From positions 230,693-294,692 of the forward strand of contig JAPDPQ010000003.1 in the NCBI GenBank assembly GCA_034506395.1: DNA of 64,000 nt, read 5' to 3'. Under the pieces are notes generated by a model that saw only the letters and a list, made by a program, of their open reading frames with translations, did not search any database and had not been told where the DNA came from. The first letter of the stretch is position 1; every line of letters starts with the position of its first letter. This document shows, in pieces, positions 1 to 64,000 of the stretch. The position numbers and the translations under genes are program-made. The DNA is from Candidatus Zhuqueibacterota bacterium. Its GTDB lineage: Bacteria; Zhuqueibacterota; Zhuqueibacteria; Thermofontimicrobiales; Thermofontimicrobiaceae.

Positions 1-653
1 TCTGGGGCGAATCCACCCACAGTTTTGCCACGGTACCAGCCAAGGCGGGTGAGTCCGTGCGCATCGTAGGAACCGACGATTTCATCATCGGTTCCGAAGC
101 CCGTAAGGTGAATCGGTTCTATAATATCATCATGGATCTGGTAGAAAAATATCCGGGGAAAGTCCAATTCTTCCAGTACAACACTGGTGGTGTCGGTGAA
201 ATTTTGAACGAATATGTTGAGAACGGTGTCAAGAAAAAGCAATTGGTCCGCAAGGTCACCCGCGTTCCCATCGATCTCATGGCAGCTATTCAGCGTGGCG
301 ATCTGCGGGGTTCGAATAGATATCAAAAGGGGATTTTCGGTACTGAAGAGATTGTGTATTGCGAGGGCTACGATCTCGATCAATATAATCCGTTTAAACT
401 TTACTCGCGGGAACAGATCGATGCTTATTTAAAAGACATCGTCGAGGGACGGCGCAAGTTCACCGAGCGCATTGCCAATCAAGGCTTGAAGCCGGAGATC
501 ATCAAAATCGCCGAGGAATCGTTCCAAATTGCCAAATCCTCTGAGCCGAGGAAAGTCTTTATTCCCGATACGACCCAATCTGAGGCAACGACTATTTCAA
601 CACCTAAAACTTGGGTCAGCAAGGTGCGGCCGCCGAGGCCAGTGGGATATTAA
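1..653 (+). CDS. C-terminal fragment of a PEP carboxykinase (ATP)-like protein; 5' end lies outside the window
   Basis: The frame is open from base 3 (WGESTHSFATVPAK...) into listed ORF 57..653. 'FFQYNTGGVGE...RVPIDLMAAIQRGDL' resembles the NTGWtGG...TRAiidAi C-terminal segment of ATP-PEPCKs. Recognised from memory only. Confidence 0.4.
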   Translation, partial: WGESTHSFATVPAKAGESVRIVGTDDFIIGSEARKVNRFYNIIMDLVEKYPGKVQFFQYNTGGVGEILNEYVENGVKKKQLVRKVTRVPIDLMAAIQRGDLRGSNRYQKGIFGTEEIVYCEGYDLDQYNPFKLYSREQIDAYLKDIVEGRRKFTERIANQGLKPEIIKIAEESFQIAKSSEPRKVFIPDTTQSEATTISTPKTWVSKVRPPRPVGY

Positions 654-774
654 ATTGGGTTCATCGCATTTTCGGACAGACTTTAAATACTGCTTGAACG
701 AAAACTCCCTTTTTTATCATTTTGGCCCGTCAATTGGCCTTTGGCGTGGATCTAAGGGAATGAATGGGTAAAGA

Positions 775-909
775 TTGTCATTGTGAGCATCCGCCGATTG
801 GCCATTACCGTCAACTTGAGCTCAAAAAATGTTAAAACCGTTAAAATGGTTATTGAAAACGATCTGAGTTCGTCAATAATGCCCGGATTAATTCGGGCAT
901 CAATGACAA
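775..909. repeat. Palindromic MITE-like element with 9-bp inverted termini and an internal hairpin
   Basis: The termini are TTGTCATTG (775-783) and CAATGACAA (901-909). The internal hairpin is ATGCCCG-N8-CGGGCAT (879-900). The element is intergenic. Confidence 0.4.
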
Positions 910-1172
910 TTAATAGGAGTTGCTGACCGTTTCAGAGGTATCCGAAAACAAAATATCCGATGCGGACGCTAATAGTCCCTTGGCTGATCGCTCAAAATAG
1001 CATTTCATTCTTAAGTTGACGCCAATAGCCAGTTGTCGAATGAGAATGACATTCTTGGTTCAAATTTAAAGGTTTTCTTTTAGGCACGAAATTGGCTATC
1101 GAGATATAGATCTGGTTCAATAAAAAGTCTCAATTTTGTTCCTAGGCCATATCAGCTTTTTGGAAATTTCAT

Positions 1173-1625
1173 TCATTTCTTTTGTGCACTACTCCCCAGC
1201 GCAGAAAGGATAATCAGCAGGAAGCCGATCCCTGTCCCAATTAATCCACCCTTGATCTCATGGCTGGTGATGCGCTTTACCAGAAAGCCCCCCAGCTTCT
1301 GTTCGATCGAAATATAAGTGAACACTACCATCAAGATCCCCAGCGCAGCTAAAGTCATCAGAAATACTTTAAACCAGCCGAGCGGGAGTCCTTTTCGGTA
1401 CCAGAAAAATAATAGCAGGACGATAACCGCAAACCCAGGGATCAACCAGAGCGGCGCGGCCTTTTGTGCAAAAAATAATCCGCTTCCAATGATCTTCTTG
1501 CCACTGCAACTTACTTCCAGCCAGGGCAGAAAAAAGCAGATGAGGATCAAGATCGCTCCAGCAGGAGACAGCCAAATTGTCAGATTGGGTCGAATAGAAT
1601 CAGTTTTCGATTGTTTCATATCCAC
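1173..1625 (-). CDS. Hypothetical integral membrane protein with about four hydrophobic helices
   Basis: This 150-aa ORF has alternating long hydrophobic stretches (ILILICFFLPW, LWLIPGFAVIVLLLFFWY, LMTLAALGILMVVF, GIGFLLIILSALG). The overlapping plus-strand ORFs look like antisense artefacts. Confidence 0.5.
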   Translation of the reverse strand: MDMKQSKTDSIRPNLTIWLSPAGAILILICFFLPWLEVSCSGKKIIGSGLFFAQKAAPLWLIPGFAVIVLLLFFWYRKGLPLGWFKVFLMTLAALGILMVVFTYISIEQKLGGFLVKRITSHEIKGGLIGTGIGFLLIILSALGSSAQKK

Positions 1626-1965
1626 CTTTCATGATAAATTGATCCATATTTTTGCAAGGAATTTTCAATTCGGGTTTGCAACCACTTCATTCGAGGCAGT
1701 TTGATAGATTATCACCGCCATCATAGGAAATAAAATTCACTTCACCAGGCATGAAAAGCTCTCAATGGTTTCATTCTGAGATCATTTCATATTCTGTGAT
1801 GCAAAATTATAGCAAATTTTCACCGAATTGTCAAGCGATAAACTTGTCTTTGCCTCCGTCTGATAGCTTAGCTGATAAAAATAGTTGTTGCGAACCGAGC
1901 AAAGTTTTCTTATATTTCATCGCCAATAAATTTGGGATCAACCGCATTAGGCACGGATTATCCGC

Positions 1966-3141
1966 ATGGAAGTAAAAAACACAAAATACCTGATTGTTTT
2001 GTTCGAAGTCATATCCCTCATCGTGCTGACGCTGATTATATCCTATTTCAAATTAGACTTCAAAGTTCAGGAGCTGTTTTATCGTGCTGGTTCAGAGTCA
2101 GCTTGGTATCAAAAGGATAGTCTCGGTTGGAGGATCGCCTACCATTATGGAACACTGCCCGCGATCCTTTTGACATTTTTTGCGTGTGTGGGGCTTATTT
2201 TGAGTTGGATGAGATCGAAAATGAGAACGCTGCGGCGCCATTTTCTTTTTATCATCTTAACTCTTGCGATCGGCCCAGGTTTGGTGGTCAATGCAATACT
2301 GAAAGATCATTGGGGGCGACCTCGCCCGCGCCAGGTTCAGGAATTTGCTGGAAAATGGGAATTCAAGGAGATTTGGGAACCGGGTACCCCAGGCAAAGGC
2401 AAGTCATTTCCATGCGGACATTGCTCCATGGGATTTTTTTTCATCACCTTGTACTACTTTTGGAAGCAAAGACGCCGGGCATTGGCTTACGGAAGTTTAT
2501 TGTTTAGCCTGGTACTCGGTATCTACATTGGTTTAGCCCGCATGGCCCAGGGCGGTCATTTCCTCTCCGATGTCGTCTGGTCTGGAGGGCTCACCTATTT
2601 AACGGCCGCAATTTTATTTTATTGGGGGTTGAAGATCCCGGAGCATGAGGTCCAATCTGCCGAAATCGCCCATGAATCAAAGCGCAGCCCTGCCAGCCCC
2701 AAAAAACGATTGCTTATAGCCATTGCCGGTCTTCTCGCAACGGCGATCTTGATCTTCATCTTTCTGTTCTCCAAGCCGTTCTATCGAGAGTCAGTTCATT
2801 CGGTCAATAAAGAAGGGTTGTTTAAAATTGTCAAACTCCATCTCGCGCTAAATCGCGGCGATATTATCGTACGAAGCGGCCGCTTTGATCAAGCTATTCG
2901 GATCAAAACCATTGCCCAGGGATTCGGTTTTCCGAAATATCGGTACCAAAGTGAATTGTTCCAGAGAACGATTGGAGATACGCTGTCGGCAATATACATG
3001 GTTAACTTGAGAGGGCTGTTCAACGAACTTGATGTTCAGACCGTGGTACAGATCGATTCGCTTTATCCAATTCAGATTTCAGGGGGCAGCGAGAAGGGCA
3101 GTTTAATGTTCGAAGCCCCAAAATTTAAATCAAATGAATGA
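1966..3141 (+). CDS. PAP2-family (type 2 phosphatidic acid / undecaprenyl-PP type) phosphatase with an extra TM helix and a C-terminal domain of about 120 aa
   Basis: All three PAP2 motifs are visible: KDHWGRPRP (KxxxxxxRP), PCGHCS (PSGH-like) and GGHFLSDVVWSG (SRxxxxxHxxxD-like). Confidence 0.8.
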   Translation: MEVKNTKYLIVLFEVISLIVLTLIISYFKLDFKVQELFYRAGSESAWYQKDSLGWRIAYHYGTLPAILLTFFACVGLILSWMRSKMRTLRRHFLFIILTLAIGPGLVVNAILKDHWGRPRPRQVQEFAGKWEFKEIWEPGTPGKGKSFPCGHCSMGFFFITLYYFWKQRRRALAYGSLLFSLVLGIYIGLARMAQGGHFLSDVVWSGGLTYLTAAILFYWGLKIPEHEVQSAEIAHESKRSPASPKKRLLIAIAGLLATAILIFIFLFSKPFYRESVHSVNKEGLFKIVKLHLALNRGDIIVRSGRFDQAIRIKTIAQGFGFPKYRYQSELFQRTIGDTLSAIYMVNLRGLFNELDVQTVVQIDSLYPIQISGGSEKGSLMFEAPKFKSNE

Positions 3142-3470
3142 TCGCAGCAGAAGACTGACCCAGGGTTTAACCGCATCATGCGATCGCACATTCTGAGTCA
3201 ATGATCATAAAGATGTCCTTTGCCAAATTTTGACGCTACAAGAATTTCCTGAGCGTACTTTCTGAACATGAACATTTGTGATCGGAATTTTCGATTCGAA
3301 ATCGACATCAAGATCATCTGAATAAGCCCCAATCATGCTTTTTAGTTTTCCAATTTTCGATTATGCAAGCGATTCTGTTGATCGAATGAGTTCCTTTGTC
3401 ATTGCGGAGTTGAGACTGAATCCAAGGCACGATCTCATTCGCAGAGCGATCACCAAAAGAAGGAATCATT

Positions 3471-4628
3471 ATGACTGAAAATCTTTCCCAAACTGAATTG
3501 AAACATCTGATCGGCTCGGTATTCTCCTTGCGTGAGGAGGATAAAAACTTGGCGATCCTTGTGGACGTTCCAGATCAAATCATACCTGATAATCCAGAGT
3601 GGCGAAGGCGTCGAGAACTGGCCTCAGATTGGCATTGGAAATTGAACCAGGCAAAGAACGAACTGGGTCTGGAACGTGTTGACCTGATCTTTTATCCGAA
3701 CGTGCACAGCAACAACGCAGATCTGCCAGCCAAAGCCTTTTTCTACGATGGCGATGTTTCATCGCTAGATGGCTCAACTTTATCGGCCCTCGGGCAGCCG
3801 TTCGAGTTCGAATCCCAGCTCGCTCGATATCAGATAATTTTGGCGCCGACTGAGTTTTCCACAACCGCGCCATTGAAACTGTTAGCTAAAAAATATCATT
3901 TTCGCGCGGCGACCATGCCGGGCTTTTCTGCTGCCATGATCCCGGCGCTCAAATTAGATTACAGGGAGATCAATCGGCGTGTCGATCAAATCAAACAATA
4001 TCTTGATAAATCGATTGGGGTAACGATGGATTTTGCCTTGAGGACTGGTGAGCAGTATCAGGTCTATTTCGATCTGCGCTATCGGACGGCGCATGCCAGC
4101 GCTGGTCGCTTTCCCGAGCCAGGCGTGGCTGGTAACTTACCCAGTGGCGAGGCCTATATCGTTCCTTATGAGGGCGAAAAGGGCGAGCCCAGCTTATCCC
4201 ATGGCATCCTCCCAGTTCAATTTGGCGATGAAATTGTGCTCTACCGCATCGAGGAGAACATCGCTTGCGAGGTGATAAGCACAGGTGCTGCCTCCTCTGT
4301 GGAAGCTCAAAAAATTAAAGCTGAACCCGCCTATGGCAATATCGCTGAAATCGGCTTCGGCGTTCTGGGTGATTTCGGCGTGAAACCGATCGGCGAGATT
4401 TTGCTCGACGAAAAATTGGGGCTGCACATCGCCTTTGGCCGCAGCGATCATTTTGGCGGCGCCGTCGGCGTGAAAAGCTTCACGGCTCCCGATAAGGTGA
4501 TCCATATCGACCGCATTTACATTCCTGAAATACAGCCTGAAATCGTTCCCGCTAAAGTCCAGCTCCAATTCGATGACTCCAGCGCACTCGTTATCATCGC
4601 CCAGAGCGAATACCAAATTTGGACTTGA
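3471..4628 (+). CDS. M29 (aminopeptidase T/S)-like protein
   Basis: 'GNLPSGEAYIVP' and 'EIGFGVLGD...ILLDEKLGLHIAFGRSDH' resemble the conserved NLPtGEvf and DEKigGtvHiAlG blocks of thermophilic M29 aminopeptidases. The ATG is preceded by GAAGGA. Confidence 0.5.
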   Translation: MTENLSQTELKHLIGSVFSLREEDKNLAILVDVPDQIIPDNPEWRRRRELASDWHWKLNQAKNELGLERVDLIFYPNVHSNNADLPAKAFFYDGDVSSLDGSTLSALGQPFEFESQLARYQIILAPTEFSTTAPLKLLAKKYHFRAATMPGFSAAMIPALKLDYREINRRVDQIKQYLDKSIGVTMDFALRTGEQYQVYFDLRYRTAHASAGRFPEPGVAGNLPSGEAYIVPYEGEKGEPSLSHGILPVQFGDEIVLYRIEENIACEVISTGAASSVEAQKIKAEPAYGNIAEIGFGVLGDFGVKPIGEILLDEKLGLHIAFGRSDHFGGAVGVKSFTAPDKVIHIDRIYIPEIQPEIVPAKVQLQFDDSSALVIIAQSEYQIWT

Positions 4629-4875
4629 GCAACGGCCGGCGGCAACTCACGGTTAACTCTGTTAGTTGAATCGTCCGATGCTGGAAATCTTCTGGCATCG
4701 GATGATCATCGACTTAGAATCTGCACTTCTTTTATGCAACCATCCAATCTTTCGACTTCTGTCTCAGTCACCCCGTGATTGTCATTGAAATGTAAAATTT
4801 TTTTTTAGCCAAAAATAATTATTGACTCTTAAGAAAAAATTTTTTTTATTTGCAGCTTTAAAATTTGGAGCAGCT

Positions 4876-6090
4876 ATGTTGAATGAAACTGATACCGTCT
4901 GGAACGGCTCAATCACTACCCCGCGTGGCTATCGCGCATGCGGTGTGCGCTGCGGGATCAAGCAGCAAGGTCTGGATTTAGCTTTGCTGGTCAGCGAGAT
5001 CCCAGCGTCAGTTACGGCCATGTTCACCAGCAACCGGATCAAGGCCGCTCCGGTTATCCTCAGCCAAAAGCTGGTTCAAAGGGGTCTCGCTCAGGCGCTG
5101 GTGATCAATAGCGGCAACGCCAATGCCATGACCGGCGAACGGGGGCTGGCGGACGCCAAGCTCATGACCGAGCTAGTCGGAAACGCGCTCAATCTCGACC
5201 CCTCCTTGGTATTGGTTGCTTCAACCGGCGTGATCGGCCACTACTTGCCCATGGACTTGATTCGTTCAGGGATTGCAGAAGCCAGTCAGCGTCTCTCTCC
5301 TACTGGGGGTGATGAGGCGGCTCAAGCGATCATGACCACCGATACCCGGCCCAAACATTTCGCCATCACATTCGAGATCAATGGCCAGATATGCCACATT
5401 GGCGCGATAGCCAAGGGCAGCGGCATGATCCATCCTCAGCTTGCCACCATGATTGCCGTTTTCACTACAGATGTCGCCATCACTTCCGAGTTACTTCAAG
5501 CAGCATTGGCCGAAGTCGTCGCCGAAACGCTCAATGCCTTGACTATTGATGGAGAAACCAGCACCAATGACTCAGTCTTCATGTTCGCAAATGGCCTGAG
5601 TGGCAGTCCAATTATCGATTCCAGAGGCGAAAACTACCAGAAATTTTTATCCGCATTGCGAGCGATTTCTATGGCCATCACCAAAGAATTAGCTGCGGAT
5701 GGCGAGGGCGCCACGAAATTGGTGAGCGTCACGGTTCTAAAAGCAGCCACTCGAACAGAGGCGTTTCGGGCGGCGAAAGCCATAGCTAATTCGCTCCTGG
5801 TAAAAACCGCTATCTTTGGTCAAGATCCAAACTGGGGACGGGTGATTTCCGCCGTGGGCGCATCGGGTGTAATACTTGTACCCGACCAAATCACGATCAA
5901 ATTTGCAGATATTCCTGTGGCGCAGAACGGCGCAGCGATCGCTTTTGATCGCGCTGCCATGAAAAAAGCTCTCCAGCAACCCGAGATCAGCATTTCCGTC
6001 GCACTCGGTGCCGGCGAGGCTTCTGCTACGGTTTACACCTGCGATCTCACCTATGATTACATCAAAATCAACGCGGAGTATCATACATAA
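4876..6090 (+). CDS. argJ: Bifunctional ornithine acetyltransferase / N-acetylglutamate synthase ArgJ
   Basis: The sequence shows TTDTRPK and the autoproteolysis site 'ATMIAVFTTDV' (ATML-type). Typical ArgJ N- and C-termini are present (GYRACGVRCGIK ... YIKINAEYHT). I prefer the ATG at 4876, which has GGAG 5 nt upstream, over the ORF-track start at 4822. Confidence 0.9.
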   Translation: MLNETDTVWNGSITTPRGYRACGVRCGIKQQGLDLALLVSEIPASVTAMFTSNRIKAAPVILSQKLVQRGLAQALVINSGNANAMTGERGLADAKLMTELVGNALNLDPSLVLVASTGVIGHYLPMDLIRSGIAEASQRLSPTGGDEAAQAIMTTDTRPKHFAITFEINGQICHIGAIAKGSGMIHPQLATMIAVFTTDVAITSELLQAALAEVVAETLNALTIDGETSTNDSVFMFANGLSGSPIIDSRGENYQKFLSALRAISMAITKELAADGEGATKLVSVTVLKAATRTEAFRAAKAIANSLLVKTAIFGQDPNWGRVISAVGASGVILVPDQITIKFADIPVAQNGAAIAFDRAAMKKALQQPEISISVALGAGEASATVYTCDLTYDYIKINAEYHT

Positions 6091-6352
6091 ATTTGGCATC
6101 GAGAGAATCGCGACAAGGGAAACTTGGTGACGAGCTAAAGCGATCGTTTTGTGACCAAAAGACAGTAAATTGAAATCATCTTTTATATCGCAAACCGAAA
6201 GAACATCAGTTCGGAACCGAAAGCGATTTTCTATTTCATTAGACATTGCAAGCTATCGAGCATGAAGGGAGTTCATGCTTTTTCTTTTGGTGCAGTTGCT
6301 GAATAATTTTTTTTGACGTTTGTTTGATCAACTATTCTCTGGAGCATTCCTC

Positions 6353-7372
6353 ATGAAACGCATTGGAATTATCGGCGCTACCGGATATACCGGAGAAGAG
6401 CTATTGCGGAAATTAGCACACCATCCAGAGATCACGGTGAGCTTCGCCAGTTCTGAACAAGAACAAGGACAACCAATACGAAAGGTATTTCCGCACCTTC
6501 CGCACTATCGTGATAGGATCTTTTGTTCCGCTCAACAAGCGATAGCTATTCCAGTGGACCTCGTATTTCTATGCCTTCCTGCAGGCCAGTCGGCAAAATG
6601 GGCCAGGCCTTTCTTAGAGAAATCGGTCCGAGTGATCGACCTGGGTGCCGATTTTCGATATGACACGGCTTCGAGCTATGAACATTGGTGCGATTCTCCA
6701 CATCCAGCCCCAGAGCTGCTTCATGATGTGGTTTATGGTCTCCCAGAATGGAACCGCGAAAAGATAAAAACAGCGGCGATCGTCAGCAATCCAGGCTGTT
6801 ATCCGACAACGGTTTTGTTGGCTGTCATTCCATTGCTCAAAGCAGATGTCATCGCAAACGATCAGATTATTGTAGATTCAAAATCAGGGGTTTCAGGGGC
6901 TGGCGCTACGCCCTCAAAAACGACGCATTTTGGGGCAATTCACGAGAACTTTAGCCCATATAAGCCGGGACGGACCCATCGCCATGTGGGAGAGATGGAA
7001 CAGGAGTTATCAAAAATAGCGGGTCGAACGATGCGGGTGATATTCACCCCGCATCTTGCGCCCATGTTTCGCGGCCTGTTCTCCACGATCTATGTTCACC
7101 TAAAATCGGCTCTAAAACAGTCGGAGCTGATCAAGCTGCTCAGCGAAGCCTATCAGAACGAGCCCTTTATCCAAGTCTTGGACCAGGCTTTACCAGCTTC
7201 AAAAATGGCCAATCATTCCAATTTTTGTTTCTTGAGCGCTGCCACAGTCCCAGATTCCGATCTAGCGATCATCTTTTCCACCGTCGATAATCTGGGCAAG
7301 GGCGCCAGTTGGCAGGCAGTCCAAAATATGAACATCATGTTAGGTTTTCCAGAAACCATGGGGGTATTATGA
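6353..7372 (+). CDS. argC: N-acetyl-gamma-glutamyl-phosphate reductase
   Basis: MKRIGIIGATGYTGEEL gives the Rossmann motif and SNPGCYPT the active-site Cys motif. The ATG at 6353 has GGAG 8 nt upstream. Confidence 0.9.
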   Translation: MKRIGIIGATGYTGEELLRKLAHHPEITVSFASSEQEQGQPIRKVFPHLPHYRDRIFCSAQQAIAIPVDLVFLCLPAGQSAKWARPFLEKSVRVIDLGADFRYDTASSYEHWCDSPHPAPELLHDVVYGLPEWNREKIKTAAIVSNPGCYPTTVLLAVIPLLKADVIANDQIIVDSKSGVSGAGATPSKTTHFGAIHENFSPYKPGRTHRHVGEMEQELSKIAGRTMRVIFTPHLAPMFRGLFSTIYVHLKSALKQSELIKLLSEAYQNEPFIQVLDQALPASKMANHSNFCFLSAATVPDSDLAIIFSTVDNLGKGASWQAVQNMNIMLGFPETMGVL

Positions 7373-8151
7373 ATCGAAGCAAAATCTTGTTGAAGATTGG
7401 AGGCAAAGCGTTCGATGGCGAATCCGCCTATCAGGAGCTGGCTCAGGAGCAATTGCTGCTCAAAGATATCGCTTTCATTATTGTCCATGGCGGCGGCGCC
7501 GAAATTTCCCAGGCGCTAAAAGCAGCCAATCGGCAATCGGTATTCGTCGATGGCCTTCGAGTGACCTCTGCTGAGGACATCGCCATCGTCGAACAGGTGC
7601 TGTCTGGAACGATCAACGAGCGGATCGCACGGCTGTTAAGCCGAAACGGCCTGAGTTGCCGTCGATTGTCTGGGAAAACTGAGGGCTTGTTGCTCGTAGA
7701 ACCGATGCGCCGCAATGGTAAAGATTTGGGATTTGTCGGCCGAATCAAGCAAGTGAACCCATCGCCGGTGCTGGAGAGTCTGAATCAACATCGGGTGCCG
7801 ATTATTTCGCCCATTTCTGCCGATGAGGCTGGTGACAGCTATAATGTCAATGCCGATAGTGCCGCAGCGGCCATCGCTTCAGCATGTCAATGCGCGGGTC
7901 TGATCTATTTCACCGACGTCCCCGGTGTAAAAGTTGGAGACAAAATATTGTCTCAGATCAATTATTCGCAAGCCAAGAAGCTCATTGCTGATGGAGTTAT
8001 CAAGGATGGCATGATCGCCAAACTCGAATCGGCCTTCGAGGCATTGCTGAACCACGTGCCCTGGGTCCATATCACTTCTTGGCAGGGCCCTGGCACACTG
8101 CGCAATTTAATTGAACGACGGGCAAAATCTGGAACGACAATTTATGGATAA
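7369..8151 (+). CDS. argB: Acetylglutamate kinase
   Basis: 'LLKIGGKA...IVHGGG...NVNADSAA' is the amino-acid-kinase signature. The start forms an ATGA overlap with the argC stop (7369-7372). Confidence 0.9.
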   Translation: MNRSKILLKIGGKAFDGESAYQELAQEQLLLKDIAFIIVHGGGAEISQALKAANRQSVFVDGLRVTSAEDIAIVEQVLSGTINERIARLLSRNGLSCRRLSGKTEGLLLVEPMRRNGKDLGFVGRIKQVNPSPVLESLNQHRVPIISPISADEAGDSYNVNADSAAAAIASACQCAGLIYFTDVPGVKVGDKILSQINYSQAKKLIADGVIKDGMIAKLESAFEALLNHVPWVHITSWQGPGTLRNLIERRAKSGTTIYG

Positions 8152-9376
8152 AAAGATGAATGCAAAACAGATTATAGAAGCCGAGCATCGGGTCCATTTG
8201 CAAACCTATGCCCGCTCCGAAGTGGTGTTCAGCCATGGGAAAGGGGTTTATCTTTATGACGTCGCAGGCAAAGCATATTTAGATTTTGTAGCTGGGATCG
8301 CCGTGAATGCGCTGGGTCATTGCGACCCACAACTTCAGCAGGCGTTAACAGAACAAGCGGCCCGGCTCTGGCATTGCTCCAATCTTTACTATTCAGAACC
8401 CCAGGTGCGATTGGCCCAACTCTTGGTGGATCACTCCTTTGCGGATAAAGTTTTTTTCTGTAATAGCGGGACAGAAGCCATCGAGGGCGCGATCAAGATC
8501 GCCCGAAAATGGGCCACCGTGAATAGGGGCAAAGACAGTCATGAGATCATCGCATTCAATCGTTCGTTTCATGGCCGCACCATGGGCGCGCTTTCGGCAA
8601 CCGGCCAGCCAAAATATTGGGAGGGCTTTGAACCGATGCTTCCCGGCTTTCAATTTGCAACTTTCAACGATCTGAACGATGTTGAGTCGCGCATTGGCCC
8701 AAAGACGGCGGCAATCATGGTGGAACCGGTCCAGGGCGAGGGAGGCATTCACCCCGCTGAGCCAGAGTTCTTGCAGGGTTTAAAAGAACTCTGTCGCAAA
8801 CAACAATGCTTATTGGTGCTGGATGAAATCCAATGCGGTCTGGGACGCACTGGAAAATTTTTCGCCTATGAACATTATGGCATTGAGCCAGACATTCTCG
8901 CTCTGGCGAAACCCCTTGCCGGGGGCTTGCCCATGGGCGCGATCCTCATGACCGATGCGGTTGCCAGCGCGATCAAAACTGGGGATCATGGCTCTACTTT
9001 TGGCGGGGGACCGTTGGTGGCTCACGTCGCTGCCCACACGGTTTCCAGAATTCTTGGACACGGCTTGCTTCAGCAAGTGGCACACAATGGCCGCTATCTC
9101 ATCTCCCAATTGGCTGAGCGTCTATCTCCATTTGAAGAAGTTACTGCCATTCGAGGTCTCGGCTTAATGATTGGCATCGATTTCAAACTGGATGTTAAAC
9201 AGGTCATTGCCACCTGTCTCAATAACGGATTGATCGTCGCACGAGCTGGAGAAAGCACTTTGCGCCTCACTCCGCCGCTTATTATCGAACGGAACCACAT
9301 TGATGAAGCCATCGATAAGTTGGTTCAGTCCATTCAAATTGTAAGAGGGAAAAATGGTTCGAAGAGCAAAAATTAA
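8144..9376 (+). CDS. argD: Acetylornithine aminotransferase (class III PLP)
   Basis: 'FCNSGTEAIEGAIKIAR', 'LVLDEIQCGLGRTGK' and 'HGSTFGG' are visible. The gene sits in arg-operon context. The start may be at 8144 or 8156. Confidence 0.9.
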   Translation: MDKKMNAKQIIEAEHRVHLQTYARSEVVFSHGKGVYLYDVAGKAYLDFVAGIAVNALGHCDPQLQQALTEQAARLWHCSNLYYSEPQVRLAQLLVDHSFADKVFFCNSGTEAIEGAIKIARKWATVNRGKDSHEIIAFNRSFHGRTMGALSATGQPKYWEGFEPMLPGFQFATFNDLNDVESRIGPKTAAIMVEPVQGEGGIHPAEPEFLQGLKELCRKQQCLLVLDEIQCGLGRTGKFFAYEHYGIEPDILALAKPLAGGLPMGAILMTDAVASAIKTGDHGSTFGGGPLVAHVAAHTVSRILGHGLLQQVAHNGRYLISQLAERLSPFEEVTAIRGLGLMIGIDFKLDVKQVIATCLNNGLIVARAGESTLRLTPPLIIERNHIDEAIDKLVQSIQIVRGKNGSKSKN

Positions 9377-9806
9377 AGATGTCCCCCAATTAGTAAAAAT
9401 GGTTAATCAATACGCCGCCAAAGGGGAAATGCTAGCGAGATCGTTGTCTCAGGTCTACAATTCTATTCGGGACTACGTGGTCATCGAGGATAATGGGCAG
9501 GTGATCGCCTGCGGTGCCTTGCATGTCGTTTGGGAGAATATTGCTGAACTGCGAACCGTGGCTGTTGCACCGGGGCGGACCGGACAAGGATTGGGTCGGC
9601 AGATAGTCGAATTTCTTATCAAAGATGCCTATGAGCTGGCATTGCCTCAAATTTTCACGCTGACCTATAAACCGGGCTTCTTTGAAAAATTCGGATTTGT
9701 CCGCGTGGATAAAAAAGAATTGCCCCATAAGGCCTGGCAGGATTGTCTCAATTGTCCCAAATTCCCAGAATGCGATGAAGTCGCGCTGATCAGATCCATG
9801 CAATAA
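9354..9806 (+). CDS. Stand-alone GNAT N-acetyltransferase (short N-acetylglutamate-synthase-like) with a C-terminal CxxCx5C motif
   Basis: The GNAT acetyl-CoA motif 'VAVAPGRTGQGLGRQIV' is present, as is the C-terminal 'CLNCPKFPEC'. The gene overlaps the argD 3' end by 23 nt. Confidence 0.75.
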   Translation: MVRRAKIKDVPQLVKMVNQYAAKGEMLARSLSQVYNSIRDYVVIEDNGQVIACGALHVVWENIAELRTVAVAPGRTGQGLGRQIVEFLIKDAYELALPQIFTLTYKPGFFEKFGFVRVDKKELPHKAWQDCLNCPKFPECDEVALIRSMQ

Positions 9807-10220
9807 CGACAGCTTTTCTAAAGGAGTCACATGACCTGTCGCAAATCAGACTTCTAAAAAAGACATGACTCTCTCATTTGTTTTCGCTGGCCGCTCAGCG
9901 GGTTGGAATTTCATAATTCTTCACAATATTCACTCAAATGGACAACCAAGAAATGAGTGTTTGTTGCTCCTGGGAATGCAGGAGTCCTATGGATCCAAAG
10001 GTCTAAGGAAGCCAGCATTCGAAGGCATTTGATCACAGGAGGGACTGCTTATCGCAATGACTTATTCTGTGGAATCGGTAGGAATTGAATCGTACGAAAA
10101 CCTCGCTGGCTGAAATCACATAGGATGCAAGATTTGTGACTGCGGATTCAAAACGGATCTGTTGGAGGTCATCTTCTTTCAAGCGTTATTTGCTTTCGAA
10201 TTGCTGAAGCAATTATCAAC

Positions 10221-11393
10221 TCATTCGATACCATCTGGATGCACAACAATGACCTCAACCCCTTTCTGACTGGCCAAAATTGCAGCGCTGGAGCTTATAT
10301 CAGTATAGACCAAAAAATGTTCCGGAGTTCCGGCCCCGAAGTCCAGTTCGCGTATTGGCAAGCGGGTTAGATTTGTGACAATCATCCCCTGAGTGGGGTG
10401 TCGCAAATGAATTTTTGCCATTGCGTTCAGCCCATGCTGAAGACGAAAAGAATTGAGCGTTTGCACTGACCCCCAAATATAGGGAGGCTTGATTTGATTC
10501 ACCGACTTTCGGATCAATGCCGCCAGCTCAGCCTCAGAAGCGCGCTGCAATTCATCGCGAGAGATCGATGCTGTCGCGAAACATAGGGCACACCCAAAAT
10601 AATTTCTTGGGAATTCGGGGAGCAACCTTCGAATATCGACTGGACAGGTTATGTAGCACCTATTGACATTAGATCCATTAAACCATTGCGGCAAATAGCG
10701 TTTCCATAAGTGCGCCATAATCACATCGTTTTCAGTGCATTGGATTTGACATGTTTGTTTCGCAGCCGCTAATTGTGTTCTAATTTCATCCTCACTGATA
10801 AAAAGGCGCTCCTGATTTTGCTTCGAAGCTTTGGAGTCGCGCCTCGCCGCGCCAAAAAATAAGCCACATCGAGTATATATGTCCTCAGCAGTGAGAGGTT
10901 GTTCAGCCTGACTATTGGGGTTTAGCACCGTCCGATCGAGATGGGGCGATACAATTGGCTCACGCCGATAAATGCGCGCCCAACTGGAGAGGAAATGAAA
11001 ATAGCTGAATCCATCCACCAGCGCGTGAGAGAGGCTGATCGCCAGAACCGAGCGCTGCGGCGTCTGCGTGAGCGTAATTCGCGACATCGGTTCCCCCTCG
11101 ATAGTCTTCACCGGTGCAATGTATTGGTCGATCTGATCCGATGGCGCAAATTCTCGGCGGGACATCACGACATCAAAGCTCAGCCCACCATCGGTCAAGA
11201 AAAACTCCAAATCCGACGCCCGCCTGGCTCTCAATTGACTCTGCAATATCGGAAAATGACCTAACGCCTCAATCAAACTGGCCTGCAAAATCTTCGCGTC
11301 TAATCTTTGAGAATAAACAAACGCAAAGGTGATCGGCTGAGAACCTTCACCTGTAAAGAGATAATCAATTGGACTGAGTTCAATCGCTTCCAT
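10221..11393 (-). CDS. BAHD/condensation-like acyl-CoA-dependent acyltransferase
   Basis: The HxxxD motif 'SHALVDGFS' and the near-C-terminal 'DFGAG' (DFGWG-like) have the spacing typical of the PF02458 transferase family. The likely start is MEAIELSP at 11393; the ORF track extends to 11570. Confidence 0.55.
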   Translation of the reverse strand: MEAIELSPIDYLFTGEGSQPITFAFVYSQRLDAKILQASLIEALGHFPILQSQLRARRASDLEFFLTDGGLSFDVVMSRREFAPSDQIDQYIAPVKTIEGEPMSRITLTQTPQRSVLAISLSHALVDGFSYFHFLSSWARIYRREPIVSPHLDRTVLNPNSQAEQPLTAEDIYTRCGLFFGAARRDSKASKQNQERLFISEDEIRTQLAAAKQTCQIQCTENDVIMAHLWKRYLPQWFNGSNVNRCYITCPVDIRRLLPEFPRNYFGCALCFATASISRDELQRASEAELAALIRKSVNQIKPPYIWGSVQTLNSFRLQHGLNAMAKIHLRHPTQGMIVTNLTRLPIRELDFGAGTPEHFLVYTDISSSAAILASQKGVEVIVVHPDGIE

Positions 11394-11751
11394 AATTGCT
11401 CCGAATTGATACAAATCGCCACACGCTCCGATTTGTGGTCCATTGCCGCTTTTATTATCGATGAAAAATTCAGCCTTTCGGTCCGCCTCAATCACAGGCG
11501 CGTTCCCCCAAGGGATTGCATGGCGAAATCCTGTCATTCTGAGGCACGAAGCACCGAAAAATCTTTTCAATAAGCCCAGACATTCTAAAAAAAAAGAAAT
11601 GAATCTTCGCTCCCCACAGTCGCTCAGAATAAAATTGGAATTTTATTTTGACCTTAAATCACGTTTGCGGGCTTGAAGAGATGACTTGAAATTTAATTCT
11701 TGCAAAAAAAGGCACTCGGTCGAGATGGCCGAACCATAGCCAAGGACAATT

Positions 11752-13305
11752 TTACAGCTCTGGATACCCCGTAATGGCTTTAATTTCTTCATAGAGCGGC
11801 CTGAGGTGCTGATACATTTTTTTATAGACCCGATGATATAGGGCATCGTATATTCGAGCGTGTTCTGGTTTTGGTTCAAAAGCATCACCAATTCTGGTCA
11901 TTTCCCGCACCGCAGTCGCGAAGTCAGGATATACCTTCAATCCGACGGCGCCATCGATTGCCGCTCCCAGTCCTGATGTTTCGTAGACTTTTGATCGGCT
12001 GGCAGGAAGATTAAACACATCGGCAGTGATCTGCATCGCCTGGTCGCTCTGCGAGCCGCCGCCGGAGACGCGCACCTCGGTGATCTTCACCTTGGATCGC
12101 GCCTGAGTCCGCTCTGTCCCTTCGCGCAGCGCATAGACCAATCCCTCCAAAATCGCCCGATACAGATGCGCGCGACCATGAACATCGCCAAATCCGATCA
12201 CCGCTCCTTTGGCTTCAGGTCCAGGAATTTTCACCCCGGGCGCCCAGTACGGCTGCAACATCAATCCCATCGACGCCGCGGGAATGTCGGAGATCAATTG
12301 GTCAAAAAGCGCCTCTGGTGCAACATTATTTTTCGAGGCCAACTCTCTCTCGGGATGACCGAATTGATCTTTGAACCAACTGACCATCCAGAACCCCCGA
12401 AAAATTTGGATCTCGGTATTGTAGGTCTTCGGAATGGCGCTGGGGTACGGCGGAATAAAGGGGATCACTTCAAGGTATCTCGAAGTCATAATCGAGGTTG
12501 TGCAGGTCGTCCCATAGCTGAGGCACGCGATGTTGGGTGTTATGCCGCCGACGCCCAAAATCTCGCATGCTTTGTCCGCTGCCGCTGCGATTAACGGGAT
12601 CCCTTCTGGGATACCAGTGGCTTTGGCCGCCAATTTCGAGATTTGGCCCAGCTCTTGTGCCGGCTCGACCAACTCTGGCAACTTCTCTAACTCGATGGGA
12701 AAGAGTCGCCGATTTAAATGCCCTTTATCAGCCCATTTCATCTTTCGATAATCAAATGGCACATAACCCACCTGACATCCCACGGAGTCACGATACTCGC
12801 CGATCAATTTATAAGTCAAATAGCCCGACAGAAACAGGTACTTATGCGTTCGTTCCCAAATCTCTGGCTGATGTTTCATGATCCAATTGGCCTCGCATTC
12901 TGAATGGGCAAATTGGACCGCGTAATCCATTTTTACCAAATGATAGACAAAATTAGCCAGCGGCCCGACCACTCGCTGCCGATCGATGCGCCGTTGATCC
13001 AACCAGTGGATTGCTGGACGCAACGGCTGGCCATCTTTATCCACATTAATTAGCGTGCTGCGTTGCGTGGTGAGGGTCACGCCCTTGATCTCTGGTCGCT
13101 TGCGACCACAGAGTTTCCATAATTGGCGACACGCGGCGCAGAGTTGATCCCAGTAATATTCGGCATCCTGTTCAGCCCAGCCAGGCCGCGGCGATTTGTA
13201 CGGCTCGATTTCTATTTTCGACTTGAAGACCAGATTCCCATGAAAATCAAATAACATCGCGCGGACGCTTTGCGTACCACAGTCGATCGCCAGTATTGTT
13301 TCCAT
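11752..13305 (-). CDS. FGGY-family carbohydrate/polyol kinase (not a typical GlpK)
   Basis: The N-terminal 'ILAIDCGTQSVRAMLFD' and C-terminal 'VRVSGGGSQSD' are ATPase-fold motifs of FGGY kinases. Confidence 0.8.
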   Translation of the reverse strand: METILAIDCGTQSVRAMLFDFHGNLVFKSKIEIEPYKSPRPGWAEQDAEYYWDQLCAACRQLWKLCGRKRPEIKGVTLTTQRSTLINVDKDGQPLRPAIHWLDQRRIDRQRVVGPLANFVYHLVKMDYAVQFAHSECEANWIMKHQPEIWERTHKYLFLSGYLTYKLIGEYRDSVGCQVGYVPFDYRKMKWADKGHLNRRLFPIELEKLPELVEPAQELGQISKLAAKATGIPEGIPLIAAAADKACEILGVGGITPNIACLSYGTTCTTSIMTSRYLEVIPFIPPYPSAIPKTYNTEIQIFRGFWMVSWFKDQFGHPERELASKNNVAPEALFDQLISDIPAASMGLMLQPYWAPGVKIPGPEAKGAVIGFGDVHGRAHLYRAILEGLVYALREGTERTQARSKVKITEVRVSGGGSQSDQAMQITADVFNLPASRSKVYETSGLGAAIDGAVGLKVYPDFATAVREMTRIGDAFEPKPEHARIYDALYHRVYKKMYQHLRPLYEEIKAITGYPEL

Positions 13306-13405
13306 CAGACACTCACAATATTATCGATTTTGTTTATCAATAACAAACCCCTCATGTAGAAGCGATTTGAATTAAGGCCAATTGAGATTATCATGGGCAT
13401 GAACG

Positions 13406-14869
13406 TTATTTGAGCATCGCCTGGCGCAATGCTTTCTGCCACCCGCTGAGTAATTGCTCACGTTGTTCATTGGACATTGCTGGTCGGAATTCACGATCGA
13501 TCATCTTCAGTTGGGATAGTTCCTCGCTGCTTTCCCACATACCAACCTTTAATCCTGCCATAAAAGCGACCCCCAGCGATGTCGATTCAATGATGGCTGG
13601 ACGGACTACGGGCATATTCAGGATATCGGCTTGAAACTGAAGCAAAAAATTGTTATCAACGGCTCCACCATCTACGGCTAACTTCTCAGCCATCATGCCC
13701 GTTTCGGCCGCCATCGCGGTCAGCACATCATAGCTCTGATAGGCCATTGCCTCCAACGCTGCGCGAACGATGTGATTGCGATTGGCGCCGCGGGTCAAAC
13801 CGACAATCACCCCCCTCGCTTGCATATCCCAATGTGGAGCGCCCAACCCCACAAAAGCGGGAACCATATAAACCCCCGCATTGTCCGGAACCGCGAGTGC
13901 CGCGGCTTCGCTCTCTTTCGATGTCTGGATGATCCGCAACTCATCCCTTAGCCATTGGATCGCCGCCCCAGCGATGAATACCGAGCCCTCCAACGCGTAA
14001 CATGGCGAACCATCCCCCGCTACGGCCAGGGTAGTTAACATGCCCTTATTCGAAAAAATCGCCTCATCCCCAGTGTTCATCAGCAGGAAACAGCCCGTCC
14101 CGTAAGTGTTTTTGATTTGTCCCGGTGAAAAACAGGCCTGCCCGAAGAGCGCTGCCTGCTGATCCCCAGCTACCCCATAGATCGGCACACCAACCAGCGG
14201 ACCGATCGCTGTCACTCGACCGTAATCATCAATGGACCGTCTCACCGCCGGTAAAATGTGGAGCGGAATGTTCAACAATTGACACAATTCCTCGTCCCAT
14301 CGTTTTTCGATAATGTTGAAGATCATGGTCCTGGAGGCATTGGTATAGTCGGTCGCATGAACCTGACCATCGGTTAATTTCCAGATCAACCAGCTATCGA
14401 TCGTCCCGAACAGCAGATCTTCAATTCGATGCCCAGCCGCATGCTCCAACAACCATTTGATTTTCGTTCCGCTGAAATATGCATCGACAGGAAGACCTGT
14501 TTTGCGCCGAACCAGCTCTTCTTTCGGTTTCAATCGCTCACAAACATCCGCAGTACGCCGGCATTGCCAAACAATTGCATGATGGATCGGTTGTCCTGTG
14601 GTCCGATCCCAGATCACTGTCGTTTCGCGCTGATTGGTGATCCCAATCGCAGCAATTCCGCCGGTGTTTCGAGCACATAATTCCTGAACAGTATCGATGA
14701 CCGTCTGCCAGATCTCCATTGCATCATGCTCAACCCAACCTGGCTTGGGATAAATCTGCCGAAATGACCGATCCGATTTATCCACCATTCGCCCCTTTTC
14801 ATCATATAACACTGCCCGCGTCCCGGTCGTCCCCTGATCAATTGCTAAAATATACATCCAAACCCTCAC
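13406..14869 (-). CDS. glpK: Glycerol kinase
   Basis: 'YILAIDQGTTGTRAVLYD', 'GITNQRETTVIWD', 'AGDQQAALFGQ' and 'VDGGAVDNNFLLQFQADIL' are visible. An alternative start lies at 14857. Confidence 0.9.
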   Translation of the reverse strand: MRVWMYILAIDQGTTGTRAVLYDEKGRMVDKSDRSFRQIYPKPGWVEHDAMEIWQTVIDTVQELCARNTGGIAAIGITNQRETTVIWDRTTGQPIHHAIVWQCRRTADVCERLKPKEELVRRKTGLPVDAYFSGTKIKWLLEHAAGHRIEDLLFGTIDSWLIWKLTDGQVHATDYTNASRTMIFNIIEKRWDEELCQLLNIPLHILPAVRRSIDDYGRVTAIGPLVGVPIYGVAGDQQAALFGQACFSPGQIKNTYGTGCFLLMNTGDEAIFSNKGMLTTLAVAGDGSPCYALEGSVFIAGAAIQWLRDELRIIQTSKESEAAALAVPDNAGVYMVPAFVGLGAPHWDMQARGVIVGLTRGANRNHIVRAALEAMAYQSYDVLTAMAAETGMMAEKLAVDGGAVDNNFLLQFQADILNMPVVRPAIIESTSLGVAFMAGLKVGMWESSEELSQLKMIDREFRPAMSNEQREQLLSGWQKALRQAMLK

Positions 14870-14924
14870 AATTTATTCCGTCAATCCTCCATCAGCCGTT
14901 CTCTCGCTACTCCGCTCCTTCCCC

Positions 14925-14997
14925 ACTGATCACTGATCACTGATTACTGATCACTGATTACTGATCACTGATTACTGATCACTGATCACTGATTACT
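14925..14997. repeat. Heptanucleotide tandem array (ACTGATC/ACTGATT), about 10.5 units
   Basis: Direct reading gives ACTGATC ACTGATC ACTGATT ACTGATC ACTGATT and so on. The array lies between the stop of 15010..15855 and the glpK start, 55 bp upstream of glpK. Every ACTGATC unit carries a GATC. Confidence 0.9.
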
Positions 14998-15009
14998 GCT
15001 CCCTACTCA

Positions 15010-15855
15010 TTAGCACCTTTTTTCGATCCAGCTCGCAATATCATTCAGGACTTTTTCTTTCTCTGGCTCGTTCATCACTTCATGATAAAATCCTTCGTAA
15101 AGCTTCAATTCCTTATCGCTGGACTGCGCCCGCTCGTACAATTGCTTGCTACCAGTTATATCTGCCAGACGATCGGCCGTTCCGTGAAGGATCAATAACG
15201 GCAATTGGATCGCTTCCATCTGTCGCTGAATGAGTTGGGTGGCCCGATTGATCTCAGCCCCGGTTCTAGCCCGAATACCACCGCGATAGTTCAACGGATC
15301 GGTGTCATACTTATGAACCACCTCTGGATCTCGCGAAATGGCACTGCTATCTAATTTAATGGTCGGGAGATTTGGCAGCAATTTGCCGATAATTGCCGAT
15401 AGTTTGATTAACACCGGTGATATATCATCGCTGATTTTCAAGGCTGGGGCGCTCAGGATCAGACCACGAATGGCTGGTTGTCGACTTACTACCAACAGGC
15501 TGGCGATAAGTCCTCCCATACTATGACCCAATACAAAGATCGGCAACCCGGAGTAGCGCTGCATCAGCCGCTGCAACATCAAATGTGCATCCGCAATATA
15601 ATCATCAAAGCGCTTCACATACGTTTTGCTTCCAGGACTTGATGACTGGCCATGACCTCGAAGATCGAAGCCCTCTACTGCAATCCCACGTCCCGCGAGA
15701 AACTCGCCCACATGAACATACCGGCCACTGTGCTCGGCCAGTCCGTGAACGATCATCGTCACTGCTTTCGTCTCCACTCCATCTGGCCGCCAACTTCGGG
15801 TGAATAACGTCAAACCATCTTCGCTCTGCAAACGACCCTCGGCATATTGTGACAT
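15010..15855 (-). CDS. Alpha/beta hydrolase, monoacylglycerol lipase / lysophospholipase-like
   Basis: 'VHGLAEHSGRY' and the nucleophile elbow 'GHSMGG' are present, with Asp and His candidates at 'GTADRL' and 'YHEV'. The gene is adjacent to glpK. Confidence 0.75.
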   Translation of the reverse strand: MSQYAEGRLQSEDGLTLFTRSWRPDGVETKAVTMIVHGLAEHSGRYVHVGEFLAGRGIAVEGFDLRGHGQSSSPGSKTYVKRFDDYIADAHLMLQRLMQRYSGLPIFVLGHSMGGLIASLLVVSRQPAIRGLILSAPALKISDDISPVLIKLSAIIGKLLPNLPTIKLDSSAISRDPEVVHKYDTDPLNYRGGIRARTGAEINRATQLIQRQMEAIQLPLLILHGTADRLADITGSKQLYERAQSSDKELKLYEGFYHEVMNEPEKEKVLNDIASWIEKRC

Positions 15856-16439
15856 TCTTCTCCTCCCTCATTTCACTTCGATACGAAAAATCGCTGCGTG
15901 CAAGCAACGTCGGTTCACCGAACAATGACCCTTCTTAATCAGGCAAAACAAATCTGATCCCCAATGCATCAGAAGAAACCACCAGACCGAAATGATTCCT
16001 CGATCGACTTTCCGAAAATCAAAATCTTTTTCATCCATTGACATTTTGTATTGTAATTTGCCGCTAATATAGCAAAAAGAGCTAAGATTGTCAAGCAGGA
16101 AAATTCCAATATCATGCAGAAATAACTTAGAGATCCTCGTAGCTGATCTCAGTCGCCCCGATCGCTCATATTGTCCGTGAGTTCAAATATTACGTGCAAC
16201 TGTTAGAGGCAATGAACATCCATCTCAATTAATACTCCGACTTAATTGAGTTGCGAGCCGAAACAAAACCGAACTAACAGGAGCACTGGATGGGCTATAA
16301 ATAGTAGACTTTTGAACAACGAGTTGAGACTCAGGCCTATCTTAGAAATTGGTTTAGAATTTTGCCAAGTTATTCCCCACATCAGACTGCTTCTCTGGAA
16401 CTCAAACATTCCACAGGCTTGAAAGGTTATCGTTCTCAT

Positions 16440-17215
16440 TAAGCCCAGCTGCGGGTGGCAGCGCGTTGCTTCATGACAGCGTAAACCGTTCGTTTCACTG
16501 ACGCCGCCAATGAACGAGTGGTGTTTTATCTAAGCAAAGACTGGAGTCCCCTGCAAAACTCGGGTTATTTGGAACTGCAAGAAAATATTCACATCAGTCA
16601 CAACACCATTTATCAGCATATCTGGGCTGATAAACGAGCGGGAGGCGCGCTGTATCCTCGTTTGCGCTGGTCGCACAAAAAGAAACCCAAGCGCTACAGC
16701 AACTGAGACCGACGCAGACAAATCCCCAATCGGATTAGCATTGAGCAACGTCCCGCTGTGGTGGATCAAAAGCTTCGACAGTGTGATTGGGAGCTGGACA
16801 CCATCATCGGTGCCAATCATCACTGCGCCATGGTGTCCGCTCTCGAGCGCAAGTCACAATTCATTTGCCTCAAACTGGTGACACATAAAACCGCCGAGTT
16901 AGTGACTGCCGCCATTATCGATAAGCTGGCTGGCCTCAAGCATAAGGTGCATACCTTAACCGTCGATAATGGGAAAGAGTTTGCTTTACATCACCAATTG
17001 GCAACCGCATTGGAGGCGTCGGTATATTTCGCCCATCCTTATCGTTCTTAGGAACGCGGCCTGAATGAAAACATCAATGGTCCCATTCGACATTTTTTTA
17101 CAACGAACCATGATTTTTTGATCGATCACCGAACAAGACATTTTCTTTGTTGAAAATCGACCGAATAATCGACTCAGAAAATCATTCAATTTCAAAGCAA
17201 CCAATGAAATTTTTT
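16440..17215 (+). pseudogene. Decayed IS30-family transposase (5'-truncated, in-frame stops, frameshift)
   Basis: Pieces read 'WSPLQNSGYL...ISHNTIYQHIW', stop, 'RPAVVDQKLRQCDWELDTIIG...LTVDNGKEFALH...YFAHPYRS', stop, 'ERGLNENINGPIRHF', then after a frameshift '...RLRKSFNFKATNEIF'. These match IS30 blocks (wSPeqI, sheTIYryI, GhWEgD, DNGkEF, PYxswqRGxNEN, PRKxLxfxTPxExF). Confidence 0.75.
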
Positions 17216-17265
17216 AATTCATCGGTTGCTCTTGGGACTTGAATCCACCTAGTATAAAAAAAGAG

Positions 17266-17294
17266 TTGACATTCAACTCAACATTTTGTATATT
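17266..17294 (+). promoter_or_regulatory. Sigma70-type promoter of the XRE-led module
   Basis: The elements are TTGACA (17266-71), a 17-nt spacer and TATATT (17289-94), about 50 nt upstream of the ATG at 17345. A GTTGA-N8-TCAAC dyad overlaps the -35. Confidence 0.5.
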
Positions 17295-17344
17295 TAACGT
17301 CGCTTGATGAAATTTTAATTAACTGATCCATCGGGGGGCACCGC

Positions 17345-17686
17345 ATGAATCAGACATTTGGAGAACTGTTACGAAGCATCCGCCGATCGAAGGGAATGAG
17401 CCAGCGGGAGTTGGCCGATCGGATTGCTGTCGATTTTTCCTACATCAGCAAATTGGAGAACGACCGCATTCCGCCGCCAGCCGCTGATACCATCGTCAAA
17501 ATATGCCAGGTATTGGGAGTCCAACCAGAATTGCTGCTCTCCCTGACGGGAAAACTTCCCAGCGAGATCAAAGAGCTAATCGGTTCCAACCCCAAAGCGC
17601 TGGAGTTTCTCCGAAAAGCCCATGCGATGAATCTCGATGAAAAAGACTGGGATGAATTGCATGCCAAACTTGCCTCGCTGCGTTAG
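17345..17686 (+). CDS. XRE-family helix-turn-helix transcriptional regulator
   Basis: 'FGELLRSIRRSKGMSQRELADRIAVDFSYISKLENDR' is a classic HTH_3/Cro-CI motif. Confidence 0.85.
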   Translation: MNQTFGELLRSIRRSKGMSQRELADRIAVDFSYISKLENDRIPPPAADTIVKICQVLGVQPELLLSLTGKLPSEIKELIGSNPKALEFLRKAHAMNLDEKDWDELHAKLASLR

Positions 17687-17813
17687 CATCAGCGGTTGGC
17701 CGATCCAATGGTAAGCCACCCAGAACCGTCCAGGTTTGGCATTTATTATTTCGTCCTTGACCAGCTACAACGCCAGTCGGGACAAATAAGAATGTTCACT
17801 ATTGAGGTGGATC

Positions 17814-18260
17814 ATGAGTGATCATTGGATTTCGTATCAGAGTTTTGTTAAGAATCAGCAACTGCTGGAAGCCATCAACACCCTATCGATACATACGAAA
17901 TTGAAATTAGCTGGCGATGCCGACAGTGGACGATCCCAAGAGGTCGAACAAGCAAAACAGCAAATCGCTCATTTCATCACGACGTTTGATCAATTGATCC
18001 AAAAAAATAATGATGATCAAACACTTCATGGCGCCGACGAGCGATTGCGACAACTGCTGCAAGATTTCTATTCAGCCAGAAGGGACAATCAGAAATTTCG
18101 TTCTCAGTTCTTTACGAAATCACCATCTCAAATTCTCAAGCTGATGGCTTCAGATAAAACTGAAGATGAAGAAGCCCTGGTCGAATGCTTAAGAGAGCTA
18201 AGGTTGTTGATCGAGCAACATGTTCATGCTGATACCACTGCCATCCTGGGGGAATTTTAA
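17814..18260 (+). CDS. Hypothetical all-helical acidic protein
   Basis: ATG at 17814 has GAGGTGG 4 nt upstream. There are no recognisable motifs. Its stop (TAA) shares a base with the ATG of the next gene at 18260. Confidence 0.55.
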   Translation: MSDHWISYQSFVKNQQLLEAINTLSIHTKLKLAGDADSGRSQEVEQAKQQIAHFITTFDQLIQKNNDDQTLHGADERLRQLLQDFYSARRDNQKFRSQFFTKSPSQILKLMASDKTEDEEALVECLRELRLLIEQHVHADTTAILGEF

Positions 18261-19426
18261 TGCGGGAGATACTGGAGCAAGCCAATTTAGCCCTGTTAGC
18301 CGAAATCGATTTACTGATCGCTGCTTTGCCCGATAAAAGTTCGATCGCTCCGGAATTAGCCACCTATTATGACCAAATTGAAGCCTCATGTCAGTGCTTG
18401 CGCCAGAAAGTGCGTCAGTCATTGAAAGATTTAAGCAGGGGAAAAGACAATATCCTCGTCGATATTCTCAGCAATACCCAGACTCACACCCGTGAATTTC
18501 ATCTCTATAATTATCGCTTGGTCACGCCATTGCGGCGCTATCGTGAGTCGGATTTGCTCTGCTTGAAACTGATCCACTGGCTACATCAGATGCATCCGAA
18601 GACCCGTATGATACCTGGCGCTTTTTGCGATGGCGATATTGGGATTTATCCCTCCATAGGCTATCCCATCACTTATTTCATGCCAACGTCTGCGCAGTAC
18701 GGTTTGCTCTATTTGCCGCTGTTCTTTCATGAATTCGGCCATCTGCTCTACGCCTGTCATGAACCTGAGATGAACCAATTGGTATTTGACTTGCAAAATG
18801 AAATTGATTCTATCATCAAGCAGGAGATGGTCAATCAAGGGGCCAAAGGTCCTAAAAATGCCCAAAAGCGCAAAGTAATTGTCCAAACCTGGTTCACCTG
18901 GACCCAGGAACTTTTCTGCGATGCGGTGGGATTTCAGATCGGGGGACTGAGTTATATTTACGCTTTTTCGATGTATCTGAAGATGTGGGGCATCGATCGG
19001 TTTCATCTCCCCATTGAACGATTGACCACAAGCACCCATCCACTCACTTGGTTTCGCATCAAATTTTTGGCGGAATTTCTCCAAGCCGCTGGCAATGAGA
19101 AGGTTGCGGAATGGCTGACCGCAGAGTGGCAGGCGATCGCCGATGCTCTTGCTGTGAACGAGGATTATTTTGGCTTTTATCAGGACGATTTTAAACCGCC
19201 AATTATGGAAACGCTGCGCAGTATGCTGGAAGAAGCTGCGCCGCTCCTCTACAGCCAACACGAATTTGATGCATACCAGCCGTGCCCATCCCCGATTGAT
19301 GTGTTGAATTGGGCCTGGCAAAAATTTTATGAAGACCCCAATGGCTATCCGCAATGGGAAAAGCAAGCAGTTTCGACTTTTCTCAGCACGTTTGATGCGG
19401 TATACCATCCCACCGCCGCAAAATGA
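18260..19426 (+). CDS. Putative gluzincin-type zinc metallopeptidase-like protein (HEFGH)
   Basis: 'LPLFFHEFGHLLY' gives HExxH in an M3-like sequence context. A downstream 'TQELFCDAVG' is a candidate third-ligand Glu helix. The gene is translationally coupled to the upstream gene. Confidence 0.6.
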   Translation: MREILEQANLALLAEIDLLIAALPDKSSIAPELATYYDQIEASCQCLRQKVRQSLKDLSRGKDNILVDILSNTQTHTREFHLYNYRLVTPLRRYRESDLLCLKLIHWLHQMHPKTRMIPGAFCDGDIGIYPSIGYPITYFMPTSAQYGLLYLPLFFHEFGHLLYACHEPEMNQLVFDLQNEIDSIIKQEMVNQGAKGPKNAQKRKVIVQTWFTWTQELFCDAVGFQIGGLSYIYAFSMYLKMWGIDRFHLPIERLTTSTHPLTWFRIKFLAEFLQAAGNEKVAEWLTAEWQAIADALAVNEDYFGFYQDDFKPPIMETLRSMLEEAAPLLYSQHEFDAYQPCPSPIDVLNWAWQKFYEDPNGYPQWEKQAVSTFLSTFDAVYHPTAAK

Positions 19427-19452
19427 CCTCAGAATGATTGGGCAGCAAATTT

Positions 19453-19676
19453 ATTTTGGGGAGAATTATTTGGAGCAGGATGATTTATAGCAAGATAATT
19501 TTAAACAGGGCAATTGAAATCACTCTGCTGTCAATTATCCTGCTATTCGAGTTAATCTAACTTTAATTTTTGGGACGGAATTATTTTTAGCAGGATGATT
19601 TGTGTTAGGATGATTTATAGCAGGATAATTTTAAACAAGGCAATTGAAAACTTTCTGCTGTCAATTATCCTGCTAT
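19453..19676. repeat. Two tandem copies of a ~105-110-bp unit, each with a 14-bp inverted repeat and multiple copies of a 12-bp motif
   Basis: Copy 1 is 19453-19556 and copy 2 is 19565-19676. ATAGCAGGATAATT (19617-30) pairs with AATTATCCTGCTAT (19663-76). The motif AGCAGGAT(G/A)ATT occurs at least 7 times, in both direct and inverted orientation. Confidence 0.8.
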
Positions 19677-19723
19677 GAATAAGTTCTGCTGGCAATTTTC
19701 TTTCAGAAAGAAACTTCAAAAAA

Positions 19724-20794
19724 TTACACATTGAACCGAATGCTCAGAATATCGCCATCCTGAACGATGTAATCTTTGCCTTCCAGCCGAAAAGCGCCGT
19801 TGCTTTTCACGGCTTTTTCCGAGCCCGCTTTGATGAGGTCAATGTAATTGAAGCACTCAGCACGGATGAATCCCCGCATCAGATCGGTGTGGATAACGCC
19901 CGCAGCTTGCAGCGCTGTCGAGCCTTTGCGGATGCTCCAGGCTCGCACCTCATCTGAACCAACCGTGAAAAAGCTGATATACCCCAGCATGTCATAGGCA
20001 AATTTGGTCAACCGATCTCGGGCCGACTGCTCGATCCCCATCTCTGCCATGAATAGCCGCATATCCGACTCATTATCGAACTGCGCCAGCTCCATTTCGA
20101 ATTTCCCTGCAAATTCGATCACATCATGGGACTTTTGGATGGATTGAATCAATCCGTTCCCTTTGCCAAAATTTTCTTCGCCCGAATTCAGGATCACCAG
20201 CAAGGGCTTGAGCGTCAGATACTGGTAGCCTCGAATGACCTTCAGCTCGTCCTGGCTCAATTCCAGCGTGCGGATAGGCTTGCTGTCAGTCAAATGATCG
20301 TGGATCCTTTGCAAGGTCTTTTGCTCGAACAGCAGCTCGTTAGTCTTCTTTCCACGGGAAAGCTGATGGGCGATCCGCTCCAATCTCGTTTCTGTGAAGA
20401 CCAGATCGAACAACAACAGTTCATCGCTGATCAATTCTATATCCTTCAAAGGTGACGAATGGCCATTTAATTCATCTTTGAAATTTTTGACCACCAGTGC
20501 CAGTGCATCGGTGGTCTTCACCAGATTCAATAATTCGGGCGAAAAAGCCCCATCCTTGGCTGAACCGCTGGACAGACCGATGAAATCGATCAGTTCTATC
20601 GTCGCAAATGTTGTCTTTTGCGGTCGATACATTTCGGAGAGCGTTCGCACCCGTTCGTCGCCAACTTCCACCACGGCAATATTGGGCTCGGCCTTGGCCG
20701 CCACAAAGTTGTGCACCTCGGCCTGCGAACGGGTGAGGGCATTGAAAATCGTTGTCTTGCCAGAATGTTGCAATCCAATTAAACCAAGCTTCAT
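19724..20794 (-). CDS. ychF: Ribosome-binding ATPase YchF/OLA1
   Basis: 'MKLGLIGLQHSGKTTIFNALT' gives the P-loop. The C-terminal TGS-like end reads 'FIRAECFNY...GKDYIVQDGDILSIRFNV'. Confidence 0.9.
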   Translation of the reverse strand: MKLGLIGLQHSGKTTIFNALTRSQAEVHNFVAAKAEPNIAVVEVGDERVRTLSEMYRPQKTTFATIELIDFIGLSSGSAKDGAFSPELLNLVKTTDALALVVKNFKDELNGHSSPLKDIELISDELLLFDLVFTETRLERIAHQLSRGKKTNELLFEQKTLQRIHDHLTDSKPIRTLELSQDELKVIRGYQYLTLKPLLVILNSGEENFGKGNGLIQSIQKSHDVIEFAGKFEMELAQFDNESDMRLFMAEMGIEQSARDRLTKFAYDMLGYISFFTVGSDEVRAWSIRKGSTALQAAGVIHTDLMRGFIRAECFNYIDLIKAGSEKAVKSNGAFRLEGKDYIVQDGDILSIRFNV

Positions 20795-21126
20795 AACACA
20801 AAACCCATGTTGAAACCAATTACCGTTTTATCCCAATTTTCAATTTTGAATTTTATCCAGAAAATCAAATTTTTTGATAGAAAATCATGCATTATTCGCT
20901 CCACCGATCATGAAGTTCCCAGCTTTTTGAATTTTTTTTCTTGGCTCAAAATTCTTCATTCGAGAAATCATTCAAGTGAGAATGACGATTATCTAAAACG
21001 ACGATTCATGGATGGGATGTTATTGCATGGGAATTCAGCCATCCTACATTGCGTTACCTTGCAAAATAAGAAATAGACTTTCCTTAACTACTTTGTGTTG
21101 CAAAAATGGAAATCAAAAGAAACGAT

Positions 21127-21210
21127 GTCATTCCTGCGAATGCAGGAATCTATTTTTTAACTGATGCTTAAGTCAACCAAAAGTGAGATGCCTGCATGGG
21201 CAGGCATGAC
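21127..21210. repeat. Family-A palindromic MITE-like element, copy 1
   Basis: GTCATTCCTGCGAATGCAGGAATC (21127-50) and GATGCCTGCATGGGCAGGCATGAC (21187-210). The termini GTCATTCCTGC and GCAGGCATGAC are inverted repeats. Confidence 0.6.
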
Positions 21211-21502
21211 AATATATCGTGTTTTGATAATTCTGAAACAAGAACTTATTAGGATTGATGGTCAAGCATTCTTATTTTATTCTTTCGGCTAAATTTTTAA
21301 GCAATGAATTTCGCAGGTAGGTTCGTTTTTTAAACAATAGAGGGGAATGCTCTGGTATTTGGATATGGCGCCAACCTTAGTTAAGCTTTATCACTTCTGA
21401 ATCACCGATGGAACTGATAGCGATCTGGTCAAATTTCTGTGATCCTGCAATTCTGAAGCAAATTTTTATCAAGAGCCGTCTTTGCCGAATGAATTGGTTC
21501 AA

Positions 21503-23740
21503 TTAAACTGGCTCTGGAGTGAAGCGCTTCAGCCGCAATGCATTGGAGACGACAGTGACGCTGCTTGCGGCCATGGCAGCGGCTGCAATCATCGGATTCA
21601 GCAGTAGGCCAAAAAATGGATAGAGGACACCAGCGGCAATGGGTATCCCTAGCGTATTATAGATGAATGATCCAAATAGGTTCTGCTTAATGTTGCGCAT
21701 GGTAGCATAGCTGAGTTGAATCGCTGTGATCACAGTGGTCAATGTGCCCTTCATCAGGGCGATGTCCCCCGCTTCCATAGCGATGTCTGTTCCCGTTCCC
21801 ATAGCAATCCCAACATCTGCCTGGGCCAGTGCTGGAGCATCGTTGATCCCATCGCCGACCATCGCAACGATTTTCCCCTCCTGCTGGAGAGACTTCACTT
21901 GTCCAGCTTTTTCATCAGGCAAAACTTCGGATAATATGCGAGAAATTCCCAATTGGCGTCCAATAGCTTCTGCAGTTTTTCGATTATCTCCAGTCATTAA
22001 CACCACCTCCAGTCCCATTTCCTGCAATTTTCGGATGGCTCTTGGCGATTCTTGTTTAATTGGATCGGCAATAGCGATGAGCCCAATGATTTTATTATTC
22101 AGCGCAATCCCGATCGGGGTTTTCCCTTCTTCGGCCAACGCAGCAGTCTTCGCCTCAATTTCAGCGAACTCCAAGCCGCGATCTTTCATAAACGCTAAAT
22201 TTCCCAACAGCACTCGATCGCCATTGACCTCTGCCTCGATACCGAATCCAGGTAGAGCCGTAAAATGATCCACAGGAGTTAATTTTAATCCCTTCTGTTT
22301 TGCCGAGCCAATTATCGCTCCAGCGAGTGGATGTTCCGAGCCTTGCTCAGCAGAAGCGGCCAGTCGTAACAGTTCATCAGGGTCAAAATGGTTTATAGCT
22401 ATCGTATCGGTTACGCTTGGTTTGCCGAGTGTCACCGTGCCGGTTTTATCAAAGATAATTGTATCGACTTTATGTGCGTTCTCCAGCGCTTCGGCATTTT
22501 TGATTAAAATACCCAGTTCGGCCCCTTTCCCGGTCCCGACCATGATGGAGGTAGGTGTCGCCAAACCCAAGGCGCAGGGACAGGCGATGATCAATACTGT
22601 CACGAATGTGACGAGGGCGTAGATCAATTTCGGCTCTGGTCCAAATCGCCACCAAATAAAAAAAGCTAAAATTGCGATGCCAATGACCACGGGCACGAAG
22701 ATACTTGCGACGAAATCCGCCAGGCGTTGGATTGGAGCTTTGGAGCCCTGGGCTTCTTGGACGAGCCGAATAATTTGCGCGAGCACTGTGTCCTTACCAA
22801 CTTTGGTCGCTCTGAACTGAAAAGAGCCAGTTTTGTTGATCGTGGCGCCGATCACCGTGTCCCCAATCGATTTCTTGACTGGCAATGCTTCTCCAGTGAG
22901 CATCGACTCGTCCACAGCAGAACTACCAGCCACCACTCGACCGTCCACGGGAATACGCTCACCAGGCCGAACAAGGACCAGATCTCCCACCTGAACCTGT
23001 TCGATCGGAAGGTCAATTTCTTGTCCATTTCGAAACACCCGAGCAGTTTTCGGTTGCAAACCCATGAGCTTTTTGATCGCCTCGGAAGTACGGCCCTTTG
23101 CCCGGGCCTCTAACAATCGGCCGAATAAAATGAGCGTTATTATTACAGCGGTTGTGTCGTAATAGACATGCTGCAAATCGCTTGGCAGAAAATTCGGGAA
23201 AAAGGTGGCCACAGTTGAATAAATATAAGCTGCCCCAGTGCCGAGAGCGATCAGGGTATTCATGTCAGCCGTACCATGCCGCAAGGCTTTCCATGCGCCG
23301 AAGAAAAATTGTCTGCCCGACATGATCAGCACTAATGTGGTCAGCGCAAACAAGATGATCCATAGCGGCTGTTGTGGGACGACTTTCAAGTGACTCACCA
23401 TATCTGCCATCGACCCGATCATGATGATGGAGGTCAACACGGTGCTAAAAATCAGTTGTCGCAACTGCTTTCGGTATCGCTCCTCTCGGATCCTCCGATC
23501 CCAATCCGCACTGAACTCCTCACGGATCGCCTCGGCCTCATACCCGGCGTCGGCGACCGCAGCTCTCAGCCGTTCGATATCGGCCGCTCTTGGCTCCAGG
23601 GTAATTGTCGCCCGTTCGGTGCCAAGATTGACCACCGCATCAACGACGCCATCCACGCTTTTCAGCGCCGTTTCTACCCGACGCACGCAAGCTGCGCAGG
23701 TCATTCCTTTTATAGCCAATTCGATTTTTTCTGATTTCAT
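21503..23740 (-). CDS. copA: Copper-translocating P1B-type ATPase
   Basis: The N-terminal HMA motif '[12 protein letters not shown]', the TM6 '[10 protein letters not shown]', the phosphorylation site 'DKTGTVT', and the 'MTGDN' and '[10 protein letters not shown]' hinge motifs are all visible. Confidence 0.95.
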
Positions 23741-23814
23741 ATCTCACTCATCAATAAAAGCTTCTCCCAGCATTGAGCAATTAGCAAAGCATTCCCAATA
23801 CTTAAAAATTTCCC

Positions 23815-23843
23815 TTGACTTTTTCGTCAAACCGGTTTATAAT
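23815..23843 (+). promoter_or_regulatory. Sigma70-like promoter consensus with a dyad, in the copA / oligopeptidase B divergent region
   Basis: The elements are TTGACT (23815-20), a 17-nt spacer and TATAAT (23838-43). TTGAC-N6-GTCAA forms a dyad at the -35. The site lies about 300 nt upstream of the next plus-strand CDS, so its function is uncertain. Confidence 0.3.
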
Positions 23844-24140
23844 GCAACTAAATTTTTTCAAATTTGATCCTTGAAAATTTTATGCCGAAAATTTCTCTAA
23901 GATGAAACCATTTTCGCGAAGACAACTTAAGCGCGAATTCAGTGCTCGCTGTTTCTTCCAGTGATTGGCCAAATTCCCGAAATTAATTATTGTCCCAAAT
24001 CACTCATTTCGCCAATCAATCGAATATAGCTAAGCATTGTCTTGAGCCTGGTGGCTCTTTTCTTTAGCTCTATTAAATGCGGAGCAGATCGCAAAATGGA
24101 CAACGAATCAATTCATCCAATCAATCCCAAGAGGTGAACA

Positions 24141-26291
24141 ATGAAACGCTCAACCCGTTCTCAACTTAACACTGCTTTTCTTTTTTTCACATCGTTTCTT
24201 TTCACGCTGATCTGGGCAGGATGTTCATTTCAACATGCCCAGCGCCAACATATAGTCCCCCCAAAAGCGAAGCAAATTCCCAAAGAGCTCACCATCCATG
24301 GCCACACGCGTATCGACAAATATTTCTGGTTGCGCGAGCGAGAAAACCCTGAGGTAATTACTTACCTTCAGGCAGAAAACGATTATAAAGATGCGGTACT
24401 CAAGCATACAAAAAAGCTGCAAGAAAAGCTATATAAAGAAATCATCGGCCGATTTAAACAGACCGACATGTCCGTTCCTTACAGGGACAATGGCTATTAT
24501 TACTATATCCGCTACGAAGAGGGCCAAGAACATCCGATCTACTGCCGCAAGAAAGGGAGCCTTGAAGCGCAAGAAGAGATCATGCTGAACGTCAACGAAA
24601 TGGCGAAAGGACATGATTTTTACCAGGTGGTGGGACTCAGCGTCAGCGATGATAATAAATTTCTTGCCTTCGGCGTCGATACGGTGAGTCGACGGAAATA
24701 TACGATTTACTTTAAGAATTTGGAGACAAACGAGCTTTTGCCAGATGCGCTTCCCAACACCTCTGGTGGGGCTGCTTGGGCGAGCGATAACAAGACTGTT
24801 TTCTATGCCACCAAAGATTCGACCCTACGGCCCTTTAAGATCATGCGCCATATCTTGGGAACGGATCCAGCTGAAGACGCCGAAGTCTTCCATGAAAAAG
24901 ACAGCACATTCAGTACCTATGTCTATAGATCGAAATCAAAAAAATATATCTTGATCAACTCGACCAGCACGTTATCAACTGAATATCGCTATCTGGAGGC
25001 TGATGATCCCACAGGCCTATTCACGATCTTCAATCCTCGGGAACGAGATCACGAATATAGCATCGAACATTTTGAGGACAAGTTTTATATCGTGACCAAT
25101 TGGAACGCCAAAAATTTCCGCTTGATGGAGACACCCGTCGGAAACACGAACAAGAAGTATTGGCGCGAGGTAATTCCGCATCGGAATGATGTTTTGCTGG
25201 AAGATATTGAGGTGTTCAAGAATTATTTAGCCATTGGCGAGCGGAAAAATGGTCTGCGACAGATCCGCGTCGTTGATCAAACCGATGGGACGGAACATTA
25301 TCTGGATTTCGGCGAGCCCGCTTATACAGCCTATGCGTCGATCAATCCCGAATTCGACACTGAGCTGTTGCGCTATGGTTATACCTCGCTTACTACCCCG
25401 AATTCGACTTACGATTACAACATGCGAACCCGAGAAAAGACGTTGCTGAAACAAGAAGAAGTTTTGGGCGGTTTCGATCCGAAAAATTATAAAACTGAAC
25501 GGCTTTATGCAACGGCGAAGGACAGCGTGAAAATTCCAATTTCGTTGGTCTATCGGGTTGGCCTGGTGAAAGATGGCAACAATCCGTTGCTGCTCTATGG
25601 GTATGGTTCTTATGGCGCGAGCACAGATGCCAGTTTCAGCTCGGTGAGACTGAGCCTGTTAGATCGCGGATTTGTTTATGCCATCGCGCATATTCGCGGC
25701 GGTCAGGAGATGGGACGACAGTGGTATGAGGACGGCAAGCTGCTGAAAAAGAAAAATACGTTTACCGATTTCATCGCCTGCGCAGAGTGTTTGATCGCCG
25801 AAAAATTCACCAATCCTGAAAAATTGTTCGCAATGGGAGGCAGCGCGGGAGGCTTGCTCATCGGCGCGGTGGTCAATATGCGTCCCGATCTATTTAAAGG
25901 TGTCATCGCCGCAGTGCCTTGGGTCGATGTGGTAACCACTATGCTCGACGAGTCCATTCCGCTGACCACCAATGAGTTCGACGAATGGGGCAATCCCAAA
26001 CAGAAAGAATATTACGATTACATGTTATCCTATTCGCCTTATGACAACGTGGTCGCCCAAAATTATCCCAATATGTTCGTCACCACCGGTCTGCACGATT
26101 CTCAGGTGCAATATTGGGAGCCAGCCAAGTGGGTGGCAAAGCTGCGTGAATTGAAGACCGATAACAATATTCTCGTACTGCATACCGATATGAAAGCGGG
26201 TCATGGCGGCAAAGCAGGCCGCTTCGAGCGCCATCGGCTGACAGCAATGGAATATGCGTTCATGTTGGATTTGCTGGGGATTAGAGATTAA
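24141..26291 (+). CDS. ptrB: S9A prolyl-oligopeptidase family protease, oligopeptidase B-like, with a signal or lipoprotein N-terminus
   Basis: 'DKYFWLRERENPEV' is the N-terminal propeller start. The catalytic Ser is in 'GGSAGGLLIG', and 'TGLHDSQVQYWEPAKW' and 'AGHGG' give the Asp/His region. Confidence 0.85.
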   Translation: MKRSTRSQLNTAFLFFTSFLFTLIWAGCSFQHAQRQHIVPPKAKQIPKELTIHGHTRIDKYFWLRERENPEVITYLQAENDYKDAVLKHTKKLQEKLYKEIIGRFKQTDMSVPYRDNGYYYYIRYEEGQEHPIYCRKKGSLEAQEEIMLNVNEMAKGHDFYQVVGLSVSDDNKFLAFGVDTVSRRKYTIYFKNLETNELLPDALPNTSGGAAWASDNKTVFYATKDSTLRPFKIMRHILGTDPAEDAEVFHEKDSTFSTYVYRSKSKKYILINSTSTLSTEYRYLEADDPTGLFTIFNPRERDHEYSIEHFEDKFYIVTNWNAKNFRLMETPVGNTNKKYWREVIPHRNDVLLEDIEVFKNYLAIGERKNGLRQIRVVDQTDGTEHYLDFGEPAYTAYASINPEFDTELLRYGYTSLTTPNSTYDYNMRTREKTLLKQEEVLGGFDPKNYKTERLYATAKDSVKIPISLVYRVGLVKDGNNPLLLYGYGSYGASTDASFSSVRLSLLDRGFVYAIAHIRGGQEMGRQWYEDGKLLKKKNTFTDFIACAECLIAEKFTNPEKLFAMGGSAGGLLIGAVVNMRPDLFKGVIAAVPWVDVVTTMLDESIPLTTNEFDEWGNPKQKEYYDYMLSYSPYDNVVAQNYPNMFVTTGLHDSQVQYWEPAKWVAKLRELKTDNNILVLHTDMKAGHGGKAGRFERHRLTAMEYAFMLDLLGIRD

Positions 26292-26333
26292 TCAATTGAA
26301 CTATAAGGCAAGTTGTTAACCTGCCTCAAGAAT

Positions 26334-26395
26334 TGTAGGACAGGTTGCCATCCTGTCTCTTAAACTGTAGGAGAGGTTGCCAACCTGTCCCACAG
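26334..26395. repeat. Family-C hairpin repeats (two copies) upstream of the GxGYxYP gene
   Basis: TGTAGGACAGGTTGCCATCCTGTC (26334-57) and CTGTAGGAGAGGTTGCCAACCTGTCCCACAG (26365-95). Confidence 0.6.
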
Positions 26396-26412
26396 AATAG
26401 CGGAGAGATATC

Positions 26413-28476
26413 ATGTCGAAAAAGGCAATTGTAATTTTATCGCTCATTTTCTTATTCATCCCAGGCCTGATGTTTTCACAGGGCAACTCCGTTTTCAATG
26501 GTCAATGGACCCTCCTTCCAGAGAAAAGCAGCGAGATTGGCCTTTATGGGACGTTGTCGATCGATTTCGCCATCGCGGATCAATCGATCACCCTCATCCA
26601 GAAATGGGGTACTAGCCGCAGCTTTTCGGATACGATTCAAATCAATGCCGATGGTATCGCGCGGGACTTTCCTATTCGCGATCGCGTATTTCCCACCAAC
26701 GTGTTCATGGGATTAGCCATGCCAGTTGGTGGCAAGCGGCAGATCAAAGCCTGGTGGGAAAACGATGGTGCACTTTTGAAACTAAGCTACCGCTACGAAA
26801 TCCGTGGCTCACAGGGCTACAAGCCAATGATAGAAACCCATAGCTACCAGCTTATTGAAGGTGGCGAAGTGTTGCTCTACCGCATCGAGCGATCGACGCG
26901 GCCATCAGGCTCGCCGTTGCAATATCAACTCAAGCGCGCTGGCACGAAGCAAGCCTATTTCATGCGGATCAAAGATGAATGGGAAGTAGCTGGCAGTCTG
27001 GACCGAAACGCGCTGCTATTGAGCATCCAAGGGAACGCCAACCGTTCTGGCCCCAATCTCTATTTCATCTATCCTGAAAATTGGCCGTTCGTCTACACTG
27101 CATCGTTATTCGATTATTATCGACATAGACGCAATTTCACCTTTACAGAGCTATCGAGCATCGAGCAGGCGCTGAACCTTTTCAAAGACCATCTCAAAGG
27201 CTATGTGGTATGGGATAAATCGGTGCGGACGTCGCTGATCGTTGCCTTTACTGTGGCCGGTTTAGATAGCGCTGTGGTAGTCAGTTCTGAATTGATCCCA
27301 ATGGTTGAAAATGCCGGTTTGAAGATGATCGAGGATTTTCGGGGAAGATTCGTTGGTCAGAGCGATTATCAAATTTATAGTTGGGCCTATGATCAATACT
27401 GGCCTCGATGCAACAAAGAATTCATCGTCTGGCTGGGCGGCGATGCTGGCAAAATCATGAAACCAGGGGTGGCCGATTGGGGTATTTACAAGCAGGTCTT
27501 CTTTCAGGATTTATCTACCAGGGAAAGCGACACGCTCGAATACAAGCTGGCTTGCCGCTTGCTCAGCGAGATGAAACCTGGCTCGATCGTTATGGGTTGG
27601 CATTCTTACGCCAAAGATCGGGAGCGCGACCATGTGAAATTGACCTCTAAATATGGCCATGTGGTCGAGGGCCTCCATACCCTGCCCAATTTCAGCTTTG
27701 ATCATCAAATCCCGTTTGCACCAGGGTTCAAGATCAAAAACAATCATCATATCGTCCCTGGAAAAATTTACAGACCAAAAAACAAAGTTTATATCACTTG
27801 TATTCAATCTGACGGGATGGGCATTGGTGCCTGGCTGCGCCCAGGTCGAGGCGAAATCCCCTACGCCTGGGAGATGATTATGAATTATGTCTGGCTAGCG
27901 CCCGTTCTTTTGGAATATTTCTACACTATGGCCACGCCGAACGATTACTTTATCGGCTGCCTCTCTGGGCCAGGTTATATGTACCCCAAGGCCGTCCCCC
28001 CTGAATTATTGCCTGGCTTGCTTCGGAGGGCGAACGACCTGATGAAGCAGCTCGACCTCCGCGTGTTCGAGATAATGGATTATTCAGAGGGCGCCACAGT
28101 TGAAGGAAATACCGAATTGACTCGTCGGGTCGTCGATGCTTACTACGAAAATATGCCCGAAGCCATCGGCTTTGTCAATGGGTACGCGCCAGCATATACT
28201 TTCACCTGCCGCGATGGTCGGCCACTCATCTCGTATGACTATTACCTCTCCCCCACAATACCCGAGAGCGAGGCCGTCGCCGATCTTCAGGAATTGGCCA
28301 GGGTTAATTCAGCTCGGCCGTATTTCCTTTTGGTCCATGTCCGCGAGTCCAGCGATGTGAAACGTGTGAAAGGTATTCTCGATAAATTGGGCTCCGAATT
28401 CGAAGTGGTGCCTTTGGATATCTTCATGAAACTTGCAGGAAACCAGCCCACCTTCAAAGAACGATTTTTAGAATAA
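26413..28476 (+). CDS. Secreted GxGYxYP-domain protein (putative glycoside hydrolase family)
   Basis: A signal peptide (MSKKAIVILSLIFLFIPGLMFSQG) and the literal motif 'GPGYMYP' (GxGYxYP) are both visible in the translation. The motif lies within 'CLSGPGYMYPKAV' in the C-terminal half. Confidence 0.7.
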   Translation: MSKKAIVILSLIFLFIPGLMFSQGNSVFNGQWTLLPEKSSEIGLYGTLSIDFAIADQSITLIQKWGTSRSFSDTIQINADGIARDFPIRDRVFPTNVFMGLAMPVGGKRQIKAWWENDGALLKLSYRYEIRGSQGYKPMIETHSYQLIEGGEVLLYRIERSTRPSGSPLQYQLKRAGTKQAYFMRIKDEWEVAGSLDRNALLLSIQGNANRSGPNLYFIYPENWPFVYTASLFDYYRHRRNFTFTELSSIEQALNLFKDHLKGYVVWDKSVRTSLIVAFTVAGLDSAVVVSSELIPMVENAGLKMIEDFRGRFVGQSDYQIYSWAYDQYWPRCNKEFIVWLGGDAGKIMKPGVADWGIYKQVFFQDLSTRESDTLEYKLACRLLSEMKPGSIVMGWHSYAKDRERDHVKLTSKYGHVVEGLHTLPNFSFDHQIPFAPGFKIKNNHHIVPGKIYRPKNKVYITCIQSDGMGIGAWLRPGRGEIPYAWEMIMNYVWLAPVLLEYFYTMATPNDYFIGCLSGPGYMYPKAVPPELLPGLLRRANDLMKQLDLRVFEIMDYSEGATVEGNTELTRRVVDAYYENMPEAIGFVNGYAPAYTFTCRDGRPLISYDYYLSPTIPESEAVADLQELARVNSARPYFLLVHVRESSDVKRVKGILDKLGSEFEVVPLDIFMKLAGNQPTFKERFLE

Positions 28477-28477
28477 C

Positions 28478-28503
28478 CTGTGGGGCAGGATGGCATCCTG
28501 CCC
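28478..28503 (+). terminator. Family-C hairpin immediately after the stop codon; possible terminator
   Basis: GGGCAGGA-TGGCA-TCCTGCCC forms an 8-bp GC-rich stem starting about 5 nt after the TAA at 28474-76. No clear T-tract follows. Confidence 0.4.
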
Positions 28504-28696
28504 TGCCCTTCATTACAATTATTTCAATTGACTATCAGCTTTAAATTCCTTACTTTTGCAGCCAATGTCTGACTCTTCCATGGAAATGGAATCCACAGAA
28601 ATGTACATCAAGAAGTTACTGAGGATTTTATTTTGATTATCAAAAAGCAGATAGCTTACCAGGGACATTCAGGGAGAATGTTACTTTAAAAGAAAC

Positions 28697-30592
28697 GTGT
28701 GCACCATGAACTGCAATCAACTCGATGAAAAAAGAAACAACTGGAGCGCTGCCCTCACGCTGGTCGGCATGATCGTTACTTACACGATCGTCATCGGCAC
28801 CTGGTCAGTAAACCGATATGTGAGTTTCAATGCCACATTGTGGGATATGGGCATCATGCTCCAGGCAATCTGGAACACGGCTCATGGCAAAATTCTCCAT
28901 GAAACCGTCAACCTCGGATTTTCGGCGTCACGACTGGCAGTGGCTCACTGGGAGATCATTTACCTTCCCTTGGCGTTCATTTATCGGATCATTCCTTCAA
29001 CTTCCCTGTTGCTCTATCTTCAAGCGCTCACTTTGGCCTGTGGTACAATCCCGATCTATCGATTTGCCTCTAAAAAATTCGCATCGCCAGTGGCAGCAGT
29101 ATTCTTCGCGCTTGCTTATTTATTCTATCCAGCTTTGCATGGAGCCAATCTTTTCGATCTGCATGGGTTAACCCTGGCTACTCCTTTCTTGTTATTCACT
29201 TTTTATTATCTCGATCAATCAAAAATATCTTTGACGCTTTTCTTTGCCGGTTTGAGTTTGGTCTGCCGCGAAGATGTAGCCTTGGCCATTTTTTCTTTGG
29301 GCCTATTTGCCTGGATCCGAAAAAGGAATTTGCGCATCGCGATCCCTTTGCTGCTGCTCAGCGCTGGCTGGCTGACCGTTTTTTTCCTGCGATTTCAATT
29401 CATCGGAGCGCCAGAGCTGGCCCAGACCACGAGCATGGTCCCGAACTGGGAACACCTGACATTGACACATCTGGTTCGTTCGCCCATACAAACTTTTTCA
29501 TCCATTGTTCAATTGCTATTGTCTCAAGAAAATGTCAAATACTTGGCGAAATTGGTCTTGCCAGTCATCGGCTTGTGCTTCCTATCGTTTGACGTTCTGC
29601 TCATTGCAGCGCCGACGTTGCTTTTAAACCTGATGAGCCGATGGCCGCAGATGCATCAGATCGAATATCATTATACCGCTACCATCACGCCGTTCATCTT
29701 TTTGGCAGCCATCAGCGGACTGGCCAATTTAAGTCAGCGACTGAACAGATCATTTCATCATCATAAGCTGAGAGTGACTCTCGCGTTCAGCATTGCAATC
29801 GCATTGGCCTCGATCGTTTCCACCACCCAATTTTCAATCTTGCGCCTCAATAAAACATGGCAGGTGACTGAGAGCCATCGCAAATTATCTCAGCGGCTTC
29901 ATGCTATCCCTGCTCATCTTTCGGTCTCTACCACTGCTCGCGCAGGATCCCATCTGGCCAACCGGCGCGAACTCTATCACTTTCCCGAGCGCAGTTCCGA
30001 AGCTGACATCGTGGTGCTGGAGTTCAATCGGCCCGATGTCGAAATCAAAAACCTGGTGGGCACCGCCCGAATCCGCAGACTCCCTGCAATGAACCATTGG
30101 ACTCGCGCCGCACTTGAGGACACATCGTTGCATGTGCTCTGGGTCGAAGATAACGTTTATTGCCTCCAGAGATTATCGAATCGCTCGGAGCTTGCCGAGC
30201 AATTTTTTGCCCTCGATACCGTGCCAGACGCAATGATTGCTGTTGATAGTTGCGTATTTGATGAAGGATTGGAATTCATTGGCTGGCAGCCGGTTTATAT
30301 CGGCAAACAACAAGCGCATTTTATGCTCTACTGGAAGAAATCAAAACCACTTGCTCCAACAGCCAAGCTCAGTTATTATCTGAAGCTTCCAGATACGCTT
30401 CAGAGTATCCCTGATCAGCCCCTTGTTACTCGCATGCCTTTGGCGAATTGGCCAACTGAAAAAATCATCGCCGATCACTTGTTCATCGATCGACCTAAAA
30501 ATCCAGAGGCAAAGATATGCTCGATAATCGCGTCGCTTTCCCTCAGCAACCCATCGCGACAGCACTATCTGTTCGATTTCAATTTTCACTGA
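28697..30592 (+). CDS. DUF2079-like polytopic membrane protein (putative glycosyltransferase-C-like) with a C-terminal soluble domain of about 200 aa
   Basis: The N-terminal 'RYVSFNATLWDMGIMLQAIWNTAHG' is the characteristic DUF2079 opening. More than 10 hydrophobic helices follow. An alternative ATG lies at 28706. Confidence 0.6.
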   Translation: MCTMNCNQLDEKRNNWSAALTLVGMIVTYTIVIGTWSVNRYVSFNATLWDMGIMLQAIWNTAHGKILHETVNLGFSASRLAVAHWEIIYLPLAFIYRIIPSTSLLLYLQALTLACGTIPIYRFASKKFASPVAAVFFALAYLFYPALHGANLFDLHGLTLATPFLLFTFYYLDQSKISLTLFFAGLSLVCREDVALAIFSLGLFAWIRKRNLRIAIPLLLLSAGWLTVFFLRFQFIGAPELAQTTSMVPNWEHLTLTHLVRSPIQTFSSIVQLLLSQENVKYLAKLVLPVIGLCFLSFDVLLIAAPTLLLNLMSRWPQMHQIEYHYTATITPFIFLAAISGLANLSQRLNRSFHHHKLRVTLAFSIAIALASIVSTTQFSILRLNKTWQVTESHRKLSQRLHAIPAHLSVSTTARAGSHLANRRELYHFPERSSEADIVVLEFNRPDVEIKNLVGTARIRRLPAMNHWTRAALEDTSLHVLWVEDNVYCLQRLSNRSELAEQFFALDTVPDAMIAVDSCVFDEGLEFIGWQPVYIGKQQAHFMLYWKKSKPLAPTAKLSYYLKLPDTLQSIPDQPLVTRMPLANWPTEKIIADHLFIDRPKNPEAKICSIIASLSLSNPSRQHYLFDFNFH

Positions 30593-30797
30593 GGAAATAT
30601 CGACTCAAACTTCATTCGGTCATTATCCAGCTTGCCCAATCGTGAAGTAGCAAAATCGCCAGTCTTCCAGTTGCCTGATTCCCCACAAGACCAATTTCCC
30701 ATTCACCAACTCTCCCAATCGCCCAAAAAAGACTTGCTTTTTAACCGAATTGTTCTAAATTAGTAGGCGATTTTTTGGACCAGCACAGGGAATTTCA

Positions 30798-31742
30798 ATG
30801 AAGATCAGCGGCTTCTCGTTTGTGAGAAATGGGATTAAATTGTATTATCCAGTGGTCGAATCGATACGATCCATTTTGCCCATCGTCGATGAATTCGTGA
30901 TTGCGGTCGGCCAAGGGGATCCTGATGATACCACCCGGGAACAGATTTTGGCAATTGGGGATCCAAAAATCAAAATCATCGATACGGTTTGGGAAGAACG
31001 ATATTTCACCAAAGGTGTGATCAACGCGATCCAGACCAATATTGCCAAGGCTGCTTGTAATGGGGATTGGCTTTTTTATTTGCAAGCGGATGAGGTGGTT
31101 CATGAACGCTACTTGCCGATTATTCAGGCCCGCTGTGAGGAACTGCTGAACAACAAAGACGTTGAAGGTCTATTATTTCGCTATAAGCATTTTTGGGGGG
31201 ATTACGATCATTATCAATCGAGTCATGGCTGGTATCCGTACGAGATCCGAATCATCCGCAACCGGCCCGACATATATTCCTGGCAGAGCGCGCAGTCATT
31301 TCGCCGATTCGATTATTATGATAATCCACGTCAGGAACGCGGACATCACAAATTGAAAGTCGCTAAGGTCGATGCCGAAATTTACCACTACGGCTGGGTT
31401 CGGCCGCCTCGTCTCATGCAGAATAAAAGACGAGCACTGGACTCAGTGCACTGGGGATCGAAACGCGCTCGGGATTATTATGAGAAAGTTCCTAAGGAAT
31501 TTGACTATGGTCCGTTAAATCGTCTGGCGGTTTTCAAAGGAACTCATCCCAAAGTAATGTTGGATCGGATTGCCCAAATGGATTGGAAGGACAAATTGCA
31601 ATATTCGGGCCCGCCCAATCCTTATCGCGCACCGCACAAACATGAGCGATTGAAATATCGGTTGCTGTCCTGGATCGAACAGCACTTGATGGGAGGTCGG
31701 CAGATTGGAGGGTTTCAAAATTATCATTTGTTGAGAGTTTGA
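30798..31742 (+). CDS. Glycosyltransferase family 2-like protein
   Basis: 'KISGFSFVRNGIKLYYPVVESIRSILPIVDEFVIAVGQGDPDDT' matches an N-terminus I recall from FCB-group GT2-like proteins. 'LQADEVVHE' is a DxD-like motif. Confidence 0.5.
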   Translation: MKISGFSFVRNGIKLYYPVVESIRSILPIVDEFVIAVGQGDPDDTTREQILAIGDPKIKIIDTVWEERYFTKGVINAIQTNIAKAACNGDWLFYLQADEVVHERYLPIIQARCEELLNNKDVEGLLFRYKHFWGDYDHYQSSHGWYPYEIRIIRNRPDIYSWQSAQSFRRFDYYDNPRQERGHHKLKVAKVDAEIYHYGWVRPPRLMQNKRRALDSVHWGSKRARDYYEKVPKEFDYGPLNRLAVFKGTHPKVMLDRIAQMDWKDKLQYSGPPNPYRAPHKHERLKYRLLSWIEQHLMGGRQIGGFQNYHLLRV

Positions 31743-31967
31743 TGCTTCGCTTTGAGGTCACGTTTTGCCATATAGTGTCTAAAGCAATTTTGCGACCTTC
31801 AGGCTAAATTTAGCCCCAAATTACGACTCGGGAAAAGCTTGGTTGTGGTGATTTGCAACTTCGTTAAATGCCAAAAAAGCTAATGGAATCTATTATTGAT
31901 TTTTGGGTATTGGATCATGGACCAGCAATTTTGTAAGATCATGGTAGGGCGATAAGGAGGCTCTTGA

Positions 31968-32813
31968 TTGAAAATTTCGGTTATTATCACAATCTATAAC
32001 CGTGCTCATCTATTAACGAAATGCTTATGGTCGCTAAGGTTTCAAACTCTCGTACCTCACGAATTGATCCTCACAGATGATGGTTCGGAGGAAGACATTT
32101 TGGGGCCTATTCAAAGCATTATTCGCGGCTTTAGCTTCTCAGTAAAATATGTCAGTCAGAAACACCAGGGGTTTCGATTGGCAAAATGTCGAAACAATGG
32201 GGCAAGACATGCAACAGGCGATTATTTCATTTTTATCGACCAAGATATTGTTTTGAATCGATCCTTTTTGGAGATTTGTGTGAAGGAACGCCGCGAGCGC
32301 CGATTTTGTGTCTCATATCCGGTGCGCTTGACCGCTGATCAGAGCCAATTGGTGACGCCAGAGCTGATTGAGCGAGGGGATTGGCAAGGAATTGTCACAG
32401 AAGCTCAGCGGCAAAAAATAAAAAGGCAATATGTCAAGGATAAATTTTATCAGATCATTCGGTCATTGCATTTGCTGCATCGAGGTCCAAAACTGCGCGG
32501 AGGTGCAGTAGCCATCAATCGCGATGACTTTGTGGCGATCAACGGTTACGATGAAAATTACCAAGGCTGGGGCAACGAAGATGACGATTTGGGGCGCCGG
32601 CTATATGCTGCTGGTATTCGTGGAAAAAATCCATTTTGCAATGAATTCCCATTGCATCTATTTCATGCCCCCCATCATCAGAACGGCACGCGCGTGAATT
32701 TGACATATTATAGGCAGCGCATCAACGCCATTAATCGTGGGGAGTTTCGCTGCCAATATGGACTCGATAATCCTTTGGGGAATGAGGAATTGGTCATTCG
32801 GAATCTTAACTAA
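31968..32813 (+). CDS. GT2 glycosyltransferase with a galactosyltransferase-like C-terminal region
   Basis: 'ISVIITIYNR...LTDDGSEED' and 'FIDQD' give the DxD motif. 'INGYDENYQGWGNEDDDLGRRL' is also present. The TTG start has AAGGAGG 8 nt upstream. Confidence 0.8.
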   Translation: MKISVIITIYNRAHLLTKCLWSLRFQTLVPHELILTDDGSEEDILGPIQSIIRGFSFSVKYVSQKHQGFRLAKCRNNGARHATGDYFIFIDQDIVLNRSFLEICVKERRERRFCVSYPVRLTADQSQLVTPELIERGDWQGIVTEAQRQKIKRQYVKDKFYQIIRSLHLLHRGPKLRGGAVAINRDDFVAINGYDENYQGWGNEDDDLGRRLYAAGIRGKNPFCNEFPLHLFHAPHHQNGTRVNLTYYRQRINAINRGEFRCQYGLDNPLGNEELVIRNLN

Positions 32814-32889
32814 ATTTTAGGCAGTCACTGGACGGTCGCTTGTCGCGGCCGGTCAGTTATAATATCTGTTATCGTTCTGAGAGCTTGGT

Positions 32890-33642
32890 TTGCCCATGTC
32901 CGAAAAACTATCAGTCGCCATCATCACAAAAAATGAAGAAAATAACATCGAGCGCTGTCTGAAATCGGTACAATGGGCGGATGAGATCGTGGTGGTTGAC
33001 AATGGCTCGACCGATCGGACGCCCGAAATCTGTCGGCAATACGCGACAAAGGTGATCTCTCAGCCCGAATGGCTGGGCTTTGGGCCGCTCAAACAATTGG
33101 CAGTCAACGCTGCCTCTCATGATTGGATTTTATCAATTGATTCGGATGAAGAAGTGAGCTTAGGTTTGCAATCGGAAATTCGAAAGATTTTGCAGCAGCC
33201 CAAGTTTCTTGGCTATCGTATCAAGCGCCAGTCCTTTTACCTGGGCCAGCCAATTCGATTCTGCGGTTGGCAACGGGATTATCCGTTGCGGTTGTTCGAT
33301 CGCCGCTATGGCAATTTCAACGACAGCATCGTCCATGAATCGGTGAGTGTGAATGGCTCAGTAGCAAAAATTGAACAACCGATTTTGCACTACACTTATC
33401 CGACCATTCGCTCTCATATCGACCGAATGAATCGTTACACCGAATTGGGTTTGATCAAACTCATGGCACAGCATCGATCCTCCTCGCTTTTCGGCGCAGT
33501 GGCACGGGGCGTGGTCAAATTTATCAAGATGTACTTTTTGCAGCAGGGTTTTCGGGACGGTCGAATCGGGTTCGTTCTTTGCTATAATTCAGCGTTCGGC
33601 GTTTATCTAAAATATTTGAAGCTATGGGAAAATCAGCGATAA
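32890..33642 (+). CDS. GT2 glycosyltransferase (LPS-core KdtX/WaaE-like)
   Basis: 'LSVAIITKNEENNIERCLKSVQWADEIVVVDNGSTDRT' and 'SIDSDE' are visible. An alternative ATG lies at 32896. Confidence 0.8.
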   Translation: MPMSEKLSVAIITKNEENNIERCLKSVQWADEIVVVDNGSTDRTPEICRQYATKVISQPEWLGFGPLKQLAVNAASHDWILSIDSDEEVSLGLQSEIRKILQQPKFLGYRIKRQSFYLGQPIRFCGWQRDYPLRLFDRRYGNFNDSIVHESVSVNGSVAKIEQPILHYTYPTIRSHIDRMNRYTELGLIKLMAQHRSSSLFGAVARGVVKFIKMYFLQQGFRDGRIGFVLCYNSAFGVYLKYLKLWENQR

Positions 33643-34730
33643 GGGTTTTGCATCTCGACACGGAACTGAACTGGCGGGGAGGCCAACAACAAGCTGCTTA
33701 TCTTATTGAAGCCATGCATCGCAGCGGCTATGCCACTGCCATGGTTGGAGGGCCAAATTCAGCGATAGGTCAGTTCTGCCAGAACAAGGGAATTCCTTTT
33801 TTCCCGCTGCGCATCTTAGGAGAAGGAGATGTTATCGCAGGTCGCCGAGTTGCAGCATTGTGTCGACGTCATGGCTTTCGTATCTTGCATTTGCATTCGA
33901 GCCACGCCCTAAGCATCGGTTTGTGGGCCAAACTGTTTTTGCGATCGCTGAAACTGATCGCCGTTCGCAGGGTGGATTTTCATATTCAGCGGAATTGGCT
34001 CAGCCGGCTTAAATACCGGCATCGTTGGTTGGATCGCATCGTCTGTATTTCAGAAGCTATTCGCCAAGTTCTACTCCAAGATGGCATACCCAGCGATAAG
34101 TTGGTGACCATCCACAGCGGCGTTGATCTCCATAAATTCGATCAGATAAAACCATCTGCTGATTTCCGAGCTCAATTTAACATCCCAGTCGACCACATGC
34201 TGATCGGAACAGTTGCAGCTATGGCTGGGCATAAGGATTATCCGACACTGCTCCGCGCAGCAAAGATCGTCTGCAATACCCTGGACCATGTCACCTTCTG
34301 TGCAGTGGGCGATGGATCACAACGGGATAAAATCCTCCAACTTCATCGGGAATTGGGCCTTGGCCAACGATTCGTTCTGCCAGGTTATCGCACGAACATC
34401 GGAGATTTTTTTAAGAATTTCGATATCTTTGTGCTGGCTTCCAAACAGGAAGGGCTGGGCACTTCACTCTTGGATGCGCAAGCACTTGGGTTGCCGGTCA
34501 TCGCTTGCAGAAGTGGTGGCATTCCCGAAATCATTGAACACGGCTATAATGGTTGGTTGGTACCAGCACAAGATGAAACCGCTTTGGCAAGCGCGTTAAT
34601 AACACTGATTAACGATCCAGCGCTTCGGATTGAGCTTGGAAAAAATGCCTTGCGTTCAGTTAAAAAATTCGATATCGCTATTACGGTCAAAAACAACCTG
34701 AAGCTCTATCAAACCCTGCTTTCGGAATGA
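33624..34730 (+). CDS. GT4 (RfaG-like) glycosyltransferase
   Basis: The C-terminal 'SKQEGLGTSLLDAQALGLPVIACRSGGIPEIIEHGYNGWLV' is the EX7E GT4 signature. Confidence 0.85.
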   Translation: MGKSAIRVLHLDTELNWRGGQQQAAYLIEAMHRSGYATAMVGGPNSAIGQFCQNKGIPFFPLRILGEGDVIAGRRVAALCRRHGFRILHLHSSHALSIGLWAKLFLRSLKLIAVRRVDFHIQRNWLSRLKYRHRWLDRIVCISEAIRQVLLQDGIPSDKLVTIHSGVDLHKFDQIKPSADFRAQFNIPVDHMLIGTVAAMAGHKDYPTLLRAAKIVCNTLDHVTFCAVGDGSQRDKILQLHRELGLGQRFVLPGYRTNIGDFFKNFDIFVLASKQEGLGTSLLDAQALGLPVIACRSGGIPEIIEHGYNGWLVPAQDETALASALITLINDPALRIELGKNALRSVKKFDIAITVKNNLKLYQTLLSE

Positions 34731-34733
34731 CCG

Positions 34734-35810
34734 TTGCTCGGATCGCTAAACTCTGCTTTAGTATTGAAAGGGACGAGGGATCGTTTGCTGCATCGAAACT
34801 TTAAAAGGGTGTTGGTTATTCAGACAGCGTTCTTAGGGGATGTAATTCTGATCACTCCCCTGCTCCGCGCTCTTAACACTGTTCTGCCGAATGCGCGGCT
34901 GGAGGTGCTCTTAATCCCTGAAACCAGCGCCGTGCTGAAATATAACCCCTACATCAGCGACATATTAGAATTTAATAAGCGCAAGCTAAGAAATAAAATT
35001 TCTTCTTTCGTCCGATTGATCTTTGAGATCCAAAAACGCCGATATGATTTGGCGATTTCAGTTCAAAGCTCCCTGACTTCGGCATTGATAATGGTATTGG
35101 GCCGCATTCCAGTTCGACTGGGTTTCTCACGACAAAAATTATTGACCCATTCGGTGCCTCATGTCAGTGGCATGCACAAAATTCAGAAGGTGTTGCGCTT
35201 AATTGAGCCATTCACCAGCCAAAAATTTGATATGCAAACCGAACTGCATTGGTCCTCAGCCGAGGACGCGCATGCTGATGAAATCATGGCGCCTCTGAAG
35301 GAGCGCCACCGGCCGATCATCGGAATCGCCCCCGGGTCGATCTGGTACACCAAACGCTGGTTGAAAGAATATTACGCCGAATTGGTAAAACGGCTTGAGC
35401 AAGAGCATATTCAATGCGTTTTAATCGGCGGAGCGGATGACCACGCGCTCTGCGATTTTATTCGTGCTGGCACAGATGCCGTAAATCTTGCTGGCGAATT
35501 AACGGTGCTGGAATCGGCTGCATTAATCGAACGGTGTGACCTGATGGTGACCAATGACAGCGCTCCCCTCCACATCGCCAATGCGGTGAAGACCGATGTG
35601 ATCGCCATCTTCGGCCCCACCGTGACCAGTTTCGGTTTCTATCCATTTCGCGCAAGCGATCAGGTCATCGAGATCGAGCTGGACTGTCGGCCGTGCAGCT
35701 CGCATGGTGGGAAAAAATGTCCATTGAAACATCATCGCTGCATGAAGGAGATTTCACCAGAGATGGTCTTCAATGCTGTAAAGGCGAAGCTTCAGGATAA
35801 GGGGTTCTAA
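34734..35810 (+). CDS. GT9 ADP-heptose:LPS heptosyltransferase
   Basis: 'RVLVIQTAFLGDVILITPLLRAL', 'PGSIWYTKRW' and 'MVTNDSAPLHIANA' are typical GT9 blocks. Confidence 0.85.
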   Translation: MLGSLNSALVLKGTRDRLLHRNFKRVLVIQTAFLGDVILITPLLRALNTVLPNARLEVLLIPETSAVLKYNPYISDILEFNKRKLRNKISSFVRLIFEIQKRRYDLAISVQSSLTSALIMVLGRIPVRLGFSRQKLLTHSVPHVSGMHKIQKVLRLIEPFTSQKFDMQTELHWSSAEDAHADEIMAPLKERHRPIIGIAPGSIWYTKRWLKEYYAELVKRLEQEHIQCVLIGGADDHALCDFIRAGTDAVNLAGELTVLESAALIERCDLMVTNDSAPLHIANAVKTDVIAIFGPTVTSFGFYPFRASDQVIEIELDCRPCSSHGGKKCPLKHHRCMKEISPEMVFNAVKAKLQDKGF

Positions 35811-35980
35811 AGAAGTTGATATTTGAATTGTAATGTTGCCTATATCTGACTTCGGCACAACGATTATTTTGCAGGCATGAGAGTGTCACTTCTGCGAATC
35901 AAACTGAATAAGTTTCGGATGATTCGTGCTTGAACGAGAACTCACCTCATTGTCACTTCGGCCCGCCAGTTGCCGGGGAG

Positions 35981-36035
35981 AAATCTGTAGGTCTTAGAAT
36001 CCTAATGCAACCAGATTCCTTACTTCGTTCGGAAT
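35981..36035. repeat. Family-B repeat, copy 1
   Basis: AAATCTGTAGG...AACCAGATTCCTTACTTCGTTCGGAAT is nearly identical at its 3' 27 nt to 63758-63784. It is preceded by further GTCAC/GTCAT-type hairpin modules at 35880-35980. Confidence 0.5.
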
Positions 36036-36114
36036 ATCATTTTTAATTCATATTTTCTGATTTCCGTATAGGCTTTCATTAATTTTCTTGAGGGACTAAG
36101 AGAGGAGATATTCA

Positions 36115-37233
36115 TTGTCAAAAATCAAATTGCTTTTCAAGATCGGTTATGCTTATCACAAAGCTGCTTTTGATCCGATCATCGAATATCTGATGCATGA
36201 TGAGAAATATGATATTTGGTTTTCATTGGATCAGGAGAAAAAACGCTATTTTATTTTTGATTTCCCATATCGCGATCGGATCATTGAGGAATGGCAGAAG
36301 CTCGGCTATCGGTTCACGAAAGAGACCCGCGGTTTCGACATCGTGATCACGGGTGATACCTTGCGCAACTCGCGTGCCTATGGCAAAACGTTACTGGTAT
36401 TTGTCAATCATGGTACTGGCATCAAGACGATTTTGTATCGCAACCTGGCGCGTGTGCCGCATGATCGCTATCAGATCTTTGTGGAAGGACCGCATCGGGT
36501 CGAGTCGTTACTGAACTCCCCATCGCTCGGCAGAAACGAGGTGCATTTGGTTGGACTGCCCAAGTTGGATTTTTATTTTCAAGGACGCTATCGGGATAAG
36601 GCCGCCATTTTGCAGCGCTGGGGATTGAATCCGAATAAGCCAACGGTGTTGTTTGCACCAACTTATAAGCCAACCTGTTTATACCAGATCAAGGATGACA
36701 TCTTTGAGCAAACTCGTGACTACAACTTGATCGTGAAATTGCACCCTTATAGCTGGATGGGCAAATATGCGCCGCATAAGCAACATCGGATCTACGAACG
36801 GAGGGTGAAAAAATATGATCATGCGGTGTTGCTCCCATTCGAGGAGTACAATATCGTACCCTATTACGCGGTAGCCGATGTGGTGCTCAGCGAAGCTTCC
36901 AGCACGGTATTTGATTTTCTGGCGCTGGAAAAATTTGGGATTGTGTTCGATTTGCCCTGCGATCGCCTGAAACATTCGGATGGGCAGGCGTTGCTGGAGA
37001 TCGATAATCGTGAGTTTCTCAAAGGAGCCTTCGTGCATATCGACTCCGGGAAGCAGATCCGGGATGCGGTGGAACAATGTCTCCATCCCACAGCCGCCAT
37101 GATCGAGGCTGCTAATGCCTATCGCGAACGCTTTTTTTACAAATTGGATGGTCATGCCACCGAACGATTGGTAAAAAAAATGGAGCAGCTTTATGAAGAG
37201 GGTGGACATGAAAACGATCCAGAGGAGGCATAG
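36115..37233 (+). CDS. CDP-glycerol glycerophosphotransferase (TagB/TagF)-family protein
   Basis: 'VLFAPTYKP', 'LIVKLHPY' and 'VLSEASSTVFDFL' resemble the yAPTwR, K.HP and tDySS blocks of the family. The TTG start has AGGAG about 10 nt upstream. Confidence 0.6.
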   Translation: MSKIKLLFKIGYAYHKAAFDPIIEYLMHDEKYDIWFSLDQEKKRYFIFDFPYRDRIIEEWQKLGYRFTKETRGFDIVITGDTLRNSRAYGKTLLVFVNHGTGIKTILYRNLARVPHDRYQIFVEGPHRVESLLNSPSLGRNEVHLVGLPKLDFYFQGRYRDKAAILQRWGLNPNKPTVLFAPTYKPTCLYQIKDDIFEQTRDYNLIVKLHPYSWMGKYAPHKQHRIYERRVKKYDHAVLLPFEEYNIVPYYAVADVVLSEASSTVFDFLALEKFGIVFDLPCDRLKHSDGQALLEIDNREFLKGAFVHIDSGKQIRDAVEQCLHPTAAMIEAANAYRERFFYKLDGHATERLVKKMEQLYEEGGHENDPEEA

Positions 37234-37941
37234 ATGAAAGCGGTAATTGTGGCGGCGGGAATGGGGAGTCGACTCTGGGGCCAAAATGATCAGATACCGA
37301 AGACTCTCATGCCATTCAATAATAAAACGATTCTGGCGACGATCCTGCGTAACATCGCGGCCGCTGGGGTGCGGGAATTTGTCATTGTGGTCGGCTATCG
37401 CAAAGAGTTGATCGTCGAGTACCTTGCGGAGAACGATCACTTCGGTTATCAAATTGACCTGATCGAAAATCCAGAGTGGCAGCGAGGCAATGGCATTTCT
37501 GTGCTGGCGGCTGAACCAGCAGTAAATGGCCAGCCTTTTTTGCTTTCAATGTCCGATCATCTTGTATCGGTATCAGCGATTCATCAGATCGTCCGTCACT
37601 CCAGCTTGAAAAATTTGCTTTTAGTCGATCCCCGAATCGATGCTGTATTCGACTTGGATGATGCCACCAAAGTACGAGTGACTGGTCATCGCATCCTCGA
37701 TATTGGAAAAGAAATTCAGCAGTACAATGGCATCGATTGTGGCGTATTCAAATTAACGCCTCGATTTTTCGAAGCGATGCGGGAGCGATTGAAATTGCAA
37801 CAGGAATCGATCAGCGCCGCGATTCAAGGGCTGATCCAGAAAGATGATATGGAAGCCGTGTTTATGAAGCGGGATGATTTTTGGATCGACATTGATACGC
37901 CCGAAGCGTATCATCACGCGCTTCAAATTTTCGGGAAGTAA
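37234..37941 (+). CDS. Nucleotidyl (cytidylyl) transferase, IPCT/LicC-like
   Basis: 'MKAVIVAAGMGSRL' is the NTP-transferase P-loop-like motif. 'GNGISVLAA' and 'LSMSDHL' resemble CDP-alcohol-forming cytidylyltransferases. The start abuts the stop of the preceding gene. Confidence 0.7.
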   Translation: MKAVIVAAGMGSRLWGQNDQIPKTLMPFNNKTILATILRNIAAAGVREFVIVVGYRKELIVEYLAENDHFGYQIDLIENPEWQRGNGISVLAAEPAVNGQPFLLSMSDHLVSVSAIHQIVRHSSLKNLLLVDPRIDAVFDLDDATKVRVTGHRILDIGKEIQQYNGIDCGVFKLTPRFFEAMRERLKLQQESISAAIQGLIQKDDMEAVFMKRDDFWIDIDTPEAYHHALQIFGK

Positions 37942-37958
37942 ATTTTAGTGTCTGTCTG

Positions 37959-38603
37959 ATGCGATTAATCCGGATAAATCCACAGCATCCCGAACCAGAG
38001 CTGATCGAACAAGCAGCTCAGGCAATCTTATCCGGTCAGGTGATCGGTTATCCAACGGAAACGGTGTACGGTCTTGGAGCCGATGCGTTCAATCCGGCAG
38101 CGATCGACCGCGTATTTCAGTTGAAAGGCCGTGACCGCTCACGACCTATTTTGGTGATCGCGGGGGATGTGAACCAAGTGAAACAACTGGTTCATTGGCC
38201 GGAGCTCGCCGAACGCCTGGCAGGACGATTTTGGCCAGGACCATTGACCATGGTGCTCCCAGCACGCCCGGGATTGCCCCCAGCATTGCTCAGCGCTGAA
38301 GGCAAGGTCGGCATTCGGATCCCAGCTCACACCATTTGTCTGGAACTTCTCCGGCAGTGTGGCGTTCCTATCACGTCAACCAGTGCCAACATATCGGGCC
38401 GGCCAAATCCCATCACTGCCAGTGATGTTATCAACTATTTTGGCGATCAACTTGACTTGATCATCGATGGCGGACCTTCCGTCTCCCCCATCGCCTCAAC
38501 CGTAATAGGGATTAGCGGTGATCAACTGATTTTGCTGCGGGAGGGCGCAATTTCTAAATCAACCATTGAACATTTTATGCATCTCAAGATCCATGAAAGA
38601 TAA
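37959..38603 (+). CDS. tsaC: L-threonylcarbamoyladenylate synthase (YrdC/Sua5 family)
   Basis: 'VIGYPTETVYGLGADA', 'GRDRSRPILV' and 'TSTSANISG' are visible. Confidence 0.85.
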   Translation: MRLIRINPQHPEPELIEQAAQAILSGQVIGYPTETVYGLGADAFNPAAIDRVFQLKGRDRSRPILVIAGDVNQVKQLVHWPELAERLAGRFWPGPLTMVLPARPGLPPALLSAEGKVGIRIPAHTICLELLRQCGVPITSTSANISGRPNPITASDVINYFGDQLDLIIDGGPSVSPIASTVIGISGDQLILLREGAISKSTIEHFMHLKIHER

Positions 38604-39111
38604 AGAAAATACCACTTATACAATTTTGTTCGTTTGCTCTGGCAATAGTTGTCGCAGTCCCATGGCTGAAGGGCTTTTGAAAAAAAAACTCTACCCCATT
38701 TATAAAAGCAAAGTGCGGGTGGAATCGGCTGGTACTCTGGGCATAAATGGCAACCCGGCGACACTTCACGCCGTTACCGCAGCAAAAGAAAAGGGGGTTG
38801 ATATCTCGAATCACAGTTCACGAGGGATAACCGAGGCGCTCGTGGCTCGCGCCAATATCATCTTTGCCATGGAGGAGCATCACAAGGAATTTTTGGAACG
38901 GTATTTCCCTAAATACAAAGAAAACGTTTTTTTGCTCAAGGCGTTTAATTTAGGAGATAAAAAGCAGAAAAATCTTGGCATTCAGGATCCGATCGGCGAG
39001 GGACTGAGAACTTATCGTCGCGTCATCAATCAAATTGACCAAGAGCTAGAGCGAATTCTGCCTCAGTTAAGAAAATTAATTGACCAGACATTAGCTGAAG
39101 CTGAAAAATAA
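38593..39111 (+). CDS. Low-molecular-weight protein-tyrosine phosphatase / ArsC-like
   Basis: 'ILFVCSGNSCRSPMAEG' is the CX5R(S/T) P-loop, and 'DPIG' supplies the Asp loop. The start is chosen at MKDKEN. Confidence 0.85.
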   Translation: MKDKENTTYTILFVCSGNSCRSPMAEGLLKKKLYPIYKSKVRVESAGTLGINGNPATLHAVTAAKEKGVDISNHSSRGITEALVARANIIFAMEEHHKEFLERYFPKYKENVFLLKAFNLGDKKQKNLGIQDPIGEGLRTYRRVINQIDQELERILPQLRKLIDQTLAEAEK

Positions 39112-39129
39112 TCACCGCAGAGGAAAGAT

Positions 39130-40248
39130 ATGGGCCAGACAGGGACGAACAACAAGAAATTTGATGCTGAGGAGATCCATCGGTATCGGCGATCGAAGGC
39201 CCGGACCGCAGCGGTGCTGATGATGATCGTTACACTATTCAGTAGCCATATTTTGCTGGCCCAAAAACCCCAAAAAGCAGCAAAAAGTCTCCAAACTGCC
39301 AGTTCGGATACTGCAGCGAAAAAAGAGCGCCCGCAAACGTTGAAGCCCCATGCTCAACACCCGAGAGTGGGAACCAGCGAACCAAAGTTAGATGAGCGTT
39401 ACATTGACTCGGGCGACACATTACTGAGCGATGACAGAATTCCGATCCCGACACCACTCGATACTTCAAATAAAATTCTCCTGCCCGTCAATCTGAAGAA
39501 AGATAAATTTGCTTATTTCGATGCCTCACAATCCATTGACCGGATCGTTCCAAATTCCGCCTTCACCGTTGGCGAAAAATTGACTTTCGTGGTGCGCTAT
39601 GGTGCGATCGTTGCTGGAAGCGCAACCATGGCAATCCCCCAAGTCACCAAAATTAGAGGCAGAGAGGTCTATCAAATTGTTACCGAGGCTCGCTCCAGCG
39701 CATTTTTTTCAGCGTTCTATCGCGTCCAAGATCGAGTGGAATCTTATGTCGATCGAAAGGGCTTGTTCACCTGGCGCTTTCAAAAGAGCCTGCGCGAGGG
39801 CAATTATAAGGCCGATCGATTGGTCGAGTATGACCAAATCCACGGCTGGGCAGTCACCAATCAACGCGATAGTATGCGCATCCCCCCCTGCGTTCAGGAT
39901 GTCCTGTCTTCATTCTATTACGTCCGAACCCAGAAGTTGGAGGTCGGCAAATCCCTTTTCATTGACAATCATTCTGATAATAAGCTCTATCCCATGGAAG
40001 TAAAGGTGCATAAAAAAGAGCGAATCAAAGTGAGAGCAGGTGAATTCGATTGCGTCGTTGTCGAGCCGATCCTTCGAGCCAGCGGGTTGTTCAAAAGCAA
40101 AGGCAGGCTCATCATTTGGCTCACCGATGATGACCGAAGAATTCCAATTCAAATGAAAAGCAAGATCCCAGTGGGATATATTACAGCCGAGCTAAGGGAG
40201 ATGGAGGGAGTGATAGCGCGAAACAATACCAGGAAACAGGCGAATTAA
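39130..40248 (+). CDS. DUF3108-like secreted or periplasmic protein
   Basis: There is an N-terminal TM or signal (AAVLMMIVTLFSSHILLAQ). 'GEKLTFVVRYGAIVAGSATMAI' is typical of the DUF3108 opening strand. Confidence 0.55.
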   Translation: MGQTGTNNKKFDAEEIHRYRRSKARTAAVLMMIVTLFSSHILLAQKPQKAAKSLQTASSDTAAKKERPQTLKPHAQHPRVGTSEPKLDERYIDSGDTLLSDDRIPIPTPLDTSNKILLPVNLKKDKFAYFDASQSIDRIVPNSAFTVGEKLTFVVRYGAIVAGSATMAIPQVTKIRGREVYQIVTEARSSAFFSAFYRVQDRVESYVDRKGLFTWRFQKSLREGNYKADRLVEYDQIHGWAVTNQRDSMRIPPCVQDVLSSFYYVRTQKLEVGKSLFIDNHSDNKLYPMEVKVHKKERIKVRAGEFDCVVVEPILRASGLFKSKGRLIIWLTDDDRRIPIQMKSKIPVGYITAELREMEGVIARNNTRKQAN

Positions 40249-40343
40249 ATGCCTCCTTCCCACGAAATGACACCAAGTAATAGAGCCTTATTTTGTCATA
40301 AAAACGATCTAGCTTTGAAAAACGAGACGACTTAATTATTTAT

Positions 40344-40421
40344 GTCATGCCTGTGAATGCAGGCATCTTTTGATTTGTTATTTTTCAGAGTTAACAAGAC
40401 TCCTGAATTCGCAGGTATGAC
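40344..40421. repeat. Family-A palindromic MITE-like element, copy 2
   Basis: GTCATGCCTGTGAATGCAGGCATC (40344-67) and ...CTCCTGAATTCGCAGGTATGAC (to 40421). Confidence 0.6.
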
Positions 40422-40529
40422 ATTCATCTCCTCGCAAACTGGTCATTTTGCAGAAGCCTAAATAGAAGCGAATGAGAGAAGGATCCATTCGGAGATCTTT
40501 TTCCCTTAAAAGGATCATGGGATGTCGAT

Positions 40530-41474
40530 ATGTCGGATTATGAGCAAATTGATCTGAACAAGATCAGCACATATTCGATCGCACAACGTTTGAATAAAGT
40601 GGCCGTAACGGATTTTGCCAAGCCGTACCGACGCGGCGCTTCGTTCCAACAGTTTTTCGCATCGCTGCCAGGAATTTTGGTCAGCGCGGATTTCAAACAT
40701 TTGGTCCAAACAGCAGTCCAGGCACACCGTGATGGGCGACAGCTTATTGCTATGATGGGTGCTCATGTGATCAAATGTGGTCTTAGCCCGCTCATTATTC
40801 AATTGATGGAAGCTGGTATCATCCGCTGTCTGGCGCTGAATGGGGCTGGGATCATTCACGATTCTGAAATTGCCAACTGGGGGACAACCTCAGAAGACGT
40901 GGCAGAAGCGCTGCAAGATGGGAGCTTTGGCATGGCAGCAGAAACACCGGCTTTTATCAATGATGCTTTGGAGTCTGGGCACCGCCTTCGACTTGGTCTG
41001 GGGGAAGCGGTTGGAAAAAAAATTTGGGAAAGCGATTGCCAGTTCAAACATCTAAGCGTTCTGGCGGCTGGCTATCGCCTCAAAATTCCAGTCACCGTTC
41101 ATGTCGCCATTGGGACCGATATCATCCATCAGCATCCATCTACTGACGGAAAAATTGTGGGGGAGTTGAGCTACCGAGATTTTAAGATCTTTACCTCGCA
41201 AGTCGCAAAATTATCAAAAGGCAGTCTGGTGCTCAATTTCGGCTCAGCCGTCATCCTGCCTGAAGTGTTCCTTAAAGCGCTCTCTATCGCTCGAAATCTG
41301 GGTTATCCAGCTCACGGGTTCACCACTGCCAATTTCGATATGATCCGGCATTACCGACCACAGGTCAATGTGGTCCAACGGCCGACCCAAACTGGGGGCC
41401 AAGGCTACTATTTTATCGGCCATCACGAAATTATGATCCCGCTGCTGACAGCTGCAATATTGGAGGCGTTGTAA
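40530..41474 (+). CDS. Hypothetical protein, possibly with a deoxyhypusine-synthase-like (DHS-like NAD-binding) fold
   Basis: 'MGAHVIKCGLSPLIIQLMEAGIIRCLALNGAGIIHDSEI' and 'IPVTVHVAIGTDIIH' loosely resemble DHS family blocks. The functional call is weak. Confidence 0.35.
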   Translation: MSDYEQIDLNKISTYSIAQRLNKVAVTDFAKPYRRGASFQQFFASLPGILVSADFKHLVQTAVQAHRDGRQLIAMMGAHVIKCGLSPLIIQLMEAGIIRCLALNGAGIIHDSEIANWGTTSEDVAEALQDGSFGMAAETPAFINDALESGHRLRLGLGEAVGKKIWESDCQFKHLSVLAAGYRLKIPVTVHVAIGTDIIHQHPSTDGKIVGELSYRDFKIFTSQVAKLSKGSLVLNFGSAVILPEVFLKALSIARNLGYPAHGFTTANFDMIRHYRPQVNVVQRPTQTGGQGYYFIGHHEIMIPLLTAAILEAL

Positions 41475-41542
41475 AAATTCGGCGAGAATGAATTTCGGTC
41501 AAACTAGAAATTCGCTGGCAACCTTGGCTTTCAAAAATGGGT

Positions 41543-43453
41543 TTATGCTTCTTGGTAGTCACTGAACTGCAAACGATACAACTTCTGATAGCGCGGACAG
41601 GTTTTCAACAGCTCTGGATGCTTGCCCATGCCAACAATCCTTCCCTGATCGAGAACCACGATTTTATCCGCTGCAAGAACCGTTGATAATCGATGGGCAA
41701 TCACAACCACAGTCCGATTTTGGGTGGCCTGGTCGATCGCCTGCTGCACTTTTTGCTCAGACTCGGTGTCCAGGGCACTGGTGGCTTCATCGAAGATGAG
41801 GATCGGTGGATTGCTGACGACAGCGCGCGCGATGCAAAGCCGCTGCTTCTGCCCACCAGACAGATTCGCACCCTTCTGATAAAGCATTTCATCATATTTT
41901 TTCGGGAGCTTCTCAATGTACTCATCTGCATAGCTGATTCGTGCGGCCTCTCTGAGCTGCGCATCCGAAATCTCTTGCAGTGAACCGTAACGAATATTAT
42001 TGCCAACAGTATCGCTGAACAAGATCGAATCCTGCGTCACAGTCCCAAATAGCATCCTCAAATCCTTAAGATCGATATCTTTGATATTGATCCCATCAAT
42101 CAAGATCTCCCCCCGAGTAATATCATACATTCGCGGCAACAGGTTGACCAGGGTGGTCTTGCCAGAACCACTACTGCCCACCAAGGCCACCTTCTCGCCC
42201 TTTCGGATCTCCAGTGAGATATCCTTCAATACATCAGCAGCACCATCATATGAGAACCATACATTTTTCAGTTCAATGCTTCGATCGAATGTCTTTTTCG
42301 GCATAGCATTTGGACTATTCACAATTTCGGATCGCTGGCTTAACACATGAAAAATGCGTTCCAGCGACACCTGAGCTTTCTTGATATTCGCATATGCCTG
42401 GGTCAGTTCTTTGATCGGGTGCTGCATGGAAAAAACCGCTAATAGAAACGCGCTGAACGATCCCAATTGTAGATTGCTTCCTGGGGATAAGATCAGACTG
42501 CCCCCCAAAATGATGATCACCACACCGATCAAAGTGCCAGTTAATTCGGAAAGCGGGATATTGATGCCAGCGTAGATGACCGATTTTCTCCAAAATCGAA
42601 AATATTTCAGATTGATATCTTTGAACCGATCCAGCTCTCGCTCCTCCCGCGAAAAGGCCTTGACGATGCGCATATTATTCAGCACTTCTTCGATATCGGA
42701 GAACATATCGGAAAATTTGGATTGGATCCTTTTCGAGTACTTCTTCACTTTTTTGCCCAATAACGACAGGAGCAATGAGAAAATCGGAAGAATGAGCAAG
42801 CTGTAAAGAAACAACTGGGCGTTGATGGATAGCGCAATGATGATATAGACTGAAAGCAAAACCACATCTCTCACCACATTGAACAAGGGGAAAAGCATCA
42901 TATCATTGACAATATCAACATCAGAGACCATCCGAACGATGCTGTCGCCGACCTTATTGGCATTAAAAAACGCCAGCGATTGTTTCAGATATTTTTCGAA
43001 CATGGCGTTGCGGATCGACATGATGGTCTTTCCCCGCAGATTGGCAAACATGATCTTGTTGAGATAAAAGAAAAGATTCTTCACCAACGTAATGATGATC
43101 ACCGTGCCGCAAATGACATACAGCAAAAATAATGGTTCCGTATGAGCCATGATCTGTTTAAGCTGTTCTGAAATCGGTTTGAAATCAGCTGAACGAGCGA
43201 AGGAAAATAAATTGCCAATTTGCTCTTTAAGCATGCCGATTGTCTGAACTAAGGCATCCCAAAGCTGGGATAAATTATGATAAAGGGCGGGAGTGTCGTG
43301 CGGTTTAAAAATGTAGTCGAACAAAGGAATCACCATGGTAATTGTCACACCGCTCAATGCAGCATAACCGAACATAAAAATTAATCCCACCACCATATAA
43401 ACCCAGTGGCGGAGCATGATTCGAAATAACCGGGAGAAATTCTTCATCTTCAA
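41543..43453 (-). CDS. msbA: ABC exporter (fused TMD-NBD), MsbA-like lipid A / lipid flippase
   Basis: Six N-terminal TM helices are followed by Walker A 'GSSGSGKTT', the signature 'LSGGQKQR' and Walker B 'ILIFDEATSALD'. The gene lies next to an lpxL-like gene. Confidence 0.75.
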   Translation of the reverse strand: MKMKNFSRLFRIMLRHWVYMVVGLIFMFGYAALSGVTITMVIPLFDYIFKPHDTPALYHNLSQLWDALVQTIGMLKEQIGNLFSFARSADFKPISEQLKQIMAHTEPLFLLYVICGTVIIITLVKNLFFYLNKIMFANLRGKTIMSIRNAMFEKYLKQSLAFFNANKVGDSIVRMVSDVDIVNDMMLFPLFNVVRDVVLLSVYIIIALSINAQLFLYSLLILPIFSLLLSLLGKKVKKYSKRIQSKFSDMFSDIEEVLNNMRIVKAFSREERELDRFKDINLKYFRFWRKSVIYAGINIPLSELTGTLIGVVIIILGGSLILSPGSNLQLGSFSAFLLAVFSMQHPIKELTQAYANIKKAQVSLERIFHVLSQRSEIVNSPNAMPKKTFDRSIELKNVWFSYDGAADVLKDISLEIRKGEKVALVGSSGSGKTTLVNLLPRMYDITRGEILIDGINIKDIDLKDLRMLFGTVTQDSILFSDTVGNNIRYGSLQEISDAQLREAARISYADEYIEKLPKKYDEMLYQKGANLSGGQKQRLCIARAVVSNPPILIFDEATSALDTESEQKVQQAIDQATQNRTVVVIAHRLSTVLAADKIVVLDQGRIVGMGKHPELLKTCPRYQKLYRLQFSDYQEA

Positions 43454-43560
43454 ACTACCATCAATGTCTTAACTCGTTCAAGTGAATTATCAAAATTGGC
43501 AATCACAGTGGTGACTCGCTGATCGATTCCTCAAAAAACACGCTTAATCGGCAACAACAG

Positions 43561-43616
43561 ACTGATCACTGATTACTGATCACTGATTACTGATCACTGG
43601 CTACTGATAACTGATT
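43561..43616. repeat. Heptanucleotide tandem array (ACTGATC/ACTGATT), about 8 units; second locus
   Basis: The unit is the same as at 14925-14997. The array overlaps the last ~10 codons and the stop of the lpxL-like CDS (tail ...QLSVASDQ). Confidence 0.9.
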
Positions 43617-44519
43617 CCTCTCATCAACCGCCTTCGTCTTCCACCGTCGATGCATCCAGAACCATTGTTCTGGGTATTGTCTGATATATCGCTCCAGTAT
43701 TTTATTGTATTCGATGATAAATTGTTTCACGCCGTCGTCATTATCTGCAAATTGAGCGCTATCAGGAAAAGGTTCGAAATGGACTCGGATTTTGCCATCG
43801 GCCTCACGGACGCCGAACGCCATGACCACAGGGACCCTATGCTTAATTGCGATGATGGCTGGACCGGGATTGGTAGAGGCTGGTTTGCCCAAAAAATCGA
43901 TCATCATCCCCTTTCTGCCAGCATCTTGATCGATTAAAATGATGACCAGGCCTTTTTGTTTCAGCGCGCTCAATATTCCTCGAGCCGCGCCGCCTTTTAC
44001 TTTAAAAGGCTGCAGCCCAAGCCCCATACGGACTTCCTTGATCATCCCGTCGATCGCAAGGTTTTTTTGTTCTTTGAACACACAAAACGCTGGCATGCCC
44101 AGGTTGGCCACTGCTGCTGCCATATATTCCCAATTGCCGAAATGGCCAGACATTACAAATAACCCCCGCTGCTTTCTCCTCGCCGCCTCGAAGTGTTCAA
44201 TATTTCGGACGGGTATTTGATCCACGATATCAGCACGCTTCAGGATCGGTAGCCTTGCAAATTCCATCAACACGCGGCCGAAATGACGATAGTTCTTCCG
44301 CAGAATGAGTTGCAACGCTCGGGGGCTTTTATCAGTACCAAAGCAATCGCTTAAGTTCTGATACGCCACGTCCCTTCGAATCCGAATCACATAGAAGAAT
44401 AGATCTCCAATCAGATCGCCGATCCGATGGGCAAACTGAAGCGATGTATGTCTCGCAAACAATCCCACCATTCGGCTTAACAAATATTCCATCTTGTATT
44501 GGATCATGACCCCATTCAA
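43587..44519 (-). CDS. lpxL: Lipid A biosynthesis (Kdo)2-lipid IVA acyltransferase (LpxL/HtrB family)
   Basis: 'FVMSGHFGNWE' is the HX4(D/E) acyltransferase motif. The family-typical C-terminus 'YPEQWFWMHRRWK' is present. Confidence 0.8.
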   Translation of the reverse strand: MNGVMIQYKMEYLLSRMVGLFARHTSLQFAHRIGDLIGDLFFYVIRIRRDVAYQNLSDCFGTDKSPRALQLILRKNYRHFGRVLMEFARLPILKRADIVDQIPVRNIEHFEAARRKQRGLFVMSGHFGNWEYMAAAVANLGMPAFCVFKEQKNLAIDGMIKEVRMGLGLQPFKVKGGAARGILSALKQKGLVIILIDQDAGRKGMMIDFLGKPASTNPGPAIIAIKHRVPVVMAFGVREADGKIRVHFEPFPDSAQFADNDDGVKQFIIEYNKILERYIRQYPEQWFWMHRRWKTKAVDERNQLSVASDQ

Positions 44520-44532
44520 ATTTTTAAAATGA

Positions 44533-45450
44533 TCAATTCACCAGACGTTCGTCTTCGGTGTCCCACTGCTCCAAGATGCGCCGATTGCGTCGCCGCATTA
44601 GCATATATCCTGCTAAGAACAACAACAGAACGAATATCCAAAGATAACTATCAAAATCCACCAAAAAATGCCATCGATATTGGTGCTGTATGTATTTCAG
44701 CCATGCCTGTTCAAATTCCCAACGATCGAGGCCGATGTTATGGACCAATGCGTCGTCGAATGGCTCTCCTATTGCCAGATGGTTAATGATCTGTCGCATG
44801 GCTGCTGCACCGTAATTTTTCATTAAGAATACCACTGCCAGATAGCTTTGTTGGTAGGCTAATTGAGCCACATCGGCGCGGAACTCAAGCACGTGGTCAA
44901 TTTCATCCAGAGAGAGCAATGATCCTGTCAGAAGGGCGCGAGAGACCAAGCTGCTTGAGGCATATCGCTTTTCGCCAGAATAGTAAACGGCCAACCCCTC
45001 TTCGAACCAGCGAGGAATTGCTTGACCTTTTAACATCTGATGAAGCAACATATGAACCAGTTCGTGGGTTGCGATGCTCAATAATTCGTGCGGGGGAGTG
45101 CTCCAGGTTGGGGATTTGAGGACAATGATATTTTTGGTGGGAACGGCAATGGCATCGCTCCAATGAGGAGCGTACCGACCCACCAGAGCATCAAAAATCT
45201 GTTGTGACGGTGTTAAATAGACGGCGATAGTTTTTTCGAGCTTAATCCCCAATTCTTGTATGAGCTGCTGGTACGCCGATTCGAGGCCTATTAATAGTTT
45301 CTGACAAACTTTGATCTCGTCGTTTTGAAAATAACAAATGAAGTGCTGACCTGGCATCTGTTGCCAGCTCTGATGCAGAGCGCAATAGGGTGATGCGATC
45401 CCTACCAAAACTGCAACTATCGAGCAGCAGATGCAACGAACTTTCCACAT
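44533..45450 (-). CDS. Membrane-anchored MA-clan zinc peptidase-like protein (Peptidase_MA_2-like)
   Basis: 'IATHELVHMLLH' gives HExxH and a downstream 'WFEEGLAVYYSG' is present. There is an N-terminal signal or anchor and a C-terminal TM (LWIFVLLLFLAGYML). Confidence 0.6.
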   Translation of the reverse strand: MWKVRCICCSIVAVLVGIASPYCALHQSWQQMPGQHFICYFQNDEIKVCQKLLIGLESAYQQLIQELGIKLEKTIAVYLTPSQQIFDALVGRYAPHWSDAIAVPTKNIIVLKSPTWSTPPHELLSIATHELVHMLLHQMLKGQAIPRWFEEGLAVYYSGEKRYASSSLVSRALLTGSLLSLDEIDHVLEFRADVAQLAYQQSYLAVVFLMKNYGAAAMRQIINHLAIGEPFDDALVHNIGLDRWEFEQAWLKYIQHQYRWHFLVDFDSYLWIFVLLLFLAGYMLMRRRNRRILEQWDTEDERLVN

Positions 45451-45451
45451 A

Positions 45452-45847
45452 TCACATTTGGGTCTGTTGTTTGACCAATCGAATATACTCCCAGATCGCC
45501 TGCACCATCACATCCACCTGTTCTTTTATTTTTTTTCGAGCACATTTCGAGTTCACAAAAACACATTGCGATGCCTTGCATTGATAGAGGCTAAATGAAC
45601 AATGCTGTTTTAACTGATATTCAGATGATGGGGTCATCTTGCGGGTAATTTCTCTGCGATCAAATTTTTTGCCGCGACAGACGATCCCGAATTCCACGGT
45701 CTTTTCCCATAAAAATTTTTGGAGACCACTCACTCCATAGTCATCCAATTTATCGATCAAATCACTTACCTTCTTGCCATGAAACAGATAATAGATGATT
45801 TCCAGGCGGTCACTCAGTCTCAATTCTATTCTCGACTCCAGCACCAT
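45452..45847 (-). CDS. Hypothetical protein (131 aa)
   Basis: This ORF abuts the downstream gene with a 1-nt gap. It has no recognisable motifs. Confidence 0.45.
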   Translation of the reverse strand: MVLESRIELRLSDRLEIIYYLFHGKKVSDLIDKLDDYGVSGLQKFLWEKTVEFGIVCRGKKFDRREITRKMTPSSEYQLKQHCSFSLYQCKASQCVFVNSKCARKKIKEQVDVMVQAIWEYIRLVKQQTQM

Positions 45848-45963
45848 AAATAACCCGACTCCGTAAGGCAGGGAATTTTCCCTGCGCGATCATTTGCCGT
45901 CCGAATTAAGCAAAATGCCAATTGATAATTGAATCTGAACAAGCGAGCTTCAACTCATTGAGC

Positions 45964-46446
45964 TTAGGACGCTTTCTCGATAAGCATGTTGATCAGTAGC
46001 CGCATGGCATCTCGAGCACTTTGGGGATCATCGATTTGCCCGAAGGTGAATCTGCAACCAGCAGATAAGGGGATGCCTTCAAGTTGATAAAAGCGATCAG
46101 GGATTGGAGGATCTTTTTTATCTTTGATACTGGCAACAACGACAATCGGCGCATTAAAATTTCTGGAGCAATGGTCCAGAATCGATTTGGTAAATTCCAG
46201 CGCTTTTTTATCTTCCCAGTCAAAAATAATAATAAATCCCAGTGTCTTTTGGGACACCAGGTCTAATGAGCGCAAATTCAATTCGGCGCTAATCCCATAC
46301 AGGTGCAGCATCAAATTTTCATTTACTTCCAACCGACCAAAGCTGACGGATTTGCTGCTGAAATCAATACGCTGGCAAATTGCACGGACAAAAGCTTCTG
46401 CTTCATTCGATGCGTGACTGATGATTGCAACTTCCCCGATCCTCAA
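45964..46446 (-). CDS. Small Ras/MglA-like protein lacking a P-loop (putative pseudo-GTPase)
   Basis: The size and strand/helix periodicity resemble a small GTPase. 'VAIISHASNEAEAF' sits where GxxxxGK(S/T) is expected, 'LYGISAE' where DxxG is expected, and 'VVVASIKD' where NKxD is expected. Confidence 0.45.
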   Translation of the reverse strand: MRIGEVAIISHASNEAEAFVRAICQRIDFSSKSVSFGRLEVNENLMLHLYGISAELNLRSLDLVSQKTLGFIIIFDWEDKKALEFTKSILDHCSRNFNAPIVVVASIKDKKDPPIPDRFYQLEGIPLSAGCRFTFGQIDDPQSARDAMRLLINMLIEKAS

Positions 46447-46507
46447 AGATAGTCCCTCCCCAGTTCACCCACAGTAGAATTCACTTCATGCCTCATCGGT
46501 TTGACAG

Positions 46508-47734
46508 TTAGCTTAAGCGCTCCCGAATCATTAGTAAATCAGCTTTTGTCAAACGAATCTGATTGGATTCTTTCAATCGATCTTCACGCCGGCGGCCATA
46601 GCGCCGACGATCAGGGAGTTGCCTTCTTTCGCTGAATGGTTGCTCGTTCCGCGAATTGTCAATCTGGGAACTTTTAAACACATTGGCGATAATTGCTGCC
46701 ACCCGCTCCCGAGGCGACTTAGCTTGAGAAGCCTGTTGCTTGAGACGCGCTAAATAACTGTTGGTATAACTGACAAAATTCTCTTCAGCTTCCTCCAGGT
46801 AGCCCTTTTGATAGAGTCGCTTGATGATGGCCAATGATGTGACATCGCTAAAGCGGCTCTGCTCGATAATATCGGAAATCCTCTTTGCCCCATCTATGCT
46901 CGAAAGGATCTCTCTCTCTTCGTCACTCAAATCCTGATAGGAATTGACCCCAGTCCGGCCAACGATGGTGTTCAATGGCGGTAATCCCTTTTTCAGTTGC
47001 TCCCATTGATTGATTTCCCGCATTCCAGCGGTAATCAATTCCTTGTTGGATTTTTGAAGTCGTCGCTCGCGCTCCACTACGGTCATCTCCACCGCAAAAC
47101 TCCCAATATTCCAACTAAACATCTTCAGCAGCGCTTGCTCGGGAGCAAGATCCTCAAGCAATGCATCGATCACCTCACCATCTTTGACATACACAAACCC
47201 CTCGCGCGAGTCATGCGTCAATCTCACGATCGCTGATTTTTTGCCCAGTTCTAACGTCTGAAGTAGATCGACTAAATTCATTTCCAAAAGGCTGCCGGAA
47301 AATCCCCGCTCCGGTTGAGATTGCGTTTCGCTGAGCTGCGAAAGCTCGGCAAATAATGCATCCACGCGGGCGACCACTTCCTCGACGAAAAACGGCTTCG
47401 CAATATAGTCATCAACGCCAAGCTCAATTGTCTTGATGCGATCATCCACTCGTTTCTGATTGCTGATAAATATGTACGGGATCGATTTCAGGGATGGATT
47501 GGAGCGGATCTCTTTGAAGAATTCATGACCATTGAATTGGGGCAGCTCGACTTCAGAAATCACCAAATCGGCTGGCAGATTTTTCACCATTTCCATGGCT
47601 TTTAAACCATCCTCCCAGCATGTCACCTCATATCCGGCTTTTACCAATGCCGTGCGCAGCGGAACAGTGTAGCTTGGATCGTTATCAATGATCAAAATCT
47701 TCTTCATCTTTTCCAGATCTTCCATTTCCACCAC
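46508..47734 (-). CDS. Atypical response regulator: receiver (Asp-to-Glu acceptor) + DUF4388/PATAN domain
   Basis: In the REC domain, 'KILIIDND...ADLVISEVELPQFNG...IFISNQ...YIAKPF' aligns to CheY D57 as Glu. 'FSGSLLEMNLVDLLQTLELGKKSAIVRL' is the DUF4388 signature. Confidence 0.8.
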   Translation of the reverse strand: MVEMEDLEKMKKILIIDNDPSYTVPLRTALVKAGYEVTCWEDGLKAMEMVKNLPADLVISEVELPQFNGHEFFKEIRSNPSLKSIPYIFISNQKRVDDRIKTIELGVDDYIAKPFFVEEVVARVDALFAELSQLSETQSQPERGFSGSLLEMNLVDLLQTLELGKKSAIVRLTHDSREGFVYVKDGEVIDALLEDLAPEQALLKMFSWNIGSFAVEMTVVERERRLQKSNKELITAGMREINQWEQLKKGLPPLNTIVGRTGVNSYQDLSDEEREILSSIDGAKRISDIIEQSRFSDVTSLAIIKRLYQKGYLEEAEENFVSYTNSYLARLKQQASQAKSPRERVAAIIANVFKSSQIDNSRNEQPFSERRQLPDRRRYGRRREDRLKESNQIRLTKADLLMIRERLS

Positions 47735-47808
47735 CTATCAATCCGTCATCAAAACTTTCGGCGCTCAAATAGCTTGAATGCGAAAGGACTCCCAATGGCT
47801 CTTTCTTC

Positions 47809-49947
47809 CTACATCATGGCGGTTTTCAGGCGAATATCCTTAATCGCTGCTTTGCGCATCATGTTTTCCGAAGCGGAACGCGTTGCCGCGATTAAGATTT
47901 TCCGGATCGAAGACTTATCTACTTCATCCCAGGCGATTAAGGGTACGAGTTCGTCCAATTTAAATTGATATCGAATCACATCCATCGTCACATTATTTTG
48001 ATCGAGAAAATTCATCGCAGCGACCGCATAGGGCAATTGGTAGCGCGCTGTTAGGGAATGAATCAGATATGAACTGTATTCCCATGTCTCAGGCTTGGTA
48101 CAATCAACCGCGAATATGAAACCAGCGAGTTTTGATTTCACCGACTCTAAAAAGACATGGAATGGCTTGTCCACCGACACCGCAATTAATTGATATGAAG
48201 TGAACCCATCGATCCGAATTCTCCCCACGTCCAATTGCATATCACCTAATGCCTGGATCTTGGTCGACGTAAAATGATCTTGCGTCAAAATGTCCATCAA
48301 TTCATCTTTGCAATCATCATCCACACTGATCACGACGATATGGTTCTTCAAAGCAGCTTGTTCTGCTGATGTTGCAAATTTCTTTTCATATTGGTCCGAT
48401 ATTGGGGGGCGATCCGCAACTGGAACCCGATCAGTCAGCGAAGCAATGACTCGAGGCTCCTCTTCAGCCGATAACTCGACCGCCTTGCTGGGCGGCTCAA
48501 CAGGCGGTTCAGGTTCAGCCTGCGACGTGAGATCACGCATTGCCGTGGGCCGATCCTCCCGCGCACTGATACTATACTGCTGAATCAGCTCTTCATCGAC
48601 GAAAGTCTCCTGTGAAATTTCAGCCGTCTCATCACGTTGAACTCGGCTCGGCTGGACGAATTCATCCGCTTCCATTGGCTCTGGTTCAATCGGCGCAGCC
48701 CTGTCATCTGGCGCTTTGGGCAGAACCTCGGATGCCTCGCTTTCGGGCTTTGACACGGTCACAGCACGCTTCTCCTGCTCAATCCGCTCAAGGATCGGCC
48801 GGATCTCTCGCTCGATCTCTTTAAACTTAGGAAGCGGCTGACTCTCCAATTCAATCTTATCCACCAGTTCGGTCTCAACTGATTCACGTTCATCTGACGA
48901 GACTTCTTCAGCTTCCATCGATTCCAACTTTTCCGATATCAAGCCTGACTGCTGTTGCGGTAGTGGCTTGGCCTCTGGTGGAATCGTCGGCTTAATGAAT
49001 CCCTGCTGATATAGCCGCACAATCCGTTTCAATGCCACAAGGTCATCCAAACCGCTATCCTCAATAATCTGATCGACCTCTCGTTTCCCATCAAACAGCT
49101 TCACAAAATTGGCGATTTCACCATTGACTCGCCTTTTCTGAATTAGCATTCTGAATGTCGGAGTAATGGTGAATGCGGTTCGCGGTGAGGATAATTGGCT
49201 GATCAACTGTTCGCGGAGTTCCAGTCGCTTGATCCCATGGAGCAGTAACCCTAAGTTACTGACCGAAATCTCGTCCGGCACATCGATCTCCTTGAATACC
49301 ATCGTGAAATAGCCTCGATTCCAGGTCAGCATCTGATAGATCGCAGGCTCTTGTTTGATGTCACCCAGGCTGGCATTGACCACAGCACCATCCCGAAAAT
49401 AGACTTGCCCGGTTCTTCGGCCATTGCTCAGCGTCAATACTCCAGTTTTTCTCTCTACCCCAAAGCTCTCGATCAAATCCGCTAAAGTGAGTTGATCCAA
49501 TCGACCCGAAAATCTCATATAAGCATCCAACTGCTCGCTTTTTCTTCGCTCCAGCCGTCGCAATACCATTCGAATATGAGCGACAACTTCCTTGACATGA
49601 AGCGGTTTGACCAAATAGTCTTTTGCCCCCAATTCAAAGCCGCGCACCCGCTGCTGGATATCGCGCTGATTGGTCAAAAAGATCAGCGGGATCGACTTGG
49701 TGTTAGGATCAGCTTGAAGCCGTTCCAACAATTGAAAACCTGTCAATCCTGGCAAATTCACTTCGGTCAAGACCAACTGCGGTGGGGATTGCTGGATCTC
49801 TTCCCAAGCCTTATTGCCATTGGAAGCCGTAATAACGGTAAAACCTGAGGCCTCAAGGTTCTCTTTGAGAATCTGCAAATTCTTGGCATCCCCATCTGCC
49901 ACCAGCACTGTTGGATTCATCATACCATCTTCTCGCTGTATGGACAA
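47809..49947 (-). CDS. Atypical response regulator: receiver (Asp-to-Glu acceptor) + DUF4388/PATAN + acidic linker + C-terminal P-loop-less Ras-like domain
   Basis: The REC domain reads 'VLVADGD...QLVLTEVNLPGLTG...IFLTNQ...YLVKPL'. The DUF4388 region reads 'FSGRLDQLTLADLIESFGVERKTGVLTL'. The C-terminal ~170 aa ('HIVVISVDDDCKDEL...AVAAMNFLD') resemble the neighbouring 160-aa protein. The start is a TTG. Confidence 0.8.
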   Translation of the reverse strand: MSIQREDGMMNPTVLVADGDAKNLQILKENLEASGFTVITASNGNKAWEEIQQSPPQLVLTEVNLPGLTGFQLLERLQADPNTKSIPLIFLTNQRDIQQRVRGFELGAKDYLVKPLHVKEVVAHIRMVLRRLERRKSEQLDAYMRFSGRLDQLTLADLIESFGVERKTGVLTLSNGRRTGQVYFRDGAVVNASLGDIKQEPAIYQMLTWNRGYFTMVFKEIDVPDEISVSNLGLLLHGIKRLELREQLISQLSSPRTAFTITPTFRMLIQKRRVNGEIANFVKLFDGKREVDQIIEDSGLDDLVALKRIVRLYQQGFIKPTIPPEAKPLPQQQSGLISEKLESMEAEEVSSDERESVETELVDKIELESQPLPKFKEIEREIRPILERIEQEKRAVTVSKPESEASEVLPKAPDDRAAPIEPEPMEADEFVQPSRVQRDETAEISQETFVDEELIQQYSISAREDRPTAMRDLTSQAEPEPPVEPPSKAVELSAEEEPRVIASLTDRVPVADRPPISDQYEKKFATSAEQAALKNHIVVISVDDDCKDELMDILTQDHFTSTKIQALGDMQLDVGRIRIDGFTSYQLIAVSVDKPFHVFLESVKSKLAGFIFAVDCTKPETWEYSSYLIHSLTARYQLPYAVAAMNFLDQNNVTMDVIRYQFKLDELVPLIAWDEVDKSSIRKILIAATRSASENMMRKAAIKDIRLKTAMM

Positions 49948-49980
49948 AATCGAACTCTCTCTCCTGGTTTAGATATTTCC

Positions 49981-50009
49981 AATATAATCAAAATTCAATC
50001 CGATGTCAA
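49981..50009 (-). promoter_or_regulatory. Sigma70-type promoter of the regulator operon
   Basis: On the minus strand the elements are TTGACA (50009-50004), a 17-nt spacer and TATATT (49986-49981). AGGAG follows before the start at 49947. Confidence 0.5.
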
Positions 50010-50683
50010 GCATTTTTTTTGACACTTCTGTGAAGCCGTTCCGCGCCTCCAACACAACATTAACCAATGCTTCACAAGCAATCTTGGTCCGTTTCTTCGC
50101 CAGTTGCAGCGTTCTGCTCATTCCAGAGAGATTGGGTATCTAATCGGAAGATCTCGTCATCTGGTGCATATTGCTCAATCGCGCCGGCTTCGCTATGACA
50201 GCCATTGGAATTCTTGCTGCTCCAAGCCGCAGCAAGCTTTTCCTCTATTTCTAATTGACCATGCCCGACCAAACAAAGTTGCCTTTATCTTCCGAAAAAG
50301 AACAAGCTGATAGCAACATATGTTATTCAAATTTCCCCCATCCTCATACGTCCCGCTGTTGATGCTTCATCCCTGGTGAAAACGCTAAAACATCCACCAA
50401 AATAAGACCTATCATTGACGCCCCTTCTTCATCCTTCCCCTTTATATTGAATGAGGCAATTTTTAAAACTCTCCCCCATTAAGAGAGGGAGGCAATGAGG
50501 TCAAAATACGCAGCTTGTGCCAAGCCCATTTCAATTTGATTTATCACTTTCCGAACTTCAATTTGCGGTGAGACAATTTGCCTATTTTTAGAGTTAAATC
50601 AAACTTTGAAACCATTGCCTTCAAGAGGTGTGTTAGCAAGAATTCATTGTTCGAATTGAGATGACATCTTCGCTGGGGGCGAT

Positions 50684-51367
50684 TCATTTGTTATCACTTT
50701 TTGGCCCAGGACGATAGATATACACGGTGTCGACAATTGTTTTATAAACGAAAATGCAGTCGTAATACGTGCTATCTCCTGCTGAAAACCAGTCCCACCC
50801 GCGACGCCCTGGGCTTGATGAATCGGTATTTGGAAGAAAGTTTAGCGCTGATTCATTATAATCCCACATCTCAAACATCACCGTTGTGGAATCGCGCTCC
50901 AGCTTGAGTTTCATCGGAAGGTCTTTATAATTCTTATCCAAGCTTCGCAATAATGATATGAAAATGTTGTAGGCTGGTTTTCGCTCGGTATAATCGTTTA
51001 CCATATTCGGATCTGAATTTTGGGCAACGATTTGAAAATTGGCTTTGAATTCCCAATTGTTCATCAAGTCCTGCGCGTTTTTCGAAACGTATTCGATAAA
51101 ATAGATCTCATCCGACGGATATACCCGCACTAGGTCCTTGGGACCAAATCCATTTCTGCCTACATCAATTATCTCCATCCGGGTCACCAGAGTTTCAGGA
51201 ATAAAGAATTCATCCATCAGCAGTTTGATTAAGCTTTGGTTTGTAATGGTCATCATTGGCACGCTGATCTGAGTGACCCTAGCTTGGGATGAATTGAACG
51301 TTTGAGCGAATGACCAAGGCGCAGCCATCGCACAGATGATGAACATTTTAAAAAGAAAATTTTTCAT
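50684..51367 (-). CDS. Hypothetical secreted protein
   Basis: A signal peptide 'MKNFLFKMFIICAMAAPWSFAQ' is present. The ATG at 51367 has a GGAG upstream; the ORF track extends to 51400. Confidence 0.55.
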   Translation of the reverse strand: MKNFLFKMFIICAMAAPWSFAQTFNSSQARVTQISVPMMTITNQSLIKLLMDEFFIPETLVTRMEIIDVGRNGFGPKDLVRVYPSDEIYFIEYVSKNAQDLMNNWEFKANFQIVAQNSDPNMVNDYTERKPAYNIFISLLRSLDKNYKDLPMKLKLERDSTTVMFEMWDYNESALNFLPNTDSSSPGRRGWDWFSAGDSTYYDCIFVYKTIVDTVYIYRPGPKSDNK

Positions 51368-51576
51368 TCTGCTTTCTCCAAAGTTTTCTTTATATTTCAT
51401 TCCGATGATCGGAAGCGATGAATCAGCCTACTTAATTGGTGCAAAATAGATGAATCCGACAAAATTTCGGCCAGCCCTTTTCATCTGTCCCACCTCTTGA
51501 AACGAATCAGCTCGCGCTTGCGATACTGCTGGCTTTATTAGTTTCTGGTGTAAAATGCAGAGTTGCAATAAGCCGT

Positions 51577-51678
51577 GTCATTCCTGCGAATGCAGGAATC
51601 TCTTTAATACCCTTTATTAAAAATCAAAAGAAGTTAAAGATTAGAGCTGCCTTTTCGTCAAATGGCATACGGCATGAC
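51577..51678. repeat. Family-A palindromic MITE-like element, copy 3
   Basis: GTCATTCCTGCGAATGCAGGAATC (51577-600) is identical to 21127-50. The element ends in ...GGCATGAC (51671-78). Confidence 0.55.
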
Positions 51679-51853
51679 ATTTCAGCTTTTTTTAGAATTT
51701 TGCAATTAAATTACTGAATTGTATCCATCCAGAAAAATCTAACCGACAACTTTAGGTGACTATACCACCAAAAAGCTGTCGGTTGATTTATCTTACCCCT
51801 ATGCTTTTACGCATATTCAGGCGTCCCTATCGACACGATAATCTTGGTCCAGA

Positions 51854-52927
51854 TCATTTCTTCGGCTTGACCTGATCCCACCAGGTCAAAAATACTTGAT
51901 AAAACTCCATGGTCTTTTGTTCATTAGCTGGCAACTGACTGGTGCTGAATGCGAAAATTTCGCGGTCCGTGCCTCGAGTAATCGACCCAGTCCGTAAATA
52001 ATTACTCTGCTTCTTGAAGCCACTGTCGATTAGCATGGTGGATTGATTCCCCTCGACCAAGCAAATCCGAATTTCCCTGCGATTAGGCTTGTAAAGCAGA
52101 TAAAATTCAAACCGGCGATCTCGATGCTGAAAAGTCACTCGCGATGTAAGATCTCCCGTTTCATACATCATAAAACTTCTGACCACAGGAATGAATTGGC
52201 TGGGATGTCTTTTCATCCATTCCATCAGGTCATCGATGATAACTGAAATATCGCTGCGTTTTTTGGCTTGTTCACCGCTGATCAATTGAATATCCAACTG
52301 TCCTGATTCAGCTGAAATTTTGGTATCTGCAATTGCTGAACCAGAATGATGAGAGAGAATGATATTTCTTCCAGCAGTGTGCTGATTCACGGCGACATCA
52401 TTGATTGCAACTGTTTGCCCCACCTGCGTCGGTTCGACTCTAAAAATGGGCGATAGTTGGGTCGCATTGTCATGCAAAATATCGGTCGATTTCTCTAATT
52501 GAATTGGCGGCAGTTGATCCGGCAAGATGGCCGGCTCAATTGGTTGAGAGATCGGCCGCTTTGGGACATTTAGTAAATTAAGATTGGGGTGCTGGTTGAT
52601 GACGGACGTCACATCCCGATTCAGCAAATCAGTGTCGACAATTTCTGCCCGTTCTGGTTGTGCCATCGCCCCATTCTCATTTTGAACTTTCGGCATAGGA
52701 ACTTCGTGCCGTTTGATCAGCTTGATCCGTTCTGGAGAAATTTTCTCAATATCGAGTTCGCGATACTTTTTCGTGAACTGGATGTTCAATGGAGGGATCT
52801 CTGAAGTTTTGAGAAAAATGTACAATAATATGATGAATAGCACGACCATGAGATCGCACATGCGCCGGTAATTGGTGATTTTGCCTTTCAACTCGCCCCA
52901 ATTGTATCTTTCAATGATCCATTCCAT
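51854..52927 (-). CDS. Membrane-anchored protein with an ExbD-like N-terminal TM segment, a Pro-rich linker and a novel C-terminal domain; sits in the TonB position of the cassette
   Basis: 'RRMCDLMVVLFIILLYIF' parallels 'IRLIDVVLI(V/L)LFGF' of the two adjacent ExbD proteins and includes the TM Asp. The linker reads 'PKRPISQPIEPAILPDQLPPIQ'. I see no TonB_C-like pattern. The gap to the upstream exbD is 14 nt. Confidence 0.5.
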   Translation of the reverse strand: MEWIIERYNWGELKGKITNYRRMCDLMVVLFIILLYIFLKTSEIPPLNIQFTKKYRELDIEKISPERIKLIKRHEVPMPKVQNENGAMAQPERAEIVDTDLLNRDVTSVINQHPNLNLLNVPKRPISQPIEPAILPDQLPPIQLEKSTDILHDNATQLSPIFRVEPTQVGQTVAINDVAVNQHTAGRNIILSHHSGSAIADTKISAESGQLDIQLISGEQAKKRSDISVIIDDLMEWMKRHPSQFIPVVRSFMMYETGDLTSRVTFQHRDRRFEFYLLYKPNRREIRICLVEGNQSTMLIDSGFKKQSNYLRTGSITRGTDREIFAFSTSQLPANEQKTMEFYQVFLTWWDQVKPKK

Positions 52928-52941
52928 GCTATTCTCCTCTG

Positions 52942-53355
52942 TTACTGTTGTTCCAAATTGATCCTTGGATAGGACAAATTTTTGAGAATCTGATGCCTCT
53001 CACAGAGGTCCATCACATCTACCGTTGTTTGAATCATGGTTTCTGCATCTGGCTCGATCACGAGGATCATCTGCTTATGATTGTTGCGATAATCATTATT
53101 AAGCTGAACTACTCGCTGCTCCAATTCGGCTATCCCTTCAATTTCGTTCGTCGTCTCCTGATTGATCAGCGAAAAATGATGATCATTCTGAATGTTAAGA
53201 AACACGATCTGTTGCTCAACTTCTTGTTTCGCCTGACCATAATTGGAAGGTAACTTGATCTGACTTTTATTCTTGACGTCAGTGATGCTCAAAAATCCGA
53301 ACAGCACGATGAGTACAACGTCTATGAGGCGAATGATTGTTCCAGCTCTGAACAT
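52942..53355 (-). CDS. exbD: Biopolymer transport protein ExbD/TolR
   Basis: The 137-aa protein has the N-terminal 'IIRLIDVVLIVLFGFL' with the conserved TM Asp, and a typical periplasmic domain length. Confidence 0.85.
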   Translation of the reverse strand: MFRAGTIIRLIDVVLIVLFGFLSITDVKNKSQIKLPSNYGQAKQEVEQQIVFLNIQNDHHFSLINQETTNEIEGIAELEQRVVQLNNDYRNNHKQMILVIEPDAETMIQTTVDVMDLCERHQILKNLSYPRINLEQQ

Positions 53356-53382
53356 ACCAATATTCCTTGGAATATGTAGAAA

Positions 53383-53790
53383 TTACTTCTTGTTCTCAAG
53401 AATCACATCGACCCCCTTGGGAATACCTAATTGATCACATAGGTTGGCAAGCGCAAGAGTATACTTGATTGGCGTATTCCAATTGGATCGGATCCGCACG
53501 CGAGTATCTATTTTGTTTTTTATGTTCTCCAGCCGTTTGGTTTCGACATATTCTCTCAATGTGCCGAAATCGGTGATGACTTTGCTCTCGTCTTCTACCA
53601 AGAATTTCCCCTCTTTGGTAATACCGATGATCAATAATTCCTCTTTATCTGGATAAACATAGGCCATCTGGGTGCTCTTAGGTAGTTCCAGCACGCTTCG
53701 ACTGCTGATTTCACTGATGGAGATGAATCCAAATAATAGGATCAAAACGACATCAATGAGACGAATTACCGTTGCATTTCCGCTGGTCAT
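53383..53790 (-). CDS. exbD: Biopolymer transport protein ExbD/TolR (second copy)
   Basis: The 135-aa protein has the N-terminal 'VIRLIDVVLILLFGFI' with the conserved TM Asp. Confidence 0.85.
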   Translation of the reverse strand: MTSGNATVIRLIDVVLILLFGFISISEISSRSVLELPKSTQMAYVYPDKEELLIIGITKEGKFLVEDESKVITDFGTLREYVETKRLENIKNKIDTRVRIRSNWNTPIKYTLALANLCDQLGIPKGVDVILENKK

Positions 53791-53812
53791 ATTGTCCGTT
53801 CCTCCCGATGGC

Positions 53813-55399
53813 TTAGCCCTGGCCTAGAGCTTCAAACTCCAGTCGCGCCTTTCGTATTCCTTTGGCGGTCACTTGGACAGAGTTGAACCCTGGCTTGCTC
53901 CCGAGTGTAAAATATGCTTCCGCAATGCCATTCTCGTCGGTCGTCGTGGTGAAAACGGTTTTCTTCTCGGGAAAATATCCTTTTCCTTTGATGACTTTGT
54001 AGGTGACTGGCAAATTGGGCACTGGATTATCAAATTTGTCGACCACCTTGATAACGAATGGTTCTTTGAGCTCTTTTCCGGCGGCGGAGTTTTGGTGGTT
54101 GCCCGAAACATAAATGACCCGGTCGGGTTCAGTCGGTTTCCCCCAGGCAGTGAAATAGATCGCTGAATTACTGCTCTCTTTCAATCGCACTTGAACACGA
54201 TTTTCTCCGGCCGTACTACCTAAGATCAATTCGGCCTGTGCTAAGCCGCTGGCATCACTAGTTACTTCCTGCTGTTTTCGGCCATTGGCCAGCTTGCCAT
54301 TGCCACTGACAACTTCAAATACCAGCGTTTTGTCGGCGACCCCATTCCCATTTCCATTGGAAATCTGAACCACTAACGGTTTTTCCAGTCGGTTGTTCAC
54401 CATCACTGCTTGATTATCCCCAGAAATCGGTATCAGCTTATAATCGCTATTCCCATTTCGAGGATTGGACACCAGCGAATTTGCCACATCAAAAATCGGT
54501 TCTTTCGATTTCAATTGACGATCGACTGCGGCGATCACGGCTTCAGATAGGTCGTATGCTGGACTCTCCACTGGAGGAGCCAGTTCGGATTCATCATCAG
54601 GAATTGAATTATCCAGCGTTTGCTCCATCTGATGAAGCCTTAATCGGAATTGCCCGGCGAGATCGGTTACTCGATCAATTCTTTTGCGGAAATAACTATA
54701 TGTTTGGGTGGTAAACAAATTCAAGAAGACACTTACTACCAAGCCCATAAGGGTGGTGACTAGAGCCACACCCATTCCGCTGAGGATCTTATGTTTTTCA
54801 AGATCGCCGCCAAAAAAGGTGAGAAACATTCCCCATACCGTCCCTAAAAGCCCTAGCGCCCCAGCCGTGTCGGAGAAAAATGCCATCTTGGCCTGGAACG
54901 TCTGGAAACGGCTCTGCTGAATCTGGACGAAATCGACAATCTCGTTGCTAAATCCTTCGGCAGATTTGCGCGTTTGATAAAGGTCAAGCATGTGCTTGAA
55001 CAGTCGGCTCAACATGCTGTCCTTGGTGTTCTTGATCACCCGGATGATGTCAACTAGAGTGGACTTGCGCAAGTCAAGCCGTTCTAATTCTCGGGCATGC
55101 TGACGATCCAACGCTAGTTCTGTTCCTTTGTAGAACACGGTCATCATCCCCAATATGAAATCGGCAATGATGATATACCGCCAAAATCCAGCCAGCAGCG
55201 TAATGTCCCAAAGCGACTTCAAGTCTCGAATATTGGTCAACAAATCAGGATTCATGCCTTGTCCGCTTGCTTGTGTGGCAGTGCTGTCGCTGGCAGGCGT
55301 TTGAGCCAATGCGACGAATGTCTGAAATGCCACAAATAACAACATGCTGAAAATAGCAGCTAATGCAATGCGCTTGTTGATCATATCTCTGCTCCTCAA
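53813..55399 (-). CDS. exbB: MotA/TolQ/ExbB proton-channel protein fused to two C-terminal Ig-like (Big_1/invasin-like) domains
   Basis: 'FFSDTAGALGLLGTVWGMFLTFF' and 'GMGVALVTTLMGLVVSVFLNLF' are the ExbB TM2 and TM3 blocks. The C-terminal segments 'LVVQISNGNGNGVADKTLVFEVVSGNGKL...SGLAQAELILGSTAGENRVQV' and 'FVIKVVDKFDNPVPNLPVTYKVIKGKGYF...NGIAEAYFTLGSKPGFNSVQVTA' look like Big_1 repeats. Confidence 0.8.
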   Translation of the reverse strand: MRSRDMINKRIALAAIFSMLLFVAFQTFVALAQTPASDSTATQASGQGMNPDLLTNIRDLKSLWDITLLAGFWRYIIIADFILGMMTVFYKGTELALDRQHARELERLDLRKSTLVDIIRVIKNTKDSMLSRLFKHMLDLYQTRKSAEGFSNEIVDFVQIQQSRFQTFQAKMAFFSDTAGALGLLGTVWGMFLTFFGGDLEKHKILSGMGVALVTTLMGLVVSVFLNLFTTQTYSYFRKRIDRVTDLAGQFRLRLHQMEQTLDNSIPDDESELAPPVESPAYDLSEAVIAAVDRQLKSKEPIFDVANSLVSNPRNGNSDYKLIPISGDNQAVMVNNRLEKPLVVQISNGNGNGVADKTLVFEVVSGNGKLANGRKQQEVTSDASGLAQAELILGSTAGENRVQVRLKESSNSAIYFTAWGKPTEPDRVIYVSGNHQNSAAGKELKEPFVIKVVDKFDNPVPNLPVTYKVIKGKGYFPEKKTVFTTTTDENGIAEAYFTLGSKPGFNSVQVTAKGIRKARLEFEALGQG

Positions 55400-55408
55400 A
55401 ATTGGATG

Positions 55409-57160
55409 CTAATTTACAAATTTAATTTCCACAATTCCGCCTGGCACGTGTTCAGGTTTCGGTTGAGATCGAATGTCAATCTCCAACCTTCGCGATATTT
55501 TCTGGACAAAAAAGAACTTTTCATCACTATGTTGCCATTGTCCCTGCTTATCTTGCCAATAAAAAGCATAACTATAAACGTCAGGGCGTATGATATTGCC
55601 ATGATCATCCCGCCAATCCCAATGAACCGATTTTGGAACGGGCGCTTCTGCGGCGAAAGTCTTGATGATTTGATGATTCCCATCTCGAACTTCTAGTTTC
55701 CACTGGCCATGATATTTGCGCATCTTGACTGATGAAATCTTAAAATGGACCGATTTTGGAGTGAGGGAATGATATTGCCGGCTGCTCAGTTGCTGAACAT
55801 CCCCGACCGTCGTCCGATTCGAATCCAATTGGAGCATCGGCTGAAACTGAATCTGGTTTGCTAAAAACGGCGCATGATTGATCATATAATCGCGCAGGTG
55901 TTTCGCCCGCTCTATTGCGCTTTCCTCAGGGATAAAACGTACCGAGGCAATCTTTCTCTGAAGCAGGTTCTCCGCCAGCCAGGACTCATATTTTTTCGAG
56001 TAGCGGGAAGCCGTTATCAGCTTTGGCAGCCGTTGATTCGTCGTTCCGCCATGATTATACAATTTCGATACTTCGACCAGCGAATCGTTTATAGCTAATT
56101 CTTCGGCATCGAGATTTTTAAGTGCGCTGACTGGTACATCTTCCGCCACGCTATGATTGATTTGTTGCGCCAGAATCTCCAGTTTCTCCGTCTCGATGTC
56201 CACAAAAAATTGGGGTTCTATGTCAAATCGCAGAAAATGACCTTCATCGTAGCGGCTCCGCGTCAGGTTAATGAAGTTTTCATCATGACCTAGTTGATAA
56301 ATGATACTGATCTGGTGGCTACCGCTGCTCAGCCGATTGATCTCATACAGCGGATAATCATAATTATAGTTAAATGAAAGCCGAGGTGAAACTTCAAAAC
56401 GGGCTCCGATCTTCGCAGCTTGCTGCACCACCCCCACTCTCAAGGCAGAAAACGCCACCGGCCGCGCCTCCACCAACAAATTCGTCTGCCAATGCCTTTG
56501 CATATAATTGAAAGAGAGCGAACCCGTGAACCACCGCCACGAATAACTTACCCCCCAATCGTAAATCAGCGGCTGTCGGTACTCATCTTTTGACAACGAA
56601 ATATCAGGACGATTAAGATGATCGCACGAAAACCCAACCGCAACTGTGGACCAGGGAAAGAAAATGACGCCTGCGCCAATGCTCTGGGCAAATTTGACCG
56701 TCCCATCAGCAAATACAGGATCCCCAGGATCAGTCATATCAAAATATTTTTGATGATATGATTTGGTGAATAAATTATAGCGTAACCCTACCGCAACTCG
56801 CTGAATTGGCTGCTTTGCCAGCACCAACGAAAAATTGGTTTGGCCATATAGGGGTGCTGTGAAGTTTTGCCCTGTCACTGCCAAGCTAAGCAAGCCTAAA
56901 CTTTCCTCAGGCAAAGAGTAACCGATATAGCTGCTGCGAAGACCGAAATCATTGCCCTTCAAAAAACCCAATTGGTAAACCTTCATGCCCACCATGATCT
57001 GGTGACGATGGAACGGCACAACCGCTGGATTGACGAACAATGTTTCTTCACTATAGCTATCAGATGGATCACCGGATATCAAATTTTGAGCCGAGATGGT
57101 TGAGATTATCACCAACTGAACCATCCCGACCATCAGCCAAAACCAACATGTTCGTGTCAT
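55409..57160 (-). CDS. PorP/SprF-like outer-membrane beta-barrel protein with a ~300-aa C-terminal extension ending in a FlgD-Ig/CTD-like beta-sandwich
   Basis: A signal peptide is present (MTRTCWFWLMVGMVQLVIISTISAQ; ATG at 57160 with a GAGG upstream; the ORF track extends to 57196). The N-terminal half shows '...FVNPAVV...', alternating beta-strand periodicity and 'GSHQISIIYQL', as in PF11751 proteins. The C-terminus reads 'VHWDWRDDHGNIIRPDVYSYAFYWQD'. Confidence 0.5.
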   Translation of the reverse strand: MTRTCWFWLMVGMVQLVIISTISAQNLISGDPSDSYSEETLFVNPAVVPFHRHQIMVGMKVYQLGFLKGNDFGLRSSYIGYSLPEESLGLLSLAVTGQNFTAPLYGQTNFSLVLAKQPIQRVAVGLRYNLFTKSYHQKYFDMTDPGDPVFADGTVKFAQSIGAGVIFFPWSTVAVGFSCDHLNRPDISLSKDEYRQPLIYDWGVSYSWRWFTGSLSFNYMQRHWQTNLLVEARPVAFSALRVGVVQQAAKIGARFEVSPRLSFNYNYDYPLYEINRLSSGSHQISIIYQLGHDENFINLTRSRYDEGHFLRFDIEPQFFVDIETEKLEILAQQINHSVAEDVPVSALKNLDAEELAINDSLVEVSKLYNHGGTTNQRLPKLITASRYSKKYESWLAENLLQRKIASVRFIPEESAIERAKHLRDYMINHAPFLANQIQFQPMLQLDSNRTTVGDVQQLSSRQYHSLTPKSVHFKISSVKMRKYHGQWKLEVRDGNHQIIKTFAAEAPVPKSVHWDWRDDHGNIIRPDVYSYAFYWQDKQGQWQHSDEKFFFVQKISRRLEIDIRSQPKPEHVPGGIVEIKFVN

Positions 57161-57476
57161 TGTCAGCCTCTGCTCGATCGCCCTTTGCCCTGACAATTTT
57201 ATGGCCTCCTCGATATTGTACTGAATTTCTTATGCGACTTTTTTCGAATGAAGAGACAAATAAGCTTAAGTTCTTCTCTCAGAACCTCATCTCACGAGGA
57301 AAATGGTTCTCGGTAACTATTTCATGCGAAAATACGACGGCTAACCCCTCGCAACACATAACCCGGCATCGTAATCAGCCTGATAATACCAAAGATTTCG
57401 CTCTGTGCCGCGACAGAGATCATTTGCGCTGTTGGAACTTGGAGTGAACTTCTCAAGCTGCTCTCATCAAGCAGAG

Positions 57477-60400
57477 CTACCGCGCCAGCACCACATACCC
57501 ATGGGCAATGATGCGATTTTGATCCTCCAACAAGTAGAGATAGACGCCAGGTTGTGCTGGATTTCCATAGCGATCGTTCCCATCCCAGAGAAATTCATAG
57601 CCCTGGGTAACCGTTGTGGTATTGATCATTCGACCTGAGATATCAAACAGCTTTAGCACAGGAGCAACCACGCCCAATTTTTCGAAATTGAAACTTACTC
57701 GATCGTTAAAGCCATCATCGTTTGGTGTGAACGGATTGGGCCGCACTACCACTTCGCCTTCATAGACATCGATAGTCAACACTGCTTGATTATTTTCTTC
57801 GTTGCTTTCTTTGATTATATTATTGGGATCGACCACTAATTTAATTTGATGGAGGGACCGATCGTTAAAATGAAGCATTCGATCGATCGGAAAACTACCA
57901 GGAAATCCCAATATCTGAACCATCGTATCGCAAAGGACTCGCTCATTATCCCATATTATCACTTGAATCGGATCGATTATCGGGGCGGTGTGCCATTCGA
58001 TTTCCGCAGACAGTTGCACCGGCTGATGAACCATCACCTTCTTTTCGCTCAGCGTAAACGACTTAATGAGCAAATCCGGAAATACATCTTTGATGTAAAA
58101 ACCGTATTGGTCTTGTTTCATCCGATTGCTGGGATGAGAAAGGTCAGCCGCATCAATTCTGATGTCCACCCGCTGGCCGGGCCGAAAACCGATCGGGTCG
58201 GTGTAACTGAGTCGGTAGGCTTGGGGCGATCCAGCGATCGTCGGTGAGACCGGCCTTCCCATCACCGCCATCCGAATCGAATCCCTCGCCACTCCAGCGA
58301 CATCATCCTTGATCTCCACCAAGATTTCAGGATTAAAATCAATTCCTCGGGCCTCGGGCGCTGGAACTCGCAGGGTAATGTACGGTGGCTCTCGATCTTC
58401 TATGGTGTAGAACACGAAGGAACTGTCCCGGATGCGATTCGCTGGATGCGCCAGATCGCTTCCCGTGATCTCCCAATGCAATTGCTGGTTGTACAAAAAC
58501 GGTCGCTCCGGTACAAAGCGCCAGCGATAGCTGGTGGAATCTCCAGCAATCTGCGGCGATATTGGTTGCCCTTGAAACTTGAACCGAAGCGAGCTCAAAT
58601 CCACGCCAGTGTGCTGATCTTGGATGATCGCTTCGAATTCTGAATCCAATGGGATATGGGAACCTGGTGGTCCTGGTTTGATCCAAACAACTTCAGGTGG
58701 CAGTCGATCGTAGGCTGTGATAAATTCGCAGCTATCAGTTTTCATCACGTTGGGACCATCCTTTGCCAGATCGTGGGCATCCACTTCCACCAATACGCGC
58801 TGACCATATCCAAATGGAACATTCGGTCGGTGCTCCACCCGATAGTCCAGCACTGTGCCGCTGATGGTTCTATTGACCAGACGTCCATTGACCTGCACGC
58901 GGATGGAAGCGCTGTCGACACCGCTGAGATCATCCCTGACATGAAATGAAATAATGCAATCCGGCGGCACTTCACTCTCCCCTTTGCTGGGTTGATAAAG
59001 CGTTACGTACGGCGGAGCTAAATCCTTCTCGCGCATGATCCGAAATCGGTACCGACAGGTGTCGGCGGCATTGGCTGGATCGCTTTGATCTTCGGCGTAA
59101 ATCTTCACCTCGATCCATTCAAGATAATTCCGCGGCGTTGAGAATTGATAGCTGATATTTAATCGTTTGCCGCTGCCTTCTTGCTCGAAGTTGACCAGCG
59201 CCCCATTGACCCACATCTTGATCGAGTTCGCAGCGACCCCAGCACGATCATCGGTGATTGTGGCACGAACCAGCGGCGTGGGATTCACGGTGGTATCCCC
59301 TGGAATTGGAACTAATGGGACAATGACTGGTGGTTGCGTATCAATTTCGGTTTTAAACCAGAACTCAAACGGCCGCATGATGTTAGGCTGTCGTGCCCGA
59401 TCGCGGGCTGTGAGTACGACAGATAAGCTATCATTATAGCGAAACCTTCTAGGCGGCCCATAGCTGATCCAGTAATCGCTTGAATCCCCACTCAGCTCAA
59501 ATGGAACCTTGATATCGTTGATGGTAAGCTGGATGGAGTTGCGATCTACCCCTGCAAAATCATCTATTAACTCGATAATGACGTTCGTATCTGGATTCAC
59601 TTCTTTGGACTCGTGCAACGGGGCATAATATTTCACCCATGGCGCTAACGAATCCCGAGCGATGATGAAATAAAAACTCGAATCCAATGAATTCGATGGT
59701 TTAACCAAATCAGTGGCATGAATTCGGACCGACACGGAATCCATTTCTCGAAACGCCGGTTGAAACCGATAACGCACTGCGTAAGCTGCTGGTGTCCCCT
59801 CAACCTCCGGATGAATAATCCGACCATTGATCGAAATCTTCAGCGAATCCTTGTCCACCCCTGATTGGCCATCTGTCACAATAAAACTGAGCATAGTATC
59901 GGCTGGGATCTGACGGGCCTTAGGCTGCGGATATAGATCGACGATTTTCGGCGGCTCAAGATCTCTTTTGATAAAAAATCGATAGGAATCTGGCTTCATC
60001 ACATTGGGAGTAAAAGCCAAATCAGCCGCTCTGATCACCACTGATACGGTATCATTGTAGTCAAAATCGATTTCAGGATCGTAAATCATGGTAAATCGTT
60101 CGATGGTGCCAGTGATCCTCGGTTTTACCAATCTTCCATTCACTTCCATCTCAAGCGAACTGCTATCAACCCCCATGTAATCGTCCACCACATCGACTTG
60201 AATATTAGTATTAAGTGGAACATTTGTGGCCTCGGGAGCTGGAATATGATTCTCCGTATATGGCGGGACTTTATCTGGGAACATCTCTCCCAAGCCGATA
60301 TAGGTGCAGATGATGTGGACCTTGCCAGGCGGCACCGTCACAGGATCCCACCACATGGCGACTGCGCTGTCATGAACGATGCCTAACTCCCCATTGGTGT

Positions 60401-62048
60401 TGTAATGCCATTTTGTATTGAAAATATTGCTCCAGTTGGCGATCACAAATCGATCCGGTGGGGTAGCTCCATATCCTTTGATGGTCCCTTGGGCTGAGAA
60501 TAGCACTTTGCGCTGAGTGCCCTCGATGGCGATCCACCAGCTCGGGATATTTGGCGCATGAAAGTCCTGCTCAAAACCAGTAAAAGGATAATTTGATGTG
60601 CGAATCAACGCGCTGTCGTTCTGTCCCAGCATAGTGTCGAACAATACCCGTATCCCCACCTGGTGAGCAACACGATCATTGTTGATGATGATATATTGCA
60701 GTTGGGCAGTATCTTCATATTTAGTCTCAGACCATTCGCTGACCACAAGGGATACCTTTTGCTTGATTTCAAGATTTCCATAGCCCCAGTTTCGCTCTAT
60801 GCTCTTATTATCCCTCGAAACGTACGGATCGTCTAACAATCGTCCTTCTTGACTGCCATAGATCACCTCCTTTCCATCAATCCAGAGCGTACTGAACGAC
60901 GTATAGGGATTCGGGTGGCCGAACAAAATCGCTTTGTTATTGTCGTATGGCGTAATTGGTAATCCGCCAGTAATGCCCAACGTGAAATTTGTGCCAGGAT
61001 AACGATCGCTTACTGCCACTTCAATAAAATCGTTCTGCAGTGTTACTCGCTGCACTGGTTTTAAACTGAAATTGATGCTCCAAGTGGTATCCTGACCTTT
61101 TACCCCGACTGGTGTTGCCTCTTGCGGAGTCACTGCGTTCTGATAATATTCATTATGATAGCGCAGCGGATCAACGCTGTAAATCTGGACGCGGTAGGTT
61201 CCTGGTCGTAACCCAGCCGCACAATAATATCCACGAGAATTGCTGTAACATTCTGAGCTCCATTCGCCGTTCTGCCAATTGGTTACCACCACCCATGCAT
61301 TGGCAATGGGTGGCCGGTCTGGTTCATCTCCCAGCACCAGACCAGCGATCGCTCCACCCTTCTCCAAATAAAAATTGATATTGGAACTGGTATCGCCCAC
61401 CGTCACCTGGATCGCTTGAGCACTATCTTGGGTGCTTACGTTAGGATAATACGTGAGCAAATATCCGCTCGGTAACGCCGATGCCTTCACAACATGTGGC
61501 CCAGCGGGCAAGGCAGGACTGATATAGCTCCCATCGGGTCTGCCATCGATAAAACCCCGTAAGCTATATGTCTTTGCATCAAAAAATCCGATGGTGCAAT
61601 TTTGCGTGATCGGCTGCCCTGCCTTATTGAAAATCCGACCCGAAATAAATCCCCCTCGCTCCAGGTAAAAGTCAATCCCGCTCACATGCTGATTGTTATT
61701 GATCTTGATCAGCGTTGCATCAGACTTCTCAAGGACGTTATTGTAATAGAAATTTAAATAACCCGCCTTATTCTGAACGCGAACGTAATACTGCCCAACA
61801 GGCAATTGGGTGATCTCGTAACTCCCATCATCCTTCGAATAGGCAATGCGCTGAAAGTAGGGACCTGTAAAAGCAATTGCGCGAACTTCAACTTTCGCCA
61901 GAGGCTCATGAGAGGCAGTATAAATGTGGCCAGAAATTTTGCCGTTTTCTGTGGCTTGCGAAAAGATGATACGATGATTTCCAAAAATTGATACTATCAA
62001 AATTGCATAAATGATCATTCGCTGCTGTCGTGCCCGTTGCCAATTCAT
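57477..62048 (-). CDS. 1523-aa secreted multidomain adhesin-like protein with a type-B T9SS C-terminal sorting domain
   Basis: Domain order as read from the translation:
- A signal peptide.
- Three CarboxypepD_reg-like repeats (GKISGHIY...DDGSYEITQLPVGQYYVRV, and so on).
- A central domain of about 270 aa with no motif I recognise.
- Seven tandem Ig-like repeats of about 104 aa (D..PP.I....P......VP.D..I.F.V.DD.SGVD..S......NG).
- A CARDB-like domain.
- The C-terminal 'RPNPFTPNDDGFNDRVSFNF...WDGNDRYGNPAQPGVYLYLL', matching the PNaFTPNgDGiND gliding-motility-associated C-terminal domain. Confidence 0.85.
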   Translation of the reverse strand: MNWQRARQQRMIIYAILIVSIFGNHRIIFSQATENGKISGHIYTASHEPLAKVEVRAIAFTGPYFQRIAYSKDDGSYEITQLPVGQYYVRVQNKAGYLNFYYNNVLEKSDATLIKINNNQHVSGIDFYLERGGFISGRIFNKAGQPITQNCTIGFFDAKTYSLRGFIDGRPDGSYISPALPAGPHVVKASALPSGYLLTYYPNVSTQDSAQAIQVTVGDTSSNINFYLEKGGAIAGLVLGDEPDRPPIANAWVVVTNWQNGEWSSECYSNSRGYYCAAGLRPGTYRVQIYSVDPLRYHNEYYQNAVTPQEATPVGVKGQDTTWSINFSLKPVQRVTLQNDFIEVAVSDRYPGTNFTLGITGGLPITPYDNNKAILFGHPNPYTSFSTLWIDGKEVIYGSQEGRLLDDPYVSRDNKSIERNWGYGNLEIKQKVSLVVSEWSETKYEDTAQLQYIIINNDRVAHQVGIRVLFDTMLGQNDSALIRTSNYPFTGFEQDFHAPNIPSWWIAIEGTQRKVLFSAQGTIKGYGATPPDRFVIANWSNIFNTKWHYNTNGELGIVHDSAVAMWWDPVTVPPGKVHIICTYIGLGEMFPDKVPPYTENHIPAPEATNVPLNTNIQVDVVDDYMGVDSSSLEMEVNGRLVKPRITGTIERFTMIYDPEIDFDYNDTVSVVIRAADLAFTPNVMKPDSYRFFIKRDLEPPKIVDLYPQPKARQIPADTMLSFIVTDGQSGVDKDSLKISINGRIIHPEVEGTPAAYAVRYRFQPAFREMDSVSVRIHATDLVKPSNSLDSSFYFIIARDSLAPWVKYYAPLHESKEVNPDTNVIIELIDDFAGVDRNSIQLTINDIKVPFELSGDSSDYWISYGPPRRFRYNDSLSVVLTARDRARQPNIMRPFEFWFKTEIDTQPPVIVPLVPIPGDTTVNPTPLVRATITDDRAGVAANSIKMWVNGALVNFEQEGSGKRLNISYQFSTPRNYLEWIEVKIYAEDQSDPANAADTCRYRFRIMREKDLAPPYVTLYQPSKGESEVPPDCIISFHVRDDLSGVDSASIRVQVNGRLVNRTISGTVLDYRVEHRPNVPFGYGQRVLVEVDAHDLAKDGPNVMKTDSCEFITAYDRLPPEVVWIKPGPPGSHIPLDSEFEAIIQDQHTGVDLSSLRFKFQGQPISPQIAGDSTSYRWRFVPERPFLYNQQLHWEITGSDLAHPANRIRDSSFVFYTIEDREPPYITLRVPAPEARGIDFNPEILVEIKDDVAGVARDSIRMAVMGRPVSPTIAGSPQAYRLSYTDPIGFRPGQRVDIRIDAADLSHPSNRMKQDQYGFYIKDVFPDLLIKSFTLSEKKVMVHQPVQLSAEIEWHTAPIIDPIQVIIWDNERVLCDTMVQILGFPGSFPIDRMLHFNDRSLHQIKLVVDPNNIIKESNEENNQAVLTIDVYEGEVVVRPNPFTPNDDGFNDRVSFNFEKLGVVAPVLKLFDISGRMINTTTVTQGYEFLWDGNDRYGNPAQPGVYLYLLEDQNRIIAHGYVVLAR

Positions 62049-63729
62049 GCTTTCACCTGCTGTTGCAATACCCTTTTATCGAACAATCGATACCCTATGT
62101 TGAAACAAGAAAAGCCTCTTGGATTCCTAACGCCTCATCAACTATCAACAAAGATTTCGAAACCATCAGTTCATGCGGAAATTAATCACCTGACAATTCG
62201 AGTTATCTCGATCAAACAATCAATGAAATTTTGAAAATGCGAATCGATAAAAATGCGAGCGATGTCAATCAAAGCTTATTCAAAATAAAGAATCGATCTG
62301 GAAAAAGCAAGTCATTTTGGCCCTCACAATGAGAAACCATCGCAAAAGCGATTACATTTTTGAATCAGTCTTTCATTTCATGGATTGATGTCTGACTTTG
62401 CGAGCTCGCGATCCTTTCAATAATTTTTTTTCTTGCCAGAAAAATCTTGCTCGATTTTGATAAGATCAATATCCTCCTGGCTTACTCAATACTCAATCTG
62501 GTTGAATTCTGACCATGCCCCGGTTTAAATCTGAGATATTCGTCCCATCGAACGGCGATCCATCGGTCGATTAATTCGCTTTCGCCAAATTTTTTCCAAC
62601 CTAAAATTTCTCACTTTGATGATTACTGAAGGTCTGTCGTTCCCTCATTTTTCTTGGAATGATTGATCGGCGGGCTGCTCTGAAAAAAAACAGCAAAAAA
62701 GAATGAATGCAGCTCACTCCCCCAAACTTCCGCTTCAGATCCGCGGCCCATTTTAAATGATACAATCGGTCCTTCATGGACTCTAACTTCTTCGCCCATC
62801 ATTCAGTTTGGGACTTATTTGCCGCCGGAACATAATGCTCTGGTTTTCTATTTTGTACCAATCGGAACGTTGAACATTCCTCCAAATTATGCAGCCAGAT
62901 CAGGAAATAAGCTCTAATAGGCCTTTTTTATCGCCCCTTGAAATCTCAAAAAATGACAAATAGCCCACAGTTGACCCTTCCTGTAACGCGAAAAGGTCCA
63001 GCTCCATCAAAATAGCGCAATCCATCAGATTCAATAGAGAACCTCTCCTCTGGCGTTAGGAAACAGCGTTTGACCCAATCCTGTGGTCGATATTTGGCCG
63101 CCTTAGCGACTCTTTGGCTCATCGCGATTCCCAAATATCAATGCTATTGGCATTCTTTGGTGCTTTATCAGCCGTTTATTGCTCCGTTTGAACAAAAATC
63201 ATCCCTTCACCTGCAATTTCCATGCCGATGATCGTAATTTGCTACAATTAAGGCAAGCCGATTTTTCTATGGATCAGAAGTTAATTCGAGTGGCAAATAA
63301 AGGCGAGTCTTCTTGACCACCAGATGGTTATATTGTTACGATCGAAAACAAGCATTCATTTCGCAAATCAAATTGAACAATTTCGAAATCAACAAATAGA
63401 TCGGGGCATGAGATCTGACAATTCTTCTAAAATTGTTTTTAAAAAAGCTAATCGCCGAGATTCAATTGCTTGGTTTTCATTAAAGGCTTGAGAATATATT
63501 GAACACCTGTTCGAAAATCATGCAGAAAATTCACAATTCCCTGGTCGAAACAAAAGCAGTTCGATCGATCGGCAATTTAAATTCTTCGTTTTGATTGAAA
63601 TTTTACTTCTGGCTTCCAACTGAAAGATTTGGATAAAAACGAGCATCGCGTTTTTGTGTCTTCCGATATTGTGGAGTTAAATAGTGCCTGAGCGAAAATC
63701 CAGCTCTCTGGCATTTCGATCGCAGGCAT

Positions 63730-63784
63730 AAATCTGTGACCACAATGATCTCAATGTAACCAGATTCCTCACTTCGTTCGGAAT
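63730..63784. repeat. Family-B repeat, copy 2
   Basis: AAATCTGTGACC...AACCAGATTCCTCACTTCGTTCGGAAT; compare 35981-36035. Confidence 0.5.
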
Positions 63785-63930
63785 GGCCCTCTTAGGAAAG
63801 ATTTAATAGTCGCCATTCAAGCAAGAAATTGATTGGGGATCTCAATTGCCGAAAACCACCCTGGCCAATGAGACCTCCAAAGAAGCGATAAACTAAATTG
63901 ATGAAGCTCGAAGCGAACGAACTGCTCTTT

Positions 63931-64000
63931 CTATTTCATCAACACCATTTTTAATGAGGACTGAATTTCTCCTGCCCGTACGCGAGCAAAATAGATGCCG
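63931..64000 (-). CDS. 3' end of a gene encoding a protein with a type-A T9SS (Por) C-terminal sorting domain; the rest lies outside the window
   Basis: The minus-strand frame reads ...GIYFARVRAGEIQSSLKMVLMK followed by a stop (TAG at 63933-63931). 'G(I/V)YF.R...G......K.VL.K' is the canonical last strand pair of type-A CTDs. The fragment is too short to appear in the ORF track. Confidence 0.6.
   Translation of the reverse strand, partial: GIYFARVRAGEIQSSLKMVLMK

Follow-up and report, generated by a model that had tools for sequence, protein, structure and literature searches.

What are two Ig-like domains, of a kind normally found outside the cytoplasm, doing behind the last transmembrane (TM) helix of an inner-membrane channel subunit, and on which side of the membrane do they reside? 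The question is raised by a gene of Candidatus Zhuqueibacterota bacterium, here denoted exbB-Ig (53813..55399, minus strand; all coordinates refer to the window, that is, the whole 64-kb stretch of DNA that was analyzed). The listed open reading frame starts from TTG and encodes 528 aa; however, because the close homologs are 523 aa long and M6 is nearly invariant in the homolog alignment, translation probably begins at the ATG at 55384 instead, which yields a protein of 523 aa. The product encompasses a signal peptide, a three-TM core of the MotA/ExbB/TolQ type, a disordered linker of 56 residues and a pair of Ig-like domains of the Big_1 type, and the original prediction of a 528-aa ExbB/MotA-type protein with a signal-like N-terminus and three TM segments is upheld by Pfam, hydropathy and AlphaFold2 modeling alike. 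The signal-like helix (ORF residues 6-32, 55304..55384, minus strand), which is apparent both in the model and in the hydropathy profile (11-29), ends with ...ALAQ/TP, a cleavage site predicted from the sequence, and is expected to put the N-terminus in the periplasm. The core itself (residues 66-264, 54608..55204, minus strand) is delineated by the same three approaches and consists of TM1, a cytoplasmic loop, TM2, and TM3 with its cytoplasmic helical extension: the hydropathic TM segments are located at approximately 66-84, 179-197 and 211-229, the model contains ExbB-type helices at 72-106, 150-196 and 202-264, and the MotA_ExbB Pfam match covers residues 127-244 (54.9 bits vs the cut-off of 22.9).

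The affinity of this core within the family is clear in kind and remote in degree. The pore-lining TM2-TM3 hairpin of MotA/TolQ/ExbB proteins contains a ring of conserved threonines that has a functional role, and ExbB-Ig possesses this three-TM ExbB/TolQ-type layout with conserved Thr in the hairpin: Thr187 (TM2) and Thr216 (TM3) are invariant among the homologs, and T178 and T215 are nearly so. The alignment profile matches the Serratia ExbB structures 6ye4 and 7ajq. The best NCBIfam match is to TolQ and yet reaches only 24.8 bits vs the cut-off of 221 (tolQ, TIGR02796), and the scores against the exbB equivalogs TIGR02797 (17.3 vs 206.2) and TIGR02805 (22.0 vs 135.35) also fall below the cut-offs.

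The tail, originally put at about 270 residues, is corrected here to the 264 residues that follow the helical extension of TM3; its lack of any further hydrophobic helix stands. It opens with an acidic linker (residues 265-320, 54440..54607, minus strand) that abounds in Glu, Pro, Ser and Ala, is disordered in the AlphaFold2 model and is delimited by homolog comparison as well, and it continues with Ig-like domain 1, of the Big_1 type (residues 321-423, 54131..54439, minus strand), and Ig-like domain 2, of the Big_1/Invasin_D3 type (residues 424-528, 53816..54130, minus strand). Both assignments derive from Pfam, AlphaFold2 and Foldseek, which together dispose of the concern that the tail might have no Ig-like fold and vindicate the two Big_1-like repeats that had been proposed. 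Specifically, Big_1 (PF02369) matches two stretches of the tail (48.7 bits vs the cut-off of 34.9), with Invasin_D3 and MG4 as further Pfam matches; in the model, residues 321-421 and 425-527 each fold into a beta-sandwich, with pLDDT of at least 93; and the Foldseek search retrieves intimin D0-D1 (6tpl, E=8e-11), invasin (1cwv, E=7e-08), and also InvE, InvD and FdeC. The two domains represent a tandem duplication (29% identity, E=5e-16). Each has a pI of 9.2 in the window protein, but the charge of the Ig domains is not conserved across the family, so membrane or nucleic-acid binding through a conserved basic surface was rejected. We also rejected an origin of the tail by copying from the adjoining giant surface protein, to which it shows no similarity (E=0.75).

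How widespread are such fusions, and what do they neighbor? The survey yielded 264 homologs, with full-length coverage reaching down to 29% identity; carriers of the fusion belong to KSB1, Calditrichota, Rhodothermales/Balneolales and Gemmatimonadota, and one of them, a Balneolaceae isolate (locus L020), is apparently cultured. The gene is part of a conserved cluster, and the gene order giant CTD protein, PorP-like protein, ExbB, ExbD, ExbD, p357, (TPR lipoprotein), p238 is seen in most of the 29 loci compared. In the window, the genes given below are all on the minus strand, and the intergenic gaps within the cluster core are 14-27 bp. The first ExbD paralog (135 aa, 53383..53790) begins 22 bp past exbB-Ig and is followed by the second (137 aa, 52942..53355); both match PF02472 (36.8 and 47.3 bits) and carry an Asp in the TM helix (RLIDVVL). 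Next come p357 (51854..52927) and, at the end of the cluster here as in 20 of the 29 loci, p238 (50684..51400), a secreted protein of 238 aa for which Pfam, NCBIfam and further similarity searches produced no match. The TPR proteins of the cluster carry lipoboxes; no TPR lipoprotein genes were found elsewhere in the 64-kb window by tblastn. On the other side of exbB-Ig, a gene for a PorP/SprF-like outer-membrane protein (595 aa, 55409..57196) that is extended at the C-terminus by about 295 residues adjoins the gene for a giant surface protein (1523 aa, 57477..62048) that combines CarboxypepD_reg, Big_5 and a type IX secretion system (T9SS) C-terminal sorting domain of the CHU_C type (type B), an adjacency that is kept in most loci. 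Both assignments pass the Pfam cut-offs (PorP_SprF 29.8 vs 22.3 bits; CHU_C 27.9 vs 27), whereas the NCBIfam versions are below theirs (39.9 vs 90.55 and 22.3 vs 35, respectively). In one homolog, the extension of the PorP-like protein ends with a weak FlgD_ig-like match, and the upstream PorP gene is absent in Gemmatimonadota and in one Rhodothermaceae locus. The cluster looks like a new envelope-spanning machine.

A further component of this putative machine is p357, a protein that is shaped like TonB: a long disordered linker in the periplasm connects its TM anchor to a globular C-terminal domain of novel fold. No sequence match to p357 was found in Pfam, NCBIfam or the PDB, the modeled C-terminal domain has no PDB neighbor at E<0.001 (Foldseek gave nothing below E=0.019), and a conserved His or SHLS motif in the TM helix is absent across 24 homologs. 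Lacking the TonB_C fold, the family match and the conserved His/SHLS motif, p357 was rejected as a true TonB or TolA. New transducers with the same succession of TM helix, linker and C-terminal domain have been described beside tolQ/tolR pairs (PMC12204202).

With ExbB of the TonB-ExbB-ExbD system (for example, that of Serratia marcescens, PDB 6YE4, 7AJQ), ExbB-Ig shares the PF01618 core, the signal peptide, the periplasmic N-terminus, the three TM helices and the conserved Thr in TM2/TM3, as well as downstream exbD genes with the TM Asp, the order exbB-exbD-exbD-transducer being common in FCB bacteria; unlike that ExbB, it ends with a tail of 264 residues that includes two Ig-like domains, its cluster encodes a transducer devoid of TonB_C, and there is no TonB-dependent transporter in the cluster. 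TolQ of Tol-Pal and AglR of the Myxococcus Agl-Glt gliding system similarly are TolQ-like channels with TolR/ExbD-like partners, and the likeness extends to the cluster genes for TPR proteins and for an elongated periplasmic protein with a TM anchor; however, TolQ and AglR are without Ig domains, and no TolB, Pal or Glt homologs were recognized among the scanned cluster proteins. ZorA, from the Zorya anti-phage system, forms a MotA/ExbB-like pentamer and employs its long C-terminal tail, which is located in the cytoplasm, for signaling or recruitment; that tail is a long helical bundle encoded in a defense context, whereas the tail of ExbB-Ig consists of a disordered linker and Ig domains and is encoded next to PorP, a T9SS cargo and ExbD. 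GldL/PorL, from the T9SS/gliding motor GldLM/PorLM, is, as predicted for ExbB-Ig, the pentamer subunit of a 5:2 motor; it has a functionally important cytoplasmic C-terminal region, a proposed anchor, and shares with ExbB-Ig the genetic linkage to a PorP/SprF-family gene, the PorP/SprF proteins being mechanically coupled to the GldLM/PorLM motor; in P. gingivalis, porP precedes porKLMN. GldL, however, spans the membrane with two TM helices, is devoid of Ig domains and pairs with GldM, as opposed to the three-TM ExbB-like core and the ExbD partners of ExbB-Ig, and no family match to GldL, GldM, GldK or GldN was detected among the scanned cluster proteins (Pfam/NCBIfam, E<=0.01). The anchoring role of the GldL tail has been proposed (PMC9389320), and the periplasmic C-tail of SprF couples SprF to a motor-driven track (PMC12635249). 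Finally, intimin, invasin and FdeC contain Big_1 domains of the same fold and sequence family as both domains of the tail (8e-11 to 7e-08), but there they form extracellular rods on outer-membrane adhesins, whereas in ExbB-Ig the pair is joined to an inner-membrane channel, at the end that is predicted to lie in the cytoplasm.

So is this combination real, and does the tail actually face the cytoplasm? A frameshift or an assembly error that joined two genes, or else a functionless, decaying remnant of a domain, would be suggested by nothing beyond the odd architecture itself, and the chance of either is vanishingly small. The single-ORF architecture recurs in several phyla, in over 100 independent assemblies and at identities down to 29%, so the frameshift considered in the original prediction was rejected, and both Ig domains are modeled with high confidence. 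Moreover, Ig2 (2.42 bits per column) is the most conserved region of ExbB-Ig after TM2, TM3 and TM1, exceeding most of the remaining core, including the cytoplasmic loop (2.12); Ig1 reaches 2.03 and the linker 1.00. The Ig domains are under selection, and the tail is probably functional. With respect to its location, the choice initially posed was between a cytoplasmic platform and an unconventional topology, with a fourth TM helix as the feature that would move the tail to the periplasm. No such helix was detected by hydropathy after residue 240 of ExbB-Ig, where Kyte-Doolittle means over 19 residues peak at 0.64; the tails of 117 homologs have none either, their most hydrophobic windows lying in Ig beta-strands and containing Gly, Asp or Glu. 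Across 67 homologs, the density of Lys+Arg per residue is 0.17-0.22 in the predicted cytoplasmic flanks vs 0.10-0.12 in the periplasmic ones. Because this bias fits the N-out/C-in arrangement, the cytoplasmic alternative is favored and the unconventional one disfavored; by the topology rules, the tail is most likely located in the cytoplasm.

The opposite location, attained either through an unconventional topology of this subfamily or through passage of the hydrophilic tail through the inner membrane in another manner, would allow the Ig domains to contact ExbD, p357, the TPR lipoproteins or the PorP extension, and several observations fit it. The Big_1 repeats most similar to the tail belong to giant proteins that also carry FlgD_ig, dockerin or FG-GAP modules and of which 108 of the 135 complete ones have a signal-like N-terminus; this agrees with the extracytoplasmic nature ascribed to such domains at the outset and, the repeat type being otherwise overwhelmingly confined to secreted giant proteins, speaks against the explanation that we prefer. 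All other products of the cluster are envelope proteins with a signal peptide, a lipobox or a TM anchor, and no conserved cytoplasmic partner was found in the cluster neighborhood, the sole candidates nearby being two REC-PATAN response regulators that are conserved in close relatives only. A Rosetta-stone search for lineages in which the tail is a separate gene, such that the presence or absence of a signal peptide would reveal the compartment, speaks for neither location: in loci L021-L026, a short ExbB is followed by separate genes for proteins with a signal peptide and a CTD that are unrelated to the tail. Nevertheless, a periplasmic tail appears improbable given that a fourth hydrophobic helix is lacking in all 117 homologs, that the flank following TM3 is as rich in Lys/Arg as other cytoplasmic flanks, and that, in the AlphaFold2 model, TM3 runs on as the long cytoplasmic helix typical of ExbB. 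The periplasmic domain of ExbD sets the orientation of ExbD itself, and pairing with ExbD fixes that of the TM2-TM3 hairpin of ExbB; to our knowledge, there is no pathway for the export of a hydrophilic C-terminal tail that is 260 residues long and has no TM segment. The longer homologs are uninformative in this respect, differing by longer linkers only, without additional domains that would betray the compartment. A cytoplasmic tail could also act within the motor, the ten Ig domains of the pentamer folding back to brake or gate the cytoplasmic domain of ExbB, or binding the tails of neighboring motors to form arrays. Such a role is doubtful, although the lack of an encoded partner and the flexibility of the linker are compatible with it. 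So is the existence of sister clusters in KSB1, Zixibacteria and Krumholzibacteriota, in which ExbB has no tail: because these work without it, the tail is not essential to the machine, as expected of a modulatory add-on. Regulation at the cytoplasmic face is known for 5:2 motors; FlgX, for example, is reported to bind the cytoplasmic region of stator units (PMC11725899). However, the monomer model of ExbB-Ig, with a mean pLDDT of 85.7 vs a pTM of 0.48, includes no fixed contact between the tail and the core, and the high conservation of Ig2 is equally well explained by an external partner.

The scenario that we consider probable, then, is that of a dedicated, divergent ExbB/ExbD-type 5:2 motor of ordinary topology, with a cytoplasmic Ig docking tail and coupling via p357 to PorP/SprF. 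Under this scenario, ExbB-Ig would be the pentamer-forming proton-channel subunit, with the N-terminus out, three TM helices and the C-terminus in, and the two ExbD paralogs would form the axle; the motor would be part of a conserved envelope cluster of FCB-superphylum lineages other than Bacteroidota, in which p357 probably couples it to the PorP/SprF-like outer-membrane protein that, in turn, would carry the giant surface protein with its type-B CTD. Family knowledge and synteny suggest the 5:2 stoichiometry as well as the coupling of the motor to PorP and p357. Motor competence is supported by the invariant Thr187 and Thr216 and by the Asp in the TM helix of both ExbD paralogs. Each of the five subunits would hang two Big_1-type Ig-like domains into the cytoplasm on a poorly conserved, flexible linker of 19-158 residues; the length of the linker varies among the homologs while the distal domain stays constant, which fits a tether. 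We infer that the tail most likely is a tethered protein-docking module. It could serve to anchor, cluster or localize the pentamer or to recruit a regulator from the cytoplasm, and would thereby parallel the action proposed for the cytoplasmic tails of GldL/PorL and ZorA. Several observations do not sit easily with this scenario: the envelope nature of all other cluster products, the lack of an encoded cytoplasmic partner, the sister clusters devoid of the tail, the variable charge of the Ig domains, the missing TonB_C fold and SHLS/His motif of p357, and the absence of the upstream PorP gene in Gemmatimonadota and one Rhodothermaceae locus. In a more daring and tentative version of the scenario, ExbB-Ig, ExbD1, ExbD2 and p357 would power a trans-envelope machine, not described before, that is common to KSB1, Calditrichota, Rhodothermota/Balneolota and Gemmatimonadota. 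Acting independently of GldLM, this machine might pull or move a T9SS type-B surface protein anchored by PorP/SprF, or put it under tension. In each motor, the ten cytoplasmic Ig domains might then serve as a stator anchor or clutch on a cytoplasmic structure, such that, with the pentamer fixed, the ExbD axle or p357 would do the work.

In a search of the full-text literature, neither an ExbB/TolQ protein with Ig-like domains nor the present gene cluster was encountered; the conserved arrangement of an ExbB core with an Ig tail is previously undescribed. In the 5:2 ion-driven motors (MotAB, ExbBD, TolQR, GldLM and ZorAB), the attachments decide which part turns and which stays still, and the cytoplasmic face of the pentamer sets or regulates the attachment, through FliG in the case of MotA and through the proposed anchor in that of GldL. 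The tethered Ig pair offers a handle for finding the cytoplasmic partner of this motor, and the apparently cultured Balneolaceae carrier makes the question testable. The cluster suggests that lineages outside Bacteroidota couple a carrier of the PorP/SprF type, along with its giant surface protein, to a motor of the ExbBD type instead of GldLM; the coupling would run through p357, a transducer with a fold not seen in the PDB. If these suggestions hold, the presence of an intimin/invasin-type Ig domain in the cytoplasm, where Big_1 domains rarely work, would be an unusual documented use of this domain, and the Ig clutch would represent a new way of grounding a 5:2 motor.

The ORF of ExbB-Ig, the ExbB/TolQ-type channel subunit with two C-terminal Ig-like domains, was confirmed at 53813-55399 (-) and comprises 528 aa when counted from TTG. 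This TTG and the five codons after it (55384-55399) precede the start that homologues use, an ATG, and gene callers return a 523-aa product. Because the close homologues are 523 aa long and nearly all aligned homologues share the Met found here at ORF position 6, the true start is probably the ATG at 55384. By sequence, the protein is a member of the MotA/TolQ/ExbB superfamily (Pfam MotA_ExbB, residues 127-244, 54.9 bits against a cut-off of 22.9) that reaches none of the ExbB, TolQ or PomA equivalog thresholds. The two Big_1 stretches seen in the original prediction are recognized by Pfam at 48.7 bits against a cut-off of 34.9; matches to Invasin_D3 and MG4 overlap them. Furthermore, invariant Thr residues are present in the family alignment and, together with the Asp residues of ExbD, indicate a working channel.

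So on which side of the membrane does the tail (residues 265-528, consisting of a linker, Ig1 and Ig2) reside? The signal-like N-terminus and three TM segments proposed originally are borne out by Kyte-Doolittle analysis, with a helix at 11-29, followed by ALAQ/TP, and TMs at approximately 66-84, 179-197 and 211-229. As also anticipated, no further hydrophobic helix follows: the maximum 19-residue mean past residue 240 is 0.64, far under the TM-helix level. A search of the tails of 117 homologues yielded no candidate for a fourth TM helix, the top hydrophobic windows being Ig beta-strands that contain Gly, Asp or Glu. Across 67 aligned homologues, the density of Lys+Arg per residue is 0.22 after TM1, 0.17 before TM2 and 0.17 after TM3, compared with 0.10 on the periplasmic side of TM1 and 0.12 in the TM2-TM3 loop, which is the canonical ExbB/TolQ arrangement with the N-terminus out and the C-terminus in. 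In the AlphaFold2 model (mean pLDDT 85.7), the ExbB helices are present, TM3 extends into a long helix reaching residue 264, a feature shared with solved ExbB structures, residues 265-320 are disordered, and two beta-sandwiches (321-421 and 425-527) are predicted with pLDDT of at least 93.

The Ig-like fold of the tail holds up in a Foldseek search of the PDB with the predicted structure, which retrieved intimin D0-D1 (8e-11), InvE, InvD, FdeC and invasin. Ig1 and Ig2 represent a tandem duplication (29% identity, E=5e-16); the Ig-like repeats in the giant protein encoded next door are unrelated to them. When the tail alone was compared with 1.84 billion representative proteins, 11,661 matches were obtained, the best of which have 5-31 repeats within a total length of 1,000-5,800 aa; FlgD_ig, dockerin, FG-GAP or LRR modules occur as well in the tail relatives scanned for domains. 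In agreement with the usual extracytoplasmic location of Big_1-type Ig domains, a signal-like hydrophobic stretch is found in 108 of the 135 tail relatives with a complete N-terminus. The source pool of this domain type is thus overwhelmingly extracytoplasmic, which makes its position on ExbB-Ig odd. A periplasmic tail, the unconventional topology entertained at the outset, would fit this pool but is unlikely: from all topology rules applied, we infer that the tail is cytoplasmic. One relative of the tail repeats, P0194, is a 2106-aa protein made up mostly of WD40 beta-propellers, with which Big_1 repeats are not usually combined; this could be a further setting in which they are not secreted.

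Conservation of the homologues, measured as bits per column, is highest in TM2 (3.96) and TM3 (3.49), followed by TM1 (2.51), Ig2 (2.42), the cytoplasmic loop (2.12), Ig1 (2.03) and the linker (1.00). Purifying selection therefore acts on both Ig domains, most of all on the distal one, but not on the linker. Enriched in Glu, Pro, Ser and Ala, the linker ranges in length from 19 to 158 residues; it accounts for the extra length of longer homologues, which contain no new domains. A variable linker combined with conserved Ig domains is the hallmark of a tethered binding module.

The proposed survey of ExbB-Big fusions recovered 264 homologues, which are covered over their full length at identities as low as 29%. 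The complete fusion was located in genomes of KSB1, Calditrichota, Rhodothermales, Balneolales and Gemmatimonadota/Longimicrobiales, and one carrier appears to be a cultured Balneolaceae isolate; the fusion is, to judge from these sequences, real and old. The window itself belongs to an uncultured KSB1 bacterium, since the product of a gene next to exbB-Ig has a 100%-identical copy attributed to a candidate division KSB1 MAG. Related clusters in other KSB1 genomes, Zixibacteria and Krumholzibacteriota encode tail-less orthologous ExbB (264-327 aa), and a rough neighbour-joining tree built from the ExbB cores mostly sets forms with the tail apart from those lacking it. The tail is therefore not a core part of the channel but an accessory acquired or dropped on a few occasions. 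In a second cluster type (L021, L022, L024, L025 and L026; e.g. L024 9920-14325), ExbB has no tail, and exbB and exbD are separated by two to five inserted genes, whose products have signal peptides and T9SS-type C-terminal domains; one of these products is vWA-like by sequence appearance.

The genes of the ExbB-Ig cluster are co-directional and tightly packed, with core gaps of 14-27 bp, and their order recurs in most of the 29 loci compared. A giant surface protein that carries a T9SS sorting domain of the CHU_C/type-B kind (57477-62048 (-)) is followed by a PorP/SprF-like protein (55409-57196 (-)), ExbB-Ig, two ExbD paralogues that both have the TM Asp (53383-53790 (-) and 52942-53355 (-)), the TM-anchored protein p357 (51854-52927 (-)), in most lineages a TPR lipoprotein, and the 238-aa secreted protein p238 (50684-51400 (-)). 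TPR lipoprotein genes, which in most lineages flank the cluster after p357 and before the giant protein, were not found in the window by tblastn; a 453-bp non-coding gap (51401-51853) occupies the expected site of the first, and 62049-64000, on the upstream side of the giant gene, contains no long ORF. In Gemmatimonadota and one Rhodothermaceae locus, the module from ExbB-Ig to p238 is kept and the upstream PorP-like gene is missing. Every other cluster product has a signal peptide, lipobox or TM anchor, which leaves the Ig tail as the only predicted cytoplasmic part of any size; the cluster contains no gene for a cytoplasmic partner next to ExbB-Ig.

In p357, a TM helix and a disordered stretch of about 150 residues precede a C-terminal domain that is modelled with confidence (pLDDT ~87-90) as a six-stranded sheet flanked by helices; Trp237, Gly314 and Trp349 are invariant in its family. 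This domain has no PDB neighbour at E<0.001 (the best Foldseek match is not below E=0.019), and no match to p357 was found in Pfam, NCBIfam or PDB sequences. The protein is TonB- or TolA-shaped, outside both families, and defines a family of its own. No family or structure match was found for p238, which is kept at the cluster end in 20 of the 29 loci and whose Gemmatimonadota homologue is part of a 676-725-aa protein (L007 5067-7244; L009 14568-16598). At about double the length usual for its kind, the PorP/SprF-like protein combines a barrel region (~28-301) with a C-terminal extension of ~295 residues; in the homologue L020 5727-7511, the end of the extension gives a weak FlgD_ig-like match. 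Unlike SprF, which has a Cys-X-Cys motif, the protein in the window has none like it.

Immediately downstream of the cluster lie two REC-PATAN response regulators identified by domain scan, the first at 47809-49947 (-), with a C-terminal region of ~460 aa lacking a family match, and the other at 46508-47734 (-); the PATAN domain of both is DUF4388/PatA_N. PATAN regulators are tied to surface-motility control in other bacteria. The linkage of the two genes to the cluster is limited to close relatives (L001, L081, L082) and is not kept in other phyla. A few genes farther on, behind a Peptidase_MA_2 protein (44533-45450), are the outer-membrane biogenesis genes for a lipid A biosynthesis acyltransferase (43587-44519 (-)) and an MsbA-like ABC exporter (41543-43453 (-)); the peptidase and acyltransferase genes also occur in L081 and L082, loci that stop short of the exporter position.

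The architecture of ExbB-Ig and its gene cluster is solid. The system lacks what defines the Ton, Tol-Pal and GldLM systems, and full-text literature searches turned up no description of an Ig-domain ExbB/TolQ protein or of this cluster. In motors of this superfamily, an ExbB/TolQ/MotA pentamer surrounds an ExbD/TolR/MotB dimer, and proton flow turns one against the other. Judging by synteny, the present motor would serve the PorP-like protein together with its type-B-CTD cargo, and p357 would span the periplasm as the link between the motor and the PorP-like protein. Such a logic has a precedent in Flavobacterium, where the periplasmic C-tail of SprF ties the carrier of an adhesin to a track that the GldLM 5:2 motor drives (PMC12635249). 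Moreover, new transducers described beside tolQ/tolR pairs and TPR genes combine a TM helix with a linker and a C-terminal domain (PMC12204202).

What, then, could the tail do? In function, it comes closest to the cytoplasmic tail of GldL, a proposed anchor of the pentamer (PMC9389320); ZorA is a further analogue. Because a flexible linker cannot transmit torque, we favour a role of the tail in docking, anchoring, clustering or regulator recruitment over one in driving a rotor. A close rival explanation holds that the Ig tail is an in-cis brake or an array former.
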